Assembly: GCA_041611735.1 (NCBI GenBank)
Contig: JBFIML010000014.1
Span: 1-64,000 of the forward strand
Length of the DNA stretch: 64,000 nucleotides
Reading direction: 5' to 3'
Origin: Myxococcota bacterium
Lineage (GTDB): Bacteria; Myxococcota_A; UBA9160; PR03
Part shown: in pieces, positions 1 through 64,000 of the stretch
Layout: each line of letters starts with the position of its first letter
Numbering within the stretch: the stretch's first letter is position 1
Translations under genes and position numbers: made by a program
Notes under the pieces: generated by a model
Told to the model about the DNA's origin: nothing
Seen by the model: only the letters and a program-made list of their open reading frames with translations
Database searches by the model: none

Positions 1-57
1 CCCGCTAGCGCCGCGCCCGGCGGCTTCGAAACGATTTGTTGGAACCCGACCCCCAGG

Positions 58-140
58 TGGAGAGGGGAGGATTCGAACCTCCGAAGGCGAAAGCCAGCAG
101 ATTTACAGTCTGCCCCGTTTGACCGCTTCGGTACCTCTCC
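58..140 (-). tRNA. tRNA-Tyr(GTA)
   Basis: Reverse complement GGAGAGG...CTGTAAA...GGTTCGAATCC...CCTCTCCA folds as a cloverleaf with a long variable arm; complete CCA not encoded. Confidence 0.95.
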
Positions 141-280
141 GCCCCTGCCCACGAAAAGCGCGTAAGACAGCCCCGCCCCTCCCGCCGGCTCGGTCGCCTC
201 CACGCGACCGCTTGCGGCTTCTGCTCGGGGTTGTCCGAAAACGACCGATGCGGCTCGCGACCCGCCAGACCGCTCGCCTC

Positions 281-356
281 TGGAGCTGGCGATGGGACTC
301 GAACCCGTAACCTGCGGATTACAAATCCGCCGCTCTACCTGTTGAGCTACGCCAGC
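281..356 (-). tRNA. tRNA-Thr(TGT)
   Basis: Reverse complement GCTGGCGTAGCTCAAC...TTTGTAA...GGTTCGAGTCC...GCCAGCTCCA; CCA encoded; the Thr-Tyr order is typical of the tuf-linked tRNA cluster. Confidence 0.95.
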
Positions 357-378
357 CTGCGCCCGCGACCCGCCCAGA

Positions 379-407
379 ACTATAGGACCGGGAGCGCCCG
401 CCGGCAA
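379..407 (-). promoter_or_regulatory. sigma70-type promoter for the tRNA-Thr/Tyr cluster
   Basis: Minus strand TTGCCG-N17-TATAGT about 20 nt upstream of tRNA-Thr. Confidence 0.6.
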
Positions 408-443
408 CGCCCAAAGCCGACCGAGGACGCAGGGATAGGGCCC

Positions 444-1229
444 CTAGGAGCGAGCGGCCAGCCGCCTCCGCCACTCGAAGAGGACCACGGCGGCCGCGGC
501 GGCCACGTTGAGGGATTCCACGCTCCCCACCAGGGGAATTCGCAGCAGGGCGTCCGTGGCGCTGCGGACCCCGGGGCGCAGCCCGCGTCCCTCGGCTCCG
601 AGCGCCAGCACCAGGTCCCCCTGGAAGAGGCGCTCCGGCGCTGCGAACAGGTCCTCGCCCTGGGCCGCGTCCGTGCCGAGCACCCAGAATCCCTGCCCCT
701 TGAGCTCCCCCAGGGATCGAGCGAGATTCACCACGATACACACAGGAAGCAGCTCGAGAGCCCCCGCGCTGGCCCGAGCCGCCGTCGCACCCAGGGGTGC
801 CGCGCGACGCGCGGGAAGCAGGAGGCCTCGCACACCCGCCGCTTCCGCCACGCGGGCCACCGCACCCAGGTTCTGGGGATCCTCGACCCCGTCGACGGCG
901 ACCAGCCAGCGGGGAGCCGGACCGCCCAGCAGGTCCTCGAGAGGCACCCGCGGCAGGGGACCGACCTCCAGCAGAACCCCCTGGGTCCGGGTTCCCGCGG
1001 GTGCCAGCCGTTCGAACTCCGGGGCGGAAACCTCCTGCGTTGCAACCCTCTTCGCCCGGGCGAGCTCGAGCAGGGCCTCGAGCGCGGGCCGCCGACGGGC
1101 TCCGGCCAGCAGGAGCAGGCGGTGGATGTGCCGCCGTCCGGCGCGCAGCGCCTCGCGGACGGGATGGACTCCGGCCAGCACCTCGCGCTCCGCCGACGGG
1201 CGGCGCCCCTGGGCCCGCTCACGGAGCAT
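444..1229 (-). CDS. rlmB: 23S rRNA Gm2251 2'-O-methyltransferase (TrmH/SpoU family)
   Basis: GVHPVREAL N-domain; DGVEDPQNLGAVAR, LGAEGRGL and ESLNVA SPOUT motifs. Confidence 0.92.
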   Translation of the reverse strand: MLRERAQGRRPSAEREVLAGVHPVREALRAGRRHIHRLLLLAGARRRPALEALLELARAKRVATQEVSAPEFERLAPAGTRTQGVLLEVGPLPRVPLEDLLGGPAPRWLVAVDGVEDPQNLGAVARVAEAAGVRGLLLPARRAAPLGATAARASAGALELLPVCIVVNLARSLGELKGQGFWVLGTDAAQGEDLFAAPERLFQGDLVLALGAEGRGLRPGVRSATDALLRIPLVGSVESLNVAAAAAVVLFEWRRRLAARS

Positions 1230-1953
1230 CGAGGGCCTTGCCGATCGCCTCCACGAAGCGTTGGGCCTCCGCCCGGGGGGAGGCCGACCTCACGATGGGG
1301 CGACCGACCACGAGCAGGTCGGCCCCGGCTCGGATCGCCTCGCCGGGCCCCGCGCTGCGGGCCTGGTCGTCGCTCGGGCTTCCGGGAGCTCGCACGCCGG
1401 GTACGACCAGCAGGAGCTCCTCACCGAAGCGCCTGCGCGCCGATGCCACCTCGTGCGGCGAGGTGACGAGGCCGTCCAGTCCTGCGCGCCGGGCCAGCTC
1501 CCCCAGGCGTTCCACCTGGGCCGACAGGGGGCCCGCCATCCCCACCTCCCGCAGCAGCGGCTCGGAGAAGCTGGTCAGGACCGTGACCCCCAGCAACCGG
1601 GGCGGCGGACTCCCCAGGGCCGACGCGGCGTCGTCCGCCGCCTCCCGCGCCGCCTTGAGCATGTCGAGACCCCCGGCCGCGTGCACGGTGAGCAGGTCGA
1701 CCCCGTGGCGGGTGGCCGCCCGCACCGCAGCGGCCACGCTGTTCGGGATGTCGTGCAGCTTCGTGTCGAGGAAGACGCGTCCGTGGCGGCGTGCCGCCCG
1801 GAGCGCCTGGGGCCCGGCCGCCGTGAAGAGCTCGGCACCGATCTTGAACCAACCGACGCTGCCCGCGAGGGCGTCCAGCAGGGCTCGCGCCCGCGCGAGG
1901 TCGGCCACGTCCAGGGCGACCGCCAGCCGGTCCCGCGGCGCAGCGCCGTGCAT
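1219..1953 (-). CDS. pyrF: Orotidine-5'-phosphate decarboxylase
   Basis: VALD, FLDTKLHDIPNSV, VPGVR, DDQAR and VVGRPI motifs. Confidence 0.96.
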   Translation of the reverse strand: MHGAAPRDRLAVALDVADLARARALLDALAGSVGWFKIGAELFTAAGPQALRAARRHGRVFLDTKLHDIPNSVAAAVRAATRHGVDLLTVHAAGGLDMLKAAREAADDAASALGSPPPRLLGVTVLTSFSEPLLREVGMAGPLSAQVERLGELARRAGLDGLVTSPHEVASARRRFGEELLLVVPGVRAPGSPSDDQARSAGPGEAIRAGADLLVVGRPIVRSASPRAEAQRFVEAIGKALDAP

Positions 1954-2038
1954 GGCCGTCCCCAGTCGCCCTGCCCTCCGACCGCGCGGCGCCCTGCAAG
2001 CGCGACGGCGCCCCGGGCCGCCAGCGCCAGGAACCGCG

Positions 2039-3322
2039 TCAGAGGGGCAGTCTAGCGCGCAGCTCGTCGATGCCGTCGAGGAAGCCTTCCGGCTGGCTGA
2101 TCCGGGGATGGTTCTTGAGCTCGAACTCCAGATAGGCGAGCAGCTCGCCCAGCGCCAAGCGCACCTGGGCGTCGCGCCGCTCGGGCAGCCGCAGCGCCCG
2201 GCGCGTGATCTCCTCGGGATCGAGGGTGCCCGCAGGGCCGAGCGTCACCCCATCCAGCAGCGCCGGATGCCGCTCGGCGAGCTCGCCGATCACCCGCTCC
2301 AGGCGCTCGCGGACCGGCCCGGGGCCCTCCAGTGCCACCAGCGGCACCGCCAGCTCCCCGATCAGCTTGAGGTGGCCGCCCACGCACTCCCGCACCTGCT
2401 CCTCGTCGTGGTCGCGCAGCTCCGCCTCGCCGACGCTGTTCGCCGGGTCGCTGTCGCGCTGCACGCGCACGGCGCCGACGAGCCGCAGGAGCTGCAGCGT
2501 GCGGGCGCCGGACAGTGGATCGAGGCCCAGGCGGCGGCACGCCGCCGGGAAGCTCGGCTCCGCGCCCAGCGCTTCGAAGAGCCGGCGCTCGGGGCCGGCC
2601 AGGCTCGCGTCGCGACCGGGCACCGGCTCGACCCGCGTGCGAGCGTCCTCGAGTACCGCCAGGTAGCGGAGCAGCTCGTCGCGGCGCTGGAGCCCTTCGG
2701 CCACCAGGCGTTGGGTGGGGAGCGCCAGACGCACCACGTTGTCGGGCTGCACCTCGCCCTCCCAGAAGTAGACCCTTCCGGAGGTGTACGAGAAGAGCGA
2801 CCGCACGATCTCCTCGACCTGGTACTTGACGCCGTTCCACAGCTCCCGGGGCGTCAGGAAGCCTCTCTCCACCAGCACCTTGCCGAAACGCTCCGGCGGC
2901 GAGAAATGGCGCTCCGCCTCCCGAAGCTGCTCCAGGGTGATGACCCCGCCCCGGACCAGGCACGACCCGATGCGGTCCACGCGCTGGTTGGAGGTGGCGA
3001 AGACCACCTCGCCTTCGTGCAGGTAGACGGCCTTGGCGTGATCCTCCTGGCTGAAGAAGAGGAAACCCGACTTGCGGGCGGCGTGGACCAGTCCGAGCAC
3101 GTCGGCCAGCGGGAAGGCGAGCACATCGCAGCTCAGGACCAGGTCCCGATCCTGCGGCAGGGAGATCCCGTCCACGGCGCCCAGCCGCTCGAGCAGCACG
3201 GTGCGTGCCCCGCGCTGGAGCAGGCGCACCGGCTCGTGGGGCTCGAGGCCGAGCTGCCGGCGCAGCTCGGGCGGCAGCGCGAGCTCCTGGCCGTGCCTTT
3301 CGGGTTGCCCGACCTCGCCCAT
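2039..3322 (-). CDS. DUF4388/PATAN-like domain protein with an N-terminal AbrB-like segment
   Basis: FPLADVLGLVHAARKSGFL...VYLHEGEVVFATSN...RIGSCLVRGG...FGKVLVERG; start at MGEVGQ, trimmed from the longer ORF. Confidence 0.75.
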   Translation of the reverse strand: MGEVGQPERHGQELALPPELRRQLGLEPHEPVRLLQRGARTVLLERLGAVDGISLPQDRDLVLSCDVLAFPLADVLGLVHAARKSGFLFFSQEDHAKAVYLHEGEVVFATSNQRVDRIGSCLVRGGVITLEQLREAERHFSPPERFGKVLVERGFLTPRELWNGVKYQVEEIVRSLFSYTSGRVYFWEGEVQPDNVVRLALPTQRLVAEGLQRRDELLRYLAVLEDARTRVEPVPGRDASLAGPERRLFEALGAEPSFPAACRRLGLDPLSGARTLQLLRLVGAVRVQRDSDPANSVGEAELRDHDEEQVRECVGGHLKLIGELAVPLVALEGPGPVRERLERVIGELAERHPALLDGVTLGPAGTLDPEEITRRALRLPERRDAQVRLALGELLAYLEFELKNHPRISQPEGFLDGIDELRARLPL

Positions 3323-3526
3323 CCCCTCTCCCTGCCCAGAACTTCCGGGTAGCCTCTCCTTCGACGCGAGCTGGCGCCGCCTTGAGGCGAAGTCGCCCCG
3401 GGCGGGGGATTCGTTTGCGGCCCGCCGGGGCGCGGGCGGATGCCCACCCGGGCGGGAGCTTGCGGCGGCGGCTGCGCTCAAGCTGCCGGCCCGTGCGGCC
3501 GAATGCGGACGTCGGGAGGGGAGACC

Positions 3527-3913
3527 ATGCCCGACGCCGCGAGCCATCGACGTCGCTACCGTCGCTTGTCGGTCCAGGTGCCGATCCGGATCTCCACCAT
3601 CGATCCCGAGCCCGACCCGACCACGGGCCGACCCAGCTTTCGAACCTCGCGCGACACCTGCAGCAACCTCTCGCGCGGGGGACTGCTGGTCACCACCCGG
3701 GACCCGCTCGCCCCCGGGCGGCGCGTGCTGCTCGAACTCGAGCTGCCGGGGGGCCGCGGCTTCGAGGCCGTCGGACGGGTGGCGTGGTGCCGCACACCCG
3801 GCGCTGGACCGGAAGCGTGCAGCGGCCTGGGCATCGAATTCCTGGGCGGATCCCTCGATCAGCTCGTCCGTCTGGAGCAGTTCCTCGCCTCGAGCTCCCC
3901 TCAAGGGACCTGA
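3527..3913 (+). CDS. PilZ domain protein (putative c-di-GMP receptor)
   Basis: RRRYRR (RxxxR) and NLSRGG motifs, GRVAW, GLGIEF; GGAGGGGAG ribosome-binding site. Confidence 0.85.
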   Translation: MPDAASHRRRYRRLSVQVPIRISTIDPEPDPTTGRPSFRTSRDTCSNLSRGGLLVTTRDPLAPGRRVLLELELPGGRGFEAVGRVAWCRTPGAGPEACSGLGIEFLGGSLDQLVRLEQFLASSSPQGT

Positions 3914-3987
3914 GCCGGGCTCCGAAGCCGCCACCGGGAGGCGGCGCCTTGAAGCCCATCGCGGGTTCCGGGTATGCTCCGGCGACG

Positions 3988-4296
3988 ATGCGTGCGCCCG
4001 GGACCTACAAGATCACGAGCCGCAACCGCGCCTTCGAGGCCTACATGGACCCGGAGGCGCGCAGCGCCCGGCGCATGCGCCGCATCCTCGAGTCGCTGCG
4101 CAGCGAGATCCTGGAGGGTGGCGGGGTCCGCATTCGCCGCGTGTTCACGAACCCTCGCGAGATCTTCCGGCTGGAGCTCGAGGTCCCCGAGCTGGCCTAT
4201 CAGCGCACGACGCTGCTCGACCGGGCGGCGCTCGAGGAGCTTCTCGCGGCCGACGAGGTGCGCGCCCTGGTGCGACGGCGCACGAGCCCGTCGTGA
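3988..4296 (+). CDS. Hypothetical protein
   Basis: 102-aa ORF with GC-biased third positions filling the gap between the PilZ gene and tRNA-Leu. Confidence 0.6.
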   Translation: MRAPGTYKITSRNRAFEAYMDPEARSARRMRRILESLRSEILEGGGVRIRRVFTNPREIFRLELEVPELAYQRTTLLDRAALEELLAADEVRALVRRRTSPS

Positions 4297-4320
4297 CGCC
4301 GGTTCTCGCCGCGGCGCGGG

Positions 4321-4403
4321 TGCCCGGGGCAGGACTCGAACCTGCACGGCTCATGGCCAGGCGATTTTAAGTCGCCCGCGTCTTCCCGTTCCGCCACCCG
4401 GGC
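4321..4403 (-). tRNA. tRNA-Leu(TAA)
   Basis: Reverse complement GCCCGGGTGGCGGAA...CTTAAAA...GGTTCGAGTCC...CCCGGGCA with a long variable arm. Confidence 0.93.
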
Positions 4404-4449
4404 TCGCGCGCCCGGGACGAGCGCGCCCGATCGAGGATAACGGCTCCAC

Positions 4450-5256
4450 GTGTTCCACGGAAAGAAAATCGTCGTCGTGATGCCCGCCTACAACGCGGAG
4501 CTCACGCTCGAGCAGACCTGGAGCGAGATCCCCCACGATCTCGTGGACGACGTGGTCCTCACCGACGACGCGAGCCACGACGCCACGGTGGAGGTCTCCC
4601 GGCGGCTCGGTCTCCCCACCCTGGTGCACCAGGAGAATCGGGGCTACGGCGGCAACCAGAAGACCTGCTACGCCGAGGCCTTGCGGCGCGGGGCCGACGT
4701 CGTGGTGATGCTGCACCCCGACTACCAGTATCCGCCGCGCCTGATCGCCCCGATGGTCACCATGATCATCGACGGCCCCTTCGACGTCGTGCTGGGATCG
4801 CGCATCCTCGGCGGCCGGGCTCGACGCGGCGGGATGCCGCTCTACAAGTACGTGGCCAACCGCTTCCTGACCGCTGCCCAGAACACCCTGTGCGGCTCGA
4901 AGCTCTCCGAATTCCACACCGGCTACCGCGCCTTCTCGCGACAAGTTCTCCAGGAGCTGCCGCTCCTGGAGAACTCCGACGATTTCGTGTTCGACAACCA
5001 GATGCTGGCGCAGGTGCTGGCGGCGGGCTTCGAGATCGGCGAGCTGAGCTGCCCGGCCCGCTACTTTGCCGAGGCCTCCTCCATCAATTTCCGCCGCTCC
5101 CTGCGCTACGGCCTCGGGTGTCTCGGGGTCTCGTTGCAGTTCTTCCTGCAGCGACGCGGCCTGGCCCGCTTCCGGATCTTCGACCGCCAGGGCCGCCGGC
5201 TGCTCGGGGACGCGGAAGGCGCCTCCCCCCTCGCCTCGGGCCGGGGCGCCGCCTGA
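4450..5256 (+). CDS. Glycosyltransferase family 2 (DPM1-like)
   Basis: VVMPAYNAE, DDASHD, NRGYGGNQK, HPDYQY, GSR and EFHTGYRAF motifs. Confidence 0.9.
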   Translation: MFHGKKIVVVMPAYNAELTLEQTWSEIPHDLVDDVVLTDDASHDATVEVSRRLGLPTLVHQENRGYGGNQKTCYAEALRRGADVVVMLHPDYQYPPRLIAPMVTMIIDGPFDVVLGSRILGGRARRGGMPLYKYVANRFLTAAQNTLCGSKLSEFHTGYRAFSRQVLQELPLLENSDDFVFDNQMLAQVLAAGFEIGELSCPARYFAEASSINFRRSLRYGLGCLGVSLQFFLQRRGLARFRIFDRQGRRLLGDAEGASPLASGRGAA

Positions 5257-5350
5257 GCCTCGCCTTCAGGCCCTCTGCCTCGCCTCCGATACGGGAAGAG
5301 GGCGGCGGTCCGGCCCTGCGCGTCCCGCCGCAGCGAGGTGGCGCGCCCTC

Positions 5351-7246
5351 ATGGACCTCTACACGGCGGCGGAGCGGATCGCGCGGGCCTTCGTGGTGGA
5401 CGCCGCCGCGACCTCGCTCGGTCGCCACGGCCTCGTGGGGGATGGCTACAGCGCGGCCCTGATCGGTGTGGACGGCTCGGTCGACTGGCTGTGCCTGCCC
5501 CGCTTCGACGCCCCGAGCGTGTTCGCGGCGCTGCTCGACCCGCGGCAGGGTGGCTGCCTGCGGGTCGCTCCGGCCCTCAGGGCGTTCGAGAGCCTCCAGG
5601 CCTACGACAGCCAGACCTGCGTGCTGCAGACGTTGTTCCGCGCTCCCGGGCACGGCAGCGCCGTACTCACCGACTTCATGCCGTGGACGGACGACCCGCG
5701 CAGCACCTTCCACGAGTTGCATCGCCTGGTGGAGGTGCGGGAAGGACAGCTGCCCCTGGAACTCGTCTTCGATCCCCGCTTCGACTACGGCCGCGCCGCC
5801 ACCCGGGTGGAGGTGACCCGGAACGGGGCGGTGGCCGTCGGCGAGGACGGCCAACGCCTCACCTTGTCGGTGAGCGACGGCGTCGGCCTGGAGCCCCGGG
5901 CCGCAGGAGGCGTGCAGGCGCGCTTTCCGGCCCGTGCCGGCCAACGCATCTGGGTGATCCTCTCCTTCGGATCCCCGCGCCCGGAACCGATCGCCGCCCA
6001 TCGTCCCTTCGAGCACCTGCGCACGACCCGGCGCTTCTGGCGCTCCTGGGCTGCCCGGCTGCGCTACGACGGCCCCTGGCGGCACGACGTGCTGCGTTCG
6101 GCGCTGACCCTGAAGCTGCTCCAGTACGCACCTACGGGAGCCGTGGTCGCAGCGCCCACCACCAGCCTGCCCGTCGGCCCGAACGGCGATCGCAACTGGG
6201 ACTACCGCTACTCCTGGACCCGCGACAGCGCGCTGGCCATCCGGGCCATGACCCTGATCGGCTACCGGGAGGAGGCACGCGGCTTCTTCCATTTCGTCCG
6301 GGACACGGTGGACCGCAGCGGCCACCTGGACCTCATGGTGGCCGTGGATGGGGAGCGGGTCCCGGACGAAGCCATCCTGGAGCACCTGGTCGGTCACCGG
6401 GGCCACGCTCCCATCCGCGTGGGAAACGCTGCCCGCGACCAAGATCAGCTCGACATCACCGGCGCCCTGCTCGATGCCGCCTATCTCTACGAACGTTCGG
6501 GCGAGACGCTCTCCCTGCGCCTGTGGCGGCACGTGCGGCGTCTGGTGGACCAGGCCATCGCGCGGGCCGGGCAAGCGGACCATGGCATCTGGGAGCCGCG
6601 CACGGAGCCCCGACACCACGTCCACTCGAAGCTCATGACCTGGGTGGCGGTGGACCGGGCCCTGCGCATCGCCCCGCTGTTCGGCGGCGACCGGTCGGAG
6701 TCGCGCTGGTGCCGGGCGCTCCAGAGTTTGCGGCGCGAGATCCTGGAGCGCGGCTTCGATGCGTCCAGCGGCACCTTCGTGGGCGAGTACGGCGGGCAGG
6801 AGGTGGACGCGACCCTGCTGCTGTTTCCGACCTACGGCTTCCTGCCCGCCGCGGACCCGCGCGTGCGCAAGACCCGGGAGCGGGTGCGCAAGGAGCTGGC
6901 AGACGGACCCTTCCTGCGCCGCTACCGCACCGCCGATGGAATCGGGTCGCGCGAGGGCGCCTTCGTCCTGTGCGGCTTCTGGCTGGCGGAGGCCCTGGCC
7001 CTGGATGGGCGCCTGGACGAGGCCATGGACGTCTTCCACCACCACGTGAGGGCGGCGAACCACGTGGGGCTCCTGGCCGAGGAGATCGACCCGGGCGACG
7101 GGCGCCCGCTCGGGAACTTTCCCCAGGCCTTCAGCCACCTGGGATTGATCCAGGCCGCAGCGCGTCTGGACCTGGCCCTGCGCCTGCGCGACGAGGGCAT
7201 CGAGCAACCGCCGCGTCTTCCCTTCGACCCGCCCGAGGTGCGCTGA
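5351..7246 (+). CDS. Glycoside hydrolase family 15 (trehalase/glucoamylase-like)
   Basis: DWLCLPRFDAPSVF, AAPTTSLP, RNWDYRYSWTRD, DHGIWE, LLAEE and GNFPQAFSH motifs. Confidence 0.93.
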   Translation: MDLYTAAERIARAFVVDAAATSLGRHGLVGDGYSAALIGVDGSVDWLCLPRFDAPSVFAALLDPRQGGCLRVAPALRAFESLQAYDSQTCVLQTLFRAPGHGSAVLTDFMPWTDDPRSTFHELHRLVEVREGQLPLELVFDPRFDYGRAATRVEVTRNGAVAVGEDGQRLTLSVSDGVGLEPRAAGGVQARFPARAGQRIWVILSFGSPRPEPIAAHRPFEHLRTTRRFWRSWAARLRYDGPWRHDVLRSALTLKLLQYAPTGAVVAAPTTSLPVGPNGDRNWDYRYSWTRDSALAIRAMTLIGYREEARGFFHFVRDTVDRSGHLDLMVAVDGERVPDEAILEHLVGHRGHAPIRVGNAARDQDQLDITGALLDAAYLYERSGETLSLRLWRHVRRLVDQAIARAGQADHGIWEPRTEPRHHVHSKLMTWVAVDRALRIAPLFGGDRSESRWCRALQSLRREILERGFDASSGTFVGEYGGQEVDATLLLFPTYGFLPAADPRVRKTRERVRKELADGPFLRRYRTADGIGSREGAFVLCGFWLAEALALDGRLDEAMDVFHHHVRAANHVGLLAEEIDPGDGRPLGNFPQAFSHLGLIQAAARLDLALRLRDEGIEQPPRLPFDPPEVR

Positions 7247-7255
7247 CGGGCCGGA

Positions 7256-8329
7256 CTACGGGCCGATGCGGCGTCCATCCCGGGCGTCGAACCAGTGCAG
7301 GCACTGGACGGGAAGACGCAGACCCACGGCCTCGCCCAGCCGCGGCAGACGCGCCCCGGCGCCGAGCAGGACGCGCACCGTCTCCCCCTCGCCGGCCAGA
7401 CGCACGTGCACGAGCACGCTGCTGCCCAGAGGCTCCACCAGCTCGATGCGGGCGTCGGCCTCGCCGGAGCCGGGCGGGCCCAGGGCCACGTGCACGGGGC
7501 GCACGCCCACCCACAGCGTGCGCGGGGCTTGCTGCGGCGCCGGCTGCACGCGAAAGCCCCGCCCTCGCACGAGGCCTCCGGACCCCTCGCGCTCTCCCGG
7601 CAGCAGGTTCATGGCGGGCGCCCCGAGGAAGGCGGCCACGAAGGCGTTGGCCGGCCGGTCGTGGACCGCGAGCGGCGCGCCCACCTGCTGGACGGCGCCA
7701 TCGCGCAGGACGACCAGGCGGTCCGCCAGCGTCATGGCCTCCTCCTGGTCGTGGGTCACGTAGAGCATGGTGGCCGCCAGGCGGCGATGCAGGCGGCCGA
7801 GTTCCGCGCGCGTCTCCGCACGCAGCCGGGCATCCAGGTTCGAGAGCGGCTCGTCGAGCAGGAAGGCCTTCGGCTCGCGCACCATGGCTCGGCCGAGCGC
7901 CACGCGTTGGCGTTGCCCTCCGGAGAGCTGGGCCGGCCGGCGCTCGAGCAGCTCCGCCAGGCCCAGGGTCGCCGCCACGCCCTCCACGCGGCGCGCGATG
8001 TCCTCGCGCGCCAGCCGCCGCATGCGCAGTCCGAAGGCCAGGTTGTCGCGCACGCTCTTGTGGGGGTAGAGCGCGTAGCTCTGGAAGACCATCGCCACGT
8101 CCCGCTCCTGGGGCGGCAGCGCCGTCACGTCGCGGCCCTCGATCCACACCCGGCCACGGGTCGGCTCCTCGAGGCCCGCCACGAGCCGCAGCACCGTGGT
8201 CTTGCCGCAGCCCGAGGGCCCGACCAGGACCACCAGCTCCCCGTGGTGGACGGCCAGGTCGAGACCTCGCAGCGCCACGACGCCGTTCGGGTGGATCTTG
8301 TGCAGGGCGTCGAGCCGGAGCTCCGCCAC
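7256..8329 (-). CDS. Sugar ABC transporter ATP-binding protein (MalK/SugC-like)
   Basis: GPSGCGKTT, LSGGQRQR, DEPLSNLD, VTHDQEEA; C-terminal TOBE-like region. Confidence 0.95.
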   Translation of the reverse strand: MAELRLDALHKIHPNGVVALRGLDLAVHHGELVVLVGPSGCGKTTVLRLVAGLEEPTRGRVWIEGRDVTALPPQERDVAMVFQSYALYPHKSVRDNLAFGLRMRRLAREDIARRVEGVAATLGLAELLERRPAQLSGGQRQRVALGRAMVREPKAFLLDEPLSNLDARLRAETRAELGRLHRRLAATMLYVTHDQEEAMTLADRLVVLRDGAVQQVGAPLAVHDRPANAFVAAFLGAPAMNLLPGEREGSGGLVRGRGFRVQPAPQQAPRTLWVGVRPVHVALGPPGSGEADARIELVEPLGSSVLVHVRLAGEGETVRVLLGAGARLPRLGEAVGLRLPVQCLHWFDARDGRRIGP

Positions 8330-8331
8330 CT

Positions 8332-9156
8332 TCAGCCCTTCACCGCTCCGGTGGTGAGGCCGCGCACGATGCGCCGCTGGAACGCCAGCACCAGCACGGC
8401 CACCGGCGCGGTGGCGACCACCGACGCGGCCAGGATCTGGCCCCAGGGAATCCGGTACTCACCCCGGAACAGCGCCACCGCCACCGGCACCGTCTGCCGC
8501 TCCGGCCCCAGGGTGAAGGAGAGCGCGAACAGGAACTCGTTCCAGCAGTACAGGAAGGTCAGGATCGCGGTGCTGGCCAGGGCGGGAGCGGCGAGCGGCA
8601 GCACCACCTCGCGGAAGGCGCGCAGGCGGCTGGCCCCGTCGATCCAGGCCGCCTCCTCCAGCTCGAGGGGCAGCTCGCGGAATACGCCCACCAGGAGCCA
8701 GACGGCCAGCGGCATGGCGAAGGTCAGGTAGGGAAGCACGAGCCCCGGGTAGCTGTCGATCCAGCCGAGGGCGCGCAGCAGCAGGTAGAGCGGCGCCACC
8801 AGGGAGATCTGCGGAAACAGGCCGACCACCAGGAGCCCGGCCAGCAGGAGGCCACGTCCCCGGAAGCGGAGCCGCGCCAGCGCCCAGGCGCAGGCGGCCC
8901 CGAGCCCCACGCAGAGCAGCGTGGTCGCGGCCGCCACCACCAGGGAGTTGCGCAGCGGGAGCCAGAAGTCGCGTTCCGTGAAGAGCGCCCGGTAGTGCTC
9001 CGCGGTGGGATCGGGCGGCAGCCACGCCATCCCCTCGAAGAGGTCCGCTTCCGGAGTGACCGAGGCCACCAGCACCAGGTAGAGGGGAAGCGCGAGCCCC
9101 GCCGCGAGCAGCGCCGTCCCGGCAGCGGCCGCCGCTCGTCCGGCCCCCCGCCTCAC
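8332..9156 (-). CDS. Carbohydrate ABC permease (MalG/SugB-like)
   Basis: EEAAWIDGAS EAA loop, WNEFLFA; GTG start overlaps the upstream stop. Confidence 0.9.
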   Translation of the reverse strand: MRRGAGRAAAAAGTALLAAGLALPLYLVLVASVTPEADLFEGMAWLPPDPTAEHYRALFTERDFWLPLRNSLVVAAATTLLCVGLGAACAWALARLRFRGRGLLLAGLLVVGLFPQISLVAPLYLLLRALGWIDSYPGLVLPYLTFAMPLAVWLLVGVFRELPLELEEAAWIDGASRLRAFREVVLPLAAPALASTAILTFLYCWNEFLFALSFTLGPERQTVPVAVALFRGEYRIPWGQILAASVVATAPVAVLVLAFQRRIVRGLTTGAVKG

Positions 9157-10046
9157 CGCTGTGCCCCGGCGGGCCGCGCCCCGAGCAGGCGCACGTAGAG
9201 CAGCGCCAGGGCGAAGCCGACTCCGAAGGCGATGACCGAGAGCGCCGCACCGTAGCCGAAGCGGAGCTTCTGCAGGAGCGCCCCGAAGATGTAGAGGGCC
9301 AGGGGCTCCGTGGCCGTCCCGGGGCCGCCCCCGGTCAGGACATACACGAGATCGAAGACCCGGAAGGCATCGAGGAAGCGGAAGACGAGCGCCACCAGCA
9401 GCACCGGGCGCAGCAGCGGCAGCGTCACGTGGCAGAAGCTCCGCCACGGCCCCGCCCCGTCCACCCGCGCCGCCTCGTAGAGCTCGTCGCCGATGCCCTG
9501 GAGGCCCGCCAGGAGCAGCAGCGCCACGAAGGGCGTGGTCTTCCACACGTCCGCCGCCAGGATCGGAACCCACGCCCAGATCGGGTGGGCGAGCCACGCC
9601 AGGGGCTCCCCCCCGAGGCGCAGCAGGACGGCGTTGGCGGGCGAGGCGGGCCCTTCGAACAGGAAGCGCCACAGGAGAGCCGCCACCACGGTGGGGATCG
9701 CCCAGGGCAGCACGGCCAGCGTGCGCAGGGCGTCGCGGCCGCGGAAGCGGCGATGCAGGGCCAGCGCCAGGGCGAGGCCGAGCCCGAGCTCGAGCGCGAC
9801 GCTCGTCGCCGTGAAGAAGAGCGTGTGGGCGAGCGCACTCCAGAAGCGGGGATCGCCCAGGGCCTCGCCGTAGTTGGCGAGCCCCACGAACGGCCGCCCG
9901 AGCCACGGGAGCCGGAGGTCGTGGCGGTGCAGCGACTCCCACACGGTCCAGGCGATCGGCAGCACCGCGAGCGCCAGGACGCACGCCAGGGCCGGTCCCA
10001 CCAGCAGCGCGGCGAGCCGGACCTCGCTGCGTGCGGCCTGCCTCAC
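9153..10046 (-). CDS. Carbohydrate ABC permease (MalF/SugA-like)
   Basis: FVGLANY, WKTTPF, LYEAARVDGA and TGGGPG motifs. Confidence 0.9.
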   Translation of the reverse strand: MRQAARSEVRLAALLVGPALACVLALAVLPIAWTVWESLHRHDLRLPWLGRPFVGLANYGEALGDPRFWSALAHTLFFTATSVALELGLGLALALALHRRFRGRDALRTLAVLPWAIPTVVAALLWRFLFEGPASPANAVLLRLGGEPLAWLAHPIWAWVPILAADVWKTTPFVALLLLAGLQGIGDELYEAARVDGAGPWRSFCHVTLPLLRPVLLVALVFRFLDAFRVFDLVYVLTGGGPGTATEPLALYIFGALLQKLRFGYGAALSVIAFGVGFALALLYVRLLGARPAGAQR

Positions 10047-11299
10047 GCGCCGTCGCCGAGGCCGGCGCGCGCCAGCAGACGCCGCATCTCGCCGGCGGCG
10101 GCGGCCAGCGCGGCGGCGGGCTCCTCCTGGCCGCTGAGTGCCCGGTGCAGGTGCACCTGCAAGGCCTCCGAGAGCTCGGTGTAGAGCGGGGTCGCGGGTC
10201 GCGGAACCGCGCGCTCGAGCAGCTCCCGGGCCCGCGCCGCGGATATGCCCAGCGCTCCCTGCAGGGCCGCGTCGGTGTAGAGGGAGCGCCGCGGCGGGTG
10301 CTGACCGAGCACTCGCGCCCGCTCGAGCATCTGCTCGGGCCGGGTCAGGAACTCGACCAGGCGCTGCGCCGCCTCCGGCACGTCGCTCGCCGCGTTCACC
10401 GCGAGCAACTGGCCGCCCAGGGCGCCCGCGGCCCGGCCCGCCTCTCCCGCCGGCATGGGCGCCACGCCGACGCGGCCCGCCACCGCCGACCGCTCGGGAT
10501 CCTGGAGCAGCGCCCACGCGTAGGGCCAGTTGCGCATGAAGAGCGCGCGTCCGTTCTGGAAGGCGAAGCGCGTCTGCTCCTCCTGCCAGCCGAGGGCGTC
10601 GGCGGGCACGATTCCCGAGCCGCGGATGGCGTCGCGCAGGGTGGCGAGAGCGCGCACGGCCGGGGGCCGGTCCACCACCACGCGCCCGGAATCGTCCAGG
10701 ATGCCACCCCCGAAGCCGGTCAGGAACTCCAGGAAGACGGTGACGAGCCCCTCGTAGCGGGCGGCCGGCAGGACCAGCCCCCAGGTGACGTCGCCGCGCA
10801 CCCGTGCGGCACGCGCCGCGCGCTCGAGCTCTGCGAAGTCCCGGGGCGGCGCCTCCAGCAGGTCCGTGCGCCAGTAGAGCATGCCCACGTCCACGAACCA
10901 CGGCATGGCATAGAGGTGATTGCGCCAACGGGCCGCGGCCAGGGGGGCCGCGAAGAAGTCGGCCAGGTCCGGAGCCGGCGCCTCCAGGCGACGGATCCAG
11001 GCGGCGGCCGCGAACTCCGCGGTCCAGATCACGTCGAGCTGCAGCACGTCCGGATCCGGGGCCCGGGCGTTCAGCCACTGGACGTAGAGCTGGTGGCGCT
11101 GATCCGCTGCATCCGGGGTACGGCGCAGCTCGACCCGGATCTCCGGGTACACCGCCGTGAAGCGCTCCACCTGCCGTTGCAGCAACTCCCCTTCGGCCCC
11201 GAGCGCGCTGCCGGGGAAGGTCACCACTGTCCCGGTCGAGGGTGCGCCGCACGCCAGCAGCGCCAGCAGGAGCAGGGGCCGCAGCCCACGCGCCGCCAG
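10043..11299 (-). CDS. Sugar ABC substrate-binding lipoprotein (trehalose/maltose, LpqY-like); start uncertain, CTG proposed
   Basis: Lipobox LLAC, DVLQLDVIWTAEFA, FMRNWPYAW, RPATPLY; no in-frame ATG/GTG/TTG between tRNA-Cys and the lipobox. Confidence 0.85.
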   Translation of the reverse strand: MAARGLRPLLLLALLACGAPSTGTVVTFPGSALGAEGELLQRQVERFTAVYPEIRVELRRTPDAADQRHQLYVQWLNARAPDPDVLQLDVIWTAEFAAAAWIRRLEAPAPDLADFFAAPLAAARWRNHLYAMPWFVDVGMLYWRTDLLEAPPRDFAELERAARAARVRGDVTWGLVLPAARYEGLVTVFLEFLTGFGGGILDDSGRVVVDRPPAVRALATLRDAIRGSGIVPADALGWQEEQTRFAFQNGRALFMRNWPYAWALLQDPERSAVAGRVGVAPMPAGEAGRAAGALGGQLLAVNAASDVPEAAQRLVEFLTRPEQMLERARVLGQHPPRRSLYTDAALQGALGISAARARELLERAVPRPATPLYTELSEALQVHLHRALSGQEEPAAALAAAAGEMRRLLARAGLGDGA

Positions 11300-11303
11300 G
11301 GGG

Positions 11304-11375
11304 AGGCCCGGGCCGGAATCGAACCGGCATAAACGGATTTGCAGTCCGCTGGCTAAGCCATTCACCCACCGGGCC
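11304..11375 (-). tRNA. tRNA-Cys(GCA)
   Basis: Reverse complement GGCCCGG...CTGCAAA...GGTTCGATTCC...CCGGGCCT; U discriminator. Confidence 0.9.
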
Positions 11376-11439
11376 CCGCAGAAGCAACGAGTACCGCGCA
11401 CCCGACGCGACGTCAATCGAGCGGTGCTACGGTCGCGCC

Positions 11440-11814
11440 GTGCGATGGGGATGGCTGCTGCTCGGAGGCGGCATCGGAACGGTGCTGCGCTTCGCCCTGG
11501 CCGGCTGGGTGCAGAGCCGCGCCGGCGCCGCGTTTCCATGGGGCACGCTGGCCGTCAACCTGGTCGGGTGCTTCGCCATCGGCCTGCTGGTGCCGCTGCT
11601 GCAGGAGCGCTCCGTGATCGGCCCTTCCGGGCGCCTCTTCCTGCTGGTGGGCGTCCTCGGCGGGTTCACCACCTTCTCGACCTTCGGGCTCGAGACCTGG
11701 CATTTGATCGAAGCCTCGGAGTGGCGCTTCGTGATCGGCAACGCCCTGGGTAGCGTACTGGGCGGTCTCGCCGCGGTAGCTGCGGGCCTCGTGCTCGGGA
11801 GGATGCTCGCTTGA
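11440..11814 (+). CDS. crcB: Fluoride efflux channel Fluc/CrcB
   Basis: GGGIGTVLRF, FPWGTLAVNLVG and GVLGGFTTFSTF motifs. Confidence 0.95.
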   Translation: MRWGWLLLGGGIGTVLRFALAGWVQSRAGAAFPWGTLAVNLVGCFAIGLLVPLLQERSVIGPSGRLFLLVGVLGGFTTFSTFGLETWHLIEASEWRFVIGNALGSVLGGLAAVAAGLVLGRMLA

Positions 11815-12173
11815 CGGTACCGCGCGACGGAAAGCTGCTGCGCATCTTCATCGGAGAGAGCGACCGCCACGAAGGGCGCCCCTGCTTCGAGGCCATCGTG
11901 GAGCGGGCGCGCCGCGCGGGCCTGGCCGGCGCCACGGTGCTGCGCGGCATCCAAGGCTTCGGGGGCTCGAGCCGCATCCACACCGCACGCATCCTTCGCC
12001 TGTCCGACGACCTGCCGATCGTGGTGGAGATCGTGGACGCGGCGGACAAGATCGACGCCTTCCTGCCCGAGCTCGATCCGCTGGTGCACGGGGGCCTCGT
12101 CACCGTGGAGCGCGTCGAGGTCCGGGTCTACCGCTCCAAGCCCCAGGCGGCCGGCTCCAGCGAGGGGGGCTAG
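11811..12173 (+). CDS. DUF190 (PII-like) protein
   Basis: LLRIFIGESD, GATVLRGIQGFG, LSDDLPIVVEIVD; usual crcB neighbour. Confidence 0.9.
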   Translation: MTVPRDGKLLRIFIGESDRHEGRPCFEAIVERARRAGLAGATVLRGIQGFGGSSRIHTARILRLSDDLPIVVEIVDAADKIDAFLPELDPLVHGGLVTVERVEVRVYRSKPQAAGSSEGG

Positions 12174-12637
12174 AGGTCCAGCCGGACCCGGCGGCCGGCC
12201 AGCCGCAGGGCGGGCCCCTCCGCCGTCTCCTCCACCGCCTGCAGCAGCTCGGCCTGGGCCGTGCGGGTGAAGCGCGCCGGCAAGCCTTGGGCCACGAGGT
12301 CGTGTTTCACGCTGCACAGCAACGCCCCGTCGTACGGGGACGTGCGCAGGGAGGCCGGTTCGAGCCGCTCTTCGCTGCGGTCCGAGAGGCGGATCGTGCC
12401 CCGCTCGGGATCGAAGTCGCGCACGAAGAAGCCCGCCTCCTCCACCTCCACCTGCCCCCGGAAGCGGCCCACCTGGACCACGTAGCGTCCCTCCTCGGGC
12501 AGGTAGCGCACCGAGCGGTCGAAGAGCGCGCGCAGGCGCGCGTTGCGCAGCGGGATGCCCTCGTGGGTGAAGTGACCGTCGCGGTGGAGGACCAGTCCGA
12601 GGGGACGCAGCGGCGGCGGCCCGGCCGGCGCGCTCAA
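12170..12637 (-). CDS. Hypothetical protein, DUF1285-like
   Basis: LHRDGHFTHEGIP...LFDRS...VEVEEAGFFV...ARFTR pattern; TTG start overlaps the upstream stop. Confidence 0.6.
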   Translation of the reverse strand: MSAPAGPPPLRPLGLVLHRDGHFTHEGIPLRNARLRALFDRSVRYLPEEGRYVVQVGRFRGQVEVEEAGFFVRDFDPERGTIRLSDRSEERLEPASLRTSPYDGALLCSVKHDLVAQGLPARFTRTAQAELLQAVEETAEGPALRLAGRRVRLDL

Positions 12638-12903
12638 GCCTGCCGCAGGGCTTCGGACTCCGCCGACCCGTCGGGCCGGACGCGGAACACGCCCACGAAG
12701 TCGTAGCGGTTCCACAACACGACGCGCTCGATCTCCTGACTGCCCGGGCGTCGGTAGATCCACTTCTCGTTCCAGCGCACGCCGTACTCCTCGCGGACTC
12801 GCGGGTCATTGACGCTCCCGACCTGGTCCGTGGGCGCTCCCAGCTGCCCCCAGAGCTGCTGGCGCGAAGGCGGTGCCGGAGCCGAGGGCGCCTCAGCGGT
12901 CAC
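12634..12903 (-). CDS. Small hypothetical protein
   Basis: 89 aa, overlaps the nuoD end; LGAP...EKWIY pattern. Confidence 0.65.
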   Translation of the reverse strand: MTAEAPSAPAPPSRQQLWGQLGAPTDQVGSVNDPRVREEYGVRWNEKWIYRRPGSQEIERVVLWNRYDFVGVFRVRPDGSAESEALRQA

Positions 12904-14140
12904 ACTCGCCCCCGATCATGTTGATGAGGTCGAAGGTCGGAATGATGTCGGCCAGCAGCGATCCGCGCACCATGAGCGGCAGGGGCTGGACGTTGATGAA
13001 GCTCGGCGGGCGGCAACGCACCTTCCAGGGCACCGCGGTCCCGTCGGAGACCAGGTAGAAACCGAGCTCCCCGTTGGCGGACTCGACGGCGAAGTAGGCC
13101 TCGCCCGCGGGCACCTCGGGCCCCTCGGTCACCACCTTGAACTGCTGGATCAGCTCCTCCATGCGGTTGAACACGTGATTCTTGGCGGGCCAACGCACGC
13201 GCGGGTCGTCCACGTTGACGGGACCCGGGCCCAGCGCCTCGAGCCGGGCCACGCACTGGTCGGCGATGCGGAGGCTCTGGTGCATCTCCTCCACGCACAC
13301 CAGGTAGCGGTCGTAGTTGTCGCCCACCTCGCCGATCGGAACGTCGAAGTCGACCTGATCGTACACGAGGTAGGGCTGGTCCTTGCGCAGGTCGAGCGGG
13401 ACGCCGGCGGCGCGCAGCAGGGGCCCCGTCAACGCGAAACGCAGGCAGTCCTCCCGGGAGATCGTGCCGGTTCCCTTCAGGCGGTCCACGAAGATGCGGT
13501 TGCTGGTCACCACGTCGTCGAAGTCGCGCAGCAGCTGGCGGATGCGCCCCACGTGTTCCCGGAACGCCGCCGGGAAGCCGGGCGGCATGTCGTGCTTGGT
13601 GCCCCCGATCCGTACGTAGTTGGACGTGACGCGCGCCCCGCACAGGATCTCCTGGAGATCCCAGCACAGCTCGCGGGCCTCGATGCCGTACAGGAACGGG
13701 GTCATGGCCTGGAGCTCCAGGCAGGCCGCGCCGCAGCGGGTGAGGTGGTCGCCGAGGCGCGAGAGCTCCGCCGCCAGCACCCGCAGCCACTGGCAGCGCT
13801 CCGGGGTCTGGATCCCGATCAGCTTCTCCACGGCCATGCAGTAGGCGAGGTTGCACAGGATGGCGGAGTTGTAGTTGAGGCGATCCGTGTAGGGAATCGC
13901 CTGGTACCAGGTTCCGCTCTCGCACTCCTTCTCGAAGGCGCGGTGCAGGTAGCCGACTTGGACGTCCAGGTTGACGATCGTCTCCCCGTCCAGCTCGATC
14001 AAGAACTTCACCGTCCCGTGCGTGGCAGGGTGGGACGGCCCCATGTTCAGGATCTGGTGCTCGGCGTGCAGATCCCGGCGCAGGTCCTGCTCGGGGCCCT
14101 CGGGCCGCCGCTCCATCAATGAATGGGGCTCCGGCGCCAT
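12893..14140 (-). CDS. nuoD: NADH-quinone oxidoreductase subunit D
   Basis: LNMGPSHPATHG, GYLHRAFEK, DRLNY, GELGFY, RPPSF; C-terminal GECDR. Confidence 0.95.
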   Translation of the reverse strand: MAPEPHSLMERRPEGPEQDLRRDLHAEHQILNMGPSHPATHGTVKFLIELDGETIVNLDVQVGYLHRAFEKECESGTWYQAIPYTDRLNYNSAILCNLAYCMAVEKLIGIQTPERCQWLRVLAAELSRLGDHLTRCGAACLELQAMTPFLYGIEARELCWDLQEILCGARVTSNYVRIGGTKHDMPPGFPAAFREHVGRIRQLLRDFDDVVTSNRIFVDRLKGTGTISREDCLRFALTGPLLRAAGVPLDLRKDQPYLVYDQVDFDVPIGEVGDNYDRYLVCVEEMHQSLRIADQCVARLEALGPGPVNVDDPRVRWPAKNHVFNRMEELIQQFKVVTEGPEVPAGEAYFAVESANGELGFYLVSDGTAVPWKVRCRPPSFINVQPLPLMVRGSLLADIIPTFDLINMIGGECDR

Positions 14141-14145
14141 GACGG

Positions 14146-14634
14146 TCAGTTCCTCGGCCCCAGCAGCGGCTGCCGCTTCTCCTTCGGGTAGTCCTTGCGC
14201 AAGGGGTGGCCCTGAAACTCCTCGTAGAGCAGGATGCGGCGGAGGTCCGGATGCCCGCGGAAGCGGATCCCGTACAGGTCCCACACCTCGCGCTCCATCC
14301 AGTTGGCGGCGGCCCAGACGTCCACGACGGAGGCGATCTCGCCCGGCTCCTCGGGGACCCGCGCCTTCACGCGCAGCCGCTGATTTCCGCTCAACGAGTA
14401 GAGGTGGTAGACCACCTCGAAACGGGGCTCCTGGCCCAGGTAGTCCACGGCGGTGAGATCCATCAGCATCTCGAAGCGGAGCTCCGGCCCGTCGCGCAGG
14501 AAGCGCATCACGTCGACCAGCCGCTCCGGGGCCACCCGAGCCGTGGCGTCGCCGCGGTGGGCGTGCGTCTCTTCCACGGCGTCCTGGTGGGCGTCGAGCA
14601 GGCGGCGCAGGGCCGGGGACCCGAAGTCGTCCAT
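14146..14634 (-). CDS. nuoC: NADH-quinone oxidoreductase subunit C
   Basis: DLTAVDY, RFEVVYHL, EREVWDLYGIRFRGHPDLRRIL and GHPLRKDYP motifs. Confidence 0.95.
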   Translation of the reverse strand: MDDFGSPALRRLLDAHQDAVEETHAHRGDATARVAPERLVDVMRFLRDGPELRFEMLMDLTAVDYLGQEPRFEVVYHLYSLSGNQRLRVKARVPEEPGEIASVVDVWAAANWMEREVWDLYGIRFRGHPDLRRILLYEEFQGHPLRKDYPKEKRQPLLGPRN

Positions 14635-15209
14635 CAGGGAGCCTGCCCGTCCACGGGCGCGTGCTCGCGATCGTACTCGGCGCGCAGGAACTCGAGCCGC
14701 CGCTTGAGGAGGTTGTCCGGCACCAGCAGCTGCTCCTTGCGGAACATCATGGAGGCGCGGTCGTAGGTCGAGATCTCCACCTCGCGGCTCATCACGATCG
14801 CCTCCTCCGGGCAGGCCTCCTCGCAGAGTCCACAGAACATGCAGCGCGACATGTCGATGTCGAAGACTTCGGGGTAGCGCTCGATGCCATGCCCGGGAAG
14901 CTCGCCCGGAACGATGGAGATGCAGTCGGTCGGACACGCGAACTCGCACAGCCCGCACGCCACGCACTTGGGCTGGCCGTTGTCGAGCTGCACCAGGACC
15001 GGCATGCCCCGAAAGGCATCCGGATAGTCGACGCGCTCCTCCGGATACTGGACCACGAAGGCGGTGCTGCGGCCGCGGATGAAGCCCCAGAGATTGCGGA
15101 AGAAGTGCCGGCTCGTGACGGCGAGCCCCTTCACGATCATCGGCACGTAGGTGCGCTCCAGCCAGCCGAGCTTGTCGCGGCGCCGGACCGTGACCACGCG
15201 GACCGCCAT
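14634..15209 (-). CDS. nuoI: NADH-quinone oxidoreductase subunit I (two 4Fe-4S clusters)
   Basis: QYPEE, CVACGLCEFACP and CMFCGLCEEACP motifs. Confidence 0.93.
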   Translation of the reverse strand: MAVRVVTVRRRDKLGWLERTYVPMIVKGLAVTSRHFFRNLWGFIRGRSTAFVVQYPEERVDYPDAFRGMPVLVQLDNGQPKCVACGLCEFACPTDCISIVPGELPGHGIERYPEVFDIDMSRCMFCGLCEEACPEEAIVMSREVEISTYDRASMMFRKEQLLVPDNLLKRRLEFLRAEYDREHAPVDGQAP

Positions 15210-15238
15210 GGTTGCGGAGCGTAGCGGACGGGTTCGGC

Positions 15239-16138
15239 TCAGGCGAGCCGACCGGCGAGCGTCTCCGCGTGGTAGGAGCTGCGCACCAGCGGTCCGGCGG
15301 CCACGTCCGCGAAGCCGAGGGCGCGGGCGCGCTCCGCCCAGTCGTCGAACTCGGCGGGCGGCACCCAGCGCTTCACGGGCAGGTGGGCCGCGGAGGGGCG
15401 CACGTACTGACCCAGCGTGAGGAGCGAGACGCCGGCTCCGCGCAGGTCGCCCAGCGCGGCCTCCATCTCCGCCTGCGTCTCGCCGAGGCCGAGCATGATG
15501 CCGCTCTTGGTGGGGATGTCCGGACGCAGCTCTCCGGCCCGGCGCAGCACGGCGAGCGAGCGGGCATAGGCTGCCGCCGGCCGCACCTGGCGCTGGAGCC
15601 GTTCGACGGTCTCCAGGTTGTGGTTCAGGACGTCCGGGGCCGCCTCGAGCACGCGGCGGAGTGCCGTCTCGTCGCCCTTGTAGTCGGCGATCAGCACCTC
15701 CACGCCGGTCTCCGGGCAGCGTCGCCGGATGGCGCGCACGGTGGCCGCCATCTGCCCGGCGCCCCCGTCCGGGAGGTCGTCCCGGGCCACGCAGGTGATG
15801 ACCGCGAAGCGCAGCCCCAGGCGCCGCACCGCCTCCGCCACCCGTGCGGGCTCGAAGGGGTCGAGGGCCTCGGGACGCCCGGTGGTCACGTCGCAGAAGC
15901 CGCAGCGGCGCGTGCAGCGATTGCCCCCGATCATGAAGGTGGCCGTGCCGCGCGCCCAGCACTCGCCGAGATTCGGGCAGGCCGCCGAGTAGCACACGGT
16001 GTGGAGCTTCTGCTCCTCCAGCGTGCGTCGTACGGCCTCGAACTCCGGCGTGGTGCGCAGGCGCACCCGCAGCCAGTCCGGCCGCGAGCCGCGCTGGCCC
16101 GGCCGGCCCCGCGCCCGCGCGCGTCGTTCCGGCGTCAT
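15239..16138 (-). CDS. lipA: Lipoyl synthase
   Basis: LHTVCYSAACPNLGECW, CTRRCGFC, NHNLETV and VRSSYHA motifs. Confidence 0.96.
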   Translation of the reverse strand: MTPERRARARGRPGQRGSRPDWLRVRLRTTPEFEAVRRTLEEQKLHTVCYSAACPNLGECWARGTATFMIGGNRCTRRCGFCDVTTGRPEALDPFEPARVAEAVRRLGLRFAVITCVARDDLPDGGAGQMAATVRAIRRRCPETGVEVLIADYKGDETALRRVLEAAPDVLNHNLETVERLQRQVRPAAAYARSLAVLRRAGELRPDIPTKSGIMLGLGETQAEMEAALGDLRGAGVSLLTLGQYVRPSAAHLPVKRWVPPAEFDDWAERARALGFADVAAGPLVRSSYHAETLAGRLA

Positions 16139-16857
16139 GCGCTCCCTCCGCCGCTGCCGAGGCGGTCCCGGAATGCCTGGGCCACCGCCTCCCGGGCCCG
16201 GAGATCCAGATCCGCGGGCGCCGCCAACCCGAGCTCGCGCGCCAGCGAGGTCATCGACACCTCGTGCAGCCCGCAGGGCACGATCACGTCGAAGGCCCGC
16301 GGGTCCAGGGTCACGTTCAGGGCGAAGCCGTGACAGGTCACCCAGCCCCGCACGCCCACACCGATGCTGGCGATCTTGCGGGGGCGCTCGCCGCGCCGGC
16401 CTGCCCCGGCCACGAAGACCCCCGTGTAGCCCGGTCGCACTTCGGCCCGCACCCCCAGCCCGCCGAGCGCCGCGACGAGGGCCGCTTCGATCTCGCGCAG
16501 GAACGCCACCACGTCGGGCTTGCCGCGGGCCGCCAGGTCGACGATCGGATAGCCCACCAGCTGGCCCGGCGCGTGGTAGGTGACGTCGCCGCCCCGCGCC
16601 ACCTCGTGCACCCCGATTCCGCGCGCCGCCAGCTCGGCGGGGCCGAGCCGGATGTTCTCGCGCCGCCCCCGGCGCCCCAGGGTGACCACGGGTGGATGTT
16701 CGAGGAGCAGCAGCACGTCCCCCGCGGCGCCGGCGCGGCGCGCCTCCAGGCGCTTGGCCTGGACCTCCAGCGCCTCGGCATACGGCAGCGTGCCGAGCCA
16801 TTCGACGGCCAGATCCTTCGGCGCCAGTCCGCGCTCCCTGCGGGCTCGAATCCTCAC
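16135..16857 (-). CDS. lipB: Octanoyltransferase
   Basis: LLEHPPVVTLG, RGGDVTYHAPGQLVGYPI, KIASIG, HGFALN and IVPCGL motifs. Confidence 0.95.
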   Translation of the reverse strand: MRIRARRERGLAPKDLAVEWLGTLPYAEALEVQAKRLEARRAGAAGDVLLLLEHPPVVTLGRRGRRENIRLGPAELAARGIGVHEVARGGDVTYHAPGQLVGYPIVDLAARGKPDVVAFLREIEAALVAALGGLGVRAEVRPGYTGVFVAGAGRRGERPRKIASIGVGVRGWVTCHGFALNVTLDPRAFDVIVPCGLHEVSMTSLARELGLAAPADLDLRAREAVAQAFRDRLGSGGGSA

Positions 16858-18137
16858 AGGTCGAACTCCGCCTCCTCGAGCAGCTCCCGCACCCGGAACA
16901 GGAAGGCGTTCGCCGGGGCTCCGTCCACGGCGCGGTGGTCGTAGGAGAGCGCCAGGTGCATCATGGGCCGGACCACGATGGCGTCCTCCCCCTCCACCGT
17001 CCGCACCACGGGCCGCTTCACCATCTCTCCCATGCGCAGGATCCCCACCTGCGGCTGGTTGATGATCGCGAAGCCGTACAGGTTGCCCTGCCGCCCGGGA
17101 TTGGAGACCGTGAAGGTCCCCCCCTTCAGCTCGTCGAGCGAAAGCTGCTTGCTGCGCGCGCGGTTCGAGAGGTCTTCGATGGTCTCCGACAGGCCGGTGA
17201 GCGAGAGCCGGTCCGCGTGGCGCACGACCGGCACCACCAGGCCCTTCTCCGTCTCCACGGCGATGCCGATGTGGACGTCCTTCTTCTCTACGATGGAGTC
17301 CTCCACCACCGAGGCGTTGAGGCGCGGAAACTCGCGCAGGGCGCGCACGGTGGCGTGCACCACGAAGGGCAGATACGTCAGGTTGAACCCGTGCTGCTCG
17401 CGGAAGGCACGCTTGTGGACCTCGCGGACGCGCACGATCCCGCCCATGTCGATCTCCGCCACGGTGCCCACGTGCGGGCTCACCTGCTTCGAGAGCACCA
17501 TGTGCTGCGCCACGAGCTTGCGCAGGGGCGACATGGGGATCACGCGGTCCCCGGTCTGGAGCTGGTAGGTGAGATAGGCGGGCCGGCCGGGGGCCGTGGC
17601 CGCCGGACGCGTCTGTGCGGGCGGCGGCGCCTCGCCGCGGGCCGCGTGGCGCCGCACGTCTCCCTTGGTGACCCGTCCGCCTGCGCCGGTGCCTTCCACG
17701 TCGTGCAAGTCCACGCCGGTCTCGGCCGCGGCGAGGCGTGCCACGGGCGTGGCGCGCACGTCCGAAGCGGCCGCGGCGGGCTCCGCCGCCGGGACTTCGC
17801 TCGCCTGCGGCGCGCGGCGCGCGCCGGCGCCTGCGGCGCCGGCCTCCCCGGTGACTTCGCTCGCCTGCGGCGCGCGGCGCGCGCCGGCGCCTGCGGCGCC
17901 GGCGCTTGCGATCCGGACCAGCTCGGTGCCCACCTCCACGGTCTCGCCCTCCGGGACGAGGATCTTCTCGATCACCCCCGCCTCGGGGGCCGGGATCTCG
18001 GTGTCCACCTTTTCGGTGGTGATCTCCACCAGCGGCTGGTCGCGCTCGATCCGGTCACCCTCCTTCACGAGCCAGCGGGCCACCGTTCCCTCCACCACGC
18101 TCTCGCCGAGCGCCGGCAGCTTCACCGAAAGCGACAT
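16854..18137 (-). CDS. 2-oxoacid dehydrogenase E2 (dihydrolipoamide acyltransferase)
   Basis: Single lipoyl domain EITTEKVDTE, E3-binding segment ATPVAR...GTGAGGRVTK, catalytic YDHRAVDG. Confidence 0.93.
   Translation of the reverse strand: MSLSVKLPALGESVVEGTVARWLVKEGDRIERDQPLVEITTEKVDTEIPAPEAGVIEKILVPEGETVEVGTELVRIASAGAAGAGARRAPQASEVTGEAGAAGAGARRAPQASEVPAAEPAAAASDVRATPVARLAAAETGVDLHDVEGTGAGGRVTKGDVRRHAARGEAPPPAQTRPAATAPGRPAYLTYQLQTGDRVIPMSPLRKLVAQHMVLSKQVSPHVGTVAEIDMGGIVRVREVHKRAFREQHGFNLTYLPFVVHATVRALREFPRLNASVVEDSIVEKKDVHIGIAVETEKGLVVPVVRHADRLSLTGLSETIEDLSNRARSKQLSLDELKGGTFTVSNPGRQGNLYGFAIINQPQVGILRMGEMVKRPVVRTVEGEDAIVVRPMMHLALSYDHRAVDGAPANAFLFRVRELLEEAEFDL
17793..17903. repeat. Exact 51-nt direct repeat with 60-nt period in the E2 linker
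   Basis: 17793-17843 is identical to 17853-17903; encodes AGAAGAGARRAPQASEV twice. Confidence 0.9.
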
Positions 18138-18153
18138 CCGCAGAACCCCCGTC

Positions 18154-19581
18154 TCAGAAGTTGATGCCGCGACCTTCCGCGGCCAGCGCCGCCTCCAGGA
18201 TCGCCTCCGAGAGCGTCGGATGGGCATGGCTGGTGGCGGCGATCTCGCCCGTGGTGGCCTCGAGCGTCATGGCGAGCGAGAGCTCCGCCACCAGCTCGGT
18301 GGCGCCGAAGCCCACCACGTGCGCTCCGACGATCTCGCCGTGACGGGGCTCCGCCACGATCTTGGCAAAACCGGCCGTGTGGCCGGCGGCCACGCCCTTG
18401 CCCGAAGCCGTGAAGGGGAAGCGGCCCACCTTGACCTCGCCGAACTCCTCGCGCGCCTCTTCCTCGGTGCGGCCGATCCAGGCCACCTGGGGCTGGCAGT
18501 AGATGCAGGCCGGGATCTTGCGATGGTCGAGGGCGGGTCGTTGCGTCCCCACCAGCCATTCCACCGCCGCGATGCCCTCTTCGCTGGCCTTGTGGGCCAG
18601 CAGCGGCGCGCCGATCAGGTCGCCGATGGCCGAGATCGAGGGCACGCTCGTGCGCAGACGCGCGTCGGTGCGGACGAAGCCCTTGCGGTCCACCTCGACC
18701 CCCGCCTCCTCGAGTCCGAGCTCCGCCGAGAGGGGACGCCGTCCGATGGCGAGCAGCACCTGGTCCGCCTCGAGCTCCGCGTCGCCGTCGGCGGACCGCA
18801 CCGCCACGCGCACCCCGCCGTCCACCACCTTGAGCTCCTCGAAGCGCGTACCACGGCGCACCTCGATCTTCTTGCGCCGGTACTCGCGCTGGAGCGCTTC
18901 GGCCACGTCGGCATCCGCGCCGGGGAGCACCTGGTCGGCCATCTCGACCACGGTCACCTGGGAGCCGTACATGGCGTACACGTAGGCGAACTCGCAGCCC
19001 ACGGCGCCGGCCCCCACCACCACCAGGCGCTCGGGCACCACTCGCGATTCCAGCGCCTCGCGCGAGGTCAGCACCCGCTGGCCGTCCACGTGCACCCCCG
19101 GCGGGACCCACTCGGCGGAGCCCGTGGCGAGCAGCACGTGGGAAGCCTCGAGGGTGGCAGGCTCTGCCCCTTCCACGGCCACCGCGTGGGGCCCGGCCAG
19201 CCGTCCCCGGCCCGGCACGAGGGTGATGCGGTTCTTCTTCAACAGGGACTCGACGCCCTTGCAGAGTCGATCCGAGGCGCGCCGGCTGGTGTCGATAGCC
19301 TTGCCGTAGTCGAGGGTGAGGCCGCTGGTTCCGATGCCGAAGGCGGCGGCCTGGCCCCGTAGGGCCTCCACCAGCTCCGCACCGGTGAGGAGCGATTTCG
19401 AGGGGATGCAGCCCCAGTTGAGGCAGACGCCGCCGGGCCGCTCCTGCTCCACCACCGCCACGCGCAGGCCCAGCTGCGCGCCGCGGATGGCCGCCACGTA
19501 GCCTCCGGGCCCGGCGCCCACCACGACGAGATCGAAACGCTGCGCAGCGCTCAGCGGGCCCCCTCCCCCACCGCCTCGCAT
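18154..19581 (-). CDS. lpdA: Dihydrolipoyl dehydrogenase (E3); true start may be the CTG at 19554
   Basis: GAGPGGY, GGVCLNWGCIPSK, LLAHKA and HAHPTLSE motifs. Confidence 0.95.
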   Translation of the reverse strand: MRGGGGGGPLSAAQRFDLVVVGAGPGGYVAAIRGAQLGLRVAVVEQERPGGVCLNWGCIPSKSLLTGAELVEALRGQAAAFGIGTSGLTLDYGKAIDTSRRASDRLCKGVESLLKKNRITLVPGRGRLAGPHAVAVEGAEPATLEASHVLLATGSAEWVPPGVHVDGQRVLTSREALESRVVPERLVVVGAGAVGCEFAYVYAMYGSQVTVVEMADQVLPGADADVAEALQREYRRKKIEVRRGTRFEELKVVDGGVRVAVRSADGDAELEADQVLLAIGRRPLSAELGLEEAGVEVDRKGFVRTDARLRTSVPSISAIGDLIGAPLLAHKASEEGIAAVEWLVGTQRPALDHRKIPACIYCQPQVAWIGRTEEEAREEFGEVKVGRFPFTASGKGVAAGHTAGFAKIVAEPRHGEIVGAHVVGFGATELVAELSLAMTLEATTGEIAATSHAHPTLSEAILEAALAAEGRGINF

Positions 19582-19676
19582 CGGAGCGCGATGGCGACCC
19601 CTTGATCCGGGGGTCGAGCCTACCGCGTCCGCGACGGCCTTTCAGCCGGACGGCGGCCCCGTCCGACGCGGTCGGC

Positions 19677-20240
19677 CTAGGCGACCGGCTTCTCGACCAC
19701 CGGCAGGGACAGCTCCTCGGTGTCGCGGTGCCGGCCGTCGGCCGGCACCTTCTCGTGCTGGACGCGGGTCTGGAGCTTGATCAAGCCCTCCAGCACCGCC
19801 TCCGGACGCGGCGGGCAGCCGGGGATGTAGACGTCCACGGGCACGATCGTGTCGATGCCCTGCACCGTGGCGTAATTGTTGTAGGGACCGCCCGAGCAGG
19901 TGCAGGCCCCGAAGGCAATCACCCACTTGGGCTCCGCCATCTGGTCGTAGACCTTCTTCAGGATGGGGGCCTGCCGGTGGCTGATGGTGCCCACCACCAT
20001 GAGCAGGTCCGACTGCCGCGGCGAGAAGCGCGGCAGGGCGCACCCGAAGCGGTCCAGGTCGTAGCGGGGCCCCGCCACGGACATGAACTCCATGCCGCAG
20101 CAGGCGGTCACGAACGGATACAGGAACATCGAATACTTGCGGCCCCAGTTCATGACCGTGTCGACGCGCGTGGTCAGGAAGCTGTCCTGGCCCTGGCGCA
20201 GGAACTCCACGGGGCCGGAGCCGCGCTCCGGGAACGCCAT
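19677..20240 (-). CDS. nuoB: NADH-quinone oxidoreductase subunit B
   Basis: TACCGME, SPRQSD, EPKWVIAFGAC and DVYIPGCPPRPEA motifs. Confidence 0.95.
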   Translation of the reverse strand: MAFPERGSGPVEFLRQGQDSFLTTRVDTVMNWGRKYSMFLYPFVTACCGMEFMSVAGPRYDLDRFGCALPRFSPRQSDLLMVVGTISHRQAPILKKVYDQMAEPKWVIAFGACTCSGGPYNNYATVQGIDTIVPVDVYIPGCPPRPEAVLEGLIKLQTRVQHEKVPADGRHRDTEELSLPVVEKPVA

Positions 20241-20305
20241 GTGCACTCCCCTCCGGGAGGAAGCTAGCGCGTCTGGTATCGTTTGCCCGCGGGGGAGCGC
20301 GACCC

Positions 20306-21082
20306 ATGACCCACCCGGCGAGCGAGCGGCGGATCGTGGCCGCGACGGGGCCGACGCGCCCTTCGGCTCCCGCTTCGGAGCCGGCCGCCACGCCGGGAGC
20401 GCGCGTGCGGGCCTGGGCGGTGCATGCCCTCACGGCCAGCGGCGCCCTGGTTGCGGTGGCGGCCCTGGCGGCCGTGGGCGCCGGCGACCTGCAGCGGGCC
20501 GCGCTCTGGATGCTCGTGGCCCTGGTCATCGATAGCGCGGATGGCAGCCTCGCCCGCGCCGCTCGCGTCGAGCGGGTGCTGCCCGGGATCGACGGCCGGC
20601 GACTCGACGACCTGGTCGACTTCCTGAACTACGTGATCGTACCGACGCTCTTCCTGCTGGAAGCCCAGGCGCTGTGGCATCCGGCGTGGGTGGCGCTTCC
20701 GGTCCTGGCCAGCGCCTACGGCTTCTCCCAGCGTGAGGCCAAGACCGACGACGACTTCTTCCTGGGTTTCCCGTCCTACTGGAACCTGGTGGCCCTCTAC
20801 GCCTGGGCGCTCCAGGCGACCCCGGCCGTCACCACGGCGGTGGTGATGGGCTTCTCAGTCCTGGTGTTCGTGCCCCTCAAGTACCTGTATCCGAGCAAGA
20901 TGACCAGGTTGCGCCGCAGCACCCTCGGGCTCGGCCTGGTCTGGTTCGTCGCGCTGGTGGTGGTGGTGGCGTTTCCCGAGTGGACGCGGCCCTGGCGTCT
21001 GGCGCAGATCTCGCTGGCCTTCCCGGTCTACTACCTCGTCCTCTCCCTGGCCCTGGGGGGTTGGGCGCGGCGGCGGCCGTGA
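20306..21082 (+). CDS. CDP-alcohol phosphatidyltransferase, phosphatidylcholine synthase (Pcs)-like
   Basis: AWAVHALTASG, DSADGSLAR...DGRRLDDLVD, KTDDDFFLGFPSYWN. Confidence 0.8.
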   Translation: MTHPASERRIVAATGPTRPSAPASEPAATPGARVRAWAVHALTASGALVAVAALAAVGAGDLQRAALWMLVALVIDSADGSLARAARVERVLPGIDGRRLDDLVDFLNYVIVPTLFLLEAQALWHPAWVALPVLASAYGFSQREAKTDDDFFLGFPSYWNLVALYAWALQATPAVTTAVVMGFSVLVFVPLKYLYPSKMTRLRRSTLGLGLVWFVALVVVVAFPEWTRPWRLAQISLAFPVYYLVLSLALGGWARRRP

Positions 21083-22116
21083 CGACCGCCCGCCGCCGCG
21101 GCGCCCTGCTGGTCAACCTGGGCACGCCGGCCTCGCCGGCGGTCGCCGACGTGGCCCGCTACCTGCGCGAGTTCCTGGGCGACCCGCGCGTGCTGGATCT
21201 CCCGGCGGCGTTGCGCCTGCTGCTGCTCTACGCAGTCATCCTGCCCTTCCGCTCCCTCCGCTCCGCCTCGGCGTATCGGACCATCTGGACCGCCGACGGC
21301 TCGCCCCTCCTGGTGCACGGCCGCGCCCTGCGCGATGCCCTGGGCAAGACGCTCGGGGAGGGCTGGGCGGTGGAGCTGGCCATGCGCTACGGCGAGCCGC
21401 GCATCGATGCCGCCCTCGAGCGGCTCGCCGCGGCCGACGTGGAGGACATCGTGGTGGTGCCGCTCTTTCCCCAGTACGCCTCCTCGAGCAGCGGGTCGGC
21501 GCTCGAGGCGGTCTACCGGGCGGCGGGCAGGCGCTGGAACGTGCCGCCGCTCCACGTGGCGCAGCCCTTCTACGACGCACCGGGCTTCGTGGCGGCCTGG
21601 GTCGCCGTGGCCCGCGAGCCCCTGGCGCGCTTCCGGCCGGACCACGTGCTCCTGAGCTTCCACGGTCTGCCCGAGCGGCAGGTCCGCAAGAGCGATCCGA
21701 CCGGCGCTCATTGCCTGGCCTCGCCGGGCTGCTGCGACGCGCTCGGTCCCCCCAACCGCTTCTGCTACCGCGCCCACTGCTTCGCCAGCGCCCGGGAGCT
21801 GGCCTCCGCCCTCGCCCTCGCCCCGGGCGCCTGGTCGGTCTCCTTCCAGTCGCGCCTCGGGCGCGGCTGGCTCGAGCCCTTCACGGACCGGGTGTTGCCC
21901 GAGCTGGCCCGCCGCGGCGTGCGCCGGCTCGCGGTCGTCTGTCCGGCCTTCGTGGCGGACTGCCTGGAGACGCTGGAAGAGATCGGGCTGCGGGCCCGTG
22001 AGCAGTGGGAGGGCCTCGGCGGCGAGGAGCTGCTGCTCGTTCCGTCGCTCAACGCGCACCCGACCTGGGTCGCCGCCCTGGCGGAGCGGGTGCGGGCCGC
22101 AGCGCCTTCGCGCTAG
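21079..22116 (+). CDS. hemH: Ferrochelatase
   Basis: LLVNLGTP, AMRYGEP, PLFPQY, SFHGLP, FQSRLG and ADCLETLEEI motifs. Confidence 0.96.
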   Translation: MTTARRRGALLVNLGTPASPAVADVARYLREFLGDPRVLDLPAALRLLLLYAVILPFRSLRSASAYRTIWTADGSPLLVHGRALRDALGKTLGEGWAVELAMRYGEPRIDAALERLAAADVEDIVVVPLFPQYASSSSGSALEAVYRAAGRRWNVPPLHVAQPFYDAPGFVAAWVAVAREPLARFRPDHVLLSFHGLPERQVRKSDPTGAHCLASPGCCDALGPPNRFCYRAHCFASARELASALALAPGAWSVSFQSRLGRGWLEPFTDRVLPELARRGVRRLAVVCPAFVADCLETLEEIGLRAREQWEGLGGEELLLVPSLNAHPTWVAALAERVRAAAPSR

Positions 22117-22979
22117 CTCGGGTCCGGTCCGAGCAGGAGCGTCGCCACGCCCAGGGGCTCGCCGCGCACGGTGCAGACGCGCGTGTCCGGTCGCCGGCCG
22201 GCACGCACCTCGGAGACGTCGAAGCCCGCCGCCGCCAGCCGCTCCCGGGCGGCGGCCACGTCCGGCGTGCGGTAGCTGATCCCCCACAGCCGGTCCCGCT
22301 CCGGCGGCTCGCCCTCCCCATCCAGGCGCGCCGCCAGCTCCACGGTCACGCCTCCCACGCGGAAGAAGAGCAGCCGCACGCCCCAGGCGTCGAAGCGGCG
22401 GTCGAGAGCCAGGCGCAGGCCGAGGGTCTCTCCGTACAGGCGCTTCGCCGCCTCCGGATCGCCGGTCGCCACCACCACGTGATCGATGGCCGCCACCGCT
22501 GCCTGCGCGTCGCCGACGGGCTCCGCCGCCGGCAGGGCGTCGGCCGGGCTGCGGTGCTCGACGGCGAGGATGCCCGCACCGCGGGTGGCCGCGCCGGGAA
22601 GCGGGAGCACGCGCCAGCGCCGCTCGGCCGCGGAGCCCGAGGCCACGCCGCGCCCTTCCAGGGGATCCGGCGCCGGCACACCGCGCTCGCGCAGGGTGCG
22701 CGCGCAGGCGGCCGCGTCGTCGGTCCCGAAGGCGATGGCCGCGAGCCCGTCTCCGGCGCGAGCCAGCTGCTCGGCCAGATCGTCCGACAAGGGCCCGCCC
22801 GATCCGGGAGCGAGCAGCTCCACGTAGGCGTTGCCCAGCCGGAAGAGCGCGTTGCGGGTGCCGAGCTCCGGATGGGTGCCGCACCAGGAGGGGCGGCGCC
22901 CGAGCAGGCTCCCGCAGGTGGCCGCGGCAGCGTCCAGGTCGCGCACGGCGATCACCACGTGGTCGAGGCACGTCAGCAT
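22113..22979 (-). CDS. VOC/glyoxalase family protein (tandem domains)
   Basis: LDHVVIAVRDL...GTRNAL...YVELL, then a second IDHVVV...VEL module. Confidence 0.85.
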   Translation of the reverse strand: MLTCLDHVVIAVRDLDAAAATCGSLLGRRPSWCGTHPELGTRNALFRLGNAYVELLAPGSGGPLSDDLAEQLARAGDGLAAIAFGTDDAAACARTLRERGVPAPDPLEGRGVASGSAAERRWRVLPLPGAATRGAGILAVEHRSPADALPAAEPVGDAQAAVAAIDHVVVATGDPEAAKRLYGETLGLRLALDRRFDAWGVRLLFFRVGGVTVELAARLDGEGEPPERDRLWGISYRTPDVAAARERLAAAGFDVSEVRAGRRPDTRVCTVRGEPLGVATLLLGPDPS

Positions 22980-24328
22980 GGCCGCAGCAGGCGCTCCGCA
23001 GCCGCTCCCCCGGAGGCCATGGCGTCGCCCAGGGCCACGCCGTCCAGGTGCGCGCCGGCCAGCTCGAGGCCCGGGTGCGCAGCCAGCCGGCGGCGCACTT
23101 CGGCCACCCGGCGCGGGTGCTGGCGATCCGGCTGGGGAACGGCCTCCCGCCAGCGCGTCACGGCCAGGCAGCGGGGCGCCGCGCGCAGCCCCAGCACCCG
23201 ATCGAGCTCGGCAACGCAGACGCGGAACAGCTCCTCGTCCGAGAGCTCCAGGGCCGCCGGGCTGCGCGTTCCCCCGAGCAGCGCGGTCAGGAGCTCCCGA
23301 CCGGGCGGGGCGCGGTCCGGGAAGAGCTGGCTCAGGAAGAGGCAGCCGAGCAGCTCGCGACCTTCGCCCCTCGGCACCAGGAACCCGAAGCCCTCGATGC
23401 GGGAGCGCACCTCGGCCGGGTCCAGGGAGAGGGAAACGCTCGCCACCGGAGCGTACGAAATGGCCGCCAGGGCCCTGGCCGCCTCCGCGTCGAGCCCCCG
23501 CACCAGGTCCGCCGCCTCCCGCGCCGGCGTCGCCACCACCACGGACCGCGTGCGCAGCTCCGTCCCTCCGTCCTGGCACGCGACGCGGAAGCCGGCCGGG
23601 TCGCGCGCGATGGCGGCGGCCCGGGTCTCGAGGGAGATCTGGCCGGCCAGGTCCCGGGCCAGGCGCCCGGTGAGCTCGCCCAGCCCGGCGCGCGCGGACC
23701 AGGTCCCGCGCAGCCCCCGCGGCCCGCGCCGGACCAGAGCCCGGGCGGCGAGGCCGCGCACGATCGAGCCGTGGCTGCGCTCCGCCTCCACCAGGGAGGG
23801 AAACACCGCTTCGGCTCCGAGCTGGGCTTCGTCGCCGGCGTAGACGCCGGTCAGGAACGGCCCCACCAGGGCGTCGGTGGCCTCGGGGCCCAGGCGCCGG
23901 GTCACGAACTCCGCCACGCTCTCGCCGGCGGGGTCGCCGCGCCGGACGAAGGGCTCGACCAGCAGGCGCAGCTTTCCGCGTGCCGAGAGGAGCGGCGTGC
24001 CCAGCAAGGCAGCGGGGCCCAGGGGAACCGGCACGAGCCGTCCCTGGCGCAGCAGGAAGCGCAGCCGGCTGGCGGGCTGCGCCTCGAGCAGCAGCGCGTC
24101 GAGACCGAGCCGGCGCAGGACCGCCGCCGCCCGGGGCCCGACCCGCAGCGTGTTGGGGCCGCGCTCGACCCGGTGGTCGCGGATCCGCTCGGTCCAGACC
24201 GCGCCGCCCACCCGGGGCGTCGCCTCGAGCAGCCGCACCGCGCGCCCCGCCGCAGCCAGTGCCGCCGCCGCCGTGAGCCCCGCCGCGCCGCCGCCCACCA
24301 CCACCGCGTCGAGCTCGGGCTCCGTCAT
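22973..24328 (-). CDS. hemY: Protoporphyrinogen oxidase (HemY type)
   Basis: VVVGGGAAGL FAD motif, ERGPN, ESVAEF, GVYAGD, GFGFLVP; downstream of hemE. Confidence 0.88.
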   Translation of the reverse strand: MTEPELDAVVVGGGAAGLTAAAALAAAGRAVRLLEATPRVGGAVWTERIRDHRVERGPNTLRVGPRAAAVLRRLGLDALLLEAQPASRLRFLLRQGRLVPVPLGPAALLGTPLLSARGKLRLLVEPFVRRGDPAGESVAEFVTRRLGPEATDALVGPFLTGVYAGDEAQLGAEAVFPSLVEAERSHGSIVRGLAARALVRRGPRGLRGTWSARAGLGELTGRLARDLAGQISLETRAAAIARDPAGFRVACQDGGTELRTRSVVVATPAREAADLVRGLDAEAARALAAISYAPVASVSLSLDPAEVRSRIEGFGFLVPRGEGRELLGCLFLSQLFPDRAPPGRELLTALLGGTRSPAALELSDEELFRVCVAELDRVLGLRAAPRCLAVTRWREAVPQPDRQHPRRVAEVRRRLAAHPGLELAGAHLDGVALGDAMASGGAAAERLLRPC

Positions 24329-25359
24329 CGCCCCAGGGCGCGGGCGGCGTCCGTGAAGGCGCGCACGCCCTCGACCGGCGTGTCGGGCAGGCAGCCGTGG
24401 CCGAGGTTCAGCACGTGGCCGCGGGCCGGACGGGCCGCCTCGGCGAGGCCTCGCACCAGGGCGAAGATGTGCTCCCGGGGCGCCGCCAGGGCGCACGGGT
24501 CGAGGTTGCCCTGGAGGCTCGCGCGCCGCCCGGTGCGCCGCGCCGCCTCGGCGAGGTCCACGCGCCAGTCGAGCGACAGCACGTCCGCCCCGGCTTCCCC
24601 CATGGCATCCACCACGTGCGCCCCGTTCTTCACGTAGAGGATGAGGGGTGCGCGGGTGCGGTCGAGCTTGGCGGCGATCTCCCGGTGCGTGGGCAGCACC
24701 CACTCCCGGTACTCGGCGGGGCCCAACAGCCCCGCCCAGGTGTCGAAGAGCTGCACCACCTGGGCGCCCGCCTCGATCTGGGCATCCAGGTAGCGCACCA
24801 CGAGCTCCGTCAGGCGCTCGAGCAACGCTCGCACCAGCGCCGGCTCCCGGTACAGGGTGGCCTTGAAGCGCGCGAAGTCCTTGGAGCCCTGCCCCTCCAC
24901 CAGGTAGGCGGCCAGGGTGAAGGGAGCCCCCGAGAAGCCGATCAGCGGCACCTGGGCCGGGGCGAGCTCGCGCCGCAGCCGGCGCAGGATCTCGAACACG
25001 TAGGGCACCGACTCGCGCGGGTCCCCGACATCCAGGGCCTCCACGTCGGCGCGGCCCCGGATCGGGTGCGTCACCACCGGCCCGGGCCGGAACTCCACCT
25101 CGACGCCCATGCCCACCACGGGCACGAAGATGTCCGAGAACAGGATCACCGCCTCGGTCCCCACCCGCCGCAGGGGCTGGAGTGAGATCTCGACCGCCCC
25201 GTCCACGTCCCGGCAGGAGTCCAGGAATGGCACCCCCTCGCGCAGGCGCCGGTACTCGGGCAGGTAGCGCCCCGCCTGGCGCATGAGCCAGACCGGCGGG
25301 CGGTCCACCGGCTCGCCGCGACAGGCGCGCAGCAACCTCTCCGTGCGGGTCAGCTCCAA
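24325..25359 (-). CDS. hemE: Uroporphyrinogen decarboxylase
   Basis: PVWLMRQAGRYLPEY, ILFSDI, QGNLDP and NLGHG motifs. Confidence 0.96.
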   Translation of the reverse strand: MELTRTERLLRACRGEPVDRPPVWLMRQAGRYLPEYRRLREGVPFLDSCRDVDGAVEISLQPLRRVGTEAVILFSDIFVPVVGMGVEVEFRPGPVVTHPIRGRADVEALDVGDPRESVPYVFEILRRLRRELAPAQVPLIGFSGAPFTLAAYLVEGQGSKDFARFKATLYREPALVRALLERLTELVVRYLDAQIEAGAQVVQLFDTWAGLLGPAEYREWVLPTHREIAAKLDRTRAPLILYVKNGAHVVDAMGEAGADVLSLDWRVDLAEAARRTGRRASLQGNLDPCALAAPREHIFALVRGLAEAARPARGHVLNLGHGCLPDTPVEGVRAFTDAARALGR

Positions 25360-25374
25360 GCTCCGCCCGCTCCG

Positions 25375-26523
25375 CTAGTAGTCCGAGAGCCGCGCCCAGC
25401 GGTCGCGGTGCCAGGCCGCGTCGCCGAACGTCATCTCGGCGGCGCGCGCGCGCTTCAGATAGAAGCCGATCTCGTGCTCGTCGGTGACGCCGATGCCGCC
25501 GTGCATCTGGATCGCCTCGTTCGCCACCTGCAAGAAGGCGTCGGAGCAGCGCGCTTTCGCCAGCGAGACGAGCTTCGGGAACTCCTCGCTCCCGGCGTCG
25601 GCGGCCCGCGTGGCCGCCATCACCGCGGAGCGGGCCAGCTCGATCTCGATGAACAGGCGGGCGGCGCGGTGTTTGAGCGCCTGGAAGGAGCCGATCGGCC
25701 TCCCGAACTGCACCCGCGCCTTCAGGTAGGCCAGCGTGCGCTCGAAGGCCTCGCTCATGGCGCCGAGCATCTCGGCGCACAGCCCGGCGCAGGCGCGGTC
25801 CAGCACCGCCTCCAGGAGGTCGCCGGCGCGGTTCAGCTCGCCGACCACGTCCTGGGGACCCACCCAGACGTGGTCCAGGTGGACGAGCGCCGCGCCGCGC
25901 CCGTCGATCCGCTGCTGCGCCGTCACGGCGAGCCCGGGAGCCGCCTTGGAGACCAGGAAGAGCGTGATCCCGTCCGGGTCGCGCTCCGGCCCGTAGGTGC
26001 GCGCGCTCACCAGGATGCCGTCCGCCACGGCGGCGTCCGGCACCTGGATCTTGTCGCCGGTGAGCTGCCAGCCGCCCTCGGCCGCCTCGGCCCGGGTCGC
26101 CACGGAGTGCCGGTCGTAGCGGGCGTGGGGCTCCTGCCAGGCCAGGGTGAGCAGTCGCCCGCCCGCGGCCAGCTCGCGCAGCCACTGCTTGCGCATCAGC
26201 TCGCTCCCGCCCAGGCGCAGCGCCTCGCCGCCGAGCAGCACGCTGGAGAGGAAGGGCTCCGGCGCCAGGTTGCGGCCCAGGGCCTCCAGCACCACGGCCA
26301 GGTCCGCCAGTCCGAGGCCGGCGCCGCCGTAGTCCTCGGGCAGCAGGATCCCGACCCAGCCGAGCTCCGCCATGCGCTGCCAGAGCTCGCGGGAGAAGCC
26401 CACCGGGTCGTTCGTGTCGCGGAGCCGTCGCACCCGCGACGCCGGGGAGTGCTGGGCTGCGAAGTCCGCGGCGGTCTTGGCGAGAAGCTCCTGGTCTTCG
26501 GTCGCGACGAGCTGCAAAGCCAC
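25375..26523 (-). CDS. Acyl-CoA dehydrogenase family protein (short subunit of a tandem pair)
   Basis: [39 protein letters not shown]. Confidence 0.9.
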
Positions 26524-26527
26524 CTCC

Positions 26528-27721
26528 TCAGTCCGGAAGCCCGAGCACGCGTTTGGCGATGATGTTGAGCTGGATCTCGCTGGTGCCGCCCTCGATGCTG
26601 TTGCCGCGCGAGCGCAGCCACTCGCGCGTCAGCGCGAGCTCCTCGTCCGAGAAGCCCTCGCCCTGCCAGCCCAGGGCCTGGGGTCCGGCGATGTCCACCA
26701 GCAGCTCGTAGCGGCGCTGGTTCAGCTCCGTGCCGTAGATCTTGAGGATCGAGCTCTCGGGGCCCGGCGCCTGACCGGCCCGGGCCGCATCGCGCGCGCG
26801 CTGGATGGTGAGCATCAGCGAGCGCGTGTCCATCTCGGTGCGGGCCACCCGGTCGCGGATCAGCGCGTCGCCGATGCACCCGTCCAGCCCCTCCAGGTAA
26901 CGGCGCGCCCAGTCCACCAGGGAGCTCCGGGTCCCCATGGCCCCCGACCCGAAGGCCTCGGCGATCATGCTGCGCTCGTAGGTCAGCAGGGCCTTCGCGA
27001 TGGTCCAGCCGCCGTGGATCTCGCCCACCACGTTGGCGACCGGCACGCGCACCTCGTGCAGGAAGGTCTCGCAGAAGGGAGAGGCCCCGCTGATCAGGAG
27101 GATCGGCTTCACCTCCACGCCGGGGCTCTCCATGTCCATGAGCAGGAAGGTGATCCCGGCCTGCTTGCGCGCCTCGGGATCCGTGCGCACCAGCAGGAAC
27201 ATCCAGTCCGAGAGGTCGGCATAGGAGGTCCAGACCTTCTGGCCTGTCACCACGAAGTGGTCGCCGTCGCGTACGGCCCGGGTCTTCAGCGACGCCAGGT
27301 CGGAGCCGGCATCGGGCTCCGAGTAGCCCTGGCACCAGCGGATCTCCCCGCGCACGATGCGGGGCAGGTGTTCGCGTCTCTGCGCCTCGCTGCCGTAGCG
27401 CAGCAGGACCGGGCCGATCATGGTGAGCCCGAAGCCGATCAGCGGAGCGGGCAGGCCCAGGGCCGCCATCTCCTGGCGCAGCACCCGGGCGCGGTCGGGC
27501 TCGAGTCCGCCTCCCCCGTACTCCTGCGGCCAGGTGGGGGCGGTCCAGCCGCGCTCCGCCATGACCTCGAGCCAGCGCTTGCGGTCGGGATCCGGCCAGC
27601 CGGCCTTGCGCCCGCCCCAGGTGCCCTCCAGCTCGGAGCCGCCCTGGCCGAGCAGGCTCGCGGGCGCGTGCTGGCGCAGCCAGGCGCGCGCCTCGCTGCG
27701 AAAGGACTCGAGCTCGTGCAT
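26528..27721 (-). CDS. Acyl-CoA dehydrogenase family protein
   Basis: [38 protein letters not shown]. Confidence 0.92.
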
Positions 27722-27802
27722 GGCGCCCTCCCTCGCCGCCACAGTCTACCCCACGGCGCCTGCACGCTGCCCGGCGCAGCGCACCCCGCTACCCTGGATC
27801 GC

Positions 27803-28741
27803 ATGAGGGTCGTGCTCGCCAATCCGCGCGGCTTCTGCGCCGGCGTGGACCGAGCCATCGAGATCGTGGAGCTGGCCCTGGAGCGCTTCGGGCCGCCGGT
27901 CTACGTCCGGCACGAGATCGTGCACAACCGTCACGTGGTGGAGGGATTGCGCGCCCAGGGGGCCGTCTTCGTGGACGACCCGGAGCAGGCGCCCCCGGGG
28001 TCGCTGCTGATCTTCAGCGCCCACGGGGTCTCGCCGGCGGTGAAGAGCGCAGCGGAGCGGCGCGGCCTGCGCATCATCGACGCCACCTGCCCGCTCGTCA
28101 CCAAAGTGCACGTGGAGGCGCTGCGCTTCGCGCGGGACGACCACGAGCTGGTCCTGGTCGGGCATGCGGGACACGTGGAGGTGGAGGGCACCATGGGCCA
28201 CGCGCCGGAGCGCATGCATCTCGTGGAGAGCGTGGACGACGTGGAGCGCCTGGCGGTCCGCGACCCCGAGCGGCTGGCCTGTCTCACCCAGACGACCCTC
28301 TCCATGGACGACACAAGGGAGATCGTCGAGGCGCTGCGGCGCCGCTTCCCGGCCATCGTGCTGCCCCGCAAGGACGACATCTGCTACGCCACGCAGAACC
28401 GCCAGAACGCGGTGAGGGCGCTGGTTCGGGAGGCGGACCTGGTGCTGGTGGTCGGCGCTCCGGAATCCTCCAACAGCAACCGCCTGGTGGAGATCGCCGC
28501 CAAAGCGGGCGTGGATGCCCACCTGATCCAGCACGCCGGGGAGATCGACGCGGCCTGGCTGGCGGATGCGGCCTGCGTGGGCGTCACGGCCGGGGCTTCG
28601 GCGCCCGAGATCCTGGTGCAGGAGGTGGTGGAGCGCCTCTGCGCCCTCGGCGGCGCCGACACCGTGGTGGAGGCCCAGCCGCGCGTGGACGAGGGCGTGG
28701 TCTTCCAACTGCCGCCCGAGATCCGCAGCGCTTCTGCCTGA
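27803..28741 (+). CDS. ispH: 4-hydroxy-3-methylbut-2-enyl diphosphate reductase
   Basis: [36 protein letters not shown] and GASAP motifs. Confidence 0.97.
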
Positions 28742-28810
28742 AGCGACGCCAGATCACCGCAGCGCCTGCGTTGGCGTCGGAACGGGCGCTCGGATAGGCT
28801 CGGCGCTCCC

Positions 28811-30382
28811 ATGGCCCGTACGCCGCGCGACGAGCCCCGTCCGCCCGCGGCGCCTCCCGACGACCCGTACCCGGAGCCCGAGGACCCCGAGACCTGGCCG
28901 GTCCTGCCGTCGGCATCGGTCGCCGCTCACGCCGCCTGGCATCGCCGGGCGCGACGCCGCACGGACCGGGAAGTCTGGACACTCGCCTGGCCGGTGATCC
29001 TGTCCCAGGTGATGGCCAGCGCCGTGAGCCTGATCGACATCGCCATGCTCGGGCGCCTGGGATCCGACGCGCTGGCCGCCGTCGGCTACGTGACCCAGTT
29101 CTTCTGGCTCTCCCAGGCCATGCTGATGGCGGTCGGGATCTCGTGCGTGGCGCTCATGGCCCGGGCCCTGGGCGCCGAGCAGCCGGCGCGCGCCCGCCAG
29201 GCCCTGGGCGCCGCCCTGCTGGCCGCCTTTGGTCTGGCCGCGGCCGTGGCGACGGGGGTGATGCTGGCGCCGCGTCCGCTCCTGGCGCTGCTGAACGCCG
29301 AGCCCCACGTGTCGGACCTGGCCATCCCCTACCTGCGCCTGACCCTGCTCTCCACCTTGCTCTTCTCGATCTCGATCACCCTGGAGAGTGGCTTCCGCGC
29401 CACCAAGGACACGCGCACGCCCCTGGGGATCGCGGCGGTGGTGACGCTGCTCAAGACCGGCCTGAACGCGCTGCTCATCTTCGGCCTCTGGGGGCTGCCG
29501 CGCCTGGACCTGGTGGGCGCCGGGCTCGCCACCATCGCCTCCCAGGCCGTGGCCGTGATGCTGCTGTGGGCGGCAGCGCGGCGCTCGCCCTCCCGGGCCG
29601 TGCTCGGCCTCGGCCGGCGCGACCTGCGCCCCTCCCGCGCCGGGCTCGCGCCGGTGCTGCGCCTGGCCACGCCGGCGATCCTGGAGCGCATGGTGCTCAA
29701 CCTGGCGCTGATGGCGTACTTCGCCGTGCTCGGGCGCTACGGGAGCGCCGCCCTGGCCGCGTACACGATCGGCGTGCGCGTGCTCTCCTTCTCCTGGATC
29801 CCGGGCATCGGCTTCGCCGCCGCGGCTTCGACACTGGTGGGCCATGCCCTGGGGGCCGAGGACGTGCGCGCCGCCGCGCGGGCCGGATGGCGGGCCACCC
29901 GCTTCGCCCTGCTCGTCTCCGTGAGCCTCGGTCTGGTGTACGCGCTGGGACGCGTGCCCCTGGCGCGGGTCTTCACCGACGACCCGGGCGTGATCGAGCA
30001 GCTCGGCCCGTTCATGCTGCTGCTCGCCTGCTCCCAGCCGCTGCTCGGGATCCACTTCACCCTGGGCGGCGCCCTGCGCGGGGCTGGGGACACCATGACT
30101 CCCCTGCTCGCCGCCACCCTGGGCAACTGGGGACTGCGGGTGCCGCTGGCCTTCCTGGCGGCCTACGGCCTCGGGCTCGGCGTCGTCTGGGTATGGGCCG
30201 CCCTGGTGCTCGACCACCTGGCGCGCGCCGTGTGGCTGGCACTCGCCTTCCGACGCGGGCGCTGGGCGCAGGCGCGCGGGGCCCTACCTCAGCAGCCGGC
30301 CTCGGCCAGCCAGTCGCGCGGACGCAGGAACTCCTCGGTGAGCCGGGCCTCCGGCGAGCCCGGCTCCGGCGTCCAGCCGTAG
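28811..30382 (+). CDS. MATE family efflux transporter
   Basis: [29 protein letters not shown]; about 12 hydrophobic segments. Confidence 0.9.
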
Positions 30383-31212
30383 CGCCAGCTGGCAAGCGGG
30401 GGCAGGGAGGCGAGGATCGATTCCGTGCGCCCGCCGGCCTGCAGGCCGAAACGCGTGCCCCGGTCGTGCACCAGGTTGAACTCCACGTAGCGCCCACGGC
30501 GGTAGAGCTGGAAGCTCCGCTCGCGCTCGCCCCAGGGCCGGTGCTTGCGGCGCTCGAGGATCGGCAGGTACGCGGGAAGGTAGTGGTCTCCTACGCTGCG
30601 CAGCAGGGCGAAGCAACGCTCGAAGCCGCCCTCGCTCCAGTCGTCGAAGAAGAGCCCTCCGATGCCGCGCGGCTCGCCCCGGTGGGGCAGGAAGAAGTAC
30701 TCGTCGCACGCCTTCTTGAAGCGGGGATGGAGATCGGCGCCGAAAGGCTCGCAGGCGGCGCGGCCCGTCCGGTGCCAGTGGACCGCGTCCTCCTCGAAGC
30801 CGTAGTAGGGCGTCAGGTCGAAGCCCCCGCCGATCCACCAGACGGGCGTGGCATCCGGGGCCTCCGCCAGGAAGAAGCGCACGTTCATGTGCGCCGTGGG
30901 CGCGTAGGGATTGCGCGGGTGGGCGATCACCGACACGGAGACCGCCTCGAAGCGCCGCCCTGCCAGCTCGGGGCGCCGCGCCGTGGCGGCGGGTGGGAGG
31001 CGCGCGCCGCGGGTGTGGGAGAAGTTGGCGGCGGCCCGCTCGAGGACCGGTCCGTCCGAGAGCACCCGGGGCCGGGCGAGGCCACCCCGCTCGCGCTCCA
31101 GCCGCTCGGAGGCGAAGCGGGCCACGCCGTCCTGGGCCTCGAAGGCGGCACAGACCCGGTCCTGCAGCCCGAGCAGGTAGGTACGGACCGCCTCGACGTC
31201 CGGCGCGCTCAC
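30289..31212 (-). CDS. hemF: Oxygen-dependent coproporphyrinogen III oxidase
   Basis: [32 protein letters not shown] and [10 protein letters not shown] motifs. Confidence 0.96.
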
Positions 31213-31224
31213 GGCGGGCCTCCG

Positions 31225-33488
<2,264 letters not shown>

Positions 33489-33492
<4 letters not shown>

Positions 33493-33839
33493 TCGGGCTC
33501 CGCCCCCGCTCGCAGCGGGTAGCCCCGCTGCTCGGCCATGCGGTGGACCGTCGCCACCTTGGTCTCGGCCACCTCCAGCACGTAGACGCCGGCTACGCCG
33601 AGCCCGCTGCGATGGATCTGCAGCATGAGCTGAGTCGCCTGCACGGGGCCCTTGCCGAAGACCCGCTCGAGCAGCGACACCACGAACTCCATCGGGGTGT
33701 AGTCGTCGTTGTAGAGGACGACCTTGAAGCGGTCCGGACGCCCCACGGCCCGGCGGGTGCGGGTCGCAACCCCCCGCTGGCGCTCCGCGCTGGCCAGCTC
33801 GTCCTCCCGACGGGACGGCGGGGACGGTCGACCGCTCAC
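33489..33839 (-). CDS. clpS: Clp protease adaptor
   Basis: FKVVLYNDDYTPMEFVV, VAETK, YPL; start approximate. Confidence 0.93.
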
Positions 33840-33888
33840 GCCCAGAGCATAGACGGGTGCCGGCGGGTCCGCCGCTAGACTGATCGGG

Positions 33889-35031
33889 ATGAGCGACCTG
33901 GCCCTGGCGGAGGGCGTCTGCACCCTGCCCCCGGAGGAGTGGAACGCCCTGGTGGGGAACGAGTCGCCCTTCCTGGAATGGGAGTGGCTGGCCTCCCTGG
34001 AGGAAGCGGGCGCCGTGGGTGAGGCCACCGGGTGGGTGGCGCGGCCGCTGGTGGCCCGCCGGGCCGGCCGACTGGTGGCCGCCTGTCCGCTCTACCTGAA
34101 GGCCCACGGCGAAGGAGAGTTCGTCTTCGACTTCGCCTGGGCCGACGCCGCCCTGCGCGCCGGCATCGACTACTACCCGAAGCTCCTGGTGGGCGTCCCC
34201 TTCACGCCCGTCGGCGGCGCGCGCGTGCTCAGCGCACCCGGCGAGGATCGGGCCGCCTGGATCGCACGCTTCGCCGAGGCGCTCCGCGAGCTGTGCGTAA
34301 GGCTCGGGCTCTCGGGCGTGCACGTGAACTTCTGTCGCGAGGACGAGCGCCACGGTTTCGAGGCGGCTGGCTACCTGCCCCGGATCGGCTTCCAGTACCA
34401 CTGGTCGAACGCGGGCTACGCGAGCTTCGACGACTACCTGGGTCGACTGCGCAGCAAGCGGCGCAACCAGGTCCGGCGCGAGCGCCGGGAGGTGGCGGCC
34501 CAGGGCGTCGTCATCGAGTGCCGCAGCGGATCCGACGTCCCGGACGACTGGTTCGGGCCCATGTTCCGCTTCTACCGCGCCACCGTAGATCGCAATCCCT
34601 GGGGACGGCCGTACCTCAACCGCCGGGTCTTCGAGCTCCTGCAACGACGCTTCCGTCACCGCCTGTGCCTGCTGATGGCCCAGCGGGGTGGCGAGGCCAT
34701 CGCCGGAAGCCTCAACGTGCAGAAGGGCGCGTGCCTGTATGGCCGCTACTGGGGGGCTCTGGCGCCCGTGCGCCACCTGCACTTCGACGTCTGCTACTAC
34801 GCGGGCATCGAGCATTGCATCCGCCAGGGACTGGCCCGCTTCGAGCCCGGCGCCGGCGGCGACTACAAGCAGATGCGCGGCTTCGACGCCCAGCCCACCT
34901 GGAGCGTGCACTTCCTGGCCGATCCGCGTCTGCACGCGGCGGTGGCCCGCCATCTGGAAGCCGAGCGCGGCGACGCCCGCGACGCGATCGAGTGGCTGCG
35001 CGAGCGCAGCGCGCTCAAGGTGGCGCCGTGA
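33889..35031 (+). CDS. GNAT/FemAB-like protein (DUF482 type)
   Basis: PLYLKAHGEGEFVFDFAWA, YYPKLLVGVPFTP, LYGRYWG, LHFDVCYY, FEPGAGG. Confidence 0.88.
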   Translation: MSDLALAEGVCTLPPEEWNALVGNESPFLEWEWLASLEEAGAVGEATGWVARPLVARRAGRLVAACPLYLKAHGEGEFVFDFAWADAALRAGIDYYPKLLVGVPFTPVGGARVLSAPGEDRAAWIARFAEALRELCVRLGLSGVHVNFCREDERHGFEAAGYLPRIGFQYHWSNAGYASFDDYLGRLRSKRRNQVRRERREVAAQGVVIECRSGSDVPDDWFGPMFRFYRATVDRNPWGRPYLNRRVFELLQRRFRHRLCLLMAQRGGEAIAGSLNVQKGACLYGRYWGALAPVRHLHFDVCYYAGIEHCIRQGLARFEPGAGGDYKQMRGFDAQPTWSVHFLADPRLHAAVARHLEAERGDARDAIEWLRERSALKVAP

Positions 35032-35432
35032 CGGAGCGGCCCATCGTGCTGTTCGACGGGGTGTGCAACCTGTGCCACGGCGCCGTGCGCTTCGTGATCG
35101 CACGCGATCCCGTGGCTCGCTTCCGCTTCGCGTCGCTCCAGTCCGAAGCGGGCATCGCCCTGCTGCGCCGCCACGGGCTCCCGATCGAGACCGTCGACAC
35201 CCTGGTCCTCGTGGAGGGCGATCGGGCCTTCACGCGCAGCGCGGCCGCGCTGCGCATCGCGCGAGGGCTGCGCTTCCCGTGGAACCTGCTCCCCGGGCTG
35301 GTGGTCGTGCCCCGCCCCCTGCGCGACCGGGTCTACGACTTCGTGGCGGGCCGCCGCTTCCGCTGGTTCGGGCGCCTGGACGCCTGCCCGGCGCCGCGGC
35401 CCGAGCTCCGCGAGCGCTTCCTGGACGCCTAG
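35028..35432 (+). CDS. DCC1-like thiol-disulfide oxidoreductase (DUF393)
   Basis: VLFDGVCNLC, FASLQS, LRDRVYDFVA motifs. Confidence 0.9.
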   Translation: MTERPIVLFDGVCNLCHGAVRFVIARDPVARFRFASLQSEAGIALLRRHGLPIETVDTLVLVEGDRAFTRSAAALRIARGLRFPWNLLPGLVVVPRPLRDRVYDFVAGRRFRWFGRLDACPAPRPELRERFLDA

Positions 35433-35568
35433 CAGGCTCGACTCCCCCCGAAGCCCGCCGGCCCCGATCCCTGGGGGCCGGGCAGGCACGGACGGCTCGT
35501 CCTGGACGAGCCTTCCGGCTCCGTGCGCGTCGCGCGCGCGCCTCCCGTTCCTGGTAGGGTTGCAGCGC

Positions 35569-36039
35569 ATGGAGCAGGCATCCTTCGATCCCTTCGTCTT
35601 CGGCCACGACGTGCTGCTGCGCCTCGTGCTCTCGGTGGTCTTCGCGGGACTGATCGGCTGGGAGCGGGAGTGGCGCCGCAAGCCCGCCGGCCTGCGCACC
35701 CACATGATGGTGTCCCTCGGCGCGGCGAGCTTCACGCTGGTGGCTCTGGAGCTCTACGAGAGCGTGGTGACCACGGCGGCCAGCGTGTCGCGGGCGGACC
35801 CCCTGCGCATCGTGGAGGGCGTGATGGGCGGCATCGGCTTCTTGGGGGCCGGCGCCATCGTCCAGGGACGCGGCTCCGTGGAGGGCCTCACCACCGCGGG
35901 GAGCATCTGGCTGGCCGGCGCCATCGGGGTGGCCTGCGGGGGCGGCCACCTGCTGCTGGCCGGGACGTCGGTGGCTCTGGCCCTTCTGGTGCTGCTCGGG
36001 CTCGGCCTGATCGAGAGATGGCTGCAGGAGGGCCGCTAG
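35569..36039 (+). CDS. MgtC/SapB family membrane protein
   Basis: IGWERE, PAGLRTH, GIGFLGAG and GLTTAGSIW motifs. Confidence 0.92.
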   Translation: MEQASFDPFVFGHDVLLRLVLSVVFAGLIGWEREWRRKPAGLRTHMMVSLGAASFTLVALELYESVVTTAASVSRADPLRIVEGVMGGIGFLGAGAIVQGRGSVEGLTTAGSIWLAGAIGVACGGGHLLLAGTSVALALLVLLGLGLIERWLQEGR

Positions 36040-36169
36040 CGGGGGACTCGGGGCCCGCCGAACGCCTGGCGCCAGTCGGCGCCGGCCGGACCCCGCAACG
36101 CCATCTCCTTCGCGGCCACCGCGTCGTCCATGCCCCGCCGCTCGCGCCCTTCGACGACCCTGTGGGGAG

Positions 36170-38131
36170 CTAGCCGGCCTGGGCCTGCAGCAGAGCGCGG
36201 AGCTGCTCCACGGCGCCGCTGCCCCCGAAGACCAGCAGCCGGTCACCCGCCCGCAGGGCGAAGTCGGCCTCGGGATTCGGCGTGGTGTGGCCGCCCCGGT
36301 CGACCGCCAGCACGTTCACGCCCGTGCGGGGGCGCACCCGGAGCTCTCCGAGCGTCGTCGGGGCCAGTCCGTCGGGAACCTCCACCCACTCGGTGGAGAT
36401 CTGCTCGAGCAGCTCCACCAGCCACGGATCGAGCCGGACCTGCGGCGTGCGCATGGGCTCGTAGCCCTCCTCCCGCAGCTGGTCGGTGAAGCGGGCCACG
36501 GCCCCTTCCGGGATGCCCGTGCTGCGCAGGGTCTGGGTCAACAGACCGAGGGCCGACTCGAACTCCTCGGCCAGCACGGCGCTGGCGCCCGCGTCGTAGA
36601 GGGCATCCACGTCCATCACGTAGCGCGTGCGGGCGAGGATCGTCGCGTTCGGATTGAGCTGGCGCACGAGTCGCACCACGCGGCGCGTGGCCATCGGGTC
36701 GGAGATGGCCACCACCACGCGCAGCGCATGCGGTACGCCCAGTCGCTCCAGGATGGGCCGACGCGTGGCATCGCCGTAGATCACCGGCTCGTCCCGGGCG
36801 ATGGCCTCGCGGACCGAGAGGGCGTTGGCATCCACGGCCACCCAGGGGATGTCGAGGGCCTGCAGCACCCGGACCAGCTGTCGATTGCCCAGACCGAGGC
36901 CGATCAGCACGGTGTGGTCCATCCGGGACGAGCGCTGGGCAGGAGCGCGCCCGAGCCGGTCGGCGCCGCCGGCGAGCCAGTCCGCCAGCCGGGGCGCGAC
37001 GCTCACCAGGAAGGGGGTCGCCACCAGCGTCACCACCGAGCCCGCCACGAAGATCTGCATCAGCCAGTCGTCCAGCAGCCCGGCCGCGGCGGCGGCCGCG
37101 GCCAGCACGAAGGAGAACTCCCCGGTCTGGGCCAGGGCGAGGCCCGTCACCACGCCGAGACGCAGCCCCTGGCGCAGCACGACCGCCACGATGAGCGCCA
37201 CCACCAGGGCCTTGAGCACGACGGTGCCGGTCACGTAGGCCAGCACCGGGGCCGCGTGGTGCACGGCCGCCGCCGGGTCGAAGAGCATCCCGACCGCGGT
37301 GAAGAAGAGCCCGAGCAGGACTCCGCGCAGGGGCAGCACCTCGGCGAAGAGCTGGTGGGCGTAGGGCGTCGCGCTCACCACCAGGCCCCCCAGGAAGGCC
37401 CCCACCGCCAGCGTGAGGCCGATCCACTCGGCGATCGCAGCCGAGCCCACCACGATCAGGAACGCGAGCAGACTGAAGAGGTCGCGAGAGCGCAGCCGAG
37501 CCGCCCGATCGAGCAGCGCCGGGAGCACGAAGCGGGCCACCAGGAAGAAGATTCCGAGCGCCACCACCGAACGAGCGACGGCGAAGGCCGCGTCGCGAGC
37601 GGCGCCCGCATCCCGGGCCGTCAGCACCGGGATGGACAGCAGGAGGGGCACGATGCAGATGTCCTGGAACAGCAGGATCCCCACTGCGAGCTGGCCCTGG
37701 GGCGCGTCCACCTCGCCCCGGTCGGCGAGCAGGCGCATCACCAGCGCCGTGCTCGACATGGCCACCAGACCGCCCATCACCAGGGCGCCCCGCACGCCCA
37801 GGCCCAGGGCGCTTCCGGCCAGGGTCACGAGCCCCACGGTGACCGCCACCTGGAGCCCCCCGGCCAGGAGCGCGTGGCGCCACAGCCGTCTCAGGCGCTC
37901 GAGCGGCAGCTCGAGACCGATCTCGAACAGGAGGAACACGACCCCGAGCTCGGCCAGCCCCCGCACCCGCTCCGGATCGCTCACCCAGCCGAGTCCCGCG
38001 GGCCCCACCAGGGCGCCCATCACCAGGAAGCCGGCGATTGCGGGCAGCCCGAGGCGCTCGAACACGGCCACGCCCACCGCCGCCATGGCGATGAGCAGCA
38101 GGAACTCGCCGAGAACGTGCGGATCGGACAA
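36170..38131 (-). CDS. CPA2 cation:proton antiporter (KefB/C-like) with TrkA-N and TrkA-C domains
   Basis: AELGVVFLLFEIGLE, MSSTA, LLFQD, AQTGEFSF, YGDAT; C-terminal TrkA_C-like region. Confidence 0.9.
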   Translation of the reverse strand: MSDPHVLGEFLLLIAMAAVGVAVFERLGLPAIAGFLVMGALVGPAGLGWVSDPERVRGLAELGVVFLLFEIGLELPLERLRRLWRHALLAGGLQVAVTVGLVTLAGSALGLGVRGALVMGGLVAMSSTALVMRLLADRGEVDAPQGQLAVGILLFQDICIVPLLLSIPVLTARDAGAARDAAFAVARSVVALGIFFLVARFVLPALLDRAARLRSRDLFSLLAFLIVVGSAAIAEWIGLTLAVGAFLGGLVVSATPYAHQLFAEVLPLRGVLLGLFFTAVGMLFDPAAAVHHAAPVLAYVTGTVVLKALVVALIVAVVLRQGLRLGVVTGLALAQTGEFSFVLAAAAAAAGLLDDWLMQIFVAGSVVTLVATPFLVSVAPRLADWLAGGADRLGRAPAQRSSRMDHTVLIGLGLGNRQLVRVLQALDIPWVAVDANALSVREAIARDEPVIYGDATRRPILERLGVPHALRVVVAISDPMATRRVVRLVRQLNPNATILARTRYVMDVDALYDAGASAVLAEEFESALGLLTQTLRSTGIPEGAVARFTDQLREEGYEPMRTPQVRLDPWLVELLEQISTEWVEVPDGLAPTTLGELRVRPRTGVNVLAVDRGGHTTPNPEADFALRAGDRLLVFGGSGAVEQLRALLQAQAG

Positions 38132-38168
38132 GCGCGCGTCCCTGGGCAGGCCCCCGGCCCGCCCGGCC

Positions 38169-39473
38169 TCAGAGCATCGCTGCCAGGAGCGTGGCGATGC
38201 CCAGGAAGCTGAAGAAGCCCACCACGTCCGTCACGGTGGTCAGGATGATCGAGGAGGACTGCGCTGGGTCCTGGCGCAGCGTCGTGAGCGTGATCGGAAT
38301 GGCGGCTCCCGCGATCCCGGCGATCATCATGGCGATCACCATGGAGACGCCGATCACGAGCGCGAGCCCGAAGGAGCGGCTCCAGGCGTAGACGGCCACG
38401 GAGGTGGTGACGGCCACGGCCACGCCGTTCAGGGTTCCCACCAGGAACTCCTTGCCCGCCACGCGCAGCCAGTGACGTGCGCGGATCTCGCGCAGGGCGA
38501 GGCCGCGCATGGTGACGGCCAGGGCCTGGGCGCCGGTGTTGCCGGACTGGCCCGCCACCACGGGCAGCAGCACCGCGAGGGCGGTGAAGCGCGCGATGGT
38601 GCCCTCGAAGATCCCCACCACCGATGCGGCCAGGAACGCCGTGAGCAGGTTGATCTGGAGCCAGGGCAGCCGCTTGCGCACCGCGAACCACGGCGGCGAG
38701 AGGGCGCGCTCCTCCTTGCTGGCCCCCACCATGGTCACCAGGTCCGCGGTGGCGTCCTGCTGGGTCGCGGCGATCAGCTCCTCCTGGCGCAGCACGCCGA
38801 GCACGCGGCCCGCGTAGTCCACCACCGGCAGGCTTCCGGCACGCTGCTGCTGGAGCACCTCCACCACCTCTTCGCGGGGCGACGTGGCCTGCACCTGGGC
38901 AGGCGCCCCCCGCACCAGGGTCTGGAGCCGCGCCGCGGGCGGCGCGAGCATCAGGTCCTGGAGCGGCACCGAGCCGACCAGATGCCCCTCCGCATCGACC
39001 AGGAAGATGTCCTGGATGCGGCGACGCAGGTGTCGCAGGCGGCGGACCACGTCCCGGGCGGCCGTGTCGGGCCGGAAGGTGGTGACGCGCGGGTCCATGA
39101 GCGCGCCGGCCGTATCGGGCGGGTAGTCCATCAGGGTGCTCAGCTCCTCGGCCAGGGCGGCGGGAAGCGGCTCGAGGAGACGGCGGCGCGCGTCGGGCGC
39201 GAGGCGCGCCAGCAGGGCCGCCGCGCGGTTGGGATCCAGTCCCGGCAGGAGCGCCTGGGCGGGCTGCTCCGGAAGCCGGGCGAGGACCGCAGCGCCGGTC
39301 TCGGGCGTGAGCCGGTGCAGCAGGCGGACGGCCCGCTCGGGGGGCTCGCCCGCCAGCAGCTCGGCCGTCTCGGCCCAGGGCGCCGCCTCGAGCACGCGCG
39401 CCGCCTCGTCCGGGTAGCGATCCAGAAGCACGCGGGCGAGATCGCGGGCGCCACGACGGGTCGGGCTCGCCAC
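38169..39473 (-). CDS. mgtE: Magnesium transporter MgtE family
   Basis: MgtE N-domain, CBS pair, KRLPWL, GQSGNTGAQ, DPAQSS...TTVTD. Confidence 0.88.
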   Translation of the reverse strand: MASPTRRGARDLARVLLDRYPDEAARVLEAAPWAETAELLAGEPPERAVRLLHRLTPETGAAVLARLPEQPAQALLPGLDPNRAAALLARLAPDARRRLLEPLPAALAEELSTLMDYPPDTAGALMDPRVTTFRPDTAARDVVRRLRHLRRRIQDIFLVDAEGHLVGSVPLQDLMLAPPAARLQTLVRGAPAQVQATSPREEVVEVLQQQRAGSLPVVDYAGRVLGVLRQEELIAATQQDATADLVTMVGASKEERALSPPWFAVRKRLPWLQINLLTAFLAASVVGIFEGTIARFTALAVLLPVVAGQSGNTGAQALAVTMRGLALREIRARHWLRVAGKEFLVGTLNGVAVAVTTSVAVYAWSRSFGLALVIGVSMVIAMMIAGIAGAAIPITLTTLRQDPAQSSSIILTTVTDVVGFFSFLGIATLLAAML

Positions 39474-39476
39474 GGC

Positions 39477-40316
39477 TCAGCCCCGCGCCGCCGGGGCGGG
39501 GCCGGCTGCCGCCCCGGCCACGGCCTCCAGCAGTCCGGCCACGCCGGTCCAGAACAGGTCGCCCAGGGCCTGGGCCGTGGGGGCTCCGGGCGCCGTCTCG
39601 GCTCCGCGTAGCTCCTCCTCGACCCGCCGCAGCGTGCGATAGCGGATCGCCCCGAGGAAGCGGCCGGCTTCGTCCACCACCGGGAGCGAGTGCACTTCGC
39701 GCCAGCCCGCGTGGGCGACGATCGCATGGCGCTCCGTGTCGGCCCGCAGGTGCTGGACGGGGGTACGCATGACCGCTCCGAGCGATGCCTCGGGCGGCGC
39801 CAGCAGCAGCTCGCGCAGGTTCATCACTCCGACCAAACGCTGGTCGCGATCCAGCACATAGAGGTTGTAGAGGGCGTTCTCCGGCGTCTCGCGCAGGCGG
39901 GCGAGGGCTTGTTCCGCACGCAGATCCTCGGGCAGGGCCAGCACCTGCGGATCCATGAGTCCGCCGGCGCTCCCGGGCGGGAAGCGGAGCAGCAAGCCGA
40001 GGGGCCGGGCGCGCTCTGCCGGCAGCGCCTCCAGCAGCGCGGCTCGCGTCTCTGCACCCAGGCGGCGCACCAGGAACGCCGCCCGATCGAGTCCCAGTGC
40101 CGCCACCAGGGCGGAGGCACGGGCGGAGTCCAGTCGCCCGAGCAGCGCCGCCGCCTGCGCCGGCGCCATGCGCGCCAGCACCCCCGCCGCCGCCTCCGGG
40201 CGCAGCGCCGTCAGCAGCTGCGCCGCGTCGCGCACCGGCCAGGCCTCGAGCACGGCCGCCGCGTCCTCCGGGTGATGTCCGACCAGGGTGGTCGACAAGC
40301 TCTCTTGCAGCTCCAT
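39477..40316 (-). CDS. MgtE intracellular N-domain plus CBS-pair protein lacking the transport domain
   Basis: HPEDAA, SAGGLMDP, LYVLD...LVGV, LPVVD; no MgtE membrane domain. Confidence 0.8.
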   Translation of the reverse strand: MELQESLSTTLVGHHPEDAAAVLEAWPVRDAAQLLTALRPEAAAGVLARMAPAQAAALLGRLDSARASALVAALGLDRAAFLVRRLGAETRAALLEALPAERARPLGLLLRFPPGSAGGLMDPQVLALPEDLRAEQALARLRETPENALYNLYVLDRDQRLVGVMNLRELLLAPPEASLGAVMRTPVQHLRADTERHAIVAHAGWREVHSLPVVDEAGRFLGAIRYRTLRRVEEELRGAETAPGAPTAQALGDLFWTGVAGLLEAVAGAAAGPAPAARG

Positions 40317-40441
40317 GGCCCCTCCCTGCACCGCGCGCCCCAGCGCGCTCGCAAGCATCCCGCTCCCCGTGCCCCGATGCAATCGCGTAGCATGGCGCGC
40401 GGCCCGGACCTCGCTCTGGACGGGCCACGAGGGAGGACCCC

Positions 40442-41272
40442 ATGTCCGAGATCTTCGACGTCGAGGCCTGGCGTCAGGTGCTGGTGAGTTCGCTCACGGA
40501 GCTGACCGGGCGCATCGCGGCCTTCCTTCCGAGCCTCGTCGGGGCGTTGGTCATCCTCGCGGTGGGATGGGCCGTGTCCCGAGCCGTGGAGGCCGTGGCG
40601 CGTCGCGCCCTGCACCGGCTCGGCCTCGACCGCGCTTCGGACCGGCTGCGCGTTTCGGAGGTGCTGGCCCAGGGCGGCATCGCCGGGCGGCCGTCCGCCG
40701 TCCTGGCGCGGCTGCTGTTCTGGGTGCTGATGCTGAGCTTCCTGCTCTCGGCGGTGGAGACCCTGGGGCTCACCGCCGCTACCGCCACCATCGACCGCCT
40801 GGTGGCGTACCTGCCCAACGTGATCGCGGCGGGGCTGATCGTGATCGTGGGGCTGCTGCTGGCACGGCTGGCGGGCAACCTGGTGGGATCCGGCGCCGCT
40901 GCCGCAGGCATCGTCCAGGCGGCCCGCCTGGGCGCCGCCGCCCATACGGGGGTGGTGATCGTGGTCACCGTCGTGGCCCTCGAGCAGCTCGGCGTCAACA
41001 CCGAGATCCTGGTCACGGTGCTCACGGCGGTGGCTGCGGCGCTGACCCTGACCCTGGGAGCCGCCTTCGCCTTGGGAGCCCGGCAGCTGGTGACGCACAT
41101 CCTGGCGGGCCACTACCTGCGCCAGGTGCTCGACGCCGGTCGCACCGTGGAGGTGGGGGGACGCAGCGGCATCGTGGAGCGGGTGGGCGCGGTGGCCACG
41201 CTGTTCCGGAGCGAGGACCGCCTGTGGAGCATTCCGAATGCGCGCCTGCTCGATGATTTCGCCCTCCGCTAG
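40442..41272 (+). CDS. Small-conductance mechanosensitive channel-like protein (TM-helix/CmpX type)
   Basis: FLPSLVGALVIL and YLPNVIAA repeats, AFALGAR, ILAGHY, SIPN. Confidence 0.8.
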   Translation: MSEIFDVEAWRQVLVSSLTELTGRIAAFLPSLVGALVILAVGWAVSRAVEAVARRALHRLGLDRASDRLRVSEVLAQGGIAGRPSAVLARLLFWVLMLSFLLSAVETLGLTAATATIDRLVAYLPNVIAAGLIVIVGLLLARLAGNLVGSGAAAAGIVQAARLGAAAHTGVVIVVTVVALEQLGVNTEILVTVLTAVAAALTLTLGAAFALGARQLVTHILAGHYLRQVLDAGRTVEVGGRSGIVERVGAVATLFRSEDRLWSIPNARLLDDFALR

Positions 41273-41694
41273 CGGCTCGGTGGGCGCCGCTCGATCGCGT
41301 CGAGCCAGCGGTCGATCGCATCCTTGGCGGAGGCGGTGATGCCTCCGCGCTGGTACTGGTCGACGACGACCTCCTCGAGGCGCGTCACCATGGCGTCGAC
41401 GCCGGACGCCCCGGAGTCCGAGACCAGGCGTCCGGCCGGCGGCTTCGGCTCCGCCGCCCCGAACAGATTGATCCAGCGCTCGGAGCGGCGGCCCGCGCGC
41501 AGCAGGGCGTAGAAGCGCTGGCCCGGTCGCTCGCCGCCGGCCACCAGGTCCACGAGCAGCGCGCCGATGGCCAGGGGGCTCAGCAGGAGATCCCGCGCGC
41601 CGTCGCAGAAGAGCTTGCCCTGGAAGACCAGGGCGTCGCGCAGCAAGGCCCAGCGCGCGCTGCTCGCGCGCGCCGTCGAAGTCGCGCTGGCCAC
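41269..41694 (-). CDS. Hypothetical protein
   Basis: GGAGG ribosome-binding site before GTG; protein-like sequence (LRDALVFQGKL...SERWINLFG). Confidence 0.7.
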   Translation of the reverse strand: MASATSTARASSARWALLRDALVFQGKLFCDGARDLLLSPLAIGALLVDLVAGGERPGQRFYALLRAGRRSERWINLFGAAEPKPPAGRLVSDSGASGVDAMVTRLEEVVVDQYQRGGITASAKDAIDRWLDAIERRPPSR

Positions 41695-41766
41695 GTGGGT
41701 CCTCCCGTCGCGGGCCTGCGCCGGAGCGCCATCCTCCCGGCGCACCCCGTGGTAGCCTACCGGAGC

Positions 41767-42393
41767 ATGGCCCGTGAAGGCTCGTCGCCGTCGGCGCCGC
41801 TCCGGGAAGCTGCCGAAGCCGACCTCCTCGCACGTCTGCGGGCGGGCGACGAGAAGGCCTTCGAAGAGCTGGTGCGGCTTCTGGGCGGACGCCTGCTCGC
41901 GGTGGCCCGCCGCTTCCTCCCGGAGGAGGAGGACGCCCGGGACGCGGTCCAGGACGCCTTCCTCTCCGCCTTCCGGGGCCTGGCCCGCTTCGAGGGGCAG
42001 GCGCGGCTTTCCACCTGGCTGCACCGCATCGTCGTGAACGCGTGCCTGCTCAAGCTGCGTTCGCGCCGACGCCGGCCCGAGGAGCCCATCGACGGGCTGC
42101 TGCCGGAGTTCCTGGCCGATGGCCACTATGCGCTCCCGGCGGTCGCGTGGCGCAACGACGTCATCGCAGCGCTCGAGCGCGACGAGCTGCGCGCCCTGGT
42201 GCGCGAGGCGCTGGAACGACTTCCCGGGAGCCACCGCCTCGTGCTCCTGCTGCGCGACATCGAGGGGCTCGACACGACGGAAACCGCGCAGGCCCTCGGC
42301 ATCAGCCCGGCGAACGTGAAGGTGCGCGTCCACCGGGCCCGCCAGGCGCTGCGCACCCTGCTCGACGCTCGTTTCCGCGAGGAGGAGCCGTGA
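41767..42393 (+). CDS. ECF sigma-70 factor
   Basis: Region 2 (DAVQDAF, STWLHRIVVN) and region 4 (LLRDIEGL...VKVRVHRAR). Confidence 0.93.
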   Translation: MAREGSSPSAPLREAAEADLLARLRAGDEKAFEELVRLLGGRLLAVARRFLPEEEDARDAVQDAFLSAFRGLARFEGQARLSTWLHRIVVNACLLKLRSRRRRPEEPIDGLLPEFLADGHYALPAVAWRNDVIAALERDELRALVREALERLPGSHRLVLLLRDIEGLDTTETAQALGISPANVKVRVHRARQALRTLLDARFREEEP

Positions 42394-42638
42394 CCTGTCG
42401 CGAGTTCGTCGACTTCCTGATGGCGTACCTGGACGGGGAGCTGCGCGGCGAGGGGCGGCGGCGCTTCGACCACCACCTGGAGCGCTGCCCGCCGTGTGTC
42501 GCGTATCTGGACACCTACCGCACGACCATCGAGCTCGTGCAGACGATCTGCGGGCACCCGGACGATCCGATCCCGGCGGACGTGCCGGAGGACCTGGTGG
42601 CGGCGGTCCTGGCGGCCCGGGAGGCGCCCCGGAGCTAG
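42390..42638 (+). CDS. Zinc-binding anti-sigma factor (zf-HC2), soluble
   Basis: TCRE...YLDGEL...HLERCPPC; start overlaps the sigma stop. Confidence 0.88.
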   Translation: MTCREFVDFLMAYLDGELRGEGRRRFDHHLERCPPCVAYLDTYRTTIELVQTICGHPDDPIPADVPEDLVAAVLAAREAPRS

Positions 42639-42642
42639 GCAG

Positions 42643-42679
42643 TGGGAAGCACCCTTCCTCAGATGGGAAAGAGTTTTCC
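42643..42679. promoter_or_regulatory. Tandem palindromes, candidate enhancer-binding-protein sites
   Basis: GGAAG-CACC-CTTCC (42645-42658) and GGAAA-GAGT-TTTCC (42666-42679), 21 bp apart. Confidence 0.5.
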
Positions 42680-42715
42680 GCGGAGCCGGGGACCTGCTGG
42701 CTGGACCGCCTCCAA

Positions 42716-42740
42716 CCCCCCGGCCGGGGGGCCTTTTTAT
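42716..42740 (+). terminator. Possible intrinsic terminator after the sigma/anti-sigma pair
   Basis: CCCCCC-GGCC-GGGGGG followed by CCTTTTTAT. Confidence 0.45.
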
Positions 42741-42750
42741 TCGAGCTGGC

Positions 42751-42766
42751 TGGGAACGGAACTTGC
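42751..42766 (+). promoter_or_regulatory. sigma54 (-24/-12) promoter
   Basis: TGGGAACGGAACTTGC: GG-N10-GC with TTGC at -12. Confidence 0.55.
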
Positions 42767-42797
42767 GTACAGGGGCGACGTGGCAAGACAGGGCCGG

Positions 42798-44003
42798 ATG
42801 GGGCGGCTCGCCGCCAGTCTCCTGCTCGCGGCGGGGATCGTCGTGGCGGCGGGGGTCCCCGCCCGGGCGGTGATCATCGCCTCGGGCAACGGCACCGGGA
42901 ACGCGGTGGCGCCTCCCGACGACCCGGGCTGGGCCAACCTGGGGGTGATCGGCGGTCTGAGCGCCGTCTACCTGGGCAACGGCTGGGTCGCGACCGCCCG
43001 GCACGTGGGCGCGAACACCACCCACTTCCTGGCGGTCCCGTACTCCGCGGTGGCGGGCTCCGAGGTCCAGTTCGAGACGAGCCCGGGCATCCTGGCCGAC
43101 CTCGTCGTGTTCAAGATCGAGGGCGAGCCGCCGCTGCCGTCGCTTCCCATCGCCAGCGCCCCGCCGGCCGTCGGCGCCGACGTGATCATGGCCGGGAACG
43201 GGCGCAACCGGGGTGCCCCGCTCACGTGGCAGGGCAAGCAGGGCTGGTGGTGGGGCAGCGGAAAGGCCATGCGCTGGGGAACCAACCGCGTCCAGAATGC
43301 CTCCACCAACGTGACGCTCTCCGGTACCACGACCCGCGCCTTCTCCATGGATTTCACCCAGTCGCCGCCGGCCCAGGTCACGGAGCACGAGGCGCAGTTC
43401 GCCAACGGCGACTCCGGGGGCGCCGTCTTCATCCAGACCGGGGGCGTCTGGGAGCTGGCGGGCATCAACTTCGTGCGAGCCACCTACGGCGGCCAGCCGA
43501 ACGACTCGGCCCTCTACGGCAACCTGAGCTACGCGGTCCAGCTCGCCCACTACCGGGACGCCATCCTGGCCGTGGTGACCCAGCCCGCCTGCAGCGACGG
43601 CCTGGACGACGATGGCGACGGCCTCGTGGACTGGCCCGCCGACCTGGGCTGCGACGACGCCCTCGACAGCTCGGAGTGGTCCGACTCCCTGCCCTGCGAT
43701 GACGGCAGGGACAACGACGAGGACGGCGCCACGGACTTCCCGGACGACGTGGGCTGCGCCGGCCCCCTCTCCGCCCTCGAGAACCCCCAGTGCCAGGACG
43801 GCATCGACAACGACGGCGATAGCCTGGTGGACTGGGACGGGGGCGGCGTGGGAAGCCCGGATCCCCAGTGCGTCGATCGACCCTGGCGCAACCTGGAGGC
43901 GGGCAGCTACTGCGGTCTCGGCTTCGAGCTGGCCCTGCTGCTGCCGCCCCTCGTGGCCCTCCGGCGGCGCCGCGGACGCGCTCCCGCCCAGCCCGCCGCT
44001 TGA
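42798..44003 (+). CDS. Secreted trypsin-like serine protease with Cys/Asp repeats and a C-terminal sorting-like tail
   Basis: Signal peptide ending PARA; triad TARH / ADL / GDSGG; three C-x-DG-x-D-[DN]-D repeats; CGLGFELALLLPPLVALRRRR. Confidence 0.85.
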   Translation: MGRLAASLLLAAGIVVAAGVPARAVIIASGNGTGNAVAPPDDPGWANLGVIGGLSAVYLGNGWVATARHVGANTTHFLAVPYSAVAGSEVQFETSPGILADLVVFKIEGEPPLPSLPIASAPPAVGADVIMAGNGRNRGAPLTWQGKQGWWWGSGKAMRWGTNRVQNASTNVTLSGTTTRAFSMDFTQSPPAQVTEHEAQFANGDSGGAVFIQTGGVWELAGINFVRATYGGQPNDSALYGNLSYAVQLAHYRDAILAVVTQPACSDGLDDDGDGLVDWPADLGCDDALDSSEWSDSLPCDDGRDNDEDGATDFPDDVGCAGPLSALENPQCQDGIDNDGDSLVDWDGGGVGSPDPQCVDRPWRNLEAGSYCGLGFELALLLPPLVALRRRRGRAPAQPAA

Positions 44004-44068
44004 CCCGCGCCCCCCTCCGGCGGTAGAAGCGAACTGCTCAGGACTCCAGGGAAGAGGAGGCCAAACCC

Positions 44069-44524
44069 ATGTCCGCCCGAGCCCGGTACCGTGGCGCCCT
44101 GGCCGGCGCCCTGGCCCTGGTGCTGGCCCCCGCGGCCGGCCTCGCCCAGCCCGTGGCCAAGTGGAACCCGGAGCGCATCGCCGGCTACGCGCAGCAGCTC
44201 GCCAAGGCGGGCATGGAGCTGGAGACCGCGGCCCGCAAGGCGCTGCTGCCCGGGCCGCCGCCCACGGTGTCCCAGCAGCGCGCGCGCTACGAATTCCTGG
44301 AGGCGTTGCGCTTGTTCGAGAACAGCGCCCACCACCTGGCCGAGGAGCTCAAGGCGGGCAAGGGGCGCGAGGCCACCGCGCCCACCTTCCGCCGCCTCCA
44401 GACCCTGCGCCGGGACGTGGAGGACAGCTCCCAGCGCATGGAGATCCCGGACTCCCTGCTCGCGGCCATGCTCAAGGCCGGCGAGCTCATGCTGCGCCTG
44501 GCTCCCTACTACGCGGACGTGTGA
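44069..44524 (+). CDS. Secreted hypothetical helical protein
   Basis: GAGGAGG ribosome-binding site; signal peptide ending AGLA. Confidence 0.7.
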   Translation: MSARARYRGALAGALALVLAPAAGLAQPVAKWNPERIAGYAQQLAKAGMELETAARKALLPGPPPTVSQQRARYEFLEALRLFENSAHHLAEELKAGKGREATAPTFRRLQTLRRDVEDSSQRMEIPDSLLAAMLKAGELMLRLAPYYADV

Positions 44525-44570
44525 ACCGCTGGAGATCCGGCCTGCGGCGCTCCGCGCTAGCGTCACCCCG

Positions 44571-45233
44571 ATGACCGCCTCGGGTGCCGTCCAGGTGGGC
44601 GTGATGCTGGCGCTCGCCGTCGCTCTGGCGACCAAGATCGCCGCGCAGAGGCGCCGGGGAGTCGTTCCCGTGGTGCTCGGCAAGGCTGGCGATGGCTTGG
44701 TGGCGCGCCTCGAACCCCTGGCGGCGGTCGCCCTGTTCCTCTGGTTCGCTGCGGTCGCCCTCCATGGCACGGGCTGGGCCCCCGGGCTGTTCGAGCCGCG
44801 GCTGTTCCGGTCGGCCGCGATCGAGGTGGCCGGCACCTTCGTGACGCTGGCAGCCTTCGGGCTGCTCCTCACGGCCCTGCGCCAGATGGGTCGCTCCTGG
44901 CGCATCGGTATCGATCCCGGCAGCCACGAGGCGTTGGTCACCGAGGGCGTCTTCGCCCTCTCCCGGAACCCCATCTACTTCGCCATCGACCTGCTCGCGC
45001 TCGGCGCCTTCCTCGTCTCGGGCTCGCTGTTCTTCCTGGTCTCCGGGCTCCTCATCGCAGCGGACATCCACATCCAGATCCTGCGCGAGGAGCGCTTCCT
45101 GACCACGACCTTCGGCGACCGCTACGCGCGCTACCGCGCACGAGTGCGGCGCTACTTCGGCCGCCGCGGGAAGAGCCCGGAGCCGACACCGGGGCAGGGC
45201 GACCGCACTGGAGCCGCCCTGCCCCGACCGTGA
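44571..45233 (+). CDS. Isoprenylcysteine carboxyl methyltransferase (ICMT/PEMT) family membrane protein
   Basis: MGRSWRIGID, LVTEGVFALSRNPIY, EERFL...FGDRYARY...VRRY. Confidence 0.85.
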   Translation: MTASGAVQVGVMLALAVALATKIAAQRRRGVVPVVLGKAGDGLVARLEPLAAVALFLWFAAVALHGTGWAPGLFEPRLFRSAAIEVAGTFVTLAAFGLLLTALRQMGRSWRIGIDPGSHEALVTEGVFALSRNPIYFAIDLLALGAFLVSGSLFFLVSGLLIAADIHIQILREERFLTTTFGDRYARYRARVRRYFGRRGKSPEPTPGQGDRTGAALPRP

Positions 45234-45240
45234 AGGCCGG

Positions 45241-45714
45241 CTAGCGCACGAGCTGGAACGAGCGCGTGGGATGGGTGAGCGTGGGTGCAGGCTCGCCCTG
45301 GACCGGGTCCGTGACCAGGCGGTCGCCCTTCCCGCGCAGACCCGGGCGGGAGAAGGGATCACTGGCCGCGTCCGCATCCGGGGCCGCGGCGTCCTCGCAG
45401 TAGCCGAAGGCCCAGTCCCGGCAACTTCCCCCCTCCAGGGGGTCGTCGAGGATCACCTCGCACATCTCGCAGGCGAAGACCGCCACGTCCAGGCAGCTCT
45501 CGCACTCCCGCCCGCCGGCGTAGTTGTCCGTGCAGGCCTCGCCCAGCGTGTCCAGCAGCTTGAAGCAGGGGTGCGGCCCGCTCGAATCCCCGGCGTTGTC
45601 CGCGGCGTGCGCGCTCAGCGGCCCGCCCGTCAGCAGGACGATGCCGAGCGCCACCACCGCCGTCCTCCAGTTGCCCCGGGTCCCCGCCCGAAGCGCAGTC
45701 TCGATCTCGCTCAT
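45241..45714 (-). CDS. Secreted cysteine-rich hypothetical protein
   Basis: GAGGAGGAG ribosome-binding site, signal peptide ending SAHA, 8 Cys including CESC and CEMC. Confidence 0.6.
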   Translation of the reverse strand: MSEIETALRAGTRGNWRTAVVALGIVLLTGGPLSAHAADNAGDSSGPHPCFKLLDTLGEACTDNYAGGRECESCLDVAVFACEMCEVILDDPLEGGSCRDWAFGYCEDAAAPDADAASDPFSRPGLRGKGDRLVTDPVQGEPAPTLTHPTRSFQLVR

Positions 45715-45804
45715 CGACGTCTCCTCCTCGTGCCGGCCGCGCGGGCCGGCGTGGGGAGGGAGTGCGCGGGAGCGCCGGAATCGGATCAGCCCGCCAATCA
45801 AAGG

Positions 45805-45835
45805 GAACGCCCCCGGCGGAGGGCCGGGGGCGTTC
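45805..45835 (-). terminator. Hairpin, probable terminator of the CAP-domain gene
   Basis: 13-bp perfect stem GAACGCCCCCGGC/GCCGGGGGCGTTC; followed by CCTTTGATT on the minus strand. Confidence 0.6.
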
Positions 45836-45877
45836 GGGAACCGGAGACCGGGGCTGGAGCCGGCGCCGTGTGCCTGT

Positions 45878-46726
45878 CTAGGCCCGGCGGCGGCGGGCCC
45901 GGAGGGCGGCCAGGGGCGGCAGGAGCAACGCCAGCTCGAAGCCCAGGCCGCAGTGCGCGTTGCTCTCGGACCACTGCTCCGGGGCGGCGCAGCCGGGGTC
46001 GTCGGGGTGGTCGACGAGGCCGTCCCCGTCGTTGTCGATCCCGTCGCTGCAGTCCGGCGCCTCCGAGGGATCGTCCGCAGAGCTGCAGTTGAAGTCGCCC
46101 AGGAAGTCCGTGTAGCCGTCGCCGTCGTCGTCCAGGCCGTTGTCACAGGCGGGGGGCTCGGGTTCCTCGCAGCTTCCGGGCTCCACCGGCGCCTCGCTCG
46201 CGTTCCCGAAGTCCGCCGTCCACCAGTGGGGCTGCACCGTGACGCCGTAGGGCTGCAGCACGCAGAGCGCGGGCCCCACCGCGTGGCCGACCCCCACGTG
46301 ACGCGCGTTGGCGTTCAGCAGGATGGCGCGGTGGGGGGTCGAGCCCATCCATCCCTGGACGATCTGGGCCGGGGTGGTCTGGCCTGCTCCCGCCGCCTCG
46401 GAGCCCCCGGCCGGGTAGCCGGCGTCCCGCATCCGGCTGCGAGCGGTGGAGCCGTCGGAGCCCGTGTGGGACAGGAAGCATCCGTCGCGCATGTCCTCGC
46501 TGTGGCGCACGGCGGCGGCCATCAGGCGGCCGTCGATCTGGACCGGGGAGAGGCCGTTGCCCGCCCGCTCCAGGTTGATCCGTTCCACCACCTCCGCCTC
46601 CTCGGCCGTCGGCGTGGGGCAGGCGGACTGGGCGCGGGCCGGGAGCGGGGCCAGGGACGCCGCGACCAGGGCCAGCGCGAGCGCCAGGGCCAGCCCGAGG
46701 TTCGTGTCTCGCCCGCTTCCGTCCAT
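45878..46726 (-). CDS. Secreted CAP/SCP domain protein with Cys/Asp repeats and a C-terminal sorting-like tail
   Basis: INLERA, AAVRHSEDM, SHTGSDG, WMGSTPHRAILL, WTADFG; two repeats; CGLGFELALLLPPLAALRARRRRA. Confidence 0.88.
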   Translation of the reverse strand: MDGSGRDTNLGLALALALALVAASLAPLPARAQSACPTPTAEEAEVVERINLERAGNGLSPVQIDGRLMAAAVRHSEDMRDGCFLSHTGSDGSTARSRMRDAGYPAGGSEAAGAGQTTPAQIVQGWMGSTPHRAILLNANARHVGVGHAVGPALCVLQPYGVTVQPHWWTADFGNASEAPVEPGSCEEPEPPACDNGLDDDGDGYTDFLGDFNCSSADDPSEAPDCSDGIDNDGDGLVDHPDDPGCAAPEQWSESNAHCGLGFELALLLPPLAALRARRRRA

Positions 46727-47079
46727 GGGGTCGCCTCCCGTTCGCAGCCGTGCCGTCAGCCGCTGGAGCGGCGTGGGTCCTGATCGGCGGCACGGAGGAA
46801 GCAACGGGTGATAAAAACCACATTCTTGGATCCCCGGGGGATTCTCAGCCAGCCCCGGACCGGGGCGGTGCTCGCAGCCTGGGCCGGCACCGCGGCCGTT
46901 CCAGACCGCGGAGGCCGCCGTTCCCGCAGTCGAACGATCCGCCTAGGTCGTTCGTGTCACGCCCGCCGCGCTCGGTGCCGGAGAGCCTATGCCCTGTGGA
47001 CGATGCCCGCGCCGGGCTTTCCGCCCAGGGTTGCGCGCAGGGACGGCATCGGGCCGCCCCGAGAACCGGAGATCCAGAC

Positions 47080-47832
47080 ATGACCCCGACAAACCTGCAG
47101 AGGGCCCTGCTCGCGGCGACGTTCGCCGCACTCGCGACCGCAGCCGCGGCCCCGGACGCCCGCGCCCAGGAGCTGAGCGAGGCCGAGCTCTTCTTCGAAC
47201 TCAACGACACGGACGGAGACCTGGGCATCCATGCCTCCATCGACGGAGGCCCCTACAAGAGGCTCGAGATCGAGGACAGCCGGGACCGGACCTTGCTGGT
47301 CGTCACCGCCCGCGGGCGCCTGGGGCGCCAGGGCCTGACGCAGCTCTTCCTGGAGAGCGCCGAGCCGAGCTTCGACGAGCTGGCGCCGGAAAGGTTCTTC
47401 CGGCGCTTCCCGGAGGGGATCTACGAGATCGAGGCGACCACCGGGGACGGCGAGGAGCTGGAGGCGGAGGTGACGCTCAGCCACGTGCTGGCGGCGCCGC
47501 CGGACGGCATCACGGTTGCCGGCGTTCCGGCGGCCGAGGAATGCGACGATCCGAACCTGCCCGTGGTGAGCGAGCCCGTGCTCATCGACTGGGAGCCGGT
47601 GGAGACGTCGCATCCCGAGATCGGCGAGCCCGGCCTCGTGGAGATCGTCCGCTACCAGTTCTTCGTGGAGCGCGAGGGAGTCAAGTTCTCGGTGGACCTG
47701 CCCCCGGACGTGACCGAGTTCCTGGTCCCCGCGGACGTCCTCGCCCTGGGCGACGAGTTCAAGTTCGAGATCATCGCCCGCACCTCGACCGGCAACAACA
47801 CGGCCGTGGAGAACTGCTTCCTGCTCGAGTAG
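47080..47832 (+). CDS. Secreted acidic hypothetical protein
   Basis: Signal peptide ending ARA; FFELNDTDGDLGIH...; beta-rich C-terminus. Confidence 0.75.
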   Translation: MTPTNLQRALLAATFAALATAAAAPDARAQELSEAELFFELNDTDGDLGIHASIDGGPYKRLEIEDSRDRTLLVVTARGRLGRQGLTQLFLESAEPSFDELAPERFFRRFPEGIYEIEATTGDGEELEAEVTLSHVLAAPPDGITVAGVPAAEECDDPNLPVVSEPVLIDWEPVETSHPEIGEPGLVEIVRYQFFVEREGVKFSVDLPPDVTEFLVPADVLALGDEFKFEIIARTSTGNNTAVENCFLLE

Positions 47833-47939
47833 AGGCAACGCGTGCGCGGGCTCCGTTCGCCGCCGTGTGCGAGCGGAGCCCGCCTGCGTCCTCGCGGCCA
47901 CTCCCGGGCGTCGCGCTCGCAGCGGCGCCCCAGTGGCGA

Positions 47940-47978
47940 AACGGCCGAGAGTTCCGTTTCGGAGAACCCTCGGCCGTT
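47940..47978 (-). terminator. Hairpin downstream of tRNA-Gly
   Basis: AACGGCCGAG/CTCGGCCGTT inverted repeat about 12 nt past the tRNA 3' end. Confidence 0.5.
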
Positions 47979-47989
47979 CGCAGACTCGG

Positions 47990-48065
47990 TGGAGCACGAG
48001 ACCGGATTCGAACCGGCGACCCTCACGTTGGCAACGTGATGCTCTACCAGCTGAGCTACTCGTGC
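47990..48065 (-). tRNA. tRNA-Gly(GCC)
   Basis: Reverse complement GCACGAGTAGCTCAGCTGGTAGAGC...TTGCCAA...GGTTCGAATCC...CTCGTGCTCCA. Confidence 0.93.
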
Positions 48066-48173
48066 GTCGCTTCCAGCATGTAAGCAAGCCCCTCGTGAGC
48101 GTCAAGGGCGCGGCGCGGTGTGCCGGAGCGCCGCAGGCGAGCAGCTCGTCCGTCCCCACGGGGACCTATTGGC

Positions 48174-48201
48174 TCAAGGAGGTTTTCGCAGCGCCCGATC
48201 A
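48174..48201 (+). promoter_or_regulatory. sigma28-like promoter upstream of the histidine kinase/pilus operon
   Basis: TCAAG-N15-CCCGATCA. Confidence 0.4.
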
Positions 48202-48254
48202 GTTGCCGTAGGGGCGGAAGCGTCACCGGGGGGGGGCAGGTGCGTGCCAACGCG

Positions 48255-50075
48255 ATGACAAGCGAGCGCTTCGGCCTCATGGTGATCGGCTCGGCGCTGC
48301 TCGTCATCGTGGCGGTCGCGGGCCTGCTGCTGGGATTGCAGCGCGACGCGCGACGTGAGCAGGCCCGGGCCCAGGGCGTGAGCCTGGTGCGCCTGCTCTC
48401 GCGGGTTCCCCTGGAGCAGCTGCTGGGAGGAGCGGGCGTCCAGGGCCCGTTGCAGCTCATCAAGCACAGCCAGGGAAACCCGGACTTCGCCTATGCCGCG
48501 GTGGTCGATCCCGGCGGCCGCATCCTCGCCGAGGTCACGGCGCCGGGCGCCATCGTTCCCACGCGCCCACCCGCTGCCGAGCCGTCCGCCTGGATCGGCG
48601 AGCGCAGCATCGAAGCGAGCGACGGAGGAGCCGCCCTGCGCGAGTTCCACGCCCCGGTGCTGGCCGGCAGCGCACGGGTCGCGGAGCTGCGCATGGGGTT
48701 CCGGGAGCCCGGCTGGCTCGTCGCGCTCGCCCAGGTGCCCCTGCTGGCCTCCATGGCGCTGCTCATCTTCCTGCTCGCCCCCCTCTCCTACTTCCTGCTA
48801 CGTCGCGAGGTGAGCCCACTCGCCACCGCGAACGCGAAGATCCAGCGGCTGCTGGAGGGAGAGCACCTCGAGCCGGTGCGCATCGAGGCGACCGGCGTGC
48901 TGGCCGAGTTCGCCGAGCGCTTCAACTCGCTGGTGAGCCTGGCGGAGTCGCGCGTGCGGGCCCTCGAGAGCCGGGAGATGGATCTCCTGGCTTCTTCGAA
49001 GGTCCTCTCCTACCGCACCCACCGGCTCGAGGCGGTCCTCGAGGGCCTCCCGGACGGGGCACTCGTGCTCGACGAGACGGGAGCAGTCTCGTTCGCGAAC
49101 GCCAAGCTCGAGGCGCTGCTGGGCGTGGCGCCCGAGGCGGCGCGCGGTCGGCCGCCGCGGGAGTGGTGCCCGGACCCGTCCCTGGTCTCCTTCCTGGCCT
49201 TCTATGCGGGGGATGGGCCGCGCCTCGCCCGCAGCGAGCGTCTGGAGCTCGAGCGCAGCGAGAAACGGCTCCAGGTGGGCGCCCACCCCCTGGTCGCCCC
49301 GAACGGCGGTCCGGAGCCGGCCGGAACCCTGGTCCTGGTGCGCGACGTGACCGCGGAGCGTCTCTCGGCTCGCAGCCAGGCCGAATTCGTCTCCCACGTC
49401 GCCCACGAGCTCAAGGCCCCGCTCAACGTCCTGGCCATGTACAGCGAGACGTTGCTGGGAAAGGACGGCGCGTCCGAGGACTTCCGCATCGAGGCGTGCA
49501 ACGTGATCCAGGACGAAGTGGAGCGCCTCACCGCGCTGATCAACACCATGCTGAGCATCGCGCGCCTCGAGACGGGGGCGGTCTCCCTGGAGCGGCAGCG
49601 AGTGCGCCTGCCGGAGTTCCTCCAGGACGCTCTCGACGCCGCTTCGCGGGGCGGCCGCCGGGCCGGCTTGCGCTTCGAGCTGTGCGTGCCCCGGGAGATT
49701 CCGGCCATCCACGTGGACAAGGAGCTGCTGCGGGTCGCGGTGAACAACCTGCTGACCAACGCCATCAAGTACAACCAGGACGCCGGCGAGGTCGTACTCT
49801 CCGCGGAGGACTCCGGAGACCACATCACGATCCGGGTGCGCGACACGGGCATCGGCATCACGCCCGAGGAACGCGGCCGCATCTTCGAGAAGTTCTACCG
49901 CTCCGATCGCGAGGAGGCGCGCCGCCGCGGGGGCCACGGCCTGGGCCTCTCCCTGGCCCGGGAGATCGTGGAGCGCCATGGCGGCCGGATCGAGGTGGAG
50001 AGCACACCGGACCAGGGCAGTGCATTCCTCCTGGTGCTGCCCAAGACCCCGGCCCTCAACCAGGAGGTGGTCTGA
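48255..50075 (+). CDS. Membrane sensor histidine kinase with PAS domain
   Basis: Two TM segments, PAS (GLPDGALVLD...FAN), H-box AHELKAPL, NLLTNAIKY, DTGIGI, GHGLGL. Confidence 0.93.
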   Translation: MTSERFGLMVIGSALLVIVAVAGLLLGLQRDARREQARAQGVSLVRLLSRVPLEQLLGGAGVQGPLQLIKHSQGNPDFAYAAVVDPGGRILAEVTAPGAIVPTRPPAAEPSAWIGERSIEASDGGAALREFHAPVLAGSARVAELRMGFREPGWLVALAQVPLLASMALLIFLLAPLSYFLLRREVSPLATANAKIQRLLEGEHLEPVRIEATGVLAEFAERFNSLVSLAESRVRALESREMDLLASSKVLSYRTHRLEAVLEGLPDGALVLDETGAVSFANAKLEALLGVAPEAARGRPPREWCPDPSLVSFLAFYAGDGPRLARSERLELERSEKRLQVGAHPLVAPNGGPEPAGTLVLVRDVTAERLSARSQAEFVSHVAHELKAPLNVLAMYSETLLGKDGASEDFRIEACNVIQDEVERLTALINTMLSIARLETGAVSLERQRVRLPEFLQDALDAASRGGRRAGLRFELCVPREIPAIHVDKELLRVAVNNLLTNAIKYNQDAGEVVLSAEDSGDHITIRVRDTGIGITPEERGRIFEKFYRSDREEARRRGGHGLGLSLAREIVERHGGRIEVESTPDQGSAFLLVLPKTPALNQEVV

Positions 50076-50461
50076 TGGCCCACATCCTCGTCGTGGACGA
50101 CGAAGCGCACGTGACGAGGGTCACGCGCATGGCGCTGGAGCGCGCCGGCCACCAGGTCGCAGTGGCTTCGGACGGCGCCGAGGCCTTCGCCCTGCTCGAA
50201 GCGCAGCCCTTCGACGTGCTGATCACGGACATCACCATGCCGCGCCTGGGCGGGATCGAGCTGTGCGAGAAGGCCCGTCACGAGCTCGGGCACACCAACT
50301 TGCATCTGTTCGTGATGACGTCGCGAGTGGAGAACGAGTTCCGAGACCGGGCGAAGCGTCTCGAGCCAGTCGAGTTCGTGGAGAAGCCCGTCAGCCTGCG
50401 TCGGCTCGTGGCCCGGGTCGGCGCCCGCCTCGAAACCACATCCTCCAGAGATGCCGAGTGA
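50075..50461 (+). CDS. Single-domain response regulator (receiver)
   Basis: ILVVDDE, ITDITMP, MTS and EKP motifs. Confidence 0.9.
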   Translation: MAHILVVDDEAHVTRVTRMALERAGHQVAVASDGAEAFALLEAQPFDVLITDITMPRLGGIELCEKARHELGHTNLHLFVMTSRVENEFRDRAKRLEPVEFVEKPVSLRRLVARVGARLETTSSRDAE

Positions 50462-51978
50462 CCCGGGACCCGCTCAAGGAGCTCAAGCTCCACAAGTATC
50501 GCCCGCTGCTCCAACCGCGGGCGTTGCGCGATTGCCCGGCGGCCCTGTGCGACGCCGACGGGCACCCGCTGTGGGCGCCGCGCGAGGAGGACGCTCGCGC
50601 GGTGGCGGCCGCCTGCGTGCGGATCTTCGAGCGCGGCTTCGGCTGGGACAGCGAGGACGAGACCCGCCGCGTGGAGCTGGACGGCACCGAGACGCTCTTC
50701 TATCGCCCGGTGCCGGCGGCCGGCGGCCCGCTCGCCTGGCTCGTGCTGCTGGTCCCGGCGGCCCAGCGCGCCACCGGCGCCACGGACCTCGACGCCGTCG
50801 ACGACATCCTGCGCGGCGTCACCGCCTGCCTGGCGGAAGAGCACCGGCTCAACGGAGAGCTCTACGGCCTCGCCGAGGAGCTCTCCCATCGCTACGAAGA
50901 GCTCAACATGCTCTACTCGCTGCGCGAGGGCGTCCCCGAAGAGGGCGATCGCTCGGTGCAGCGCTTCCTGGACGGCTTCGCCGAGCTGATCGACGTGGAC
51001 GTGGCCGCCTTCGTCACCGTCGGGCGCACCCTGCCCATCCACGCCACCAACCTGAGCCGACCAATCCCCAATCTCGACCTGGTGCTGGTGGCCCTGCGCG
51101 GCGACCTGTTCCGCTTCGTGCAGGCGAGCCGCAAGATCCTGGTGCTGAACGCCGAAGACGACCCCCGCCGGGCCTTCGTCTTGACCAACATGCCCTTCAA
51201 GATGCTCGCGTGCCCCCTCGGCGACACCGGGACCGTCGATCACATGCTGGTTCTCCTGCGTCACACGCAACGGCCGGATTTCTCCAACAGCGATCGCAGC
51301 CTGGCCCGCGTGGTCACCGACCAGGTCGGCCTGATGCTCCGCAACCAGTCCATGATGGGTCGCCTGAAGCGCTTCGGCGAGCAGACGGCCGGAGCCCTGA
51401 TCGAGGCGCTGGAGGCGAAGGACCCCTACACGCGCGGGCACTCGGAGCGCGTGCAGATCGTATCCATCGAACTCGGTCGCGCGCTCGGCTTCCAGCCGCC
51501 CGAGCTCGAGGACCTGTTCTGGGGCTCCATCTTCCACGACGTCGGCAAGCTCGGCGTACCGGACGCGATCCTGTGCAAGCCAGGTCGTCTCACCGCGGAC
51601 GAGTACGACTTCATCAAGATCCACCCGGAGCGCAGCTACGAGATTCTGAAGCACGTGGAGTACCTGCGCCAGGACGCTCTGCACGGCGCACGCCACCACC
51701 ACGAGCGCTTCGACGGACTGGGCTACCCACACGGGCTGAGCGGCCGAGCGATCCCCCTGCAAGCGCGCATCATCGCGGTGGCCGACACCTACGACGCGGT
51801 CACGAGCTCGCGCTCCTACCGCGCCGGACGCAGCCACGATGAGGCGATGGCCGTGATCCGCGAGGCGGCGGGCACCCAGCTCGATCCCCAGATCGTGGCC
51901 CGCCTGGAGGAGCTCTGCACCGACGGCCCCCGGTGGCCGGCGCGCGGCAGCCTAGAGACCCTCGTCGGCGATGGCTGA
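50458..51978 (+). CDS. HD-GYP cyclic-dinucleotide phosphodiesterase with N-terminal sensory (GAF-like) region
   Basis: AKDPYTRGHSERV, HDVGK, HHHERFDGLGYP, IAVADTYDA. Confidence 0.92.
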   Translation: MTRDPLKELKLHKYRPLLQPRALRDCPAALCDADGHPLWAPREEDARAVAAACVRIFERGFGWDSEDETRRVELDGTETLFYRPVPAAGGPLAWLVLLVPAAQRATGATDLDAVDDILRGVTACLAEEHRLNGELYGLAEELSHRYEELNMLYSLREGVPEEGDRSVQRFLDGFAELIDVDVAAFVTVGRTLPIHATNLSRPIPNLDLVLVALRGDLFRFVQASRKILVLNAEDDPRRAFVLTNMPFKMLACPLGDTGTVDHMLVLLRHTQRPDFSNSDRSLARVVTDQVGLMLRNQSMMGRLKRFGEQTAGALIEALEAKDPYTRGHSERVQIVSIELGRALGFQPPELEDLFWGSIFHDVGKLGVPDAILCKPGRLTADEYDFIKIHPERSYEILKHVEYLRQDALHGARHHHERFDGLGYPHGLSGRAIPLQARIIAVADTYDAVTSSRSYRAGRSHDEAMAVIREAAGTQLDPQIVARLEELCTDGPRWPARGSLETLVGDG

Positions 51979-54001
51979 GATCTCGCGCTCGCGCATCGGG
52001 GTCGCCACCTACCTGATCCCCGACGGCCCGCTGGTGGAGGAGACGCGCCTGTCGGCGCTCCAGAGCGCCGTGGAGGTCTGCCTGCGCGACCGCGAGTTCG
52101 AGCTGGTGCTCGACCTGGCGGGCGTGTCCCTGGTGAGTGGCGCCGCCCTCGAGCTGCTTCTCGACCTCCAGGACCGGCTGGCTCGCTCGGGAGGCTCGCT
52201 CCGGGTGGCCCACCTGAACCCGGTGCTGACCGACGTCTTCCGCATCACGGGACTGGCGGGACGCATCGCCATCCTCGACCGCAGCGATGCGGTGGAGGCG
52301 GCCGGCGCGCGCCTGGACGGCCGCCCCGCGCGCCGCATCGGCGAGATCCTGTTGGAGAAGGACTTGGTGTCGCCGGAGACCATCGAGAAGGCCCTGGCGC
52401 TGCAACGCCAGACCGGCGGGCGCATGGCCCAGCTCATGGTGGAGCAGGGCTGGCTCGCCGAGAAGGACCTGCTCCAGTCTCTGAGCGAGCAGCTCGGCGT
52501 GCCCTTCGTCTGGCTGCGCCCGGGCGTCTACGACCCGGCGGCGGTGACGACGATCGAGCGCGAGGTCGCGCTGCGGCTGCGGGTGGTACCGCTGTTCCAG
52601 GTCCGCGGGGTGATCCTTCTGGCCACCCCGGATCCCCAGTCGGTGCCTGCCATGGATGCGGTGGAGGACCTGACCGGCTGCAAGGTGAAGCCGGTCCTGG
52701 CCTGCTCGGAGGAGATCCGCACCACGATCGAGGAGGCCCACAGCGGCAAGCAGGACCTGGCCGAGTACATCGGCGACCTCCAGGGCGACCTCGAGCTGGT
52801 GGAGAGCCGCTCCGAAGACGAGGGGTTGATCGATCAGCTCGCCTCCGGCAGCCCCGTCATCAACCTGATCAACGGGGTGATCCAGCGCGCGGTGCGAGAC
52901 GGCGCCAGCGACATCCACATCGAGCCGTCCCGCAGCCGCACCCGCATCCGCCTGCGCGTGGACGGCGTGCTGTATCCGATCATGGCGCCTCCGATCGAGG
53001 TGCACTCGGCCCTGGTCTCGCGCCTCAAGGTGATGGCCAGCCTCGACATCGCCGAGCGCCGCCAACCTCAGGATGGGCGCATCCAGGTAATGACCCAGGG
53101 TCGGGCGGTGGACCTCCGCTTCAGCTCCCTGCCGGGGATCTTCGGCGAGAAGATCGTGCTGCGCGTGCTGGACAAGAACCGCTCCATCCTGGAGGTCGGA
53201 AAGCTCGGGCTGGCAACCCACAACGAGGAGCGCTTCAAGCGCCTCTTGAGCCGCAGCTACGGCCTGCTCCTGGTCACGGGACCGACCGGGAGCGGCAAGA
53301 CGACGACTCTCTACGCGGCCGTGAATCATCTGACCAGCGACGAGAGGAACATCGTCACCATCGAAGACCCGGTCGAGTACCAGATCGATGCCATCAACCA
53401 GAACCAGGTCCGGGACCAGATCGGCCTCAGCTTCGCCAAGATGTTGAAGCACGTGCTGCGTCAGGATCCCGACGTGATCATGGTGGGCGAGATCCGGGAG
53501 CGCGAGACCGCGGAGATCGCGGTGCAGGCCGCCCTCACCGGGCACCTGGTGCTCTCCACCCTGCACACCAACGACAGCATCGGTGCAATGACGCGGATGC
53601 TCGACATGGGTGTCGAGCCCTTTCTGCTCTCGTCGGCGCTGGTGGGTGTGGTGGCCCAACGGCTGCTGCGCCGGGTCTGCTCGGAGTGCGAGACCAGCTA
53701 CGTGGCTCCGCCGGAGCTGCTGGAGCCCTACGGCATCCACCGCGGCGAGAAGATGCGTCTCAAGCGGGGACGCGGCTGCTCGGCCTGCTACGACTCCGGC
53801 TACCGGGGCCGCATGGCGATCCACGAGCTGCTGGAGAGCGACGCCGAGCTGCAACGCCTGGTGGTGGCGAACCCCTCCCGGGACCAGCTCGAGCAGTACA
53901 TGCGGAGCAGGCAGCTGAAGACGCTCCTGCACGACGGCGTGGAGCGCGCCCTCCAGGGCCAGACGACCCTCGAGGAGGTCCTGCGCGTGGTGAACGCGTG
54001 A
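51971..54001 (+). CDS. GspE/PilB-family assembly ATPase with N-terminal STAS and MshEN-like domains
   Basis: STAS (LVLDLAGV...VFRITGL), RIGEILL...LALQ, ASDIHIEP, GPTGSGKTTT, LRQDPD, CSEC/CSAC. Confidence 0.92.
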   Translation: MAEISRSRIGVATYLIPDGPLVEETRLSALQSAVEVCLRDREFELVLDLAGVSLVSGAALELLLDLQDRLARSGGSLRVAHLNPVLTDVFRITGLAGRIAILDRSDAVEAAGARLDGRPARRIGEILLEKDLVSPETIEKALALQRQTGGRMAQLMVEQGWLAEKDLLQSLSEQLGVPFVWLRPGVYDPAAVTTIEREVALRLRVVPLFQVRGVILLATPDPQSVPAMDAVEDLTGCKVKPVLACSEEIRTTIEEAHSGKQDLAEYIGDLQGDLELVESRSEDEGLIDQLASGSPVINLINGVIQRAVRDGASDIHIEPSRSRTRIRLRVDGVLYPIMAPPIEVHSALVSRLKVMASLDIAERRQPQDGRIQVMTQGRAVDLRFSSLPGIFGEKIVLRVLDKNRSILEVGKLGLATHNEERFKRLLSRSYGLLLVTGPTGSGKTTTLYAAVNHLTSDERNIVTIEDPVEYQIDAINQNQVRDQIGLSFAKMLKHVLRQDPDVIMVGEIRERETAEIAVQAALTGHLVLSTLHTNDSIGAMTRMLDMGVEPFLLSSALVGVVAQRLLRRVCSECETSYVAPPELLEPYGIHRGEKMRLKRGRGCSACYDSGYRGRMAIHELLESDAELQRLVVANPSRDQLEQYMRSRQLKTLLHDGVERALQGQTTLEEVLRVVNA

Positions 54002-54008
54002 GGGCGCC

Positions 54009-55124
54009 ATGCCCCTCGAGATCCCTTCGGCCGCCGCGCCGGCGCCGCGCTCCGGCTCGGCCCGGCGCCCGGCCGCTTCGCGCCGTGCCCGGTTCGGCGC
54101 GAAGGAGCGCATGTTCTTCACCGAGCGCCTCGCCCTCCTGCTCGACACCGGCGTCCCCCTGCACGCGAGCCTGGAGACCCTGAGCCGCCAGGCGCAGGAT
54201 GCGGAGACGCGCCGCATCTTCGGCAGCGTGGCCGACGACGTGGCCTCCGGCCTCTCCTTCGCGCGCGCCCTGGGCCGGCATCCGGGAGCCTTCCCGTCCA
54301 CCTACGTAAATCTCGTGGATGCCGCGGAGCGGGGCGGCTTCCTGCCCCGGGTCCTCGAGCGGCTGCGCGCCATGGACGAGCGCCGCGAGGAGCTGCGCTC
54401 GGTCCTGTGGGCCGCCTTCTCGTACCCGGTCTTCCTGGTGTTCTTCTCGACCGCCGTGGTGGTCTTCGTGCTGGTGGTCGTGTTCCCGAAGTTCGCGGAT
54501 CTCTTCCAGGAGATCCGGGACGCCCTGCCGCCCACGACGCGTCTGTTCATGGCCCTGAGCGACCTGCTGCGTCACCAGTGGCCCTTCGTGCTCGGCGGGC
54601 TCGCTGCCGCCGGGGCCGGCCTGCTGGCCTGGCTGAGACGGCCGCAGGGGGCGGAGTTCGCGGAGCGCGTGCTGCTCGGAACCCCCGGCCTGCGCACCGT
54701 GGTGGTCGAGCTCCAGCTCGTGCAGTTCCTGAGCGTGATGAGCCTTTCGCTCGGGAACGGCGTCCCGATGCTCGACGCCCTGCGCGCCTGCCGGGAGATC
54801 GTGCCCGGCCGCCGCTTCCGGCGCTTCGTGGAGCGGCTCGAAACCAGCGTCACGGAGGGGCGCGGCGTCAGCCCGGCGTTCCAGAGCGAGAGGTTCCTGC
54901 CGGCCCTGGTGCCGCAGATGATCGGGACCGCCGAGGAGAGCGGAAGCCTGGCCGCCGTGATGGGGCGGGTCGCCGACTTCTACGAGCGCGAGCTTCGCAA
55001 GCGGCTCCAGACCCTGGCCAAGATCGTGGAGCCGGCGCTGCTCGTGGTGATGGGGGCGGTGGTGGGGCTGATCGTGGCCTCCCTGATCCTGCCCATCTTC
55101 AAGCTGTCCCGGACCGTTCGCTGA
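54009..55124 (+). CDS. GspF/PilC-family inner membrane platform protein
   Basis: LLDTGVPL, AERGGFL, YP, VFPKF, AEESGSL and IVEP motifs. Confidence 0.92.
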   Translation: MPLEIPSAAAPAPRSGSARRPAASRRARFGAKERMFFTERLALLLDTGVPLHASLETLSRQAQDAETRRIFGSVADDVASGLSFARALGRHPGAFPSTYVNLVDAAERGGFLPRVLERLRAMDERREELRSVLWAAFSYPVFLVFFSTAVVVFVLVVVFPKFADLFQEIRDALPPTTRLFMALSDLLRHQWPFVLGGLAAAGAGLLAWLRRPQGAEFAERVLLGTPGLRTVVVELQLVQFLSVMSLSLGNGVPMLDALRACREIVPGRRFRRFVERLETSVTEGRGVSPAFQSERFLPALVPQMIGTAEESGSLAAVMGRVADFYERELRKRLQTLAKIVEPALLVVMGAVVGLIVASLILPIFKLSRTVR

Positions 55125-55150
55125 CCCCCTGGGGACGCCCACTCACCGGC

Positions 55151-55178
55151 TCAAGTCGCGCCCGACCAGGGCCGATAG
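55151..55178 (+). promoter_or_regulatory. sigma28-like promoter upstream of the pilin gene
   Basis: TCAAG-N15-GCCGATAG, close to the FliA/SigD consensus. Confidence 0.55.
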
Positions 55179-55229
55179 GCAGGGGGCTCCGGCGCCTGCA
55201 GGCCGCCGGCAACAGGATGGGAAGGAGCC

Positions 55230-55733
55230 ATGAAGCAGATCGAGATCCTCCGGCGCCGCGAGCGCGGCTTCACCCTGGTCGAGCTGCTGATCGTCGTGAT
55301 CATCCTCGCAATCCTGGCGGCGATCGTGGTGCCCCAGTTCACGGCCTCCACCAGCGACGCCCGCGAGGCGGCGGTCGACAGCACGCTGCAGAACATGCGC
55401 TCCGCCATCGACCTGTACCGGCAGCAGCACGACGCCTACGCGGCGAACGGGGCCGACGTGACCGATCAGGCCGCGGCCACCACGCTCTTCTTCGACCACA
55501 TGCTCAAGTACACCAACGAGACCGGGGGCGTCAGCGCCACCAAGAACGCGGCTTTTCCCTACGGCCCCTACCTGCGCAAGAAATCGCTTCCCAGCGTGAA
55601 GGGCAGCGAAACCCTCGTGATCAGCAATAGCACCACCGTGCCCCTCGACGTCTCCACGGGGACCGGCGGCTGGATCTACTCCTGGGAAACCGGCCAGTTC
55701 ATGGCCAACCATCCCGACTACCAGGATCGCTGA
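55230..55733 (+). CDS. Type IV pilin / GspG-like major (pseudo)pilin
   Basis: RG|FTLVELLIVVIILAILAAIVVP prepilin motif with Glu5; AAGGAG ribosome-binding site. Confidence 0.93.
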   Translation: MKQIEILRRRERGFTLVELLIVVIILAILAAIVVPQFTASTSDAREAAVDSTLQNMRSAIDLYRQQHDAYAANGADVTDQAAATTLFFDHMLKYTNETGGVSATKNAAFPYGPYLRKKSLPSVKGSETLVISNSTTVPLDVSTGTGGWIYSWETGQFMANHPDYQDR

Positions 55734-55853
55734 TCGGGGTCGAGACGTGTTGTGCGCGCGACCGCCGTCCGCAGGAGGCTGGCATGACACGGAGGGCGCT
55801 CGCGTTCCCTGACGGCGCAGCCCGCGCGACGCGGGCCGGACCCGGGTGGGATC

Positions 55854-57083
55854 ATGCCGGCTGACTCCTCCCCGGATGCATCGTCCGAGACCCAGCCGCA
55901 GGCCGCCGGCCTGTTGCGGCCCCTGTTCCACGCCTGGTCCACCACCCGCTTCGCAGCCGACGACCTGAGCTCCTACGCCGAGCGCCTCATGATCGAGGAG
56001 ACGCGCCGCGGCCTGATCGCCATGGCGGCGGTCTTCCTGATCCTGCTGGCGGCCTTCGCCCTGGTCTCCGCCCGGCTCGAACTGGATCGCTCCTACGTGT
56101 ACACGAGCGCGGCCCTGGGCGCCCTGGCCATCCACGTGTGTTTCGCAGCCCGGGCCATCCACGAGATCCGCACCCTCCACGTGCTGGGCATGACGCTGCT
56201 GGTCATCAGCGGCTCCTCCTTCGTCCTGCTGGCCCACCGCGCGGGCGGCTTCGGGGCGGCCCTCTTCAGCGCGGTGGTTTTGCTCTACATGGTGGTCCCC
56301 ATGGTGCCGTGGGGGCTGCGGGAAGCCTCCATCGTCACCATGCTGATCTACGGACTCTTCTCCTCCTCCATCTGGAGCGTGGCGGAGCGCTTCGATGCCC
56401 AGACCGCGTGGGCGCTCCAGGTCTTCATGCTGACCGCCGGGGCCGTGAGCCTCACGCTGGTCGCGCGCGGGGCGAACGTGCGTAAGGCCGACATCCGCGC
56501 CCGCTTCGATCTGGAGAGTGCGCACCGGGAGCTCGAGCGCCTGAGCCGGGAGGACCCGCTCACCGGCGCCTGGAACCGCCGCTTCCTCGAGTCGGAGTTC
56601 CCGGCCTTGCTGGAGCGGCTGCGCAAGGCGCAGCACAACGGCTACTTCGCCCTGCTGGACCTGGACCACTTCAAGCAGCTGAACGACACCTGCGGGCACG
56701 CCCACGGCGACCGCGTGCTGCAGCTCGTCGGACAGGTCTTCCGGGAGCACGTGGCGGAGACGGGGCACCTGGTCCGGACCGGCGGCGACGAGTTCACCCT
56801 GCTCACCGAGGGAGAGGATCCGGAGCCCACCATCGCCGAGGCCGTCGAGGCGGTGCGGGAGGCTGCCGGCGGGGGCCCCGGCGCCCCGCCCTTCTCCATC
56901 AGCGTGGGTCTCGTCGTGCTGCCGCCCGGGGCCACGGTCAGCCTCGAGCGGGCCTATCGCCGTGCCGACCAGGCCTTGTATCGGGCCAAGGCGCGGCGCG
57001 ACCCTCAGGCGGGGAGCAGCCGCGTGGTCCGCGTCGGCTTGTCCGCCCGCTCGGCGTCTCTCCCGGCAGGCGAAATTCGATGA
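55854..57083 (+). CDS. Membrane-bound diguanylate cyclase
   Basis: About six TM segments, DPLTGAWNRR, DLDHFKQLND, RTGGDEF, SVG, ADQALYRAK. Confidence 0.92.
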   Translation: MPADSSPDASSETQPQAAGLLRPLFHAWSTTRFAADDLSSYAERLMIEETRRGLIAMAAVFLILLAAFALVSARLELDRSYVYTSAALGALAIHVCFAARAIHEIRTLHVLGMTLLVISGSSFVLLAHRAGGFGAALFSAVVLLYMVVPMVPWGLREASIVTMLIYGLFSSSIWSVAERFDAQTAWALQVFMLTAGAVSLTLVARGANVRKADIRARFDLESAHRELERLSREDPLTGAWNRRFLESEFPALLERLRKAQHNGYFALLDLDHFKQLNDTCGHAHGDRVLQLVGQVFREHVAETGHLVRTGGDEFTLLTEGEDPEPTIAEAVEAVREAAGGGPGAPPFSISVGLVVLPPGATVSLERAYRRADQALYRAKARRDPQAGSSRVVRVGLSARSASLPAGEIR

Positions 57084-58192
57084 CGACGGCCACGCTCTGG
57101 AGCGCGCTGCGTCGACGCCTGGACCCCGGCGGCCGCGCTCCCATCGGCCTCGTCCTGGACGGGAATCGCATCGAGCTCCTCCAGCTCGAAGGCTCGCCGC
57201 AGCAGCCGCGCGTGCGGGCCTGCCTGACCCTGGACCGAGCCGACGGCGGAGAGCTCCTCCCCAGCCGCGATGCCCTGCGAAGCCTGCTCGGCCCGCGCCT
57301 GCGCCAGACGGGCTTCCGGGGGCGCCGCACGGTCACAGCCATGCCGGCGAGCCAGGTCAAGCTCATGGTGGTGAACTACGGCCTCGAGTCGAACCGCGAC
57401 GAGGCGGAGCTCATCCTGCGTCTGGTCGCCGAGCGGGTGCCGCAGCCCCTCGCGCAGTGCGTGGTGGACTACCTGCCGATCCGCACCGCCAGCGAGAGCG
57501 AGAAGTCGGCGCTGGTGGCCGTGGCCCAGCGCGAGAACGTGATCGGCTATCTGGAGCTCTTGCGCGCGGCCGGGCTTCAGGTGGAGGCGCTCGAGATCGA
57601 GCCGGTCGCCATGCGCCGCCTCGTGATGCGGCTCTCCCAGGACGAAGCGAAGGAGAACATCCTGGTCCTCAACGGGGGCGCGACCCGTAGTGACCTCACC
57701 GTGTTCTGGGGGCGGCGCCTGATCCTCTACCGGGAGCTGGAGTTCGGCGAGTCGCGAGCCGTCGAGCGTCTGAGCCGGACGCTCGAGATGAGCCCCGAGT
57801 CGGCGGTTTCGGTGCTGCGGGAGTACGGCTTCCGGTCGCCGGTATCGCCAGCGGACCTCGGGGGCGGTCCTCCGCCCCACGAGATCAGCCAGGCGGTGCG
57901 CGAGATCCTGAAGGCCGAGTTCGACCGGGTGGCCGAATCGGTGCGCAACGCCCTGGCCTACACCGCCTCCCGCACGCGCGGCGGGGCCGTGGACGCCGTC
58001 TACCTGGTGGGGAGCATCGTGCGCTGGCCCGAGGTGGAGCACGTGCTGCAGGAGCGCCTCGCGCTCCCGGTCGAGATCCTGGATCCGCGCGCGGCCTTCG
58101 ATCCGAGTCGCGCCGAGCTGGGCTCTGCGGCGCCGGCGCCCTCGGCAATCGTGGCGGGCCTGGCCCTGCGAGGGGTCGGCCATGAGTCATGA
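57080..58192 (+). CDS. PilM-like protein
   Basis: PIGL N-terminus, VDY, AGLQVEALEIEP, VYLVG, AGLALRG; first gene of the M-N-O-P-Q order. Confidence 0.8.
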   Translation: MTTATLWSALRRRLDPGGRAPIGLVLDGNRIELLQLEGSPQQPRVRACLTLDRADGGELLPSRDALRSLLGPRLRQTGFRGRRTVTAMPASQVKLMVVNYGLESNRDEAELILRLVAERVPQPLAQCVVDYLPIRTASESEKSALVAVAQRENVIGYLELLRAAGLQVEALEIEPVAMRRLVMRLSQDEAKENILVLNGGATRSDLTVFWGRRLILYRELEFGESRAVERLSRTLEMSPESAVSVLREYGFRSPVSPADLGGGPPPHEISQAVREILKAEFDRVAESVRNALAYTASRTRGGAVDAVYLVGSIVRWPEVEHVLQERLALPVEILDPRAAFDPSRAELGSAAPAPSAIVAGLALRGVGHES

Positions 58193-58829
58193 CATCGACC
58201 TGATCCCGGCGGACTACCGGGCGTGCCTGCGCTCCCGGGAGTGGCTGCGGCGCATCGGCTTCGCCTACCTCGCGCTGGGGCTCGGCCTCGGACTGGCGCG
58301 GGCCGGCGTGGCCTGGGAGACCCACGGACGCAGCCGCGAGAATGCCCGCATGGAGGCGGTGGCCGCCGCAGCGCAGGAGCGGCGCGCGCACCTGGAGGGT
58401 CTGCGCCAGCGGCGCAGCGAGCTCGAGAAGCAGCTCGCCCTGCTCGAGGGGCTGCGCGGCGGGGTCGAAGCGCGCCGCATGCTCCAGGCCGTCGATCGCG
58501 CCCTCGACGAGAACGTCTGGTTCGTCGACTGGAAGTTCCGCCGCGCCGGAGCGCTCGTCGACCGGGAACCGAACGCCGTCGCCACCGGCTACTTCCTGGT
58601 CGTGCCGGCCGGCAAGAAGGAAGAAGGACCCAAGGCCTGGCGCATGGACACCCACATGGAGATTCGCGCGCGGGCCGTGGACCACTCGAGCCTGGCGAAC
58701 TTCGTGAGCCGGCTGGTGGCGCAGCCGGAGGTGGAGAGCGTCCGCGTGCTGAACACGCGGGTGCGCCCGTATCTCGAGGCGCAGGCCGTCGAGTTCGAGC
58801 TGGCGGTGGTGGTGAGGGGAAGGGCGTGA
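58182..58829 (+). CDS. PilN-like protein
   Basis: IDLIP (INLLP-like) motif, TM, coiled coil, VWF. Confidence 0.8.
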   Translation: MSHDIDLIPADYRACLRSREWLRRIGFAYLALGLGLGLARAGVAWETHGRSRENARMEAVAAAAQERRAHLEGLRQRRSELEKQLALLEGLRGGVEARRMLQAVDRALDENVWFVDWKFRRAGALVDREPNAVATGYFLVVPAGKKEEGPKAWRMDTHMEIRARAVDHSSLANFVSRLVAQPEVESVRVLNTRVRPYLEAQAVEFELAVVVRGRA

Positions 58830-59398
58830 CGGCCCCCTGGCTGGAGCAGCTGCAGGTGCGACCCGAGGCCCTCTTGGCCTCGCTGGCGGCAGGCGCCGTG
58901 ATGCTGGGGCTCACGGGCTACCTCTACGTGCTCCAGCCCGCCCTGCGCGAGCTCCGCGAGCTCCGGGAGCAGGGCAGCGGAGCGCTGCTTGCCGAAGGCG
59001 TGGTGGCCGAGGTGGGCGCAGCGTCCATCGAGCGTCTCGAGCGGGAGGTCGAGGCGGTCCGCGAGCGGCTCTATGGAGCCTCCGGCCAGGTGGCCCCGGA
59101 CCGCATGGAGGCCTGGGTGATCAACGGCCTCGATCGCCTCTCGCTCCGCCACGGGGTACAGCTGGTGAGCGTCGCGCCGGAAGGGCCGAGGCCGGTGCTC
59201 GTCTTCGACGAGCTTCCGGTGCAGGTGCACGTGCAGGCCGGGTACTTCGATCTCTTCGCCTGGCTCACCGACGTGGAGCAGGAGCTGCGTCCGCTGGTGG
59301 TGAAGGAATTCGCCTTGAGCGGTACGGGCGAGCCGGGTCGCGTGTCGTTGCAGTTGCGTCTGGTCTCGTTCCGACCGCGGAGCGAAGGGGCGTCATGA
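58826..59398 (+). CDS. PilO/GspM-like protein
   Basis: TM, coiled coil, ELPVQV...GYFDLFAWL. Confidence 0.78.
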   Translation: MTAPWLEQLQVRPEALLASLAAGAVMLGLTGYLYVLQPALRELRELREQGSGALLAEGVVAEVGAASIERLEREVEAVRERLYGASGQVAPDRMEAWVINGLDRLSLRHGVQLVSVAPEGPRPVLVFDELPVQVHVQAGYFDLFAWLTDVEQELRPLVVKEFALSGTGEPGRVSLQLRLVSFRPRSEGAS

Positions 59399-59793
59399 CG
59401 GGCGGACCCACGAAGCTCGGCGCCGTGCTGCTGGCGCTGGGGCTCTTCTCCCTGCCCGGGCGGGCGGAGGATGCCGCGCCGGCAACGGGTGCCCCGGGGC
59501 TTCCCGCCGAGCCGATTCCGATGCTGCGCTTCAACCCCTTCGTCCCGCCCGCCGTGCTGGGGCGCGGCGGGGGCGAAGTGGCCGGCGCGCCGGGCTTCGG
59601 CGCTTTCCCGCGGCTTACCGGGACGCTGGTGGCGGGCCCCCAGTCGCTGGCCAACCTGGGCGGATGGATCCTCGGCCTCGGGGAGGAGGCTCACGGCTAC
59701 CGGCTGGTCGAGGTGCGCGAGGGCGAAGCGGTCTTCGAGCGGGACGGTCGTCCGCTGGTGCTGCGTGTGGACGACGAGGAGGCGGCGCCGTGA
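59395..59793 (+). CDS. PilP/GspC-like protein
   Basis: Signal or TM segment, NPF, LTGTL...A...GEE pattern; sits before the secretin. Confidence 0.65.
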   Translation: MTGGPTKLGAVLLALGLFSLPGRAEDAAPATGAPGLPAEPIPMLRFNPFVPPAVLGRGGGEVAGAPGFGAFPRLTGTLVAGPQSLANLGGWILGLGEEAHGYRLVEVREGEAVFERDGRPLVLRVDDEEAAP

Positions 59794-61145
59794 TCCCGGC
59801 AGCGCGCCTCGCCCTCGGTCTGGCGCTAACCCTGACGCTGCTGGCGGGTGGGGTCGCGCAGGCGGAGCCCCTGCGTGTCTCCGGGGGCCAGGGTCGCCCC
59901 CTCACGATCGTCTTGCGCGAGGTCCCGCTCTCCGAGGTGTTCCAGATGCTCTCCCGGAGCGAGCACGTGAACATCCTGCTGGGCGCCGGGGTCACCGGCA
60001 GCGTCTCCGTAAACCTCTACGAGGTGAGCCTCGACCACGCCATCCGCTCGGTGGCGGAGGCGGCCGGCTTCGTGGCCGAACGCCGGCGTGGCAGCTACAT
60101 GATCCTGAAGCGCGAAGACGCCGGTCGCGACTCCGCAGACGGCAACACCGCCATCCGCACCTTCAAGGTCCAGTACTCGGACCCCAAGGCCGCGTCCGAT
60201 ATCGTGAGCAAGCACCTCTCCCGCTTCGGGGACATCACGGTGATGGGAGACCGCCGACTGCTGGTGGTGGAGGACCAGCCGGACTTCCTGGAACGGGTGG
60301 AGAGGCTGCTGGAGGAGATCGACCAGGAGCCGCGGCAGATCCTGATCGACGCTCGCATCCTGGAGATCACCCTGGACGAAGCCGAGACCTGGGGCATCGA
60401 CTGGAGCAAGGCCTTCACCCTGGACGACGGCGGTGGGAGCTTCGGCGTGAAGGGGCTCGCCTCCAAGACCGCGCCCGGCTTCTTCGCGGACGTGGTGAAC
60501 TCGAACATCGAGGTGACCCTGGACGCCCTGGACGAGCTCGGCCGGGTCCGCACGCTGTCCACGCCGCGGCTTCTCGCCCTCGAGCATCAGGAGGCGGAGG
60601 TGGTAATCGGCGACCGGCTCGGATTCCGGGTCACCACCACCATCAACGAGGTGACCACGGAGAGCGTCGAGTTCCTGGAGTCCGGCGTGATCCTCAAGTT
60701 CACGGCCTCGGTGGACCGGAAGGGGCGCATCGTGCTGGACGTCCACCCGGAGGTGAGCACGGGAACCATCAACGACGGCTTGCCCTCCCAGACCACCACC
60801 GAGGTCACGACCCGCCTCATCACCGAGGACGGCGAAAAGGTCTTCATCGGGGGCCTGATCAAGGACCGCTCCACGCACAATCGAAACGGTGTGCCCTACC
60901 TGATGGACATCCCGGTCCTCGGCTGGCTCTTCACGCGGCGCGAGAAGATCGACGTGATGACCGAGACGGTCGTCCTGATCACGGCCCATCTCGCCAGCGG
61001 GCGCACCCGGGAGTTCACGCGCCAGCCGGCGGAACGGACCGAGAAGGTGGGCGACGGCCTGCAGGCCGACCGCGACCGGCTCGAAGAGTACTTCGACACC
61101 CACGAGCCGTTGCGGCCCGAAAAGCCCGCCGCCCCGGCACCCTGA
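59790..61145 (+). CDS. Secretin (PilQ/GspD family)
   Basis: QILIDARILE, LSTPRL, ESGVIL, IGGLI and GVPYLMDIPVLGWLF motifs. Confidence 0.93.
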   Translation: MIPAARLALGLALTLTLLAGGVAQAEPLRVSGGQGRPLTIVLREVPLSEVFQMLSRSEHVNILLGAGVTGSVSVNLYEVSLDHAIRSVAEAAGFVAERRRGSYMILKREDAGRDSADGNTAIRTFKVQYSDPKAASDIVSKHLSRFGDITVMGDRRLLVVEDQPDFLERVERLLEEIDQEPRQILIDARILEITLDEAETWGIDWSKAFTLDDGGGSFGVKGLASKTAPGFFADVVNSNIEVTLDALDELGRVRTLSTPRLLALEHQEAEVVIGDRLGFRVTTTINEVTTESVEFLESGVILKFTASVDRKGRIVLDVHPEVSTGTINDGLPSQTTTEVTTRLITEDGEKVFIGGLIKDRSTHNRNGVPYLMDIPVLGWLFTRREKIDVMTETVVLITAHLASGRTREFTRQPAERTEKVGDGLQADRDRLEEYFDTHEPLRPEKPAAPAP

Positions 61146-61265
61146 CAAGCCCGCCACCGACGCGGGCTTCCGGAGCCCGGTTGCGCACGGGCTGCCACAC
61201 GGCGCGCGCCCGAGCCTGCCACGCGGGCGGCGTGTTCCGCCACCTCCCCCTTCGGAGGTGGCGCC

Positions 61266-61550
61266 ATGCCCTTCGCAGTCCGAGCGCTCCTGCTGGCCGG
61301 CAGCCTGCTCATGCTCGCCGGGCCCGCCGGCGCCGGCGTGCCGAGGGCCTGCGTCCACCCGCAGGCCGACCGCCTGCGCTGCGCCATGGAGACGCGCCGG
61401 GAGCACCTCGACCTGCTGCCCACGCAGCGCCTTCGCGAGCTGCGCCAGCAGTTCGAGCGGCTGGCAGCCGAGGCGCCCCTGCAGGACCTGGAGCGCAACC
61501 TCCTGCTCGAGGACATCCGGGAGATCCTGCTGCACCGGCCGGTCCGCTAG
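61266..61550 (+). CDS. Small secreted hypothetical protein
   Basis: GGAGG ribosome-binding site, signal-like N-terminus, two Cys. Confidence 0.5.
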   Translation: MPFAVRALLLAGSLLMLAGPAGAGVPRACVHPQADRLRCAMETRREHLDLLPTQRLRELRQQFERLAAEAPLQDLERNLLLEDIREILLHRPVR

Positions 61551-61565
61551 CGTCCGGTCCGCCCG

Positions 61566-63551
61566 TCACGGCATCACGTACTCGAGCACGAGCTCGGGGC
61601 GCCAGGCGCTGGTGCCGTGCTCGCGGCTGGCGGGCTCGAAGAGGTTGTTCTTGCGACTGGTGGGGGTGGGCTTCAGCAGGAGGCCGTGGTTCGGGGTAAC
61701 CCCGTCGCGCCAGGCGTGGACCAGGCCGGGCGGGATCGACCACGTCACCCAGCCCGTCGTGCCCGTCGGCACCGTGGTCTCGGACAGGACCGTCGGCTCG
61801 TGGGCGCCACCGCCCAGGCTCGACCAGGTGCCGGTCTCGTTCCAGGCCACCAGCACCCGGTGCATGCTGGCGTCGGTGTTCTTGCTCCCGAAGCTCCCCA
61901 CCACGTGGGTCCGCAGCGTCGCCTTCGTGACCGTAGCCGTGGCCGGGAGACCCGAGACGTCGAACCGCAGCAGGGAGCGGTAGTGCTTCTCTCCCGCGTC
62001 GAGACCGACCCGCAGGCGGGAGTCGCTCCCGTAGTTGGCGGAAGGATCGTTCTCGTGGATTCGAGTATCGGCAGTGGGCGCGAGCACCAGGGTCGCGGGA
62101 AGGGGGGCCACCGCCTGGCGATCGATCTGCACGTCGTCCACCCACACCTCGTCGATGCTCGAGCCGCTCGTGGTGAGGCCCACGGCGACGAAGCGGATCG
62201 CGCTGGCCACGGAGGCCCAGGCGCTGATGTCGTACTCGACGCTCTGATAGGCCGGCAGCGTACCGACCCCCTGGATGCGCCCGACCTCGGTCCAGGCGCC
62301 GCCCCCCGGGTCCCAGACCTGCACGCTCACGTGCTCGTCGCCGTCGAACTCCACGTGGCGGTAGACGAAGCTGAGACGCGCCGTATCGAAGCCCGATAGA
62401 TCCGCCGCGCGCTGGATCGACTTGTTGTCGCCCCGGAGCAGGAGGCGGTTGCCGCCCAGGTCGTTCTCGATCCGCAGGGCCCCGCTGCAGGAGTCCGTGG
62501 TCTCTTCCACCTCCTGCCAGGGCTGGCCGCTCCAATCGAGGGGGCCGTCGCTGCCCGCGTAGTCCACCGCCGGATCGCAGACCCGCTGCCGGAACTCGTC
62601 CCGGTAGTAGCCGCTCACGCAGCTCACGCCGCAGGGGCAGCTGTAGGTGACGGTGAGCTTGGGATGCAGCGCCGCCGCCGGGGCTTCGTTGGTGGTGAAG
62701 TCCGCGTGGTTCAGGCCGAGGCTGGCCTTCAGCATCATCCCGTAGTTGGAGACCGTCCCGGCCAGCCAGGCCGCCACGAGGGGCGTGACGTCCCACTGTC
62801 GCCATCCCGGAGCCAGGTGATCCACCGGGGCGCTCGCCACGGCCTCGGAACGGTGGTCACCCCCCGGCGTGCTCCAGGACGCGCCGGTCTCACGCAGCAG
62901 CCAGGTCGCCTGATGCTGCGCCCAGGCGCGGGTGACCCGGTGAACGAAGATCTGGCCGCTGTTGGCGGAGCCGATGCCCTCCAGGTTGAGCTCGAGGACG
63001 GCGGACGAGACGGCCGCTGCGGCGGGGATCGTCCCGAGGCCGAAGCGGAGCAGGGCGTGGTCCTTGGCGTTGGTCTTGTTGCTGACCCGAACGCGCATCT
63101 CGGAGCCGAAGTTCGTGAACGTCTGGCCGTCGTCCAGGTAGGTGGCCCGGCCCTCGCCGGGGCCCGGCTGCAGCACCGCGATCACCGGCGTGGCCGCCAC
63201 CGCCACCTGACGGGTCACGGTGCGGGTGACCCCGCTGGCCAGCGCGCCCGTGGCGGCGATGGCCATGCGGGCGGGGCCCACGGGAGTGAAGATTGCACTG
63301 TACCCATGGGGGCCGAAGGGCGTGGGCGGGAGGCCCGGCGTCCCGCCGCAGCCCGTCTGCTTGAGGCGCCAGCGGGCGTGGTGGTAGCCAGCCTCCGCCA
63401 CGTAGCGGGCCACCTCCGCCTCCCGGTCGCCGGCGGCCATGCGCGCCTCGAGGGCGCCCTGCCGGGAGAGCAGCCAGGCCAGGGCCGCCACCGTGGCCAC
63501 GGCCAGCACCACCGGCAGCAGCAGGAGGCCGCCCTGGGAGCGCCTCCTCAC
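61566..63551 (-). CDS. PilX-like N-terminal protein with two DNRLRE-like domains
   Basis: SQGG|LLLL pilin-like leader without Glu5, YVAEAG; two modules with N[FY]GS...LLRF...HRV...W...N[YH]G...P.L...Y. Confidence 0.75.
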   Translation of the reverse strand: MRRRSQGGLLLLPVVLAVATVAALAWLLSRQGALEARMAAGDREAEVARYVAEAGYHHARWRLKQTGCGGTPGLPPTPFGPHGYSAIFTPVGPARMAIAATGALASGVTRTVTRQVAVAATPVIAVLQPGPGEGRATYLDDGQTFTNFGSEMRVRVSNKTNAKDHALLRFGLGTIPAAAAVSSAVLELNLEGIGSANSGQIFVHRVTRAWAQHQATWLLRETGASWSTPGGDHRSEAVASAPVDHLAPGWRQWDVTPLVAAWLAGTVSNYGMMLKASLGLNHADFTTNEAPAAALHPKLTVTYSCPCGVSCVSGYYRDEFRQRVCDPAVDYAGSDGPLDWSGQPWQEVEETTDSCSGALRIENDLGGNRLLLRGDNKSIQRAADLSGFDTARLSFVYRHVEFDGDEHVSVQVWDPGGGAWTEVGRIQGVGTLPAYQSVEYDISAWASVASAIRFVAVGLTTSGSSIDEVWVDDVQIDRQAVAPLPATLVLAPTADTRIHENDPSANYGSDSRLRVGLDAGEKHYRSLLRFDVSGLPATATVTKATLRTHVVGSFGSKNTDASMHRVLVAWNETGTWSSLGGGAHEPTVLSETTVPTGTTGWVTWSIPPGLVHAWRDGVTPNHGLLLKPTPTSRKNNLFEPASREHGTSAWRPELVLEYVMP

Positions 63552-64000
63552 AGGGCGCCTCCCACCCGCACCCGACGCACGAGGCGAAGGAGGCGACCGT
63601 CCGCGTCGGGAAGCTCCAGGACGAGCTCCACCAGCACAGCCCGATCGCTGACGTTGGAAGGCAGGCGGCGGGCCTCGAAGCGGGTTAGCCCCGCGGCGAT
63701 GGGCTGCTCGGTGAACTGGAGGCCGTTCGCCGCGTGGGGCACGGGGATGCGTTCCAGGAGGAGGTCGCCCTGCCTGCGGAAGAGCACCACCTCGAAGCCG
63801 TCCTCGTCCTTGGTGCCGCGCTGGTCCTCGTCCTCGTCGTCGTCCTCCTTGCTGCTCTCGTCCACCAGCCCGTCGCCGTCGTCGTCGATCCCGGCGATGC
63901 CCGCCGCACCGTCGGCGTTCAGATCCGCGCCCAGGTCCTCGTCGATGGACGCGTCGCCGTCGTCGTCCGCGCCGTCCAGGGCCTCCTCGTCCTTGGTGCC
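63548..64000 (-). CDS. Partial protein (5' end outside the window) with acidic DDDGD repeats; probable pilus accessory protein
   Basis: Frame is open to the window edge: GTKDEEALDGADDDGDASIDED...GIDDDGDGLVDE...; stop overlaps the PilX-like start. Confidence 0.65.
   Translation of the reverse strand, partial: GTKDEEALDGADDDGDASIDEDLGADLNADGAAGIAGIDDDGDGLVDESSKEDDDEDEDQRGTKDEDGFEVVLFRRQGDLLLERIPVPHAANGLQFTEQPIAAGLTRFEARRLPSNVSDRAVLVELVLELPDADGRLLRLVRRVRVGGAL

What the first reader, a model, noticed from the sequence alone, without database searches (positions are those of the whole stretch)
42798..46726. Candidate undescribed C-terminal sorting signal (CGLGFELALLLPPL plus Arg cluster) shared by two unrelated secreted proteins
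Seen: the trypsin-like protease ends CGLGFELALLLPPLVALRRRRGR... (motif from 43911) and the CAP protein ends CGLGFELALLLPPLAALRARRRRA (45878-45952). The 14-aa core is identical but the codons differ, both proteins have signal peptides, and their main domains are unrelated. Known: motif + hydrophobic helix + basic tail is the layout of PEP-CTERM, GlyGly-CTERM, MYXO-CTERM and CGP-CTERM signals, and Cys-containing ones such as MYXO-CTERM are linked to CPBP-family glutamic proteases. This motif, with a Glu and PP inside a short helix, matches none of the named classes I can recall. Inference: a lineage-specific surface-anchoring system whose sortase is encoded outside this window.
Basis: partly seen in the sequence, partly recalled or inferred. 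Interest (0 to 1): 0.82.

Follow-up and report, generated by a model that had tools for sequence, protein, structure and literature searches.

The report
New Cys-Gly-Leu-Gly-Phe-Glu C-terminal sorting tail
Two secreted enzymes in this window end in the same short, highly conserved cysteine-containing membrane tail, which turns out to sit at the end of well over a thousand different secreted proteins of uncultured Myxococcota and matches no named sorting signal, so it is most likely a new protein-sorting tag whose processing enzyme is still unknown.

Summary
A trypsin-like protease (42798-44003, +) and a CAP/YkwD protein (45878-46726, -) both end in CGLGFELALLLPPL plus an Arg cluster. The 42-nt core differs at 6 synonymous sites. 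The two proteins are not wholly unrelated: both carry acidic double-disulfide repeats (NF033662) before the tail.

The tail is a widespread module. A profile of 66 tails finds 1592 representatives (50 % clusters) at E<=0.001, and all of the best 150 carry it near the C-terminus. A truncated DNA scan gave 69 tails in 40 MAG assemblies, 32 labelled Myxococcota or Deltaproteobacteria. They sit on at least 17 different Pfam families.

No NCBIfam 20.0 or Pfam CTERM model reaches its cut-off where scores were listed. Motif strings gave no relevant paper.

Best reading: a new Cys-type tripartite sorting signal, closest to MYXO-CTERM and Synerg-CTERM. By analogy it is probably lipidated at Cys, cleaved by a CPBP/Rce1-type "Mrt" protease encoded elsewhere, and exported by a T2SS. 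The enzyme could not be identified here. Verdict: new variant of a known kind; interest 0.6.

The parts
42798..44003 (+). Gene for a secreted trypsin-like serine protease (401 aa) that ends in the tail
   Evidence: ORF and translation. Pfam Trypsin_2 E=7.8e-8 and Trypsin E=1.8e-5. Signal-peptide-like N-terminus. 562 homologues at E<=1e-5; 96 of the best 120 carry the same kind of tail.
43584..43910 (+). Acidic double-disulfide repeat linker of the protease (CxDGxDxDxDGxxDxxxDxxC units)
   Evidence: NF033662, 3 stretches, 40.8 bits against a cut-off of 41. Aligns with the CAP protein's repeats.
43911..44000 (+). C-terminal tail of the protease: CGLGFELALLLPPLVAL + RRRRGR + 7 residues. Core 43911-43952, Arg cluster 43962-43979.
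   Evidence: Member of alignment A2.
45878..46726 (-). Gene for a secreted CAP/YkwD-family protein (282 aa) that ends in the tail
   Evidence: ORF. Pfam CAP E=1.1e-17. NCBIfam YkwD family 63.3 bits, below its cut-off. Signal-peptide-like N-terminus. Same sequence as cluster P0001.
45980..46153 (-). Acidic double-disulfide repeat linker of the CAP protein
   Evidence: NF033662, 2 stretches, 46.4 bits against a cut-off of 41.
45881..45952 (-). C-terminal tail of the CAP protein: CGLGFELALLLPPLAAL + RARRRRA
   Evidence: First row of alignment A2.
45805..45835 (-). Terminator-like hairpin (13-bp stem, 11 G-C pairs) just downstream of the CAP stop codon
   Evidence: A consensus scan only.
44571..45233 (+). 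Neighbour only, not shown to belong: an ICMT/PEMT-family membrane methyltransferase lying between the two tail-bearing genes
   Evidence: Pfam PEMT E=1.9e-9 and ICMT E=6.7e-4. Best NCBIfam match NF040696, protein-S-isoprenylcysteine O-methyltransferase, 52.7 bits against a cut-off of 160. Start codon. No homologue in any locus flank held, including those of 4 orthologous loci.

Best explanation
The shared ending is a modular, tripartite C-terminal protein-sorting domain. It has a signature with an invariant Cys (C-G-[LI]-G-[FA]-E). This abuts a short Leu-rich hydrophobic segment with a near-invariant Pro (L-A-L-L-x-P-x-L...). An Arg cluster follows at the extreme C-terminus.

Shown here: it is appended to many unrelated Sec-exported hydrolases and adhesin-like proteins of an uncultured Myxococcota lineage. 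It occurs several times per genome. It is not captured by any named CTERM model.

Inferred by analogy with MYXO-CTERM/MrtX and the other Cys-type signals (JDVT-, Synerg-, CGP-CTERM): after Sec export the tail holds the protein in the inner membrane with the Arg cluster in the cytoplasm. The Cys is lipidated. A dedicated CPBP/Rce1-type glutamic intramembrane protease (an 'Mrt'-like enzyme), encoded elsewhere in the genome, cuts just distal to the Cys. [quoted passage not shown] My confidence that this is a genuine, un-modelled sorting-type domain is about 0.9. My confidence in the Mrt-type mechanism is about 0.5.
For: The domain is real and modular. A 40-aa tail query found 47 proteins, all 47 ending in the motif, with different N-terminal domains. 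The profile of 66 tails found 1592 representatives at E<=0.001 and 174 at E<=1e-10. All of the best 150 carry the motif: 142 by regex and 8 by eye. The median distance from Cys to the end is 26 aa, and it exceeds 45 aa in 10 of the 142.

Carrier diversity. Of 46 tail-bearing ORFs scanned, out of the 69 found, 35 had Pfam hits in 17 family groups: S8 x6, FG-GAP/ASPIC x6, Abhydrolase_10 x3, CAP x3 and others. The other 11 had none.

Conservation in a sample not chosen by motif. Among the best 120 homologues of the whole protease, 96 have CGxGx[E/D/G] in the last 80 aa. In those 96, Glu at +5 occurs in 95 and Pro at +11 in 91.

Secreted carriers: a crude signal-peptide test gave 104/108, 25/33 and 42/63 against 0/90 controls.

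Several copies per genome: up to 5 per assembly in a truncated scan, 69 tails in 40 assemblies.

Tail swapping. 7 of the 120 protease homologues end instead in other hydrophobic-plus-basic tails without the Cys motif, one with a weak IPTL-CTERM match of 14.2 bits.

No co-located enzyme. 0 of 84 neighbour ORFs hit a CPBP, exosortase or rhomboid family, and none lies in the window. Haft reports that myxosortase is likewise never co-operonic with its targets (preprint 10.1101/2023.06.07.544157, Discussion read).

Mechanistic analogy. [quoted passage not shown] MrtX cleavage requires the Cys and the pathway uses a T2SS (PMC11980579, abstract and Discussion part 1). A conserved Pro inside a Leu-rich TM is described for Synerg-CTERM, which is one of the two models most often weakly hit (7 of 66). 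A GspE/F/G/secretin cluster lies 5 kb away at 51971-61145.
Against: No cleavage, lipidation or surface location is shown. No sorting enzyme was identified, and whole genomes could not be profiled with the tools available.

The same lineage also has true PEP-CTERM proteins next to tail-bearing genes: L031:161-847 at 21.8 bits and L034:2826-3695 at 22.4 bits against a cut-off of 16. Exosortases are therefore presumably present and could be the processing enzyme.

The conserved Glu and the G-x-G recall PEP-CTERM and GlyGly-CTERM.

Haft states that MYXO-CTERM lacks charged or Pro residues in the TM, so the analogy is not membership.

The DNA scan forced C, G, G, F, E and A, so the invariance seen in alignment A2 is partly circular. 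The best-150 logo is inflated by profile selection.

The signal-peptide test is a crude script of my own, not a trained predictor.
Confidence: 0.55

Rival explanations
1. The tail is the cognate signal of an exosortase-family enzyme, a non-PEP variant like PEF-, PGF-, IPTL- or VPDSG-CTERM. It would be cleaved by a Cys-active-site exosortase paralogue rather than a CPBP protease.
For: Tail-positive genomes also encode bona fide PEP-CTERM proteins directly beside tail-bearing genes (L031, L034), so exosortases are presumably present. The signature has a near-invariant Glu (95 of 96), as in P-E-P, and a G-F as in PGF-CTERM (my recollection of that motif). Some protease homologues carry IPTL-like or PEP-like tails instead. 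ESM-Atlas look-alike clusters in Verrucomicrobiota and Planctomycetota carry PF07589 PEP-CTERM, but their scores of 0.89 make them leads only.
Against: 0 of 66 tails hit PEP-CTERM (TIGR02595) even at E<=10. An invariant Cys is not a feature of the known exosortase signals, and it is the defining feature of the Mrt-processed class (preprint sections 13-16). Canonical PEP-CTERM coexists in the same genomes, so a second, dedicated exosortase would be required.
Confidence: 0.18
2. The tail is a GlyGly-CTERM-like signal cut by a rhombosortase (a rhomboid serine protease) and then attached to a glycerophospholipid.
For: There is a G-x-G at the membrane interface. 7 of 66 tails weakly match TIGR03501 GlyGly-CTERM, best E=0.0017. 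GlyGly-CTERM proteins also use a T2SS (PMC11980579 Discussion).
Against: The matches are weak and no more frequent than those to Synerg-CTERM. The invariant Cys, Glu and Pro have no counterpart in GlyGly-CTERM. No rhomboid gene was found in the window or in 84 neighbour ORFs.
Confidence: 0.08
3. The tail is simply this lineage's diverged form of MYXO-CTERM. It would be processed by the ordinary myxosortase orthologue (MrtX/MrtC/MrtP) and would not be a separate class.
For: The phylum is the same. It has the invariant Cys and the tripartite layout. 4 of 66 tails weakly hit TIGR03901.2. Haft notes that lineage-specific forms of signal and enzyme co-evolve and that one HMM cannot cover them all. 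No canonical GCGC-type tail was seen among the 84 neighbour ORFs or the 120 protease homologues.
Against: The features said to distinguish MYXO-CTERM are violated. Those features are no charged or Pro residues in the TM and a frequent second Cys. Here Glu and Pro are near-invariant and the Cys is single. 0 of 12 full-length carriers reach the model at E<=1. The tail is shorter, about 23-26 aa against about 34.
Confidence: 0.12
4. The tail is an uncleaved C-terminal membrane anchor that tethers periplasmic enzymes to the inner membrane, with no dedicated sorting enzyme.
For: A hydrophobic segment followed by a cytoplasmic Arg cluster is enough for a stop-transfer anchor. No enzyme was found.
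Against: A mere anchor would not keep C, G, G, E and P near-invariant across unrelated proteins and dozens of species. The hydrophobic span is only about 15 residues and contains Glu and Pro, which makes it poor as a stable helix.
Confidence: 0.07

Closest known systems
MYXO-CTERM (TIGR03901) with myxosortase MrtX/MrtC/MrtP (CPBP/Rce1 family), Myxococcota
   Same: Same phylum. [quoted passage not shown] Found on many unrelated secreted proteins per genome. The enzyme is not encoded next to its targets. A T2SS is expected for surface display.
   Different: The signature is C-G-[LI]-G-[FA]-E with a single Cys, not GCGC. Glu and Pro are near-invariant inside the hydrophobic segment, which MYXO-CTERM lacks by definition. 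The tail is shorter. It does not reach the model's cut-off where scores were listed. So far it has been seen only in MAGs.
Synerg-CTERM (TIGR04564) with MrtS, Synergistota
   Same: Short Cys-type signal with no spacer before the TM and a conserved Pro within a Leu-rich TM. It is one of the two models most often weakly hit by these tails (7 of 66; 11.4 bits on the window protease tail).
   Different: Scores are below the 22.5-bit cut-off. Here the Cys is not preceded by a Ser/Gly-rich cluster but is followed by G-L-G-F-E. The phylum is different.
PEP-CTERM (TIGR02595) with exosortase
   Same: The signature abuts the TM, contains a conserved Glu, and is followed by an Arg cluster. It is a many-to-one system on secreted proteins, and it is present in the same genomes.
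   Different: No PEP motif. An invariant Cys is present. 0 of 66 tails match the model. The two signals coexist as separate sets of proteins.
GlyGly-CTERM (TIGR03501) with rhombosortase
   Same: Gly-rich signature at the membrane interface and T2SS-dependent surface proteins, including proteases.
   Different: Only weak model matches (7 of 66). The Cys, Glu and Pro invariants have no counterpart.
Eukaryotic/archaeal CAAX processing (prenyl transfer, Rce1, ICMT)
   Same: Cys-based C-terminal processing by a CPBP-family protease is the proposed analogy. An ICMT-family methyltransferase gene lies between the two tail-bearing genes of the window.
   Different: The tail is about 25 residues with a TM segment, not a 4-residue CAAX box. 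The ICMT adjacency is not conserved in any locus flank held, including those of the 4 orthologous loci.

Membership tests
[quoted passage not shown] | [quoted passage not shown] | tested here: met
   47 of 47 hits. All of the best 150 profile hits, with a median of 26 aa from Cys to the end.
[quoted passage not shown] | Carried by proteins with N-terminal signal peptides | tested here: met
   A crude hydrophobic-N-terminus test gave 104/108, 25/33 and 42/63 against 0/90 HemE controls. The misses look like N-terminally truncated metagenome predictions. No trained predictor was available.
[quoted passage not shown] | Appended to many unrelated protein families, with several copies per genome | tested here: met
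   17 Pfam family groups among 35 annotated carriers, out of 46 scanned. Up to 5 tails per assembly in a truncated scan.
[quoted passage not shown] | A cognate sorting endopeptidase co-distributed with the signal | not testable with these tools
   Whole genomes could not be fetched. There was none in the window or in 84 neighbour ORFs.
MYXO-CTERM (TIGR03901.2) | Scores at or above the curated cut-off (20 bits) of the HMM | tested here: not met
   No hit on the two window proteins or their tails at E<=10. 4 of 66 tails matched weakly, best E=0.001, bit scores not listed. 0 of 12 full-length carriers at E<=1.
MYXO-CTERM (TIGR03901.2) | [quoted passage not shown] | tested here: not met
   Glu at +5 in 140/142 and 95/96. 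Pro at +11 in 135/142 and 91/96. The Cys is single.
MYXO-CTERM (TIGR03901.2) | Invariant Cys in the signature; restricted to Myxococcota | tested here: met
   Cys in 47/47. 32 of 40 assemblies are labelled Myxococcota, Myxococcales or Deltaproteobacteria. The named HemE relatives of the window are all 'Myxococcota bacterium'.
Synerg-CTERM (TIGR04564) | Scores at or above the cut-off (22.5 bits); a Ser/Gly-rich cluster ending in Cys; Synergistota | tested here: not met
   11.4 bits on the protease tail. 7 of 66 tails weak, best E=0.0011. Different upstream context and a different phylum.
PEP-CTERM (TIGR02595) | PEP motif and a score at or above the cut-off (16 bits) | tested here: not met
   0 of 66 tails at E<=10. 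As a positive control, two neighbour proteins scored 21.8 and 22.4 bits.
GlyGly-CTERM (TIGR03501) | HMM match above the cut-off | tested here: inconclusive
   7 of 66 tails matched with best E=0.0017. The summary gave neither bit scores nor the cut-off. There was no hit on the window proteins or tails.
CGP-CTERM / JDVT-CTERM | C-G-P signature (archaeal), or a DP motif before a Leu-rich TM | tested here: not met
   Neither model appears among the families hit by the 66 tails at E<=10. The signature here is C-G-[LI]-G.

The most novel reading that the evidence does not exclude
The tail marks a complete bacterial counterpart of eukaryotic CAAX processing. The Cys would be lipidated, an Rce1-like protease would cut after it, and the new C-terminal lipid-Cys carboxylate would then be methyl-esterified by an ICMT-family methyltransferase. 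One such gene lies at 44571-45233, between the two tail-bearing genes and downstream of the protease on the same strand. Neither myxosortase paper mentions a methylation step; term searches for methyltransferase and ICMT in both gave 0 occurrences.
Probability: 0.05. Interest if true: 0.85.

Novelty: new variant of a known kind. Interest (0 to 1): 0.6.

Why it matters
C-terminal sorting tags decide which proteins a Gram-negative cell displays on its surface. Each new tag has so far led to a new or newly assigned sorting enzyme: exosortase, archaeosortase, rhombosortase, myxosortase.

This tail appears to be the main surface-display tag of a large, uncultured branch of Myxococcota, with 1592 representative clusters at 50 % identity. 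It is attached to proteases, lipases/esterases, CAP proteins and integrin-like repeat proteins, which is the likely predatory or degradative exoproteome.

Three uses follow. A model for it would improve MAG annotation. It gives a sharp handle for finding its enzyme by phylogenetic profiling. Its unusually strict sequence (Cys, Glu and Pro fixed within a 15-residue membrane segment) makes it a good substrate for asking how intramembrane sorting proteases read a transmembrane helix.

Tried and rejected
(1) A sortase in the window. Pfam was run on 47 GC3-selected ORFs and on 47 further six-frame ORFs covering the gaps. NCBIfam was run on 18 ORFs. No CPBP, exosortase or rhomboid protein was found.

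(2) A sortase by neighbourhood. 84 ORFs in the 2-kb flanks of the tail-bearing loci gave 0 such hits and no enriched family, only a housekeeping mix.

(3) The ICMT-like neighbour as a conserved partner. tblastn of the window's ORF151, ICMT-like, Cys-rich ORF, ORF46750, ECF sigma and anti-sigma proteins against all 115 loci gave 0 hits. Only the protease and CAP domains matched (L034; L031, L025, L077). The adjacency is therefore not conserved in the limited flanks available, and it is kept only as a low-probability lead.

(4) Finding the window's own genome among the loci. The closest match is L031, at 70 % nucleotide identity in the CAP gene.

(5) Literature. The motif strings GLGFEL, GIGFEL, CGLGFE and FELALLLPP returned one irrelevant mouse peptidomics paper. 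A topic search returned only the two myxosortase papers and one unrelated paper. These searches cover open PMC and bioRxiv only.

(7) The weak NCBIfam hits of some tails to Synerg-, GlyGly-, MYXO- and PVV-CTERM were considered as possible membership. I rejected this as generic hydrophobic-plus-Arg similarity.

Not checked: the metagenome contigs and viral contigs collections (closed), the rows of the genome scan beyond its limit, and the bioRxiv supplements of the Haft preprint. Its Table S1 lists the MYXO-CTERM proteins and species and could show whether any CG[LI]GFE-type tail was already counted as MYXO-CTERM.

Full report
1. THE OBSERVATION

The window has about 73 % G+C. ORF listing and a six-frame motif scan show exactly two ORFs ending in CGLGFELALLLPPL followed by an Arg cluster.
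- One is at 42798-44003 (+), with the Cys codon at 43911.
- The other is at 45878-46726 (-), with the Cys codon at 45952-45950.

Pfam calls the first a trypsin-like peptidase (Trypsin_2 E=7.8e-8, Trypsin E=1.8e-5). It calls the second a CAP-family protein (E=1.1e-17). Both begin with signal-peptide-like sequences.

The 42-nt core differs at 6 synonymous positions (alignment). The identity is therefore kept at the peptide level and is not a recent DNA duplication.

One correction to the finding. The two proteins also share NF033662 'acidic double-disulfide' repeats immediately before the tail (BLASTP E=1e-9 over that part). The shared C-terminal module is repeat linker plus tail.

2. IS THE TAIL MORE THAN A LOCAL CURIOSITY?

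Protein search. A search with the last 40 residues of the CAP protein, restricted to longer proteins, returned 47 proteins among 611 candidates. All 47 end in C-G-x-G-x-[E/G]-L-A-L..P..-Arg cluster within their last 60 residues. Their precomputed Pfam domains include lysyl oxidase, S8 peptidase, matrixin, PKD, BNR/sialidase-like and FG-GAP.

DNA scan. I back-translated CG-x-GFE-[L/F]-A-[L/F] into a DNA pattern and scanned one genome per GTDB species.
- I classified the matches by script. A match counted as a true tail if it had a stop within 62 codons, 5-14 residues without Asp/Glu before the first Arg/Lys, and at least 3 Arg/Lys within 8 residues.
- Five more were rescued by eye (L025, L030, L058, L077, L083). 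The duplicate locus L081 was dropped.
- The result is 69 true tails on 68 loci and 46 matches judged chance. One of the 46, L056, is ambiguous.
- The chance matches lie in unrelated taxa (Buttiauxella, Gordonia, Leifsonia and others) and are not C-terminal tails.

Taxonomy of the 69 tails. They fall in 40 assemblies, all MAGs.
- 32 are labelled Myxococcota, Myxococcales, Myxococcaceae or (uncultured) Deltaproteobacteria.
- 5 are labelled 'uncultured Spirochaetales'. Their 66-73 % G+C makes that label doubtful.
- 1 is labelled Gemmatimonadota and 2 are unclassified.
- Up to 5 tails per assembly were seen, despite the truncation and the strict pattern.

Profile search. An alignment of 66 tails (A2) was searched as a profile against 1.84 billion representatives. 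It found 1592 proteins at E<=0.001 and 174 at E<=1e-10.
- All of the best 150 carry the motif: 142 by regex and 8 with one-residue deviations seen by eye.
- The distance from Cys to the C-terminus is 21-90 residues, median 26, and exceeds 45 in 10 of the 142.
- Their consensus is C-G-[IL]-G-F-E-L-A-[FL]-L-L-P-P-L-M-W-L-[RHY]-x-R-R-R-R.
- This logo and the invariant columns of A2 are inflated by how the sequences were selected.

A less biased sample. Among the best 120 of 562 homologues of the whole protease, 96 have CGxGx[E/D/G] in the last 80 residues.
- In those 96, Glu at +5 occurs in 95 and Pro at +11 in 91.
- Position +4 is Phe in 51 and Ala in 40. The second Pro of the window's 'PP' is not conserved.
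- Eight more carry looser C-G-L-L-G-x-E/D-like forms.
- Seven carry other hydrophobic-plus-basic tails without the Cys motif.
- Four end in a different, non-membrane domain.
- Five look truncated or frameshifted.

3. WHAT CARRIES THE TAIL, AND WHAT LIES NEXT TO IT

I scanned 46 of the 69 tail-bearing ORFs with Pfam, namely those with enough upstream sequence. Of these, 35 had hits:
- S8 subtilases x6 and FG-GAP/ASPIC x6
- Abhydrolase_10 x3 and CAP x3
- PAF-AH/PETase-like x2, beta-helix x2, PKD x2 and DUF7467 x2
- one each of trypsin, M23, CotH, GSDH, BNR, DUF3604, M11-like, DUF7453 and RCC1

The other 11 had no hit.

A crude N-terminal hydrophobic-segment test was positive as follows:
- 104 of 108 full-length protease homologues
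- 25 of 33 of the diverse proteins
- 42 of 63 of the diverse proteins
- 0 of 90 cytoplasmic HemE controls

The negatives look like N-terminally truncated predictions.

The 84 ORFs in the 2-kb flanks are a housekeeping mix. None hit exosortase, rhomboid, CPBP or PEMT/ICMT families.

Two neighbours are true PEP-CTERM proteins: L031:161-847 (21.8 bits) and L034:2826-3695 (22.4 bits), against a cut-off of 16. The tail therefore coexists with an exosortase-type system in the same genomes.

4. THE WINDOW AROUND THE TWO GENES

On the + strand, in order:
- an ECF sigma factor (41695-42393)
- a short ZAS-type anti-sigma factor (42393-42638)
- a terminator-like hairpin (42716-42731)
- the protease
- a 151-aa secreted ORF (44069-44524)
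- an ICMT/PEMT-family membrane methyltransferase (44571-45233)

On the - strand:
- the CAP gene, with a strong terminator-like hairpin (45835-45805)
- a 157-aa Cys-rich secreted ORF (45714-45241)

A T2SS/T4P-like cluster lies at 51971-61145. It comprises a GspE-like ATPase with STAS and c-di-GMP-binding MshEN domains, GspF, a GspG-like pseudopilin, a GGDEF protein, a PilM-like protein, a weak GspM match and a secretin.

No CPBP, exosortase or rhomboid gene is in the window.

The window's HemE has 76-78 % identical relatives that NCBI names 'Myxococcota bacterium'. These are 3 of 3 rows with an organism name, among 120 listed. The closest locus is L031, at 70 % nucleotide identity in the CAP gene.

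5. COMPARISON WITH WHAT IS KNOWN

NCBIfam 20.0 (June 2026) gives no CTERM hit on the CAP tail. On the protease tail it gives only Synerg-CTERM at 11.4 bits against a cut-off of 22.5.

Of the 66 tails scanned at E<=10, 7 weakly match Synerg-CTERM, 7 GlyGly-CTERM, 4 MYXO-CTERM and 4 PVV-CTERM. The best E-values are about 1e-3, and bit scores were not listed. 0 of 12 full-length carriers match any CTERM model at E<=1. Pfam at E<=1 shows no CTERM family on the window proteins.

From Haft's 2023 preprint (10.1101/2023.06.07.544157) I read the abstract and sections 13, 15, 16, 18, 20 and part 1 of 22.
- It defines four Cys-containing tripartite signals: MYXO-, JDVT-, Synerg- and CGP-CTERM.
- It assigns them to CPBP/Rce1-type 'Mrt' proteases.
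- It states that MYXO-CTERM lacks charged or Pro residues in its TM and often has a second Cys.
- It states that Synerg-CTERM has an invariant Pro in a Leu-rich TM.
- It states that myxosortase is never co-operonic with its targets.

From Guo, Haft and Wall 2025 (PMC11980579) I read the abstract and part 1 of the Discussion.
- MrtX cleaves MYXO-CTERM in a Cys-dependent manner.
- The authors propose lipidation, then cleavage distal to the Cys, then T2SS export.

The present tail shares the architecture, the invariant Cys and the phylum. It violates the stated MYXO-CTERM features, because Glu and Pro are near-invariant in the TM and the Cys is single. It also fails the models. I therefore do not file it as MYXO-CTERM or Synerg-CTERM. 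I treat it as a further Cys-type signal that probably works like them.

Motif-string and topic searches of open PMC and bioRxiv found no description of it.

6. MECHANISM: SHOWN VERSUS INFERRED

Shown:
- a modular, strictly conserved, C-terminal Cys/Glu/Pro-containing hydrophobic tail with an Arg cluster
- its presence on many unrelated proteins with signal-peptide-like N-termini, in several copies per genome
- alternative tails at the same position in some homologues
- no dedicated enzyme gene nearby

Inferred:
- Sec export, then inner-membrane retention by the tail
- Cys lipidation, then cleavage by an Mrt-like CPBP protease encoded elsewhere
- T2SS-dependent surface display, with the acidic disulfide repeats as a stalk

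Rivals:
- an exosortase paralogue (PEP-CTERM proteins coexist, and the signature has a conserved Glu)
- a rhombosortase
- a merely diverged MYXO-CTERM served by the ordinary myxosortase
- an uncleaved anchor

7. THE ICMT LEAD

An ICMT-family methyltransferase between two genes for Cys-type tails recalls the third step of CAAX processing. Neither myxosortase paper mentions such a step.

However, no homologue of it, or of the other window neighbours, occurs in any locus flank. That includes the flanks of the four orthologous protease and CAP loci. I keep it only as a low-probability, high-interest reading.

8. VERDICT

It is a new variant within a known kind of system, the tripartite C-terminal sorting signals of the Cys class. 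It is abundant in an uncultured Myxococcota lineage and apparently un-modelled.

The cognate enzyme and the chemistry remain open. Whole-genome profiling, which these tools could not do, is the decisive computation.

Noticed in passing
window 44571-45233 (+): An ICMT/PEMT-family membrane methyltransferase lies between the two tail-bearing genes. Its best NCBIfam match is protein-S-isoprenylcysteine O-methyltransferase, at 52.7 bits against a cut-off of 160. It could in principle methylate a C-terminal lipid-Cys, as in CAAX processing.
   Followed up: partly
window 41695-42731 (+): An ECF sigma factor and a short RsrA-like zinc-finger anti-sigma factor lie directly upstream of the protease gene. 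A terminator-like hairpin at 42716-42731 separates them from it.
   Followed up: partly
window 48120-61145 (+): A regulatory and secretion cluster. It holds a PAS histidine kinase, an HD-GYP-type protein, a GspE-like ATPase with an N-terminal STAS domain and a c-di-GMP-binding MshEN motif, GspF, a GspG-like pseudopilin, a GGDEF protein, a PilM-like protein, a weak GspM match and a secretin. It may be the T2SS that exports tail-bearing proteins, but this was not tested.
   Followed up: partly
L031:161-847 (+) and L034:2826-3695 (-): Genes next to tail-bearing CAP and trypsin orthologues encode bona fide PEP-CTERM proteins (TIGR02595 at 21.8 and 22.4 bits, cut-off 16). This lineage therefore runs at least two C-terminal sorting signals side by side.
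   Followed up: yes
window 45241-45714 (-) and 44069-44524 (+): Two small secreted ORFs with no family match lie between the tail-bearing genes: a 157-aa Cys-rich one downstream of the CAP gene and a 151-aa one downstream of the protease. Neither has a homologue in any locus flank.
   Followed up: partly
L030:1955-3667 (-); proteins P0148 and P0066: In a few records the tail is internal. In L030 the reading frame runs on for 271 codons after the Cys. P0148 and P0066 contain two tails each, and in P0148 the first is followed by a signal-peptide-like stretch. These look like tandem tail-bearing genes merged by a lost stop or by gene prediction.
   Followed up: partly
L080 (two tails, at 1943-3406 and 3410-4024, -); L099/L100: Tail-bearing paralogues occur in tandem: two to three S8 subtilase genes in L080, and two near-identical tails 1.8 kb apart on one contig in L099/L100.
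   Followed up: no
L013, L017, L019, L035, L038, L088, L093, L099, L100, L115: Five assemblies labelled 'uncultured Spirochaetales' carry typical tails. They have 66-73 % G+C and the same pre-tail modules as the Myxococcota MAGs, so the taxonomic labels look unreliable.
   Followed up: no
window 20306-21082 (+): A membrane protein resembling phosphatidylcholine synthase (NF045886 at 175.6 bits, below its 440-bit cut-off) sits beside the haem-synthesis genes hemH, hemE and hemF.
   Followed up: no
window 61566-63551 (-): A large secreted protein with CBM96/disaggregatase-like repeats and two DNRLRE domains (NF033679 at 189.7 bits). It has no C-terminal sorting tail.
   Followed up: no
proteins: The tail is usually preceded by one of a few conserved pre-tail modules. 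One is 'DPQC..PWRN.E', the last half of an acidic disulfide repeat. Another is 'EACVTGE.LDGTPFEGCD.I.TVPA'. A third is 'L.QG.LLPKDR...' at the end of Abhydrolase_10 proteins. This suggests the tail has been recombined onto different stalks.
   Followed up: partly
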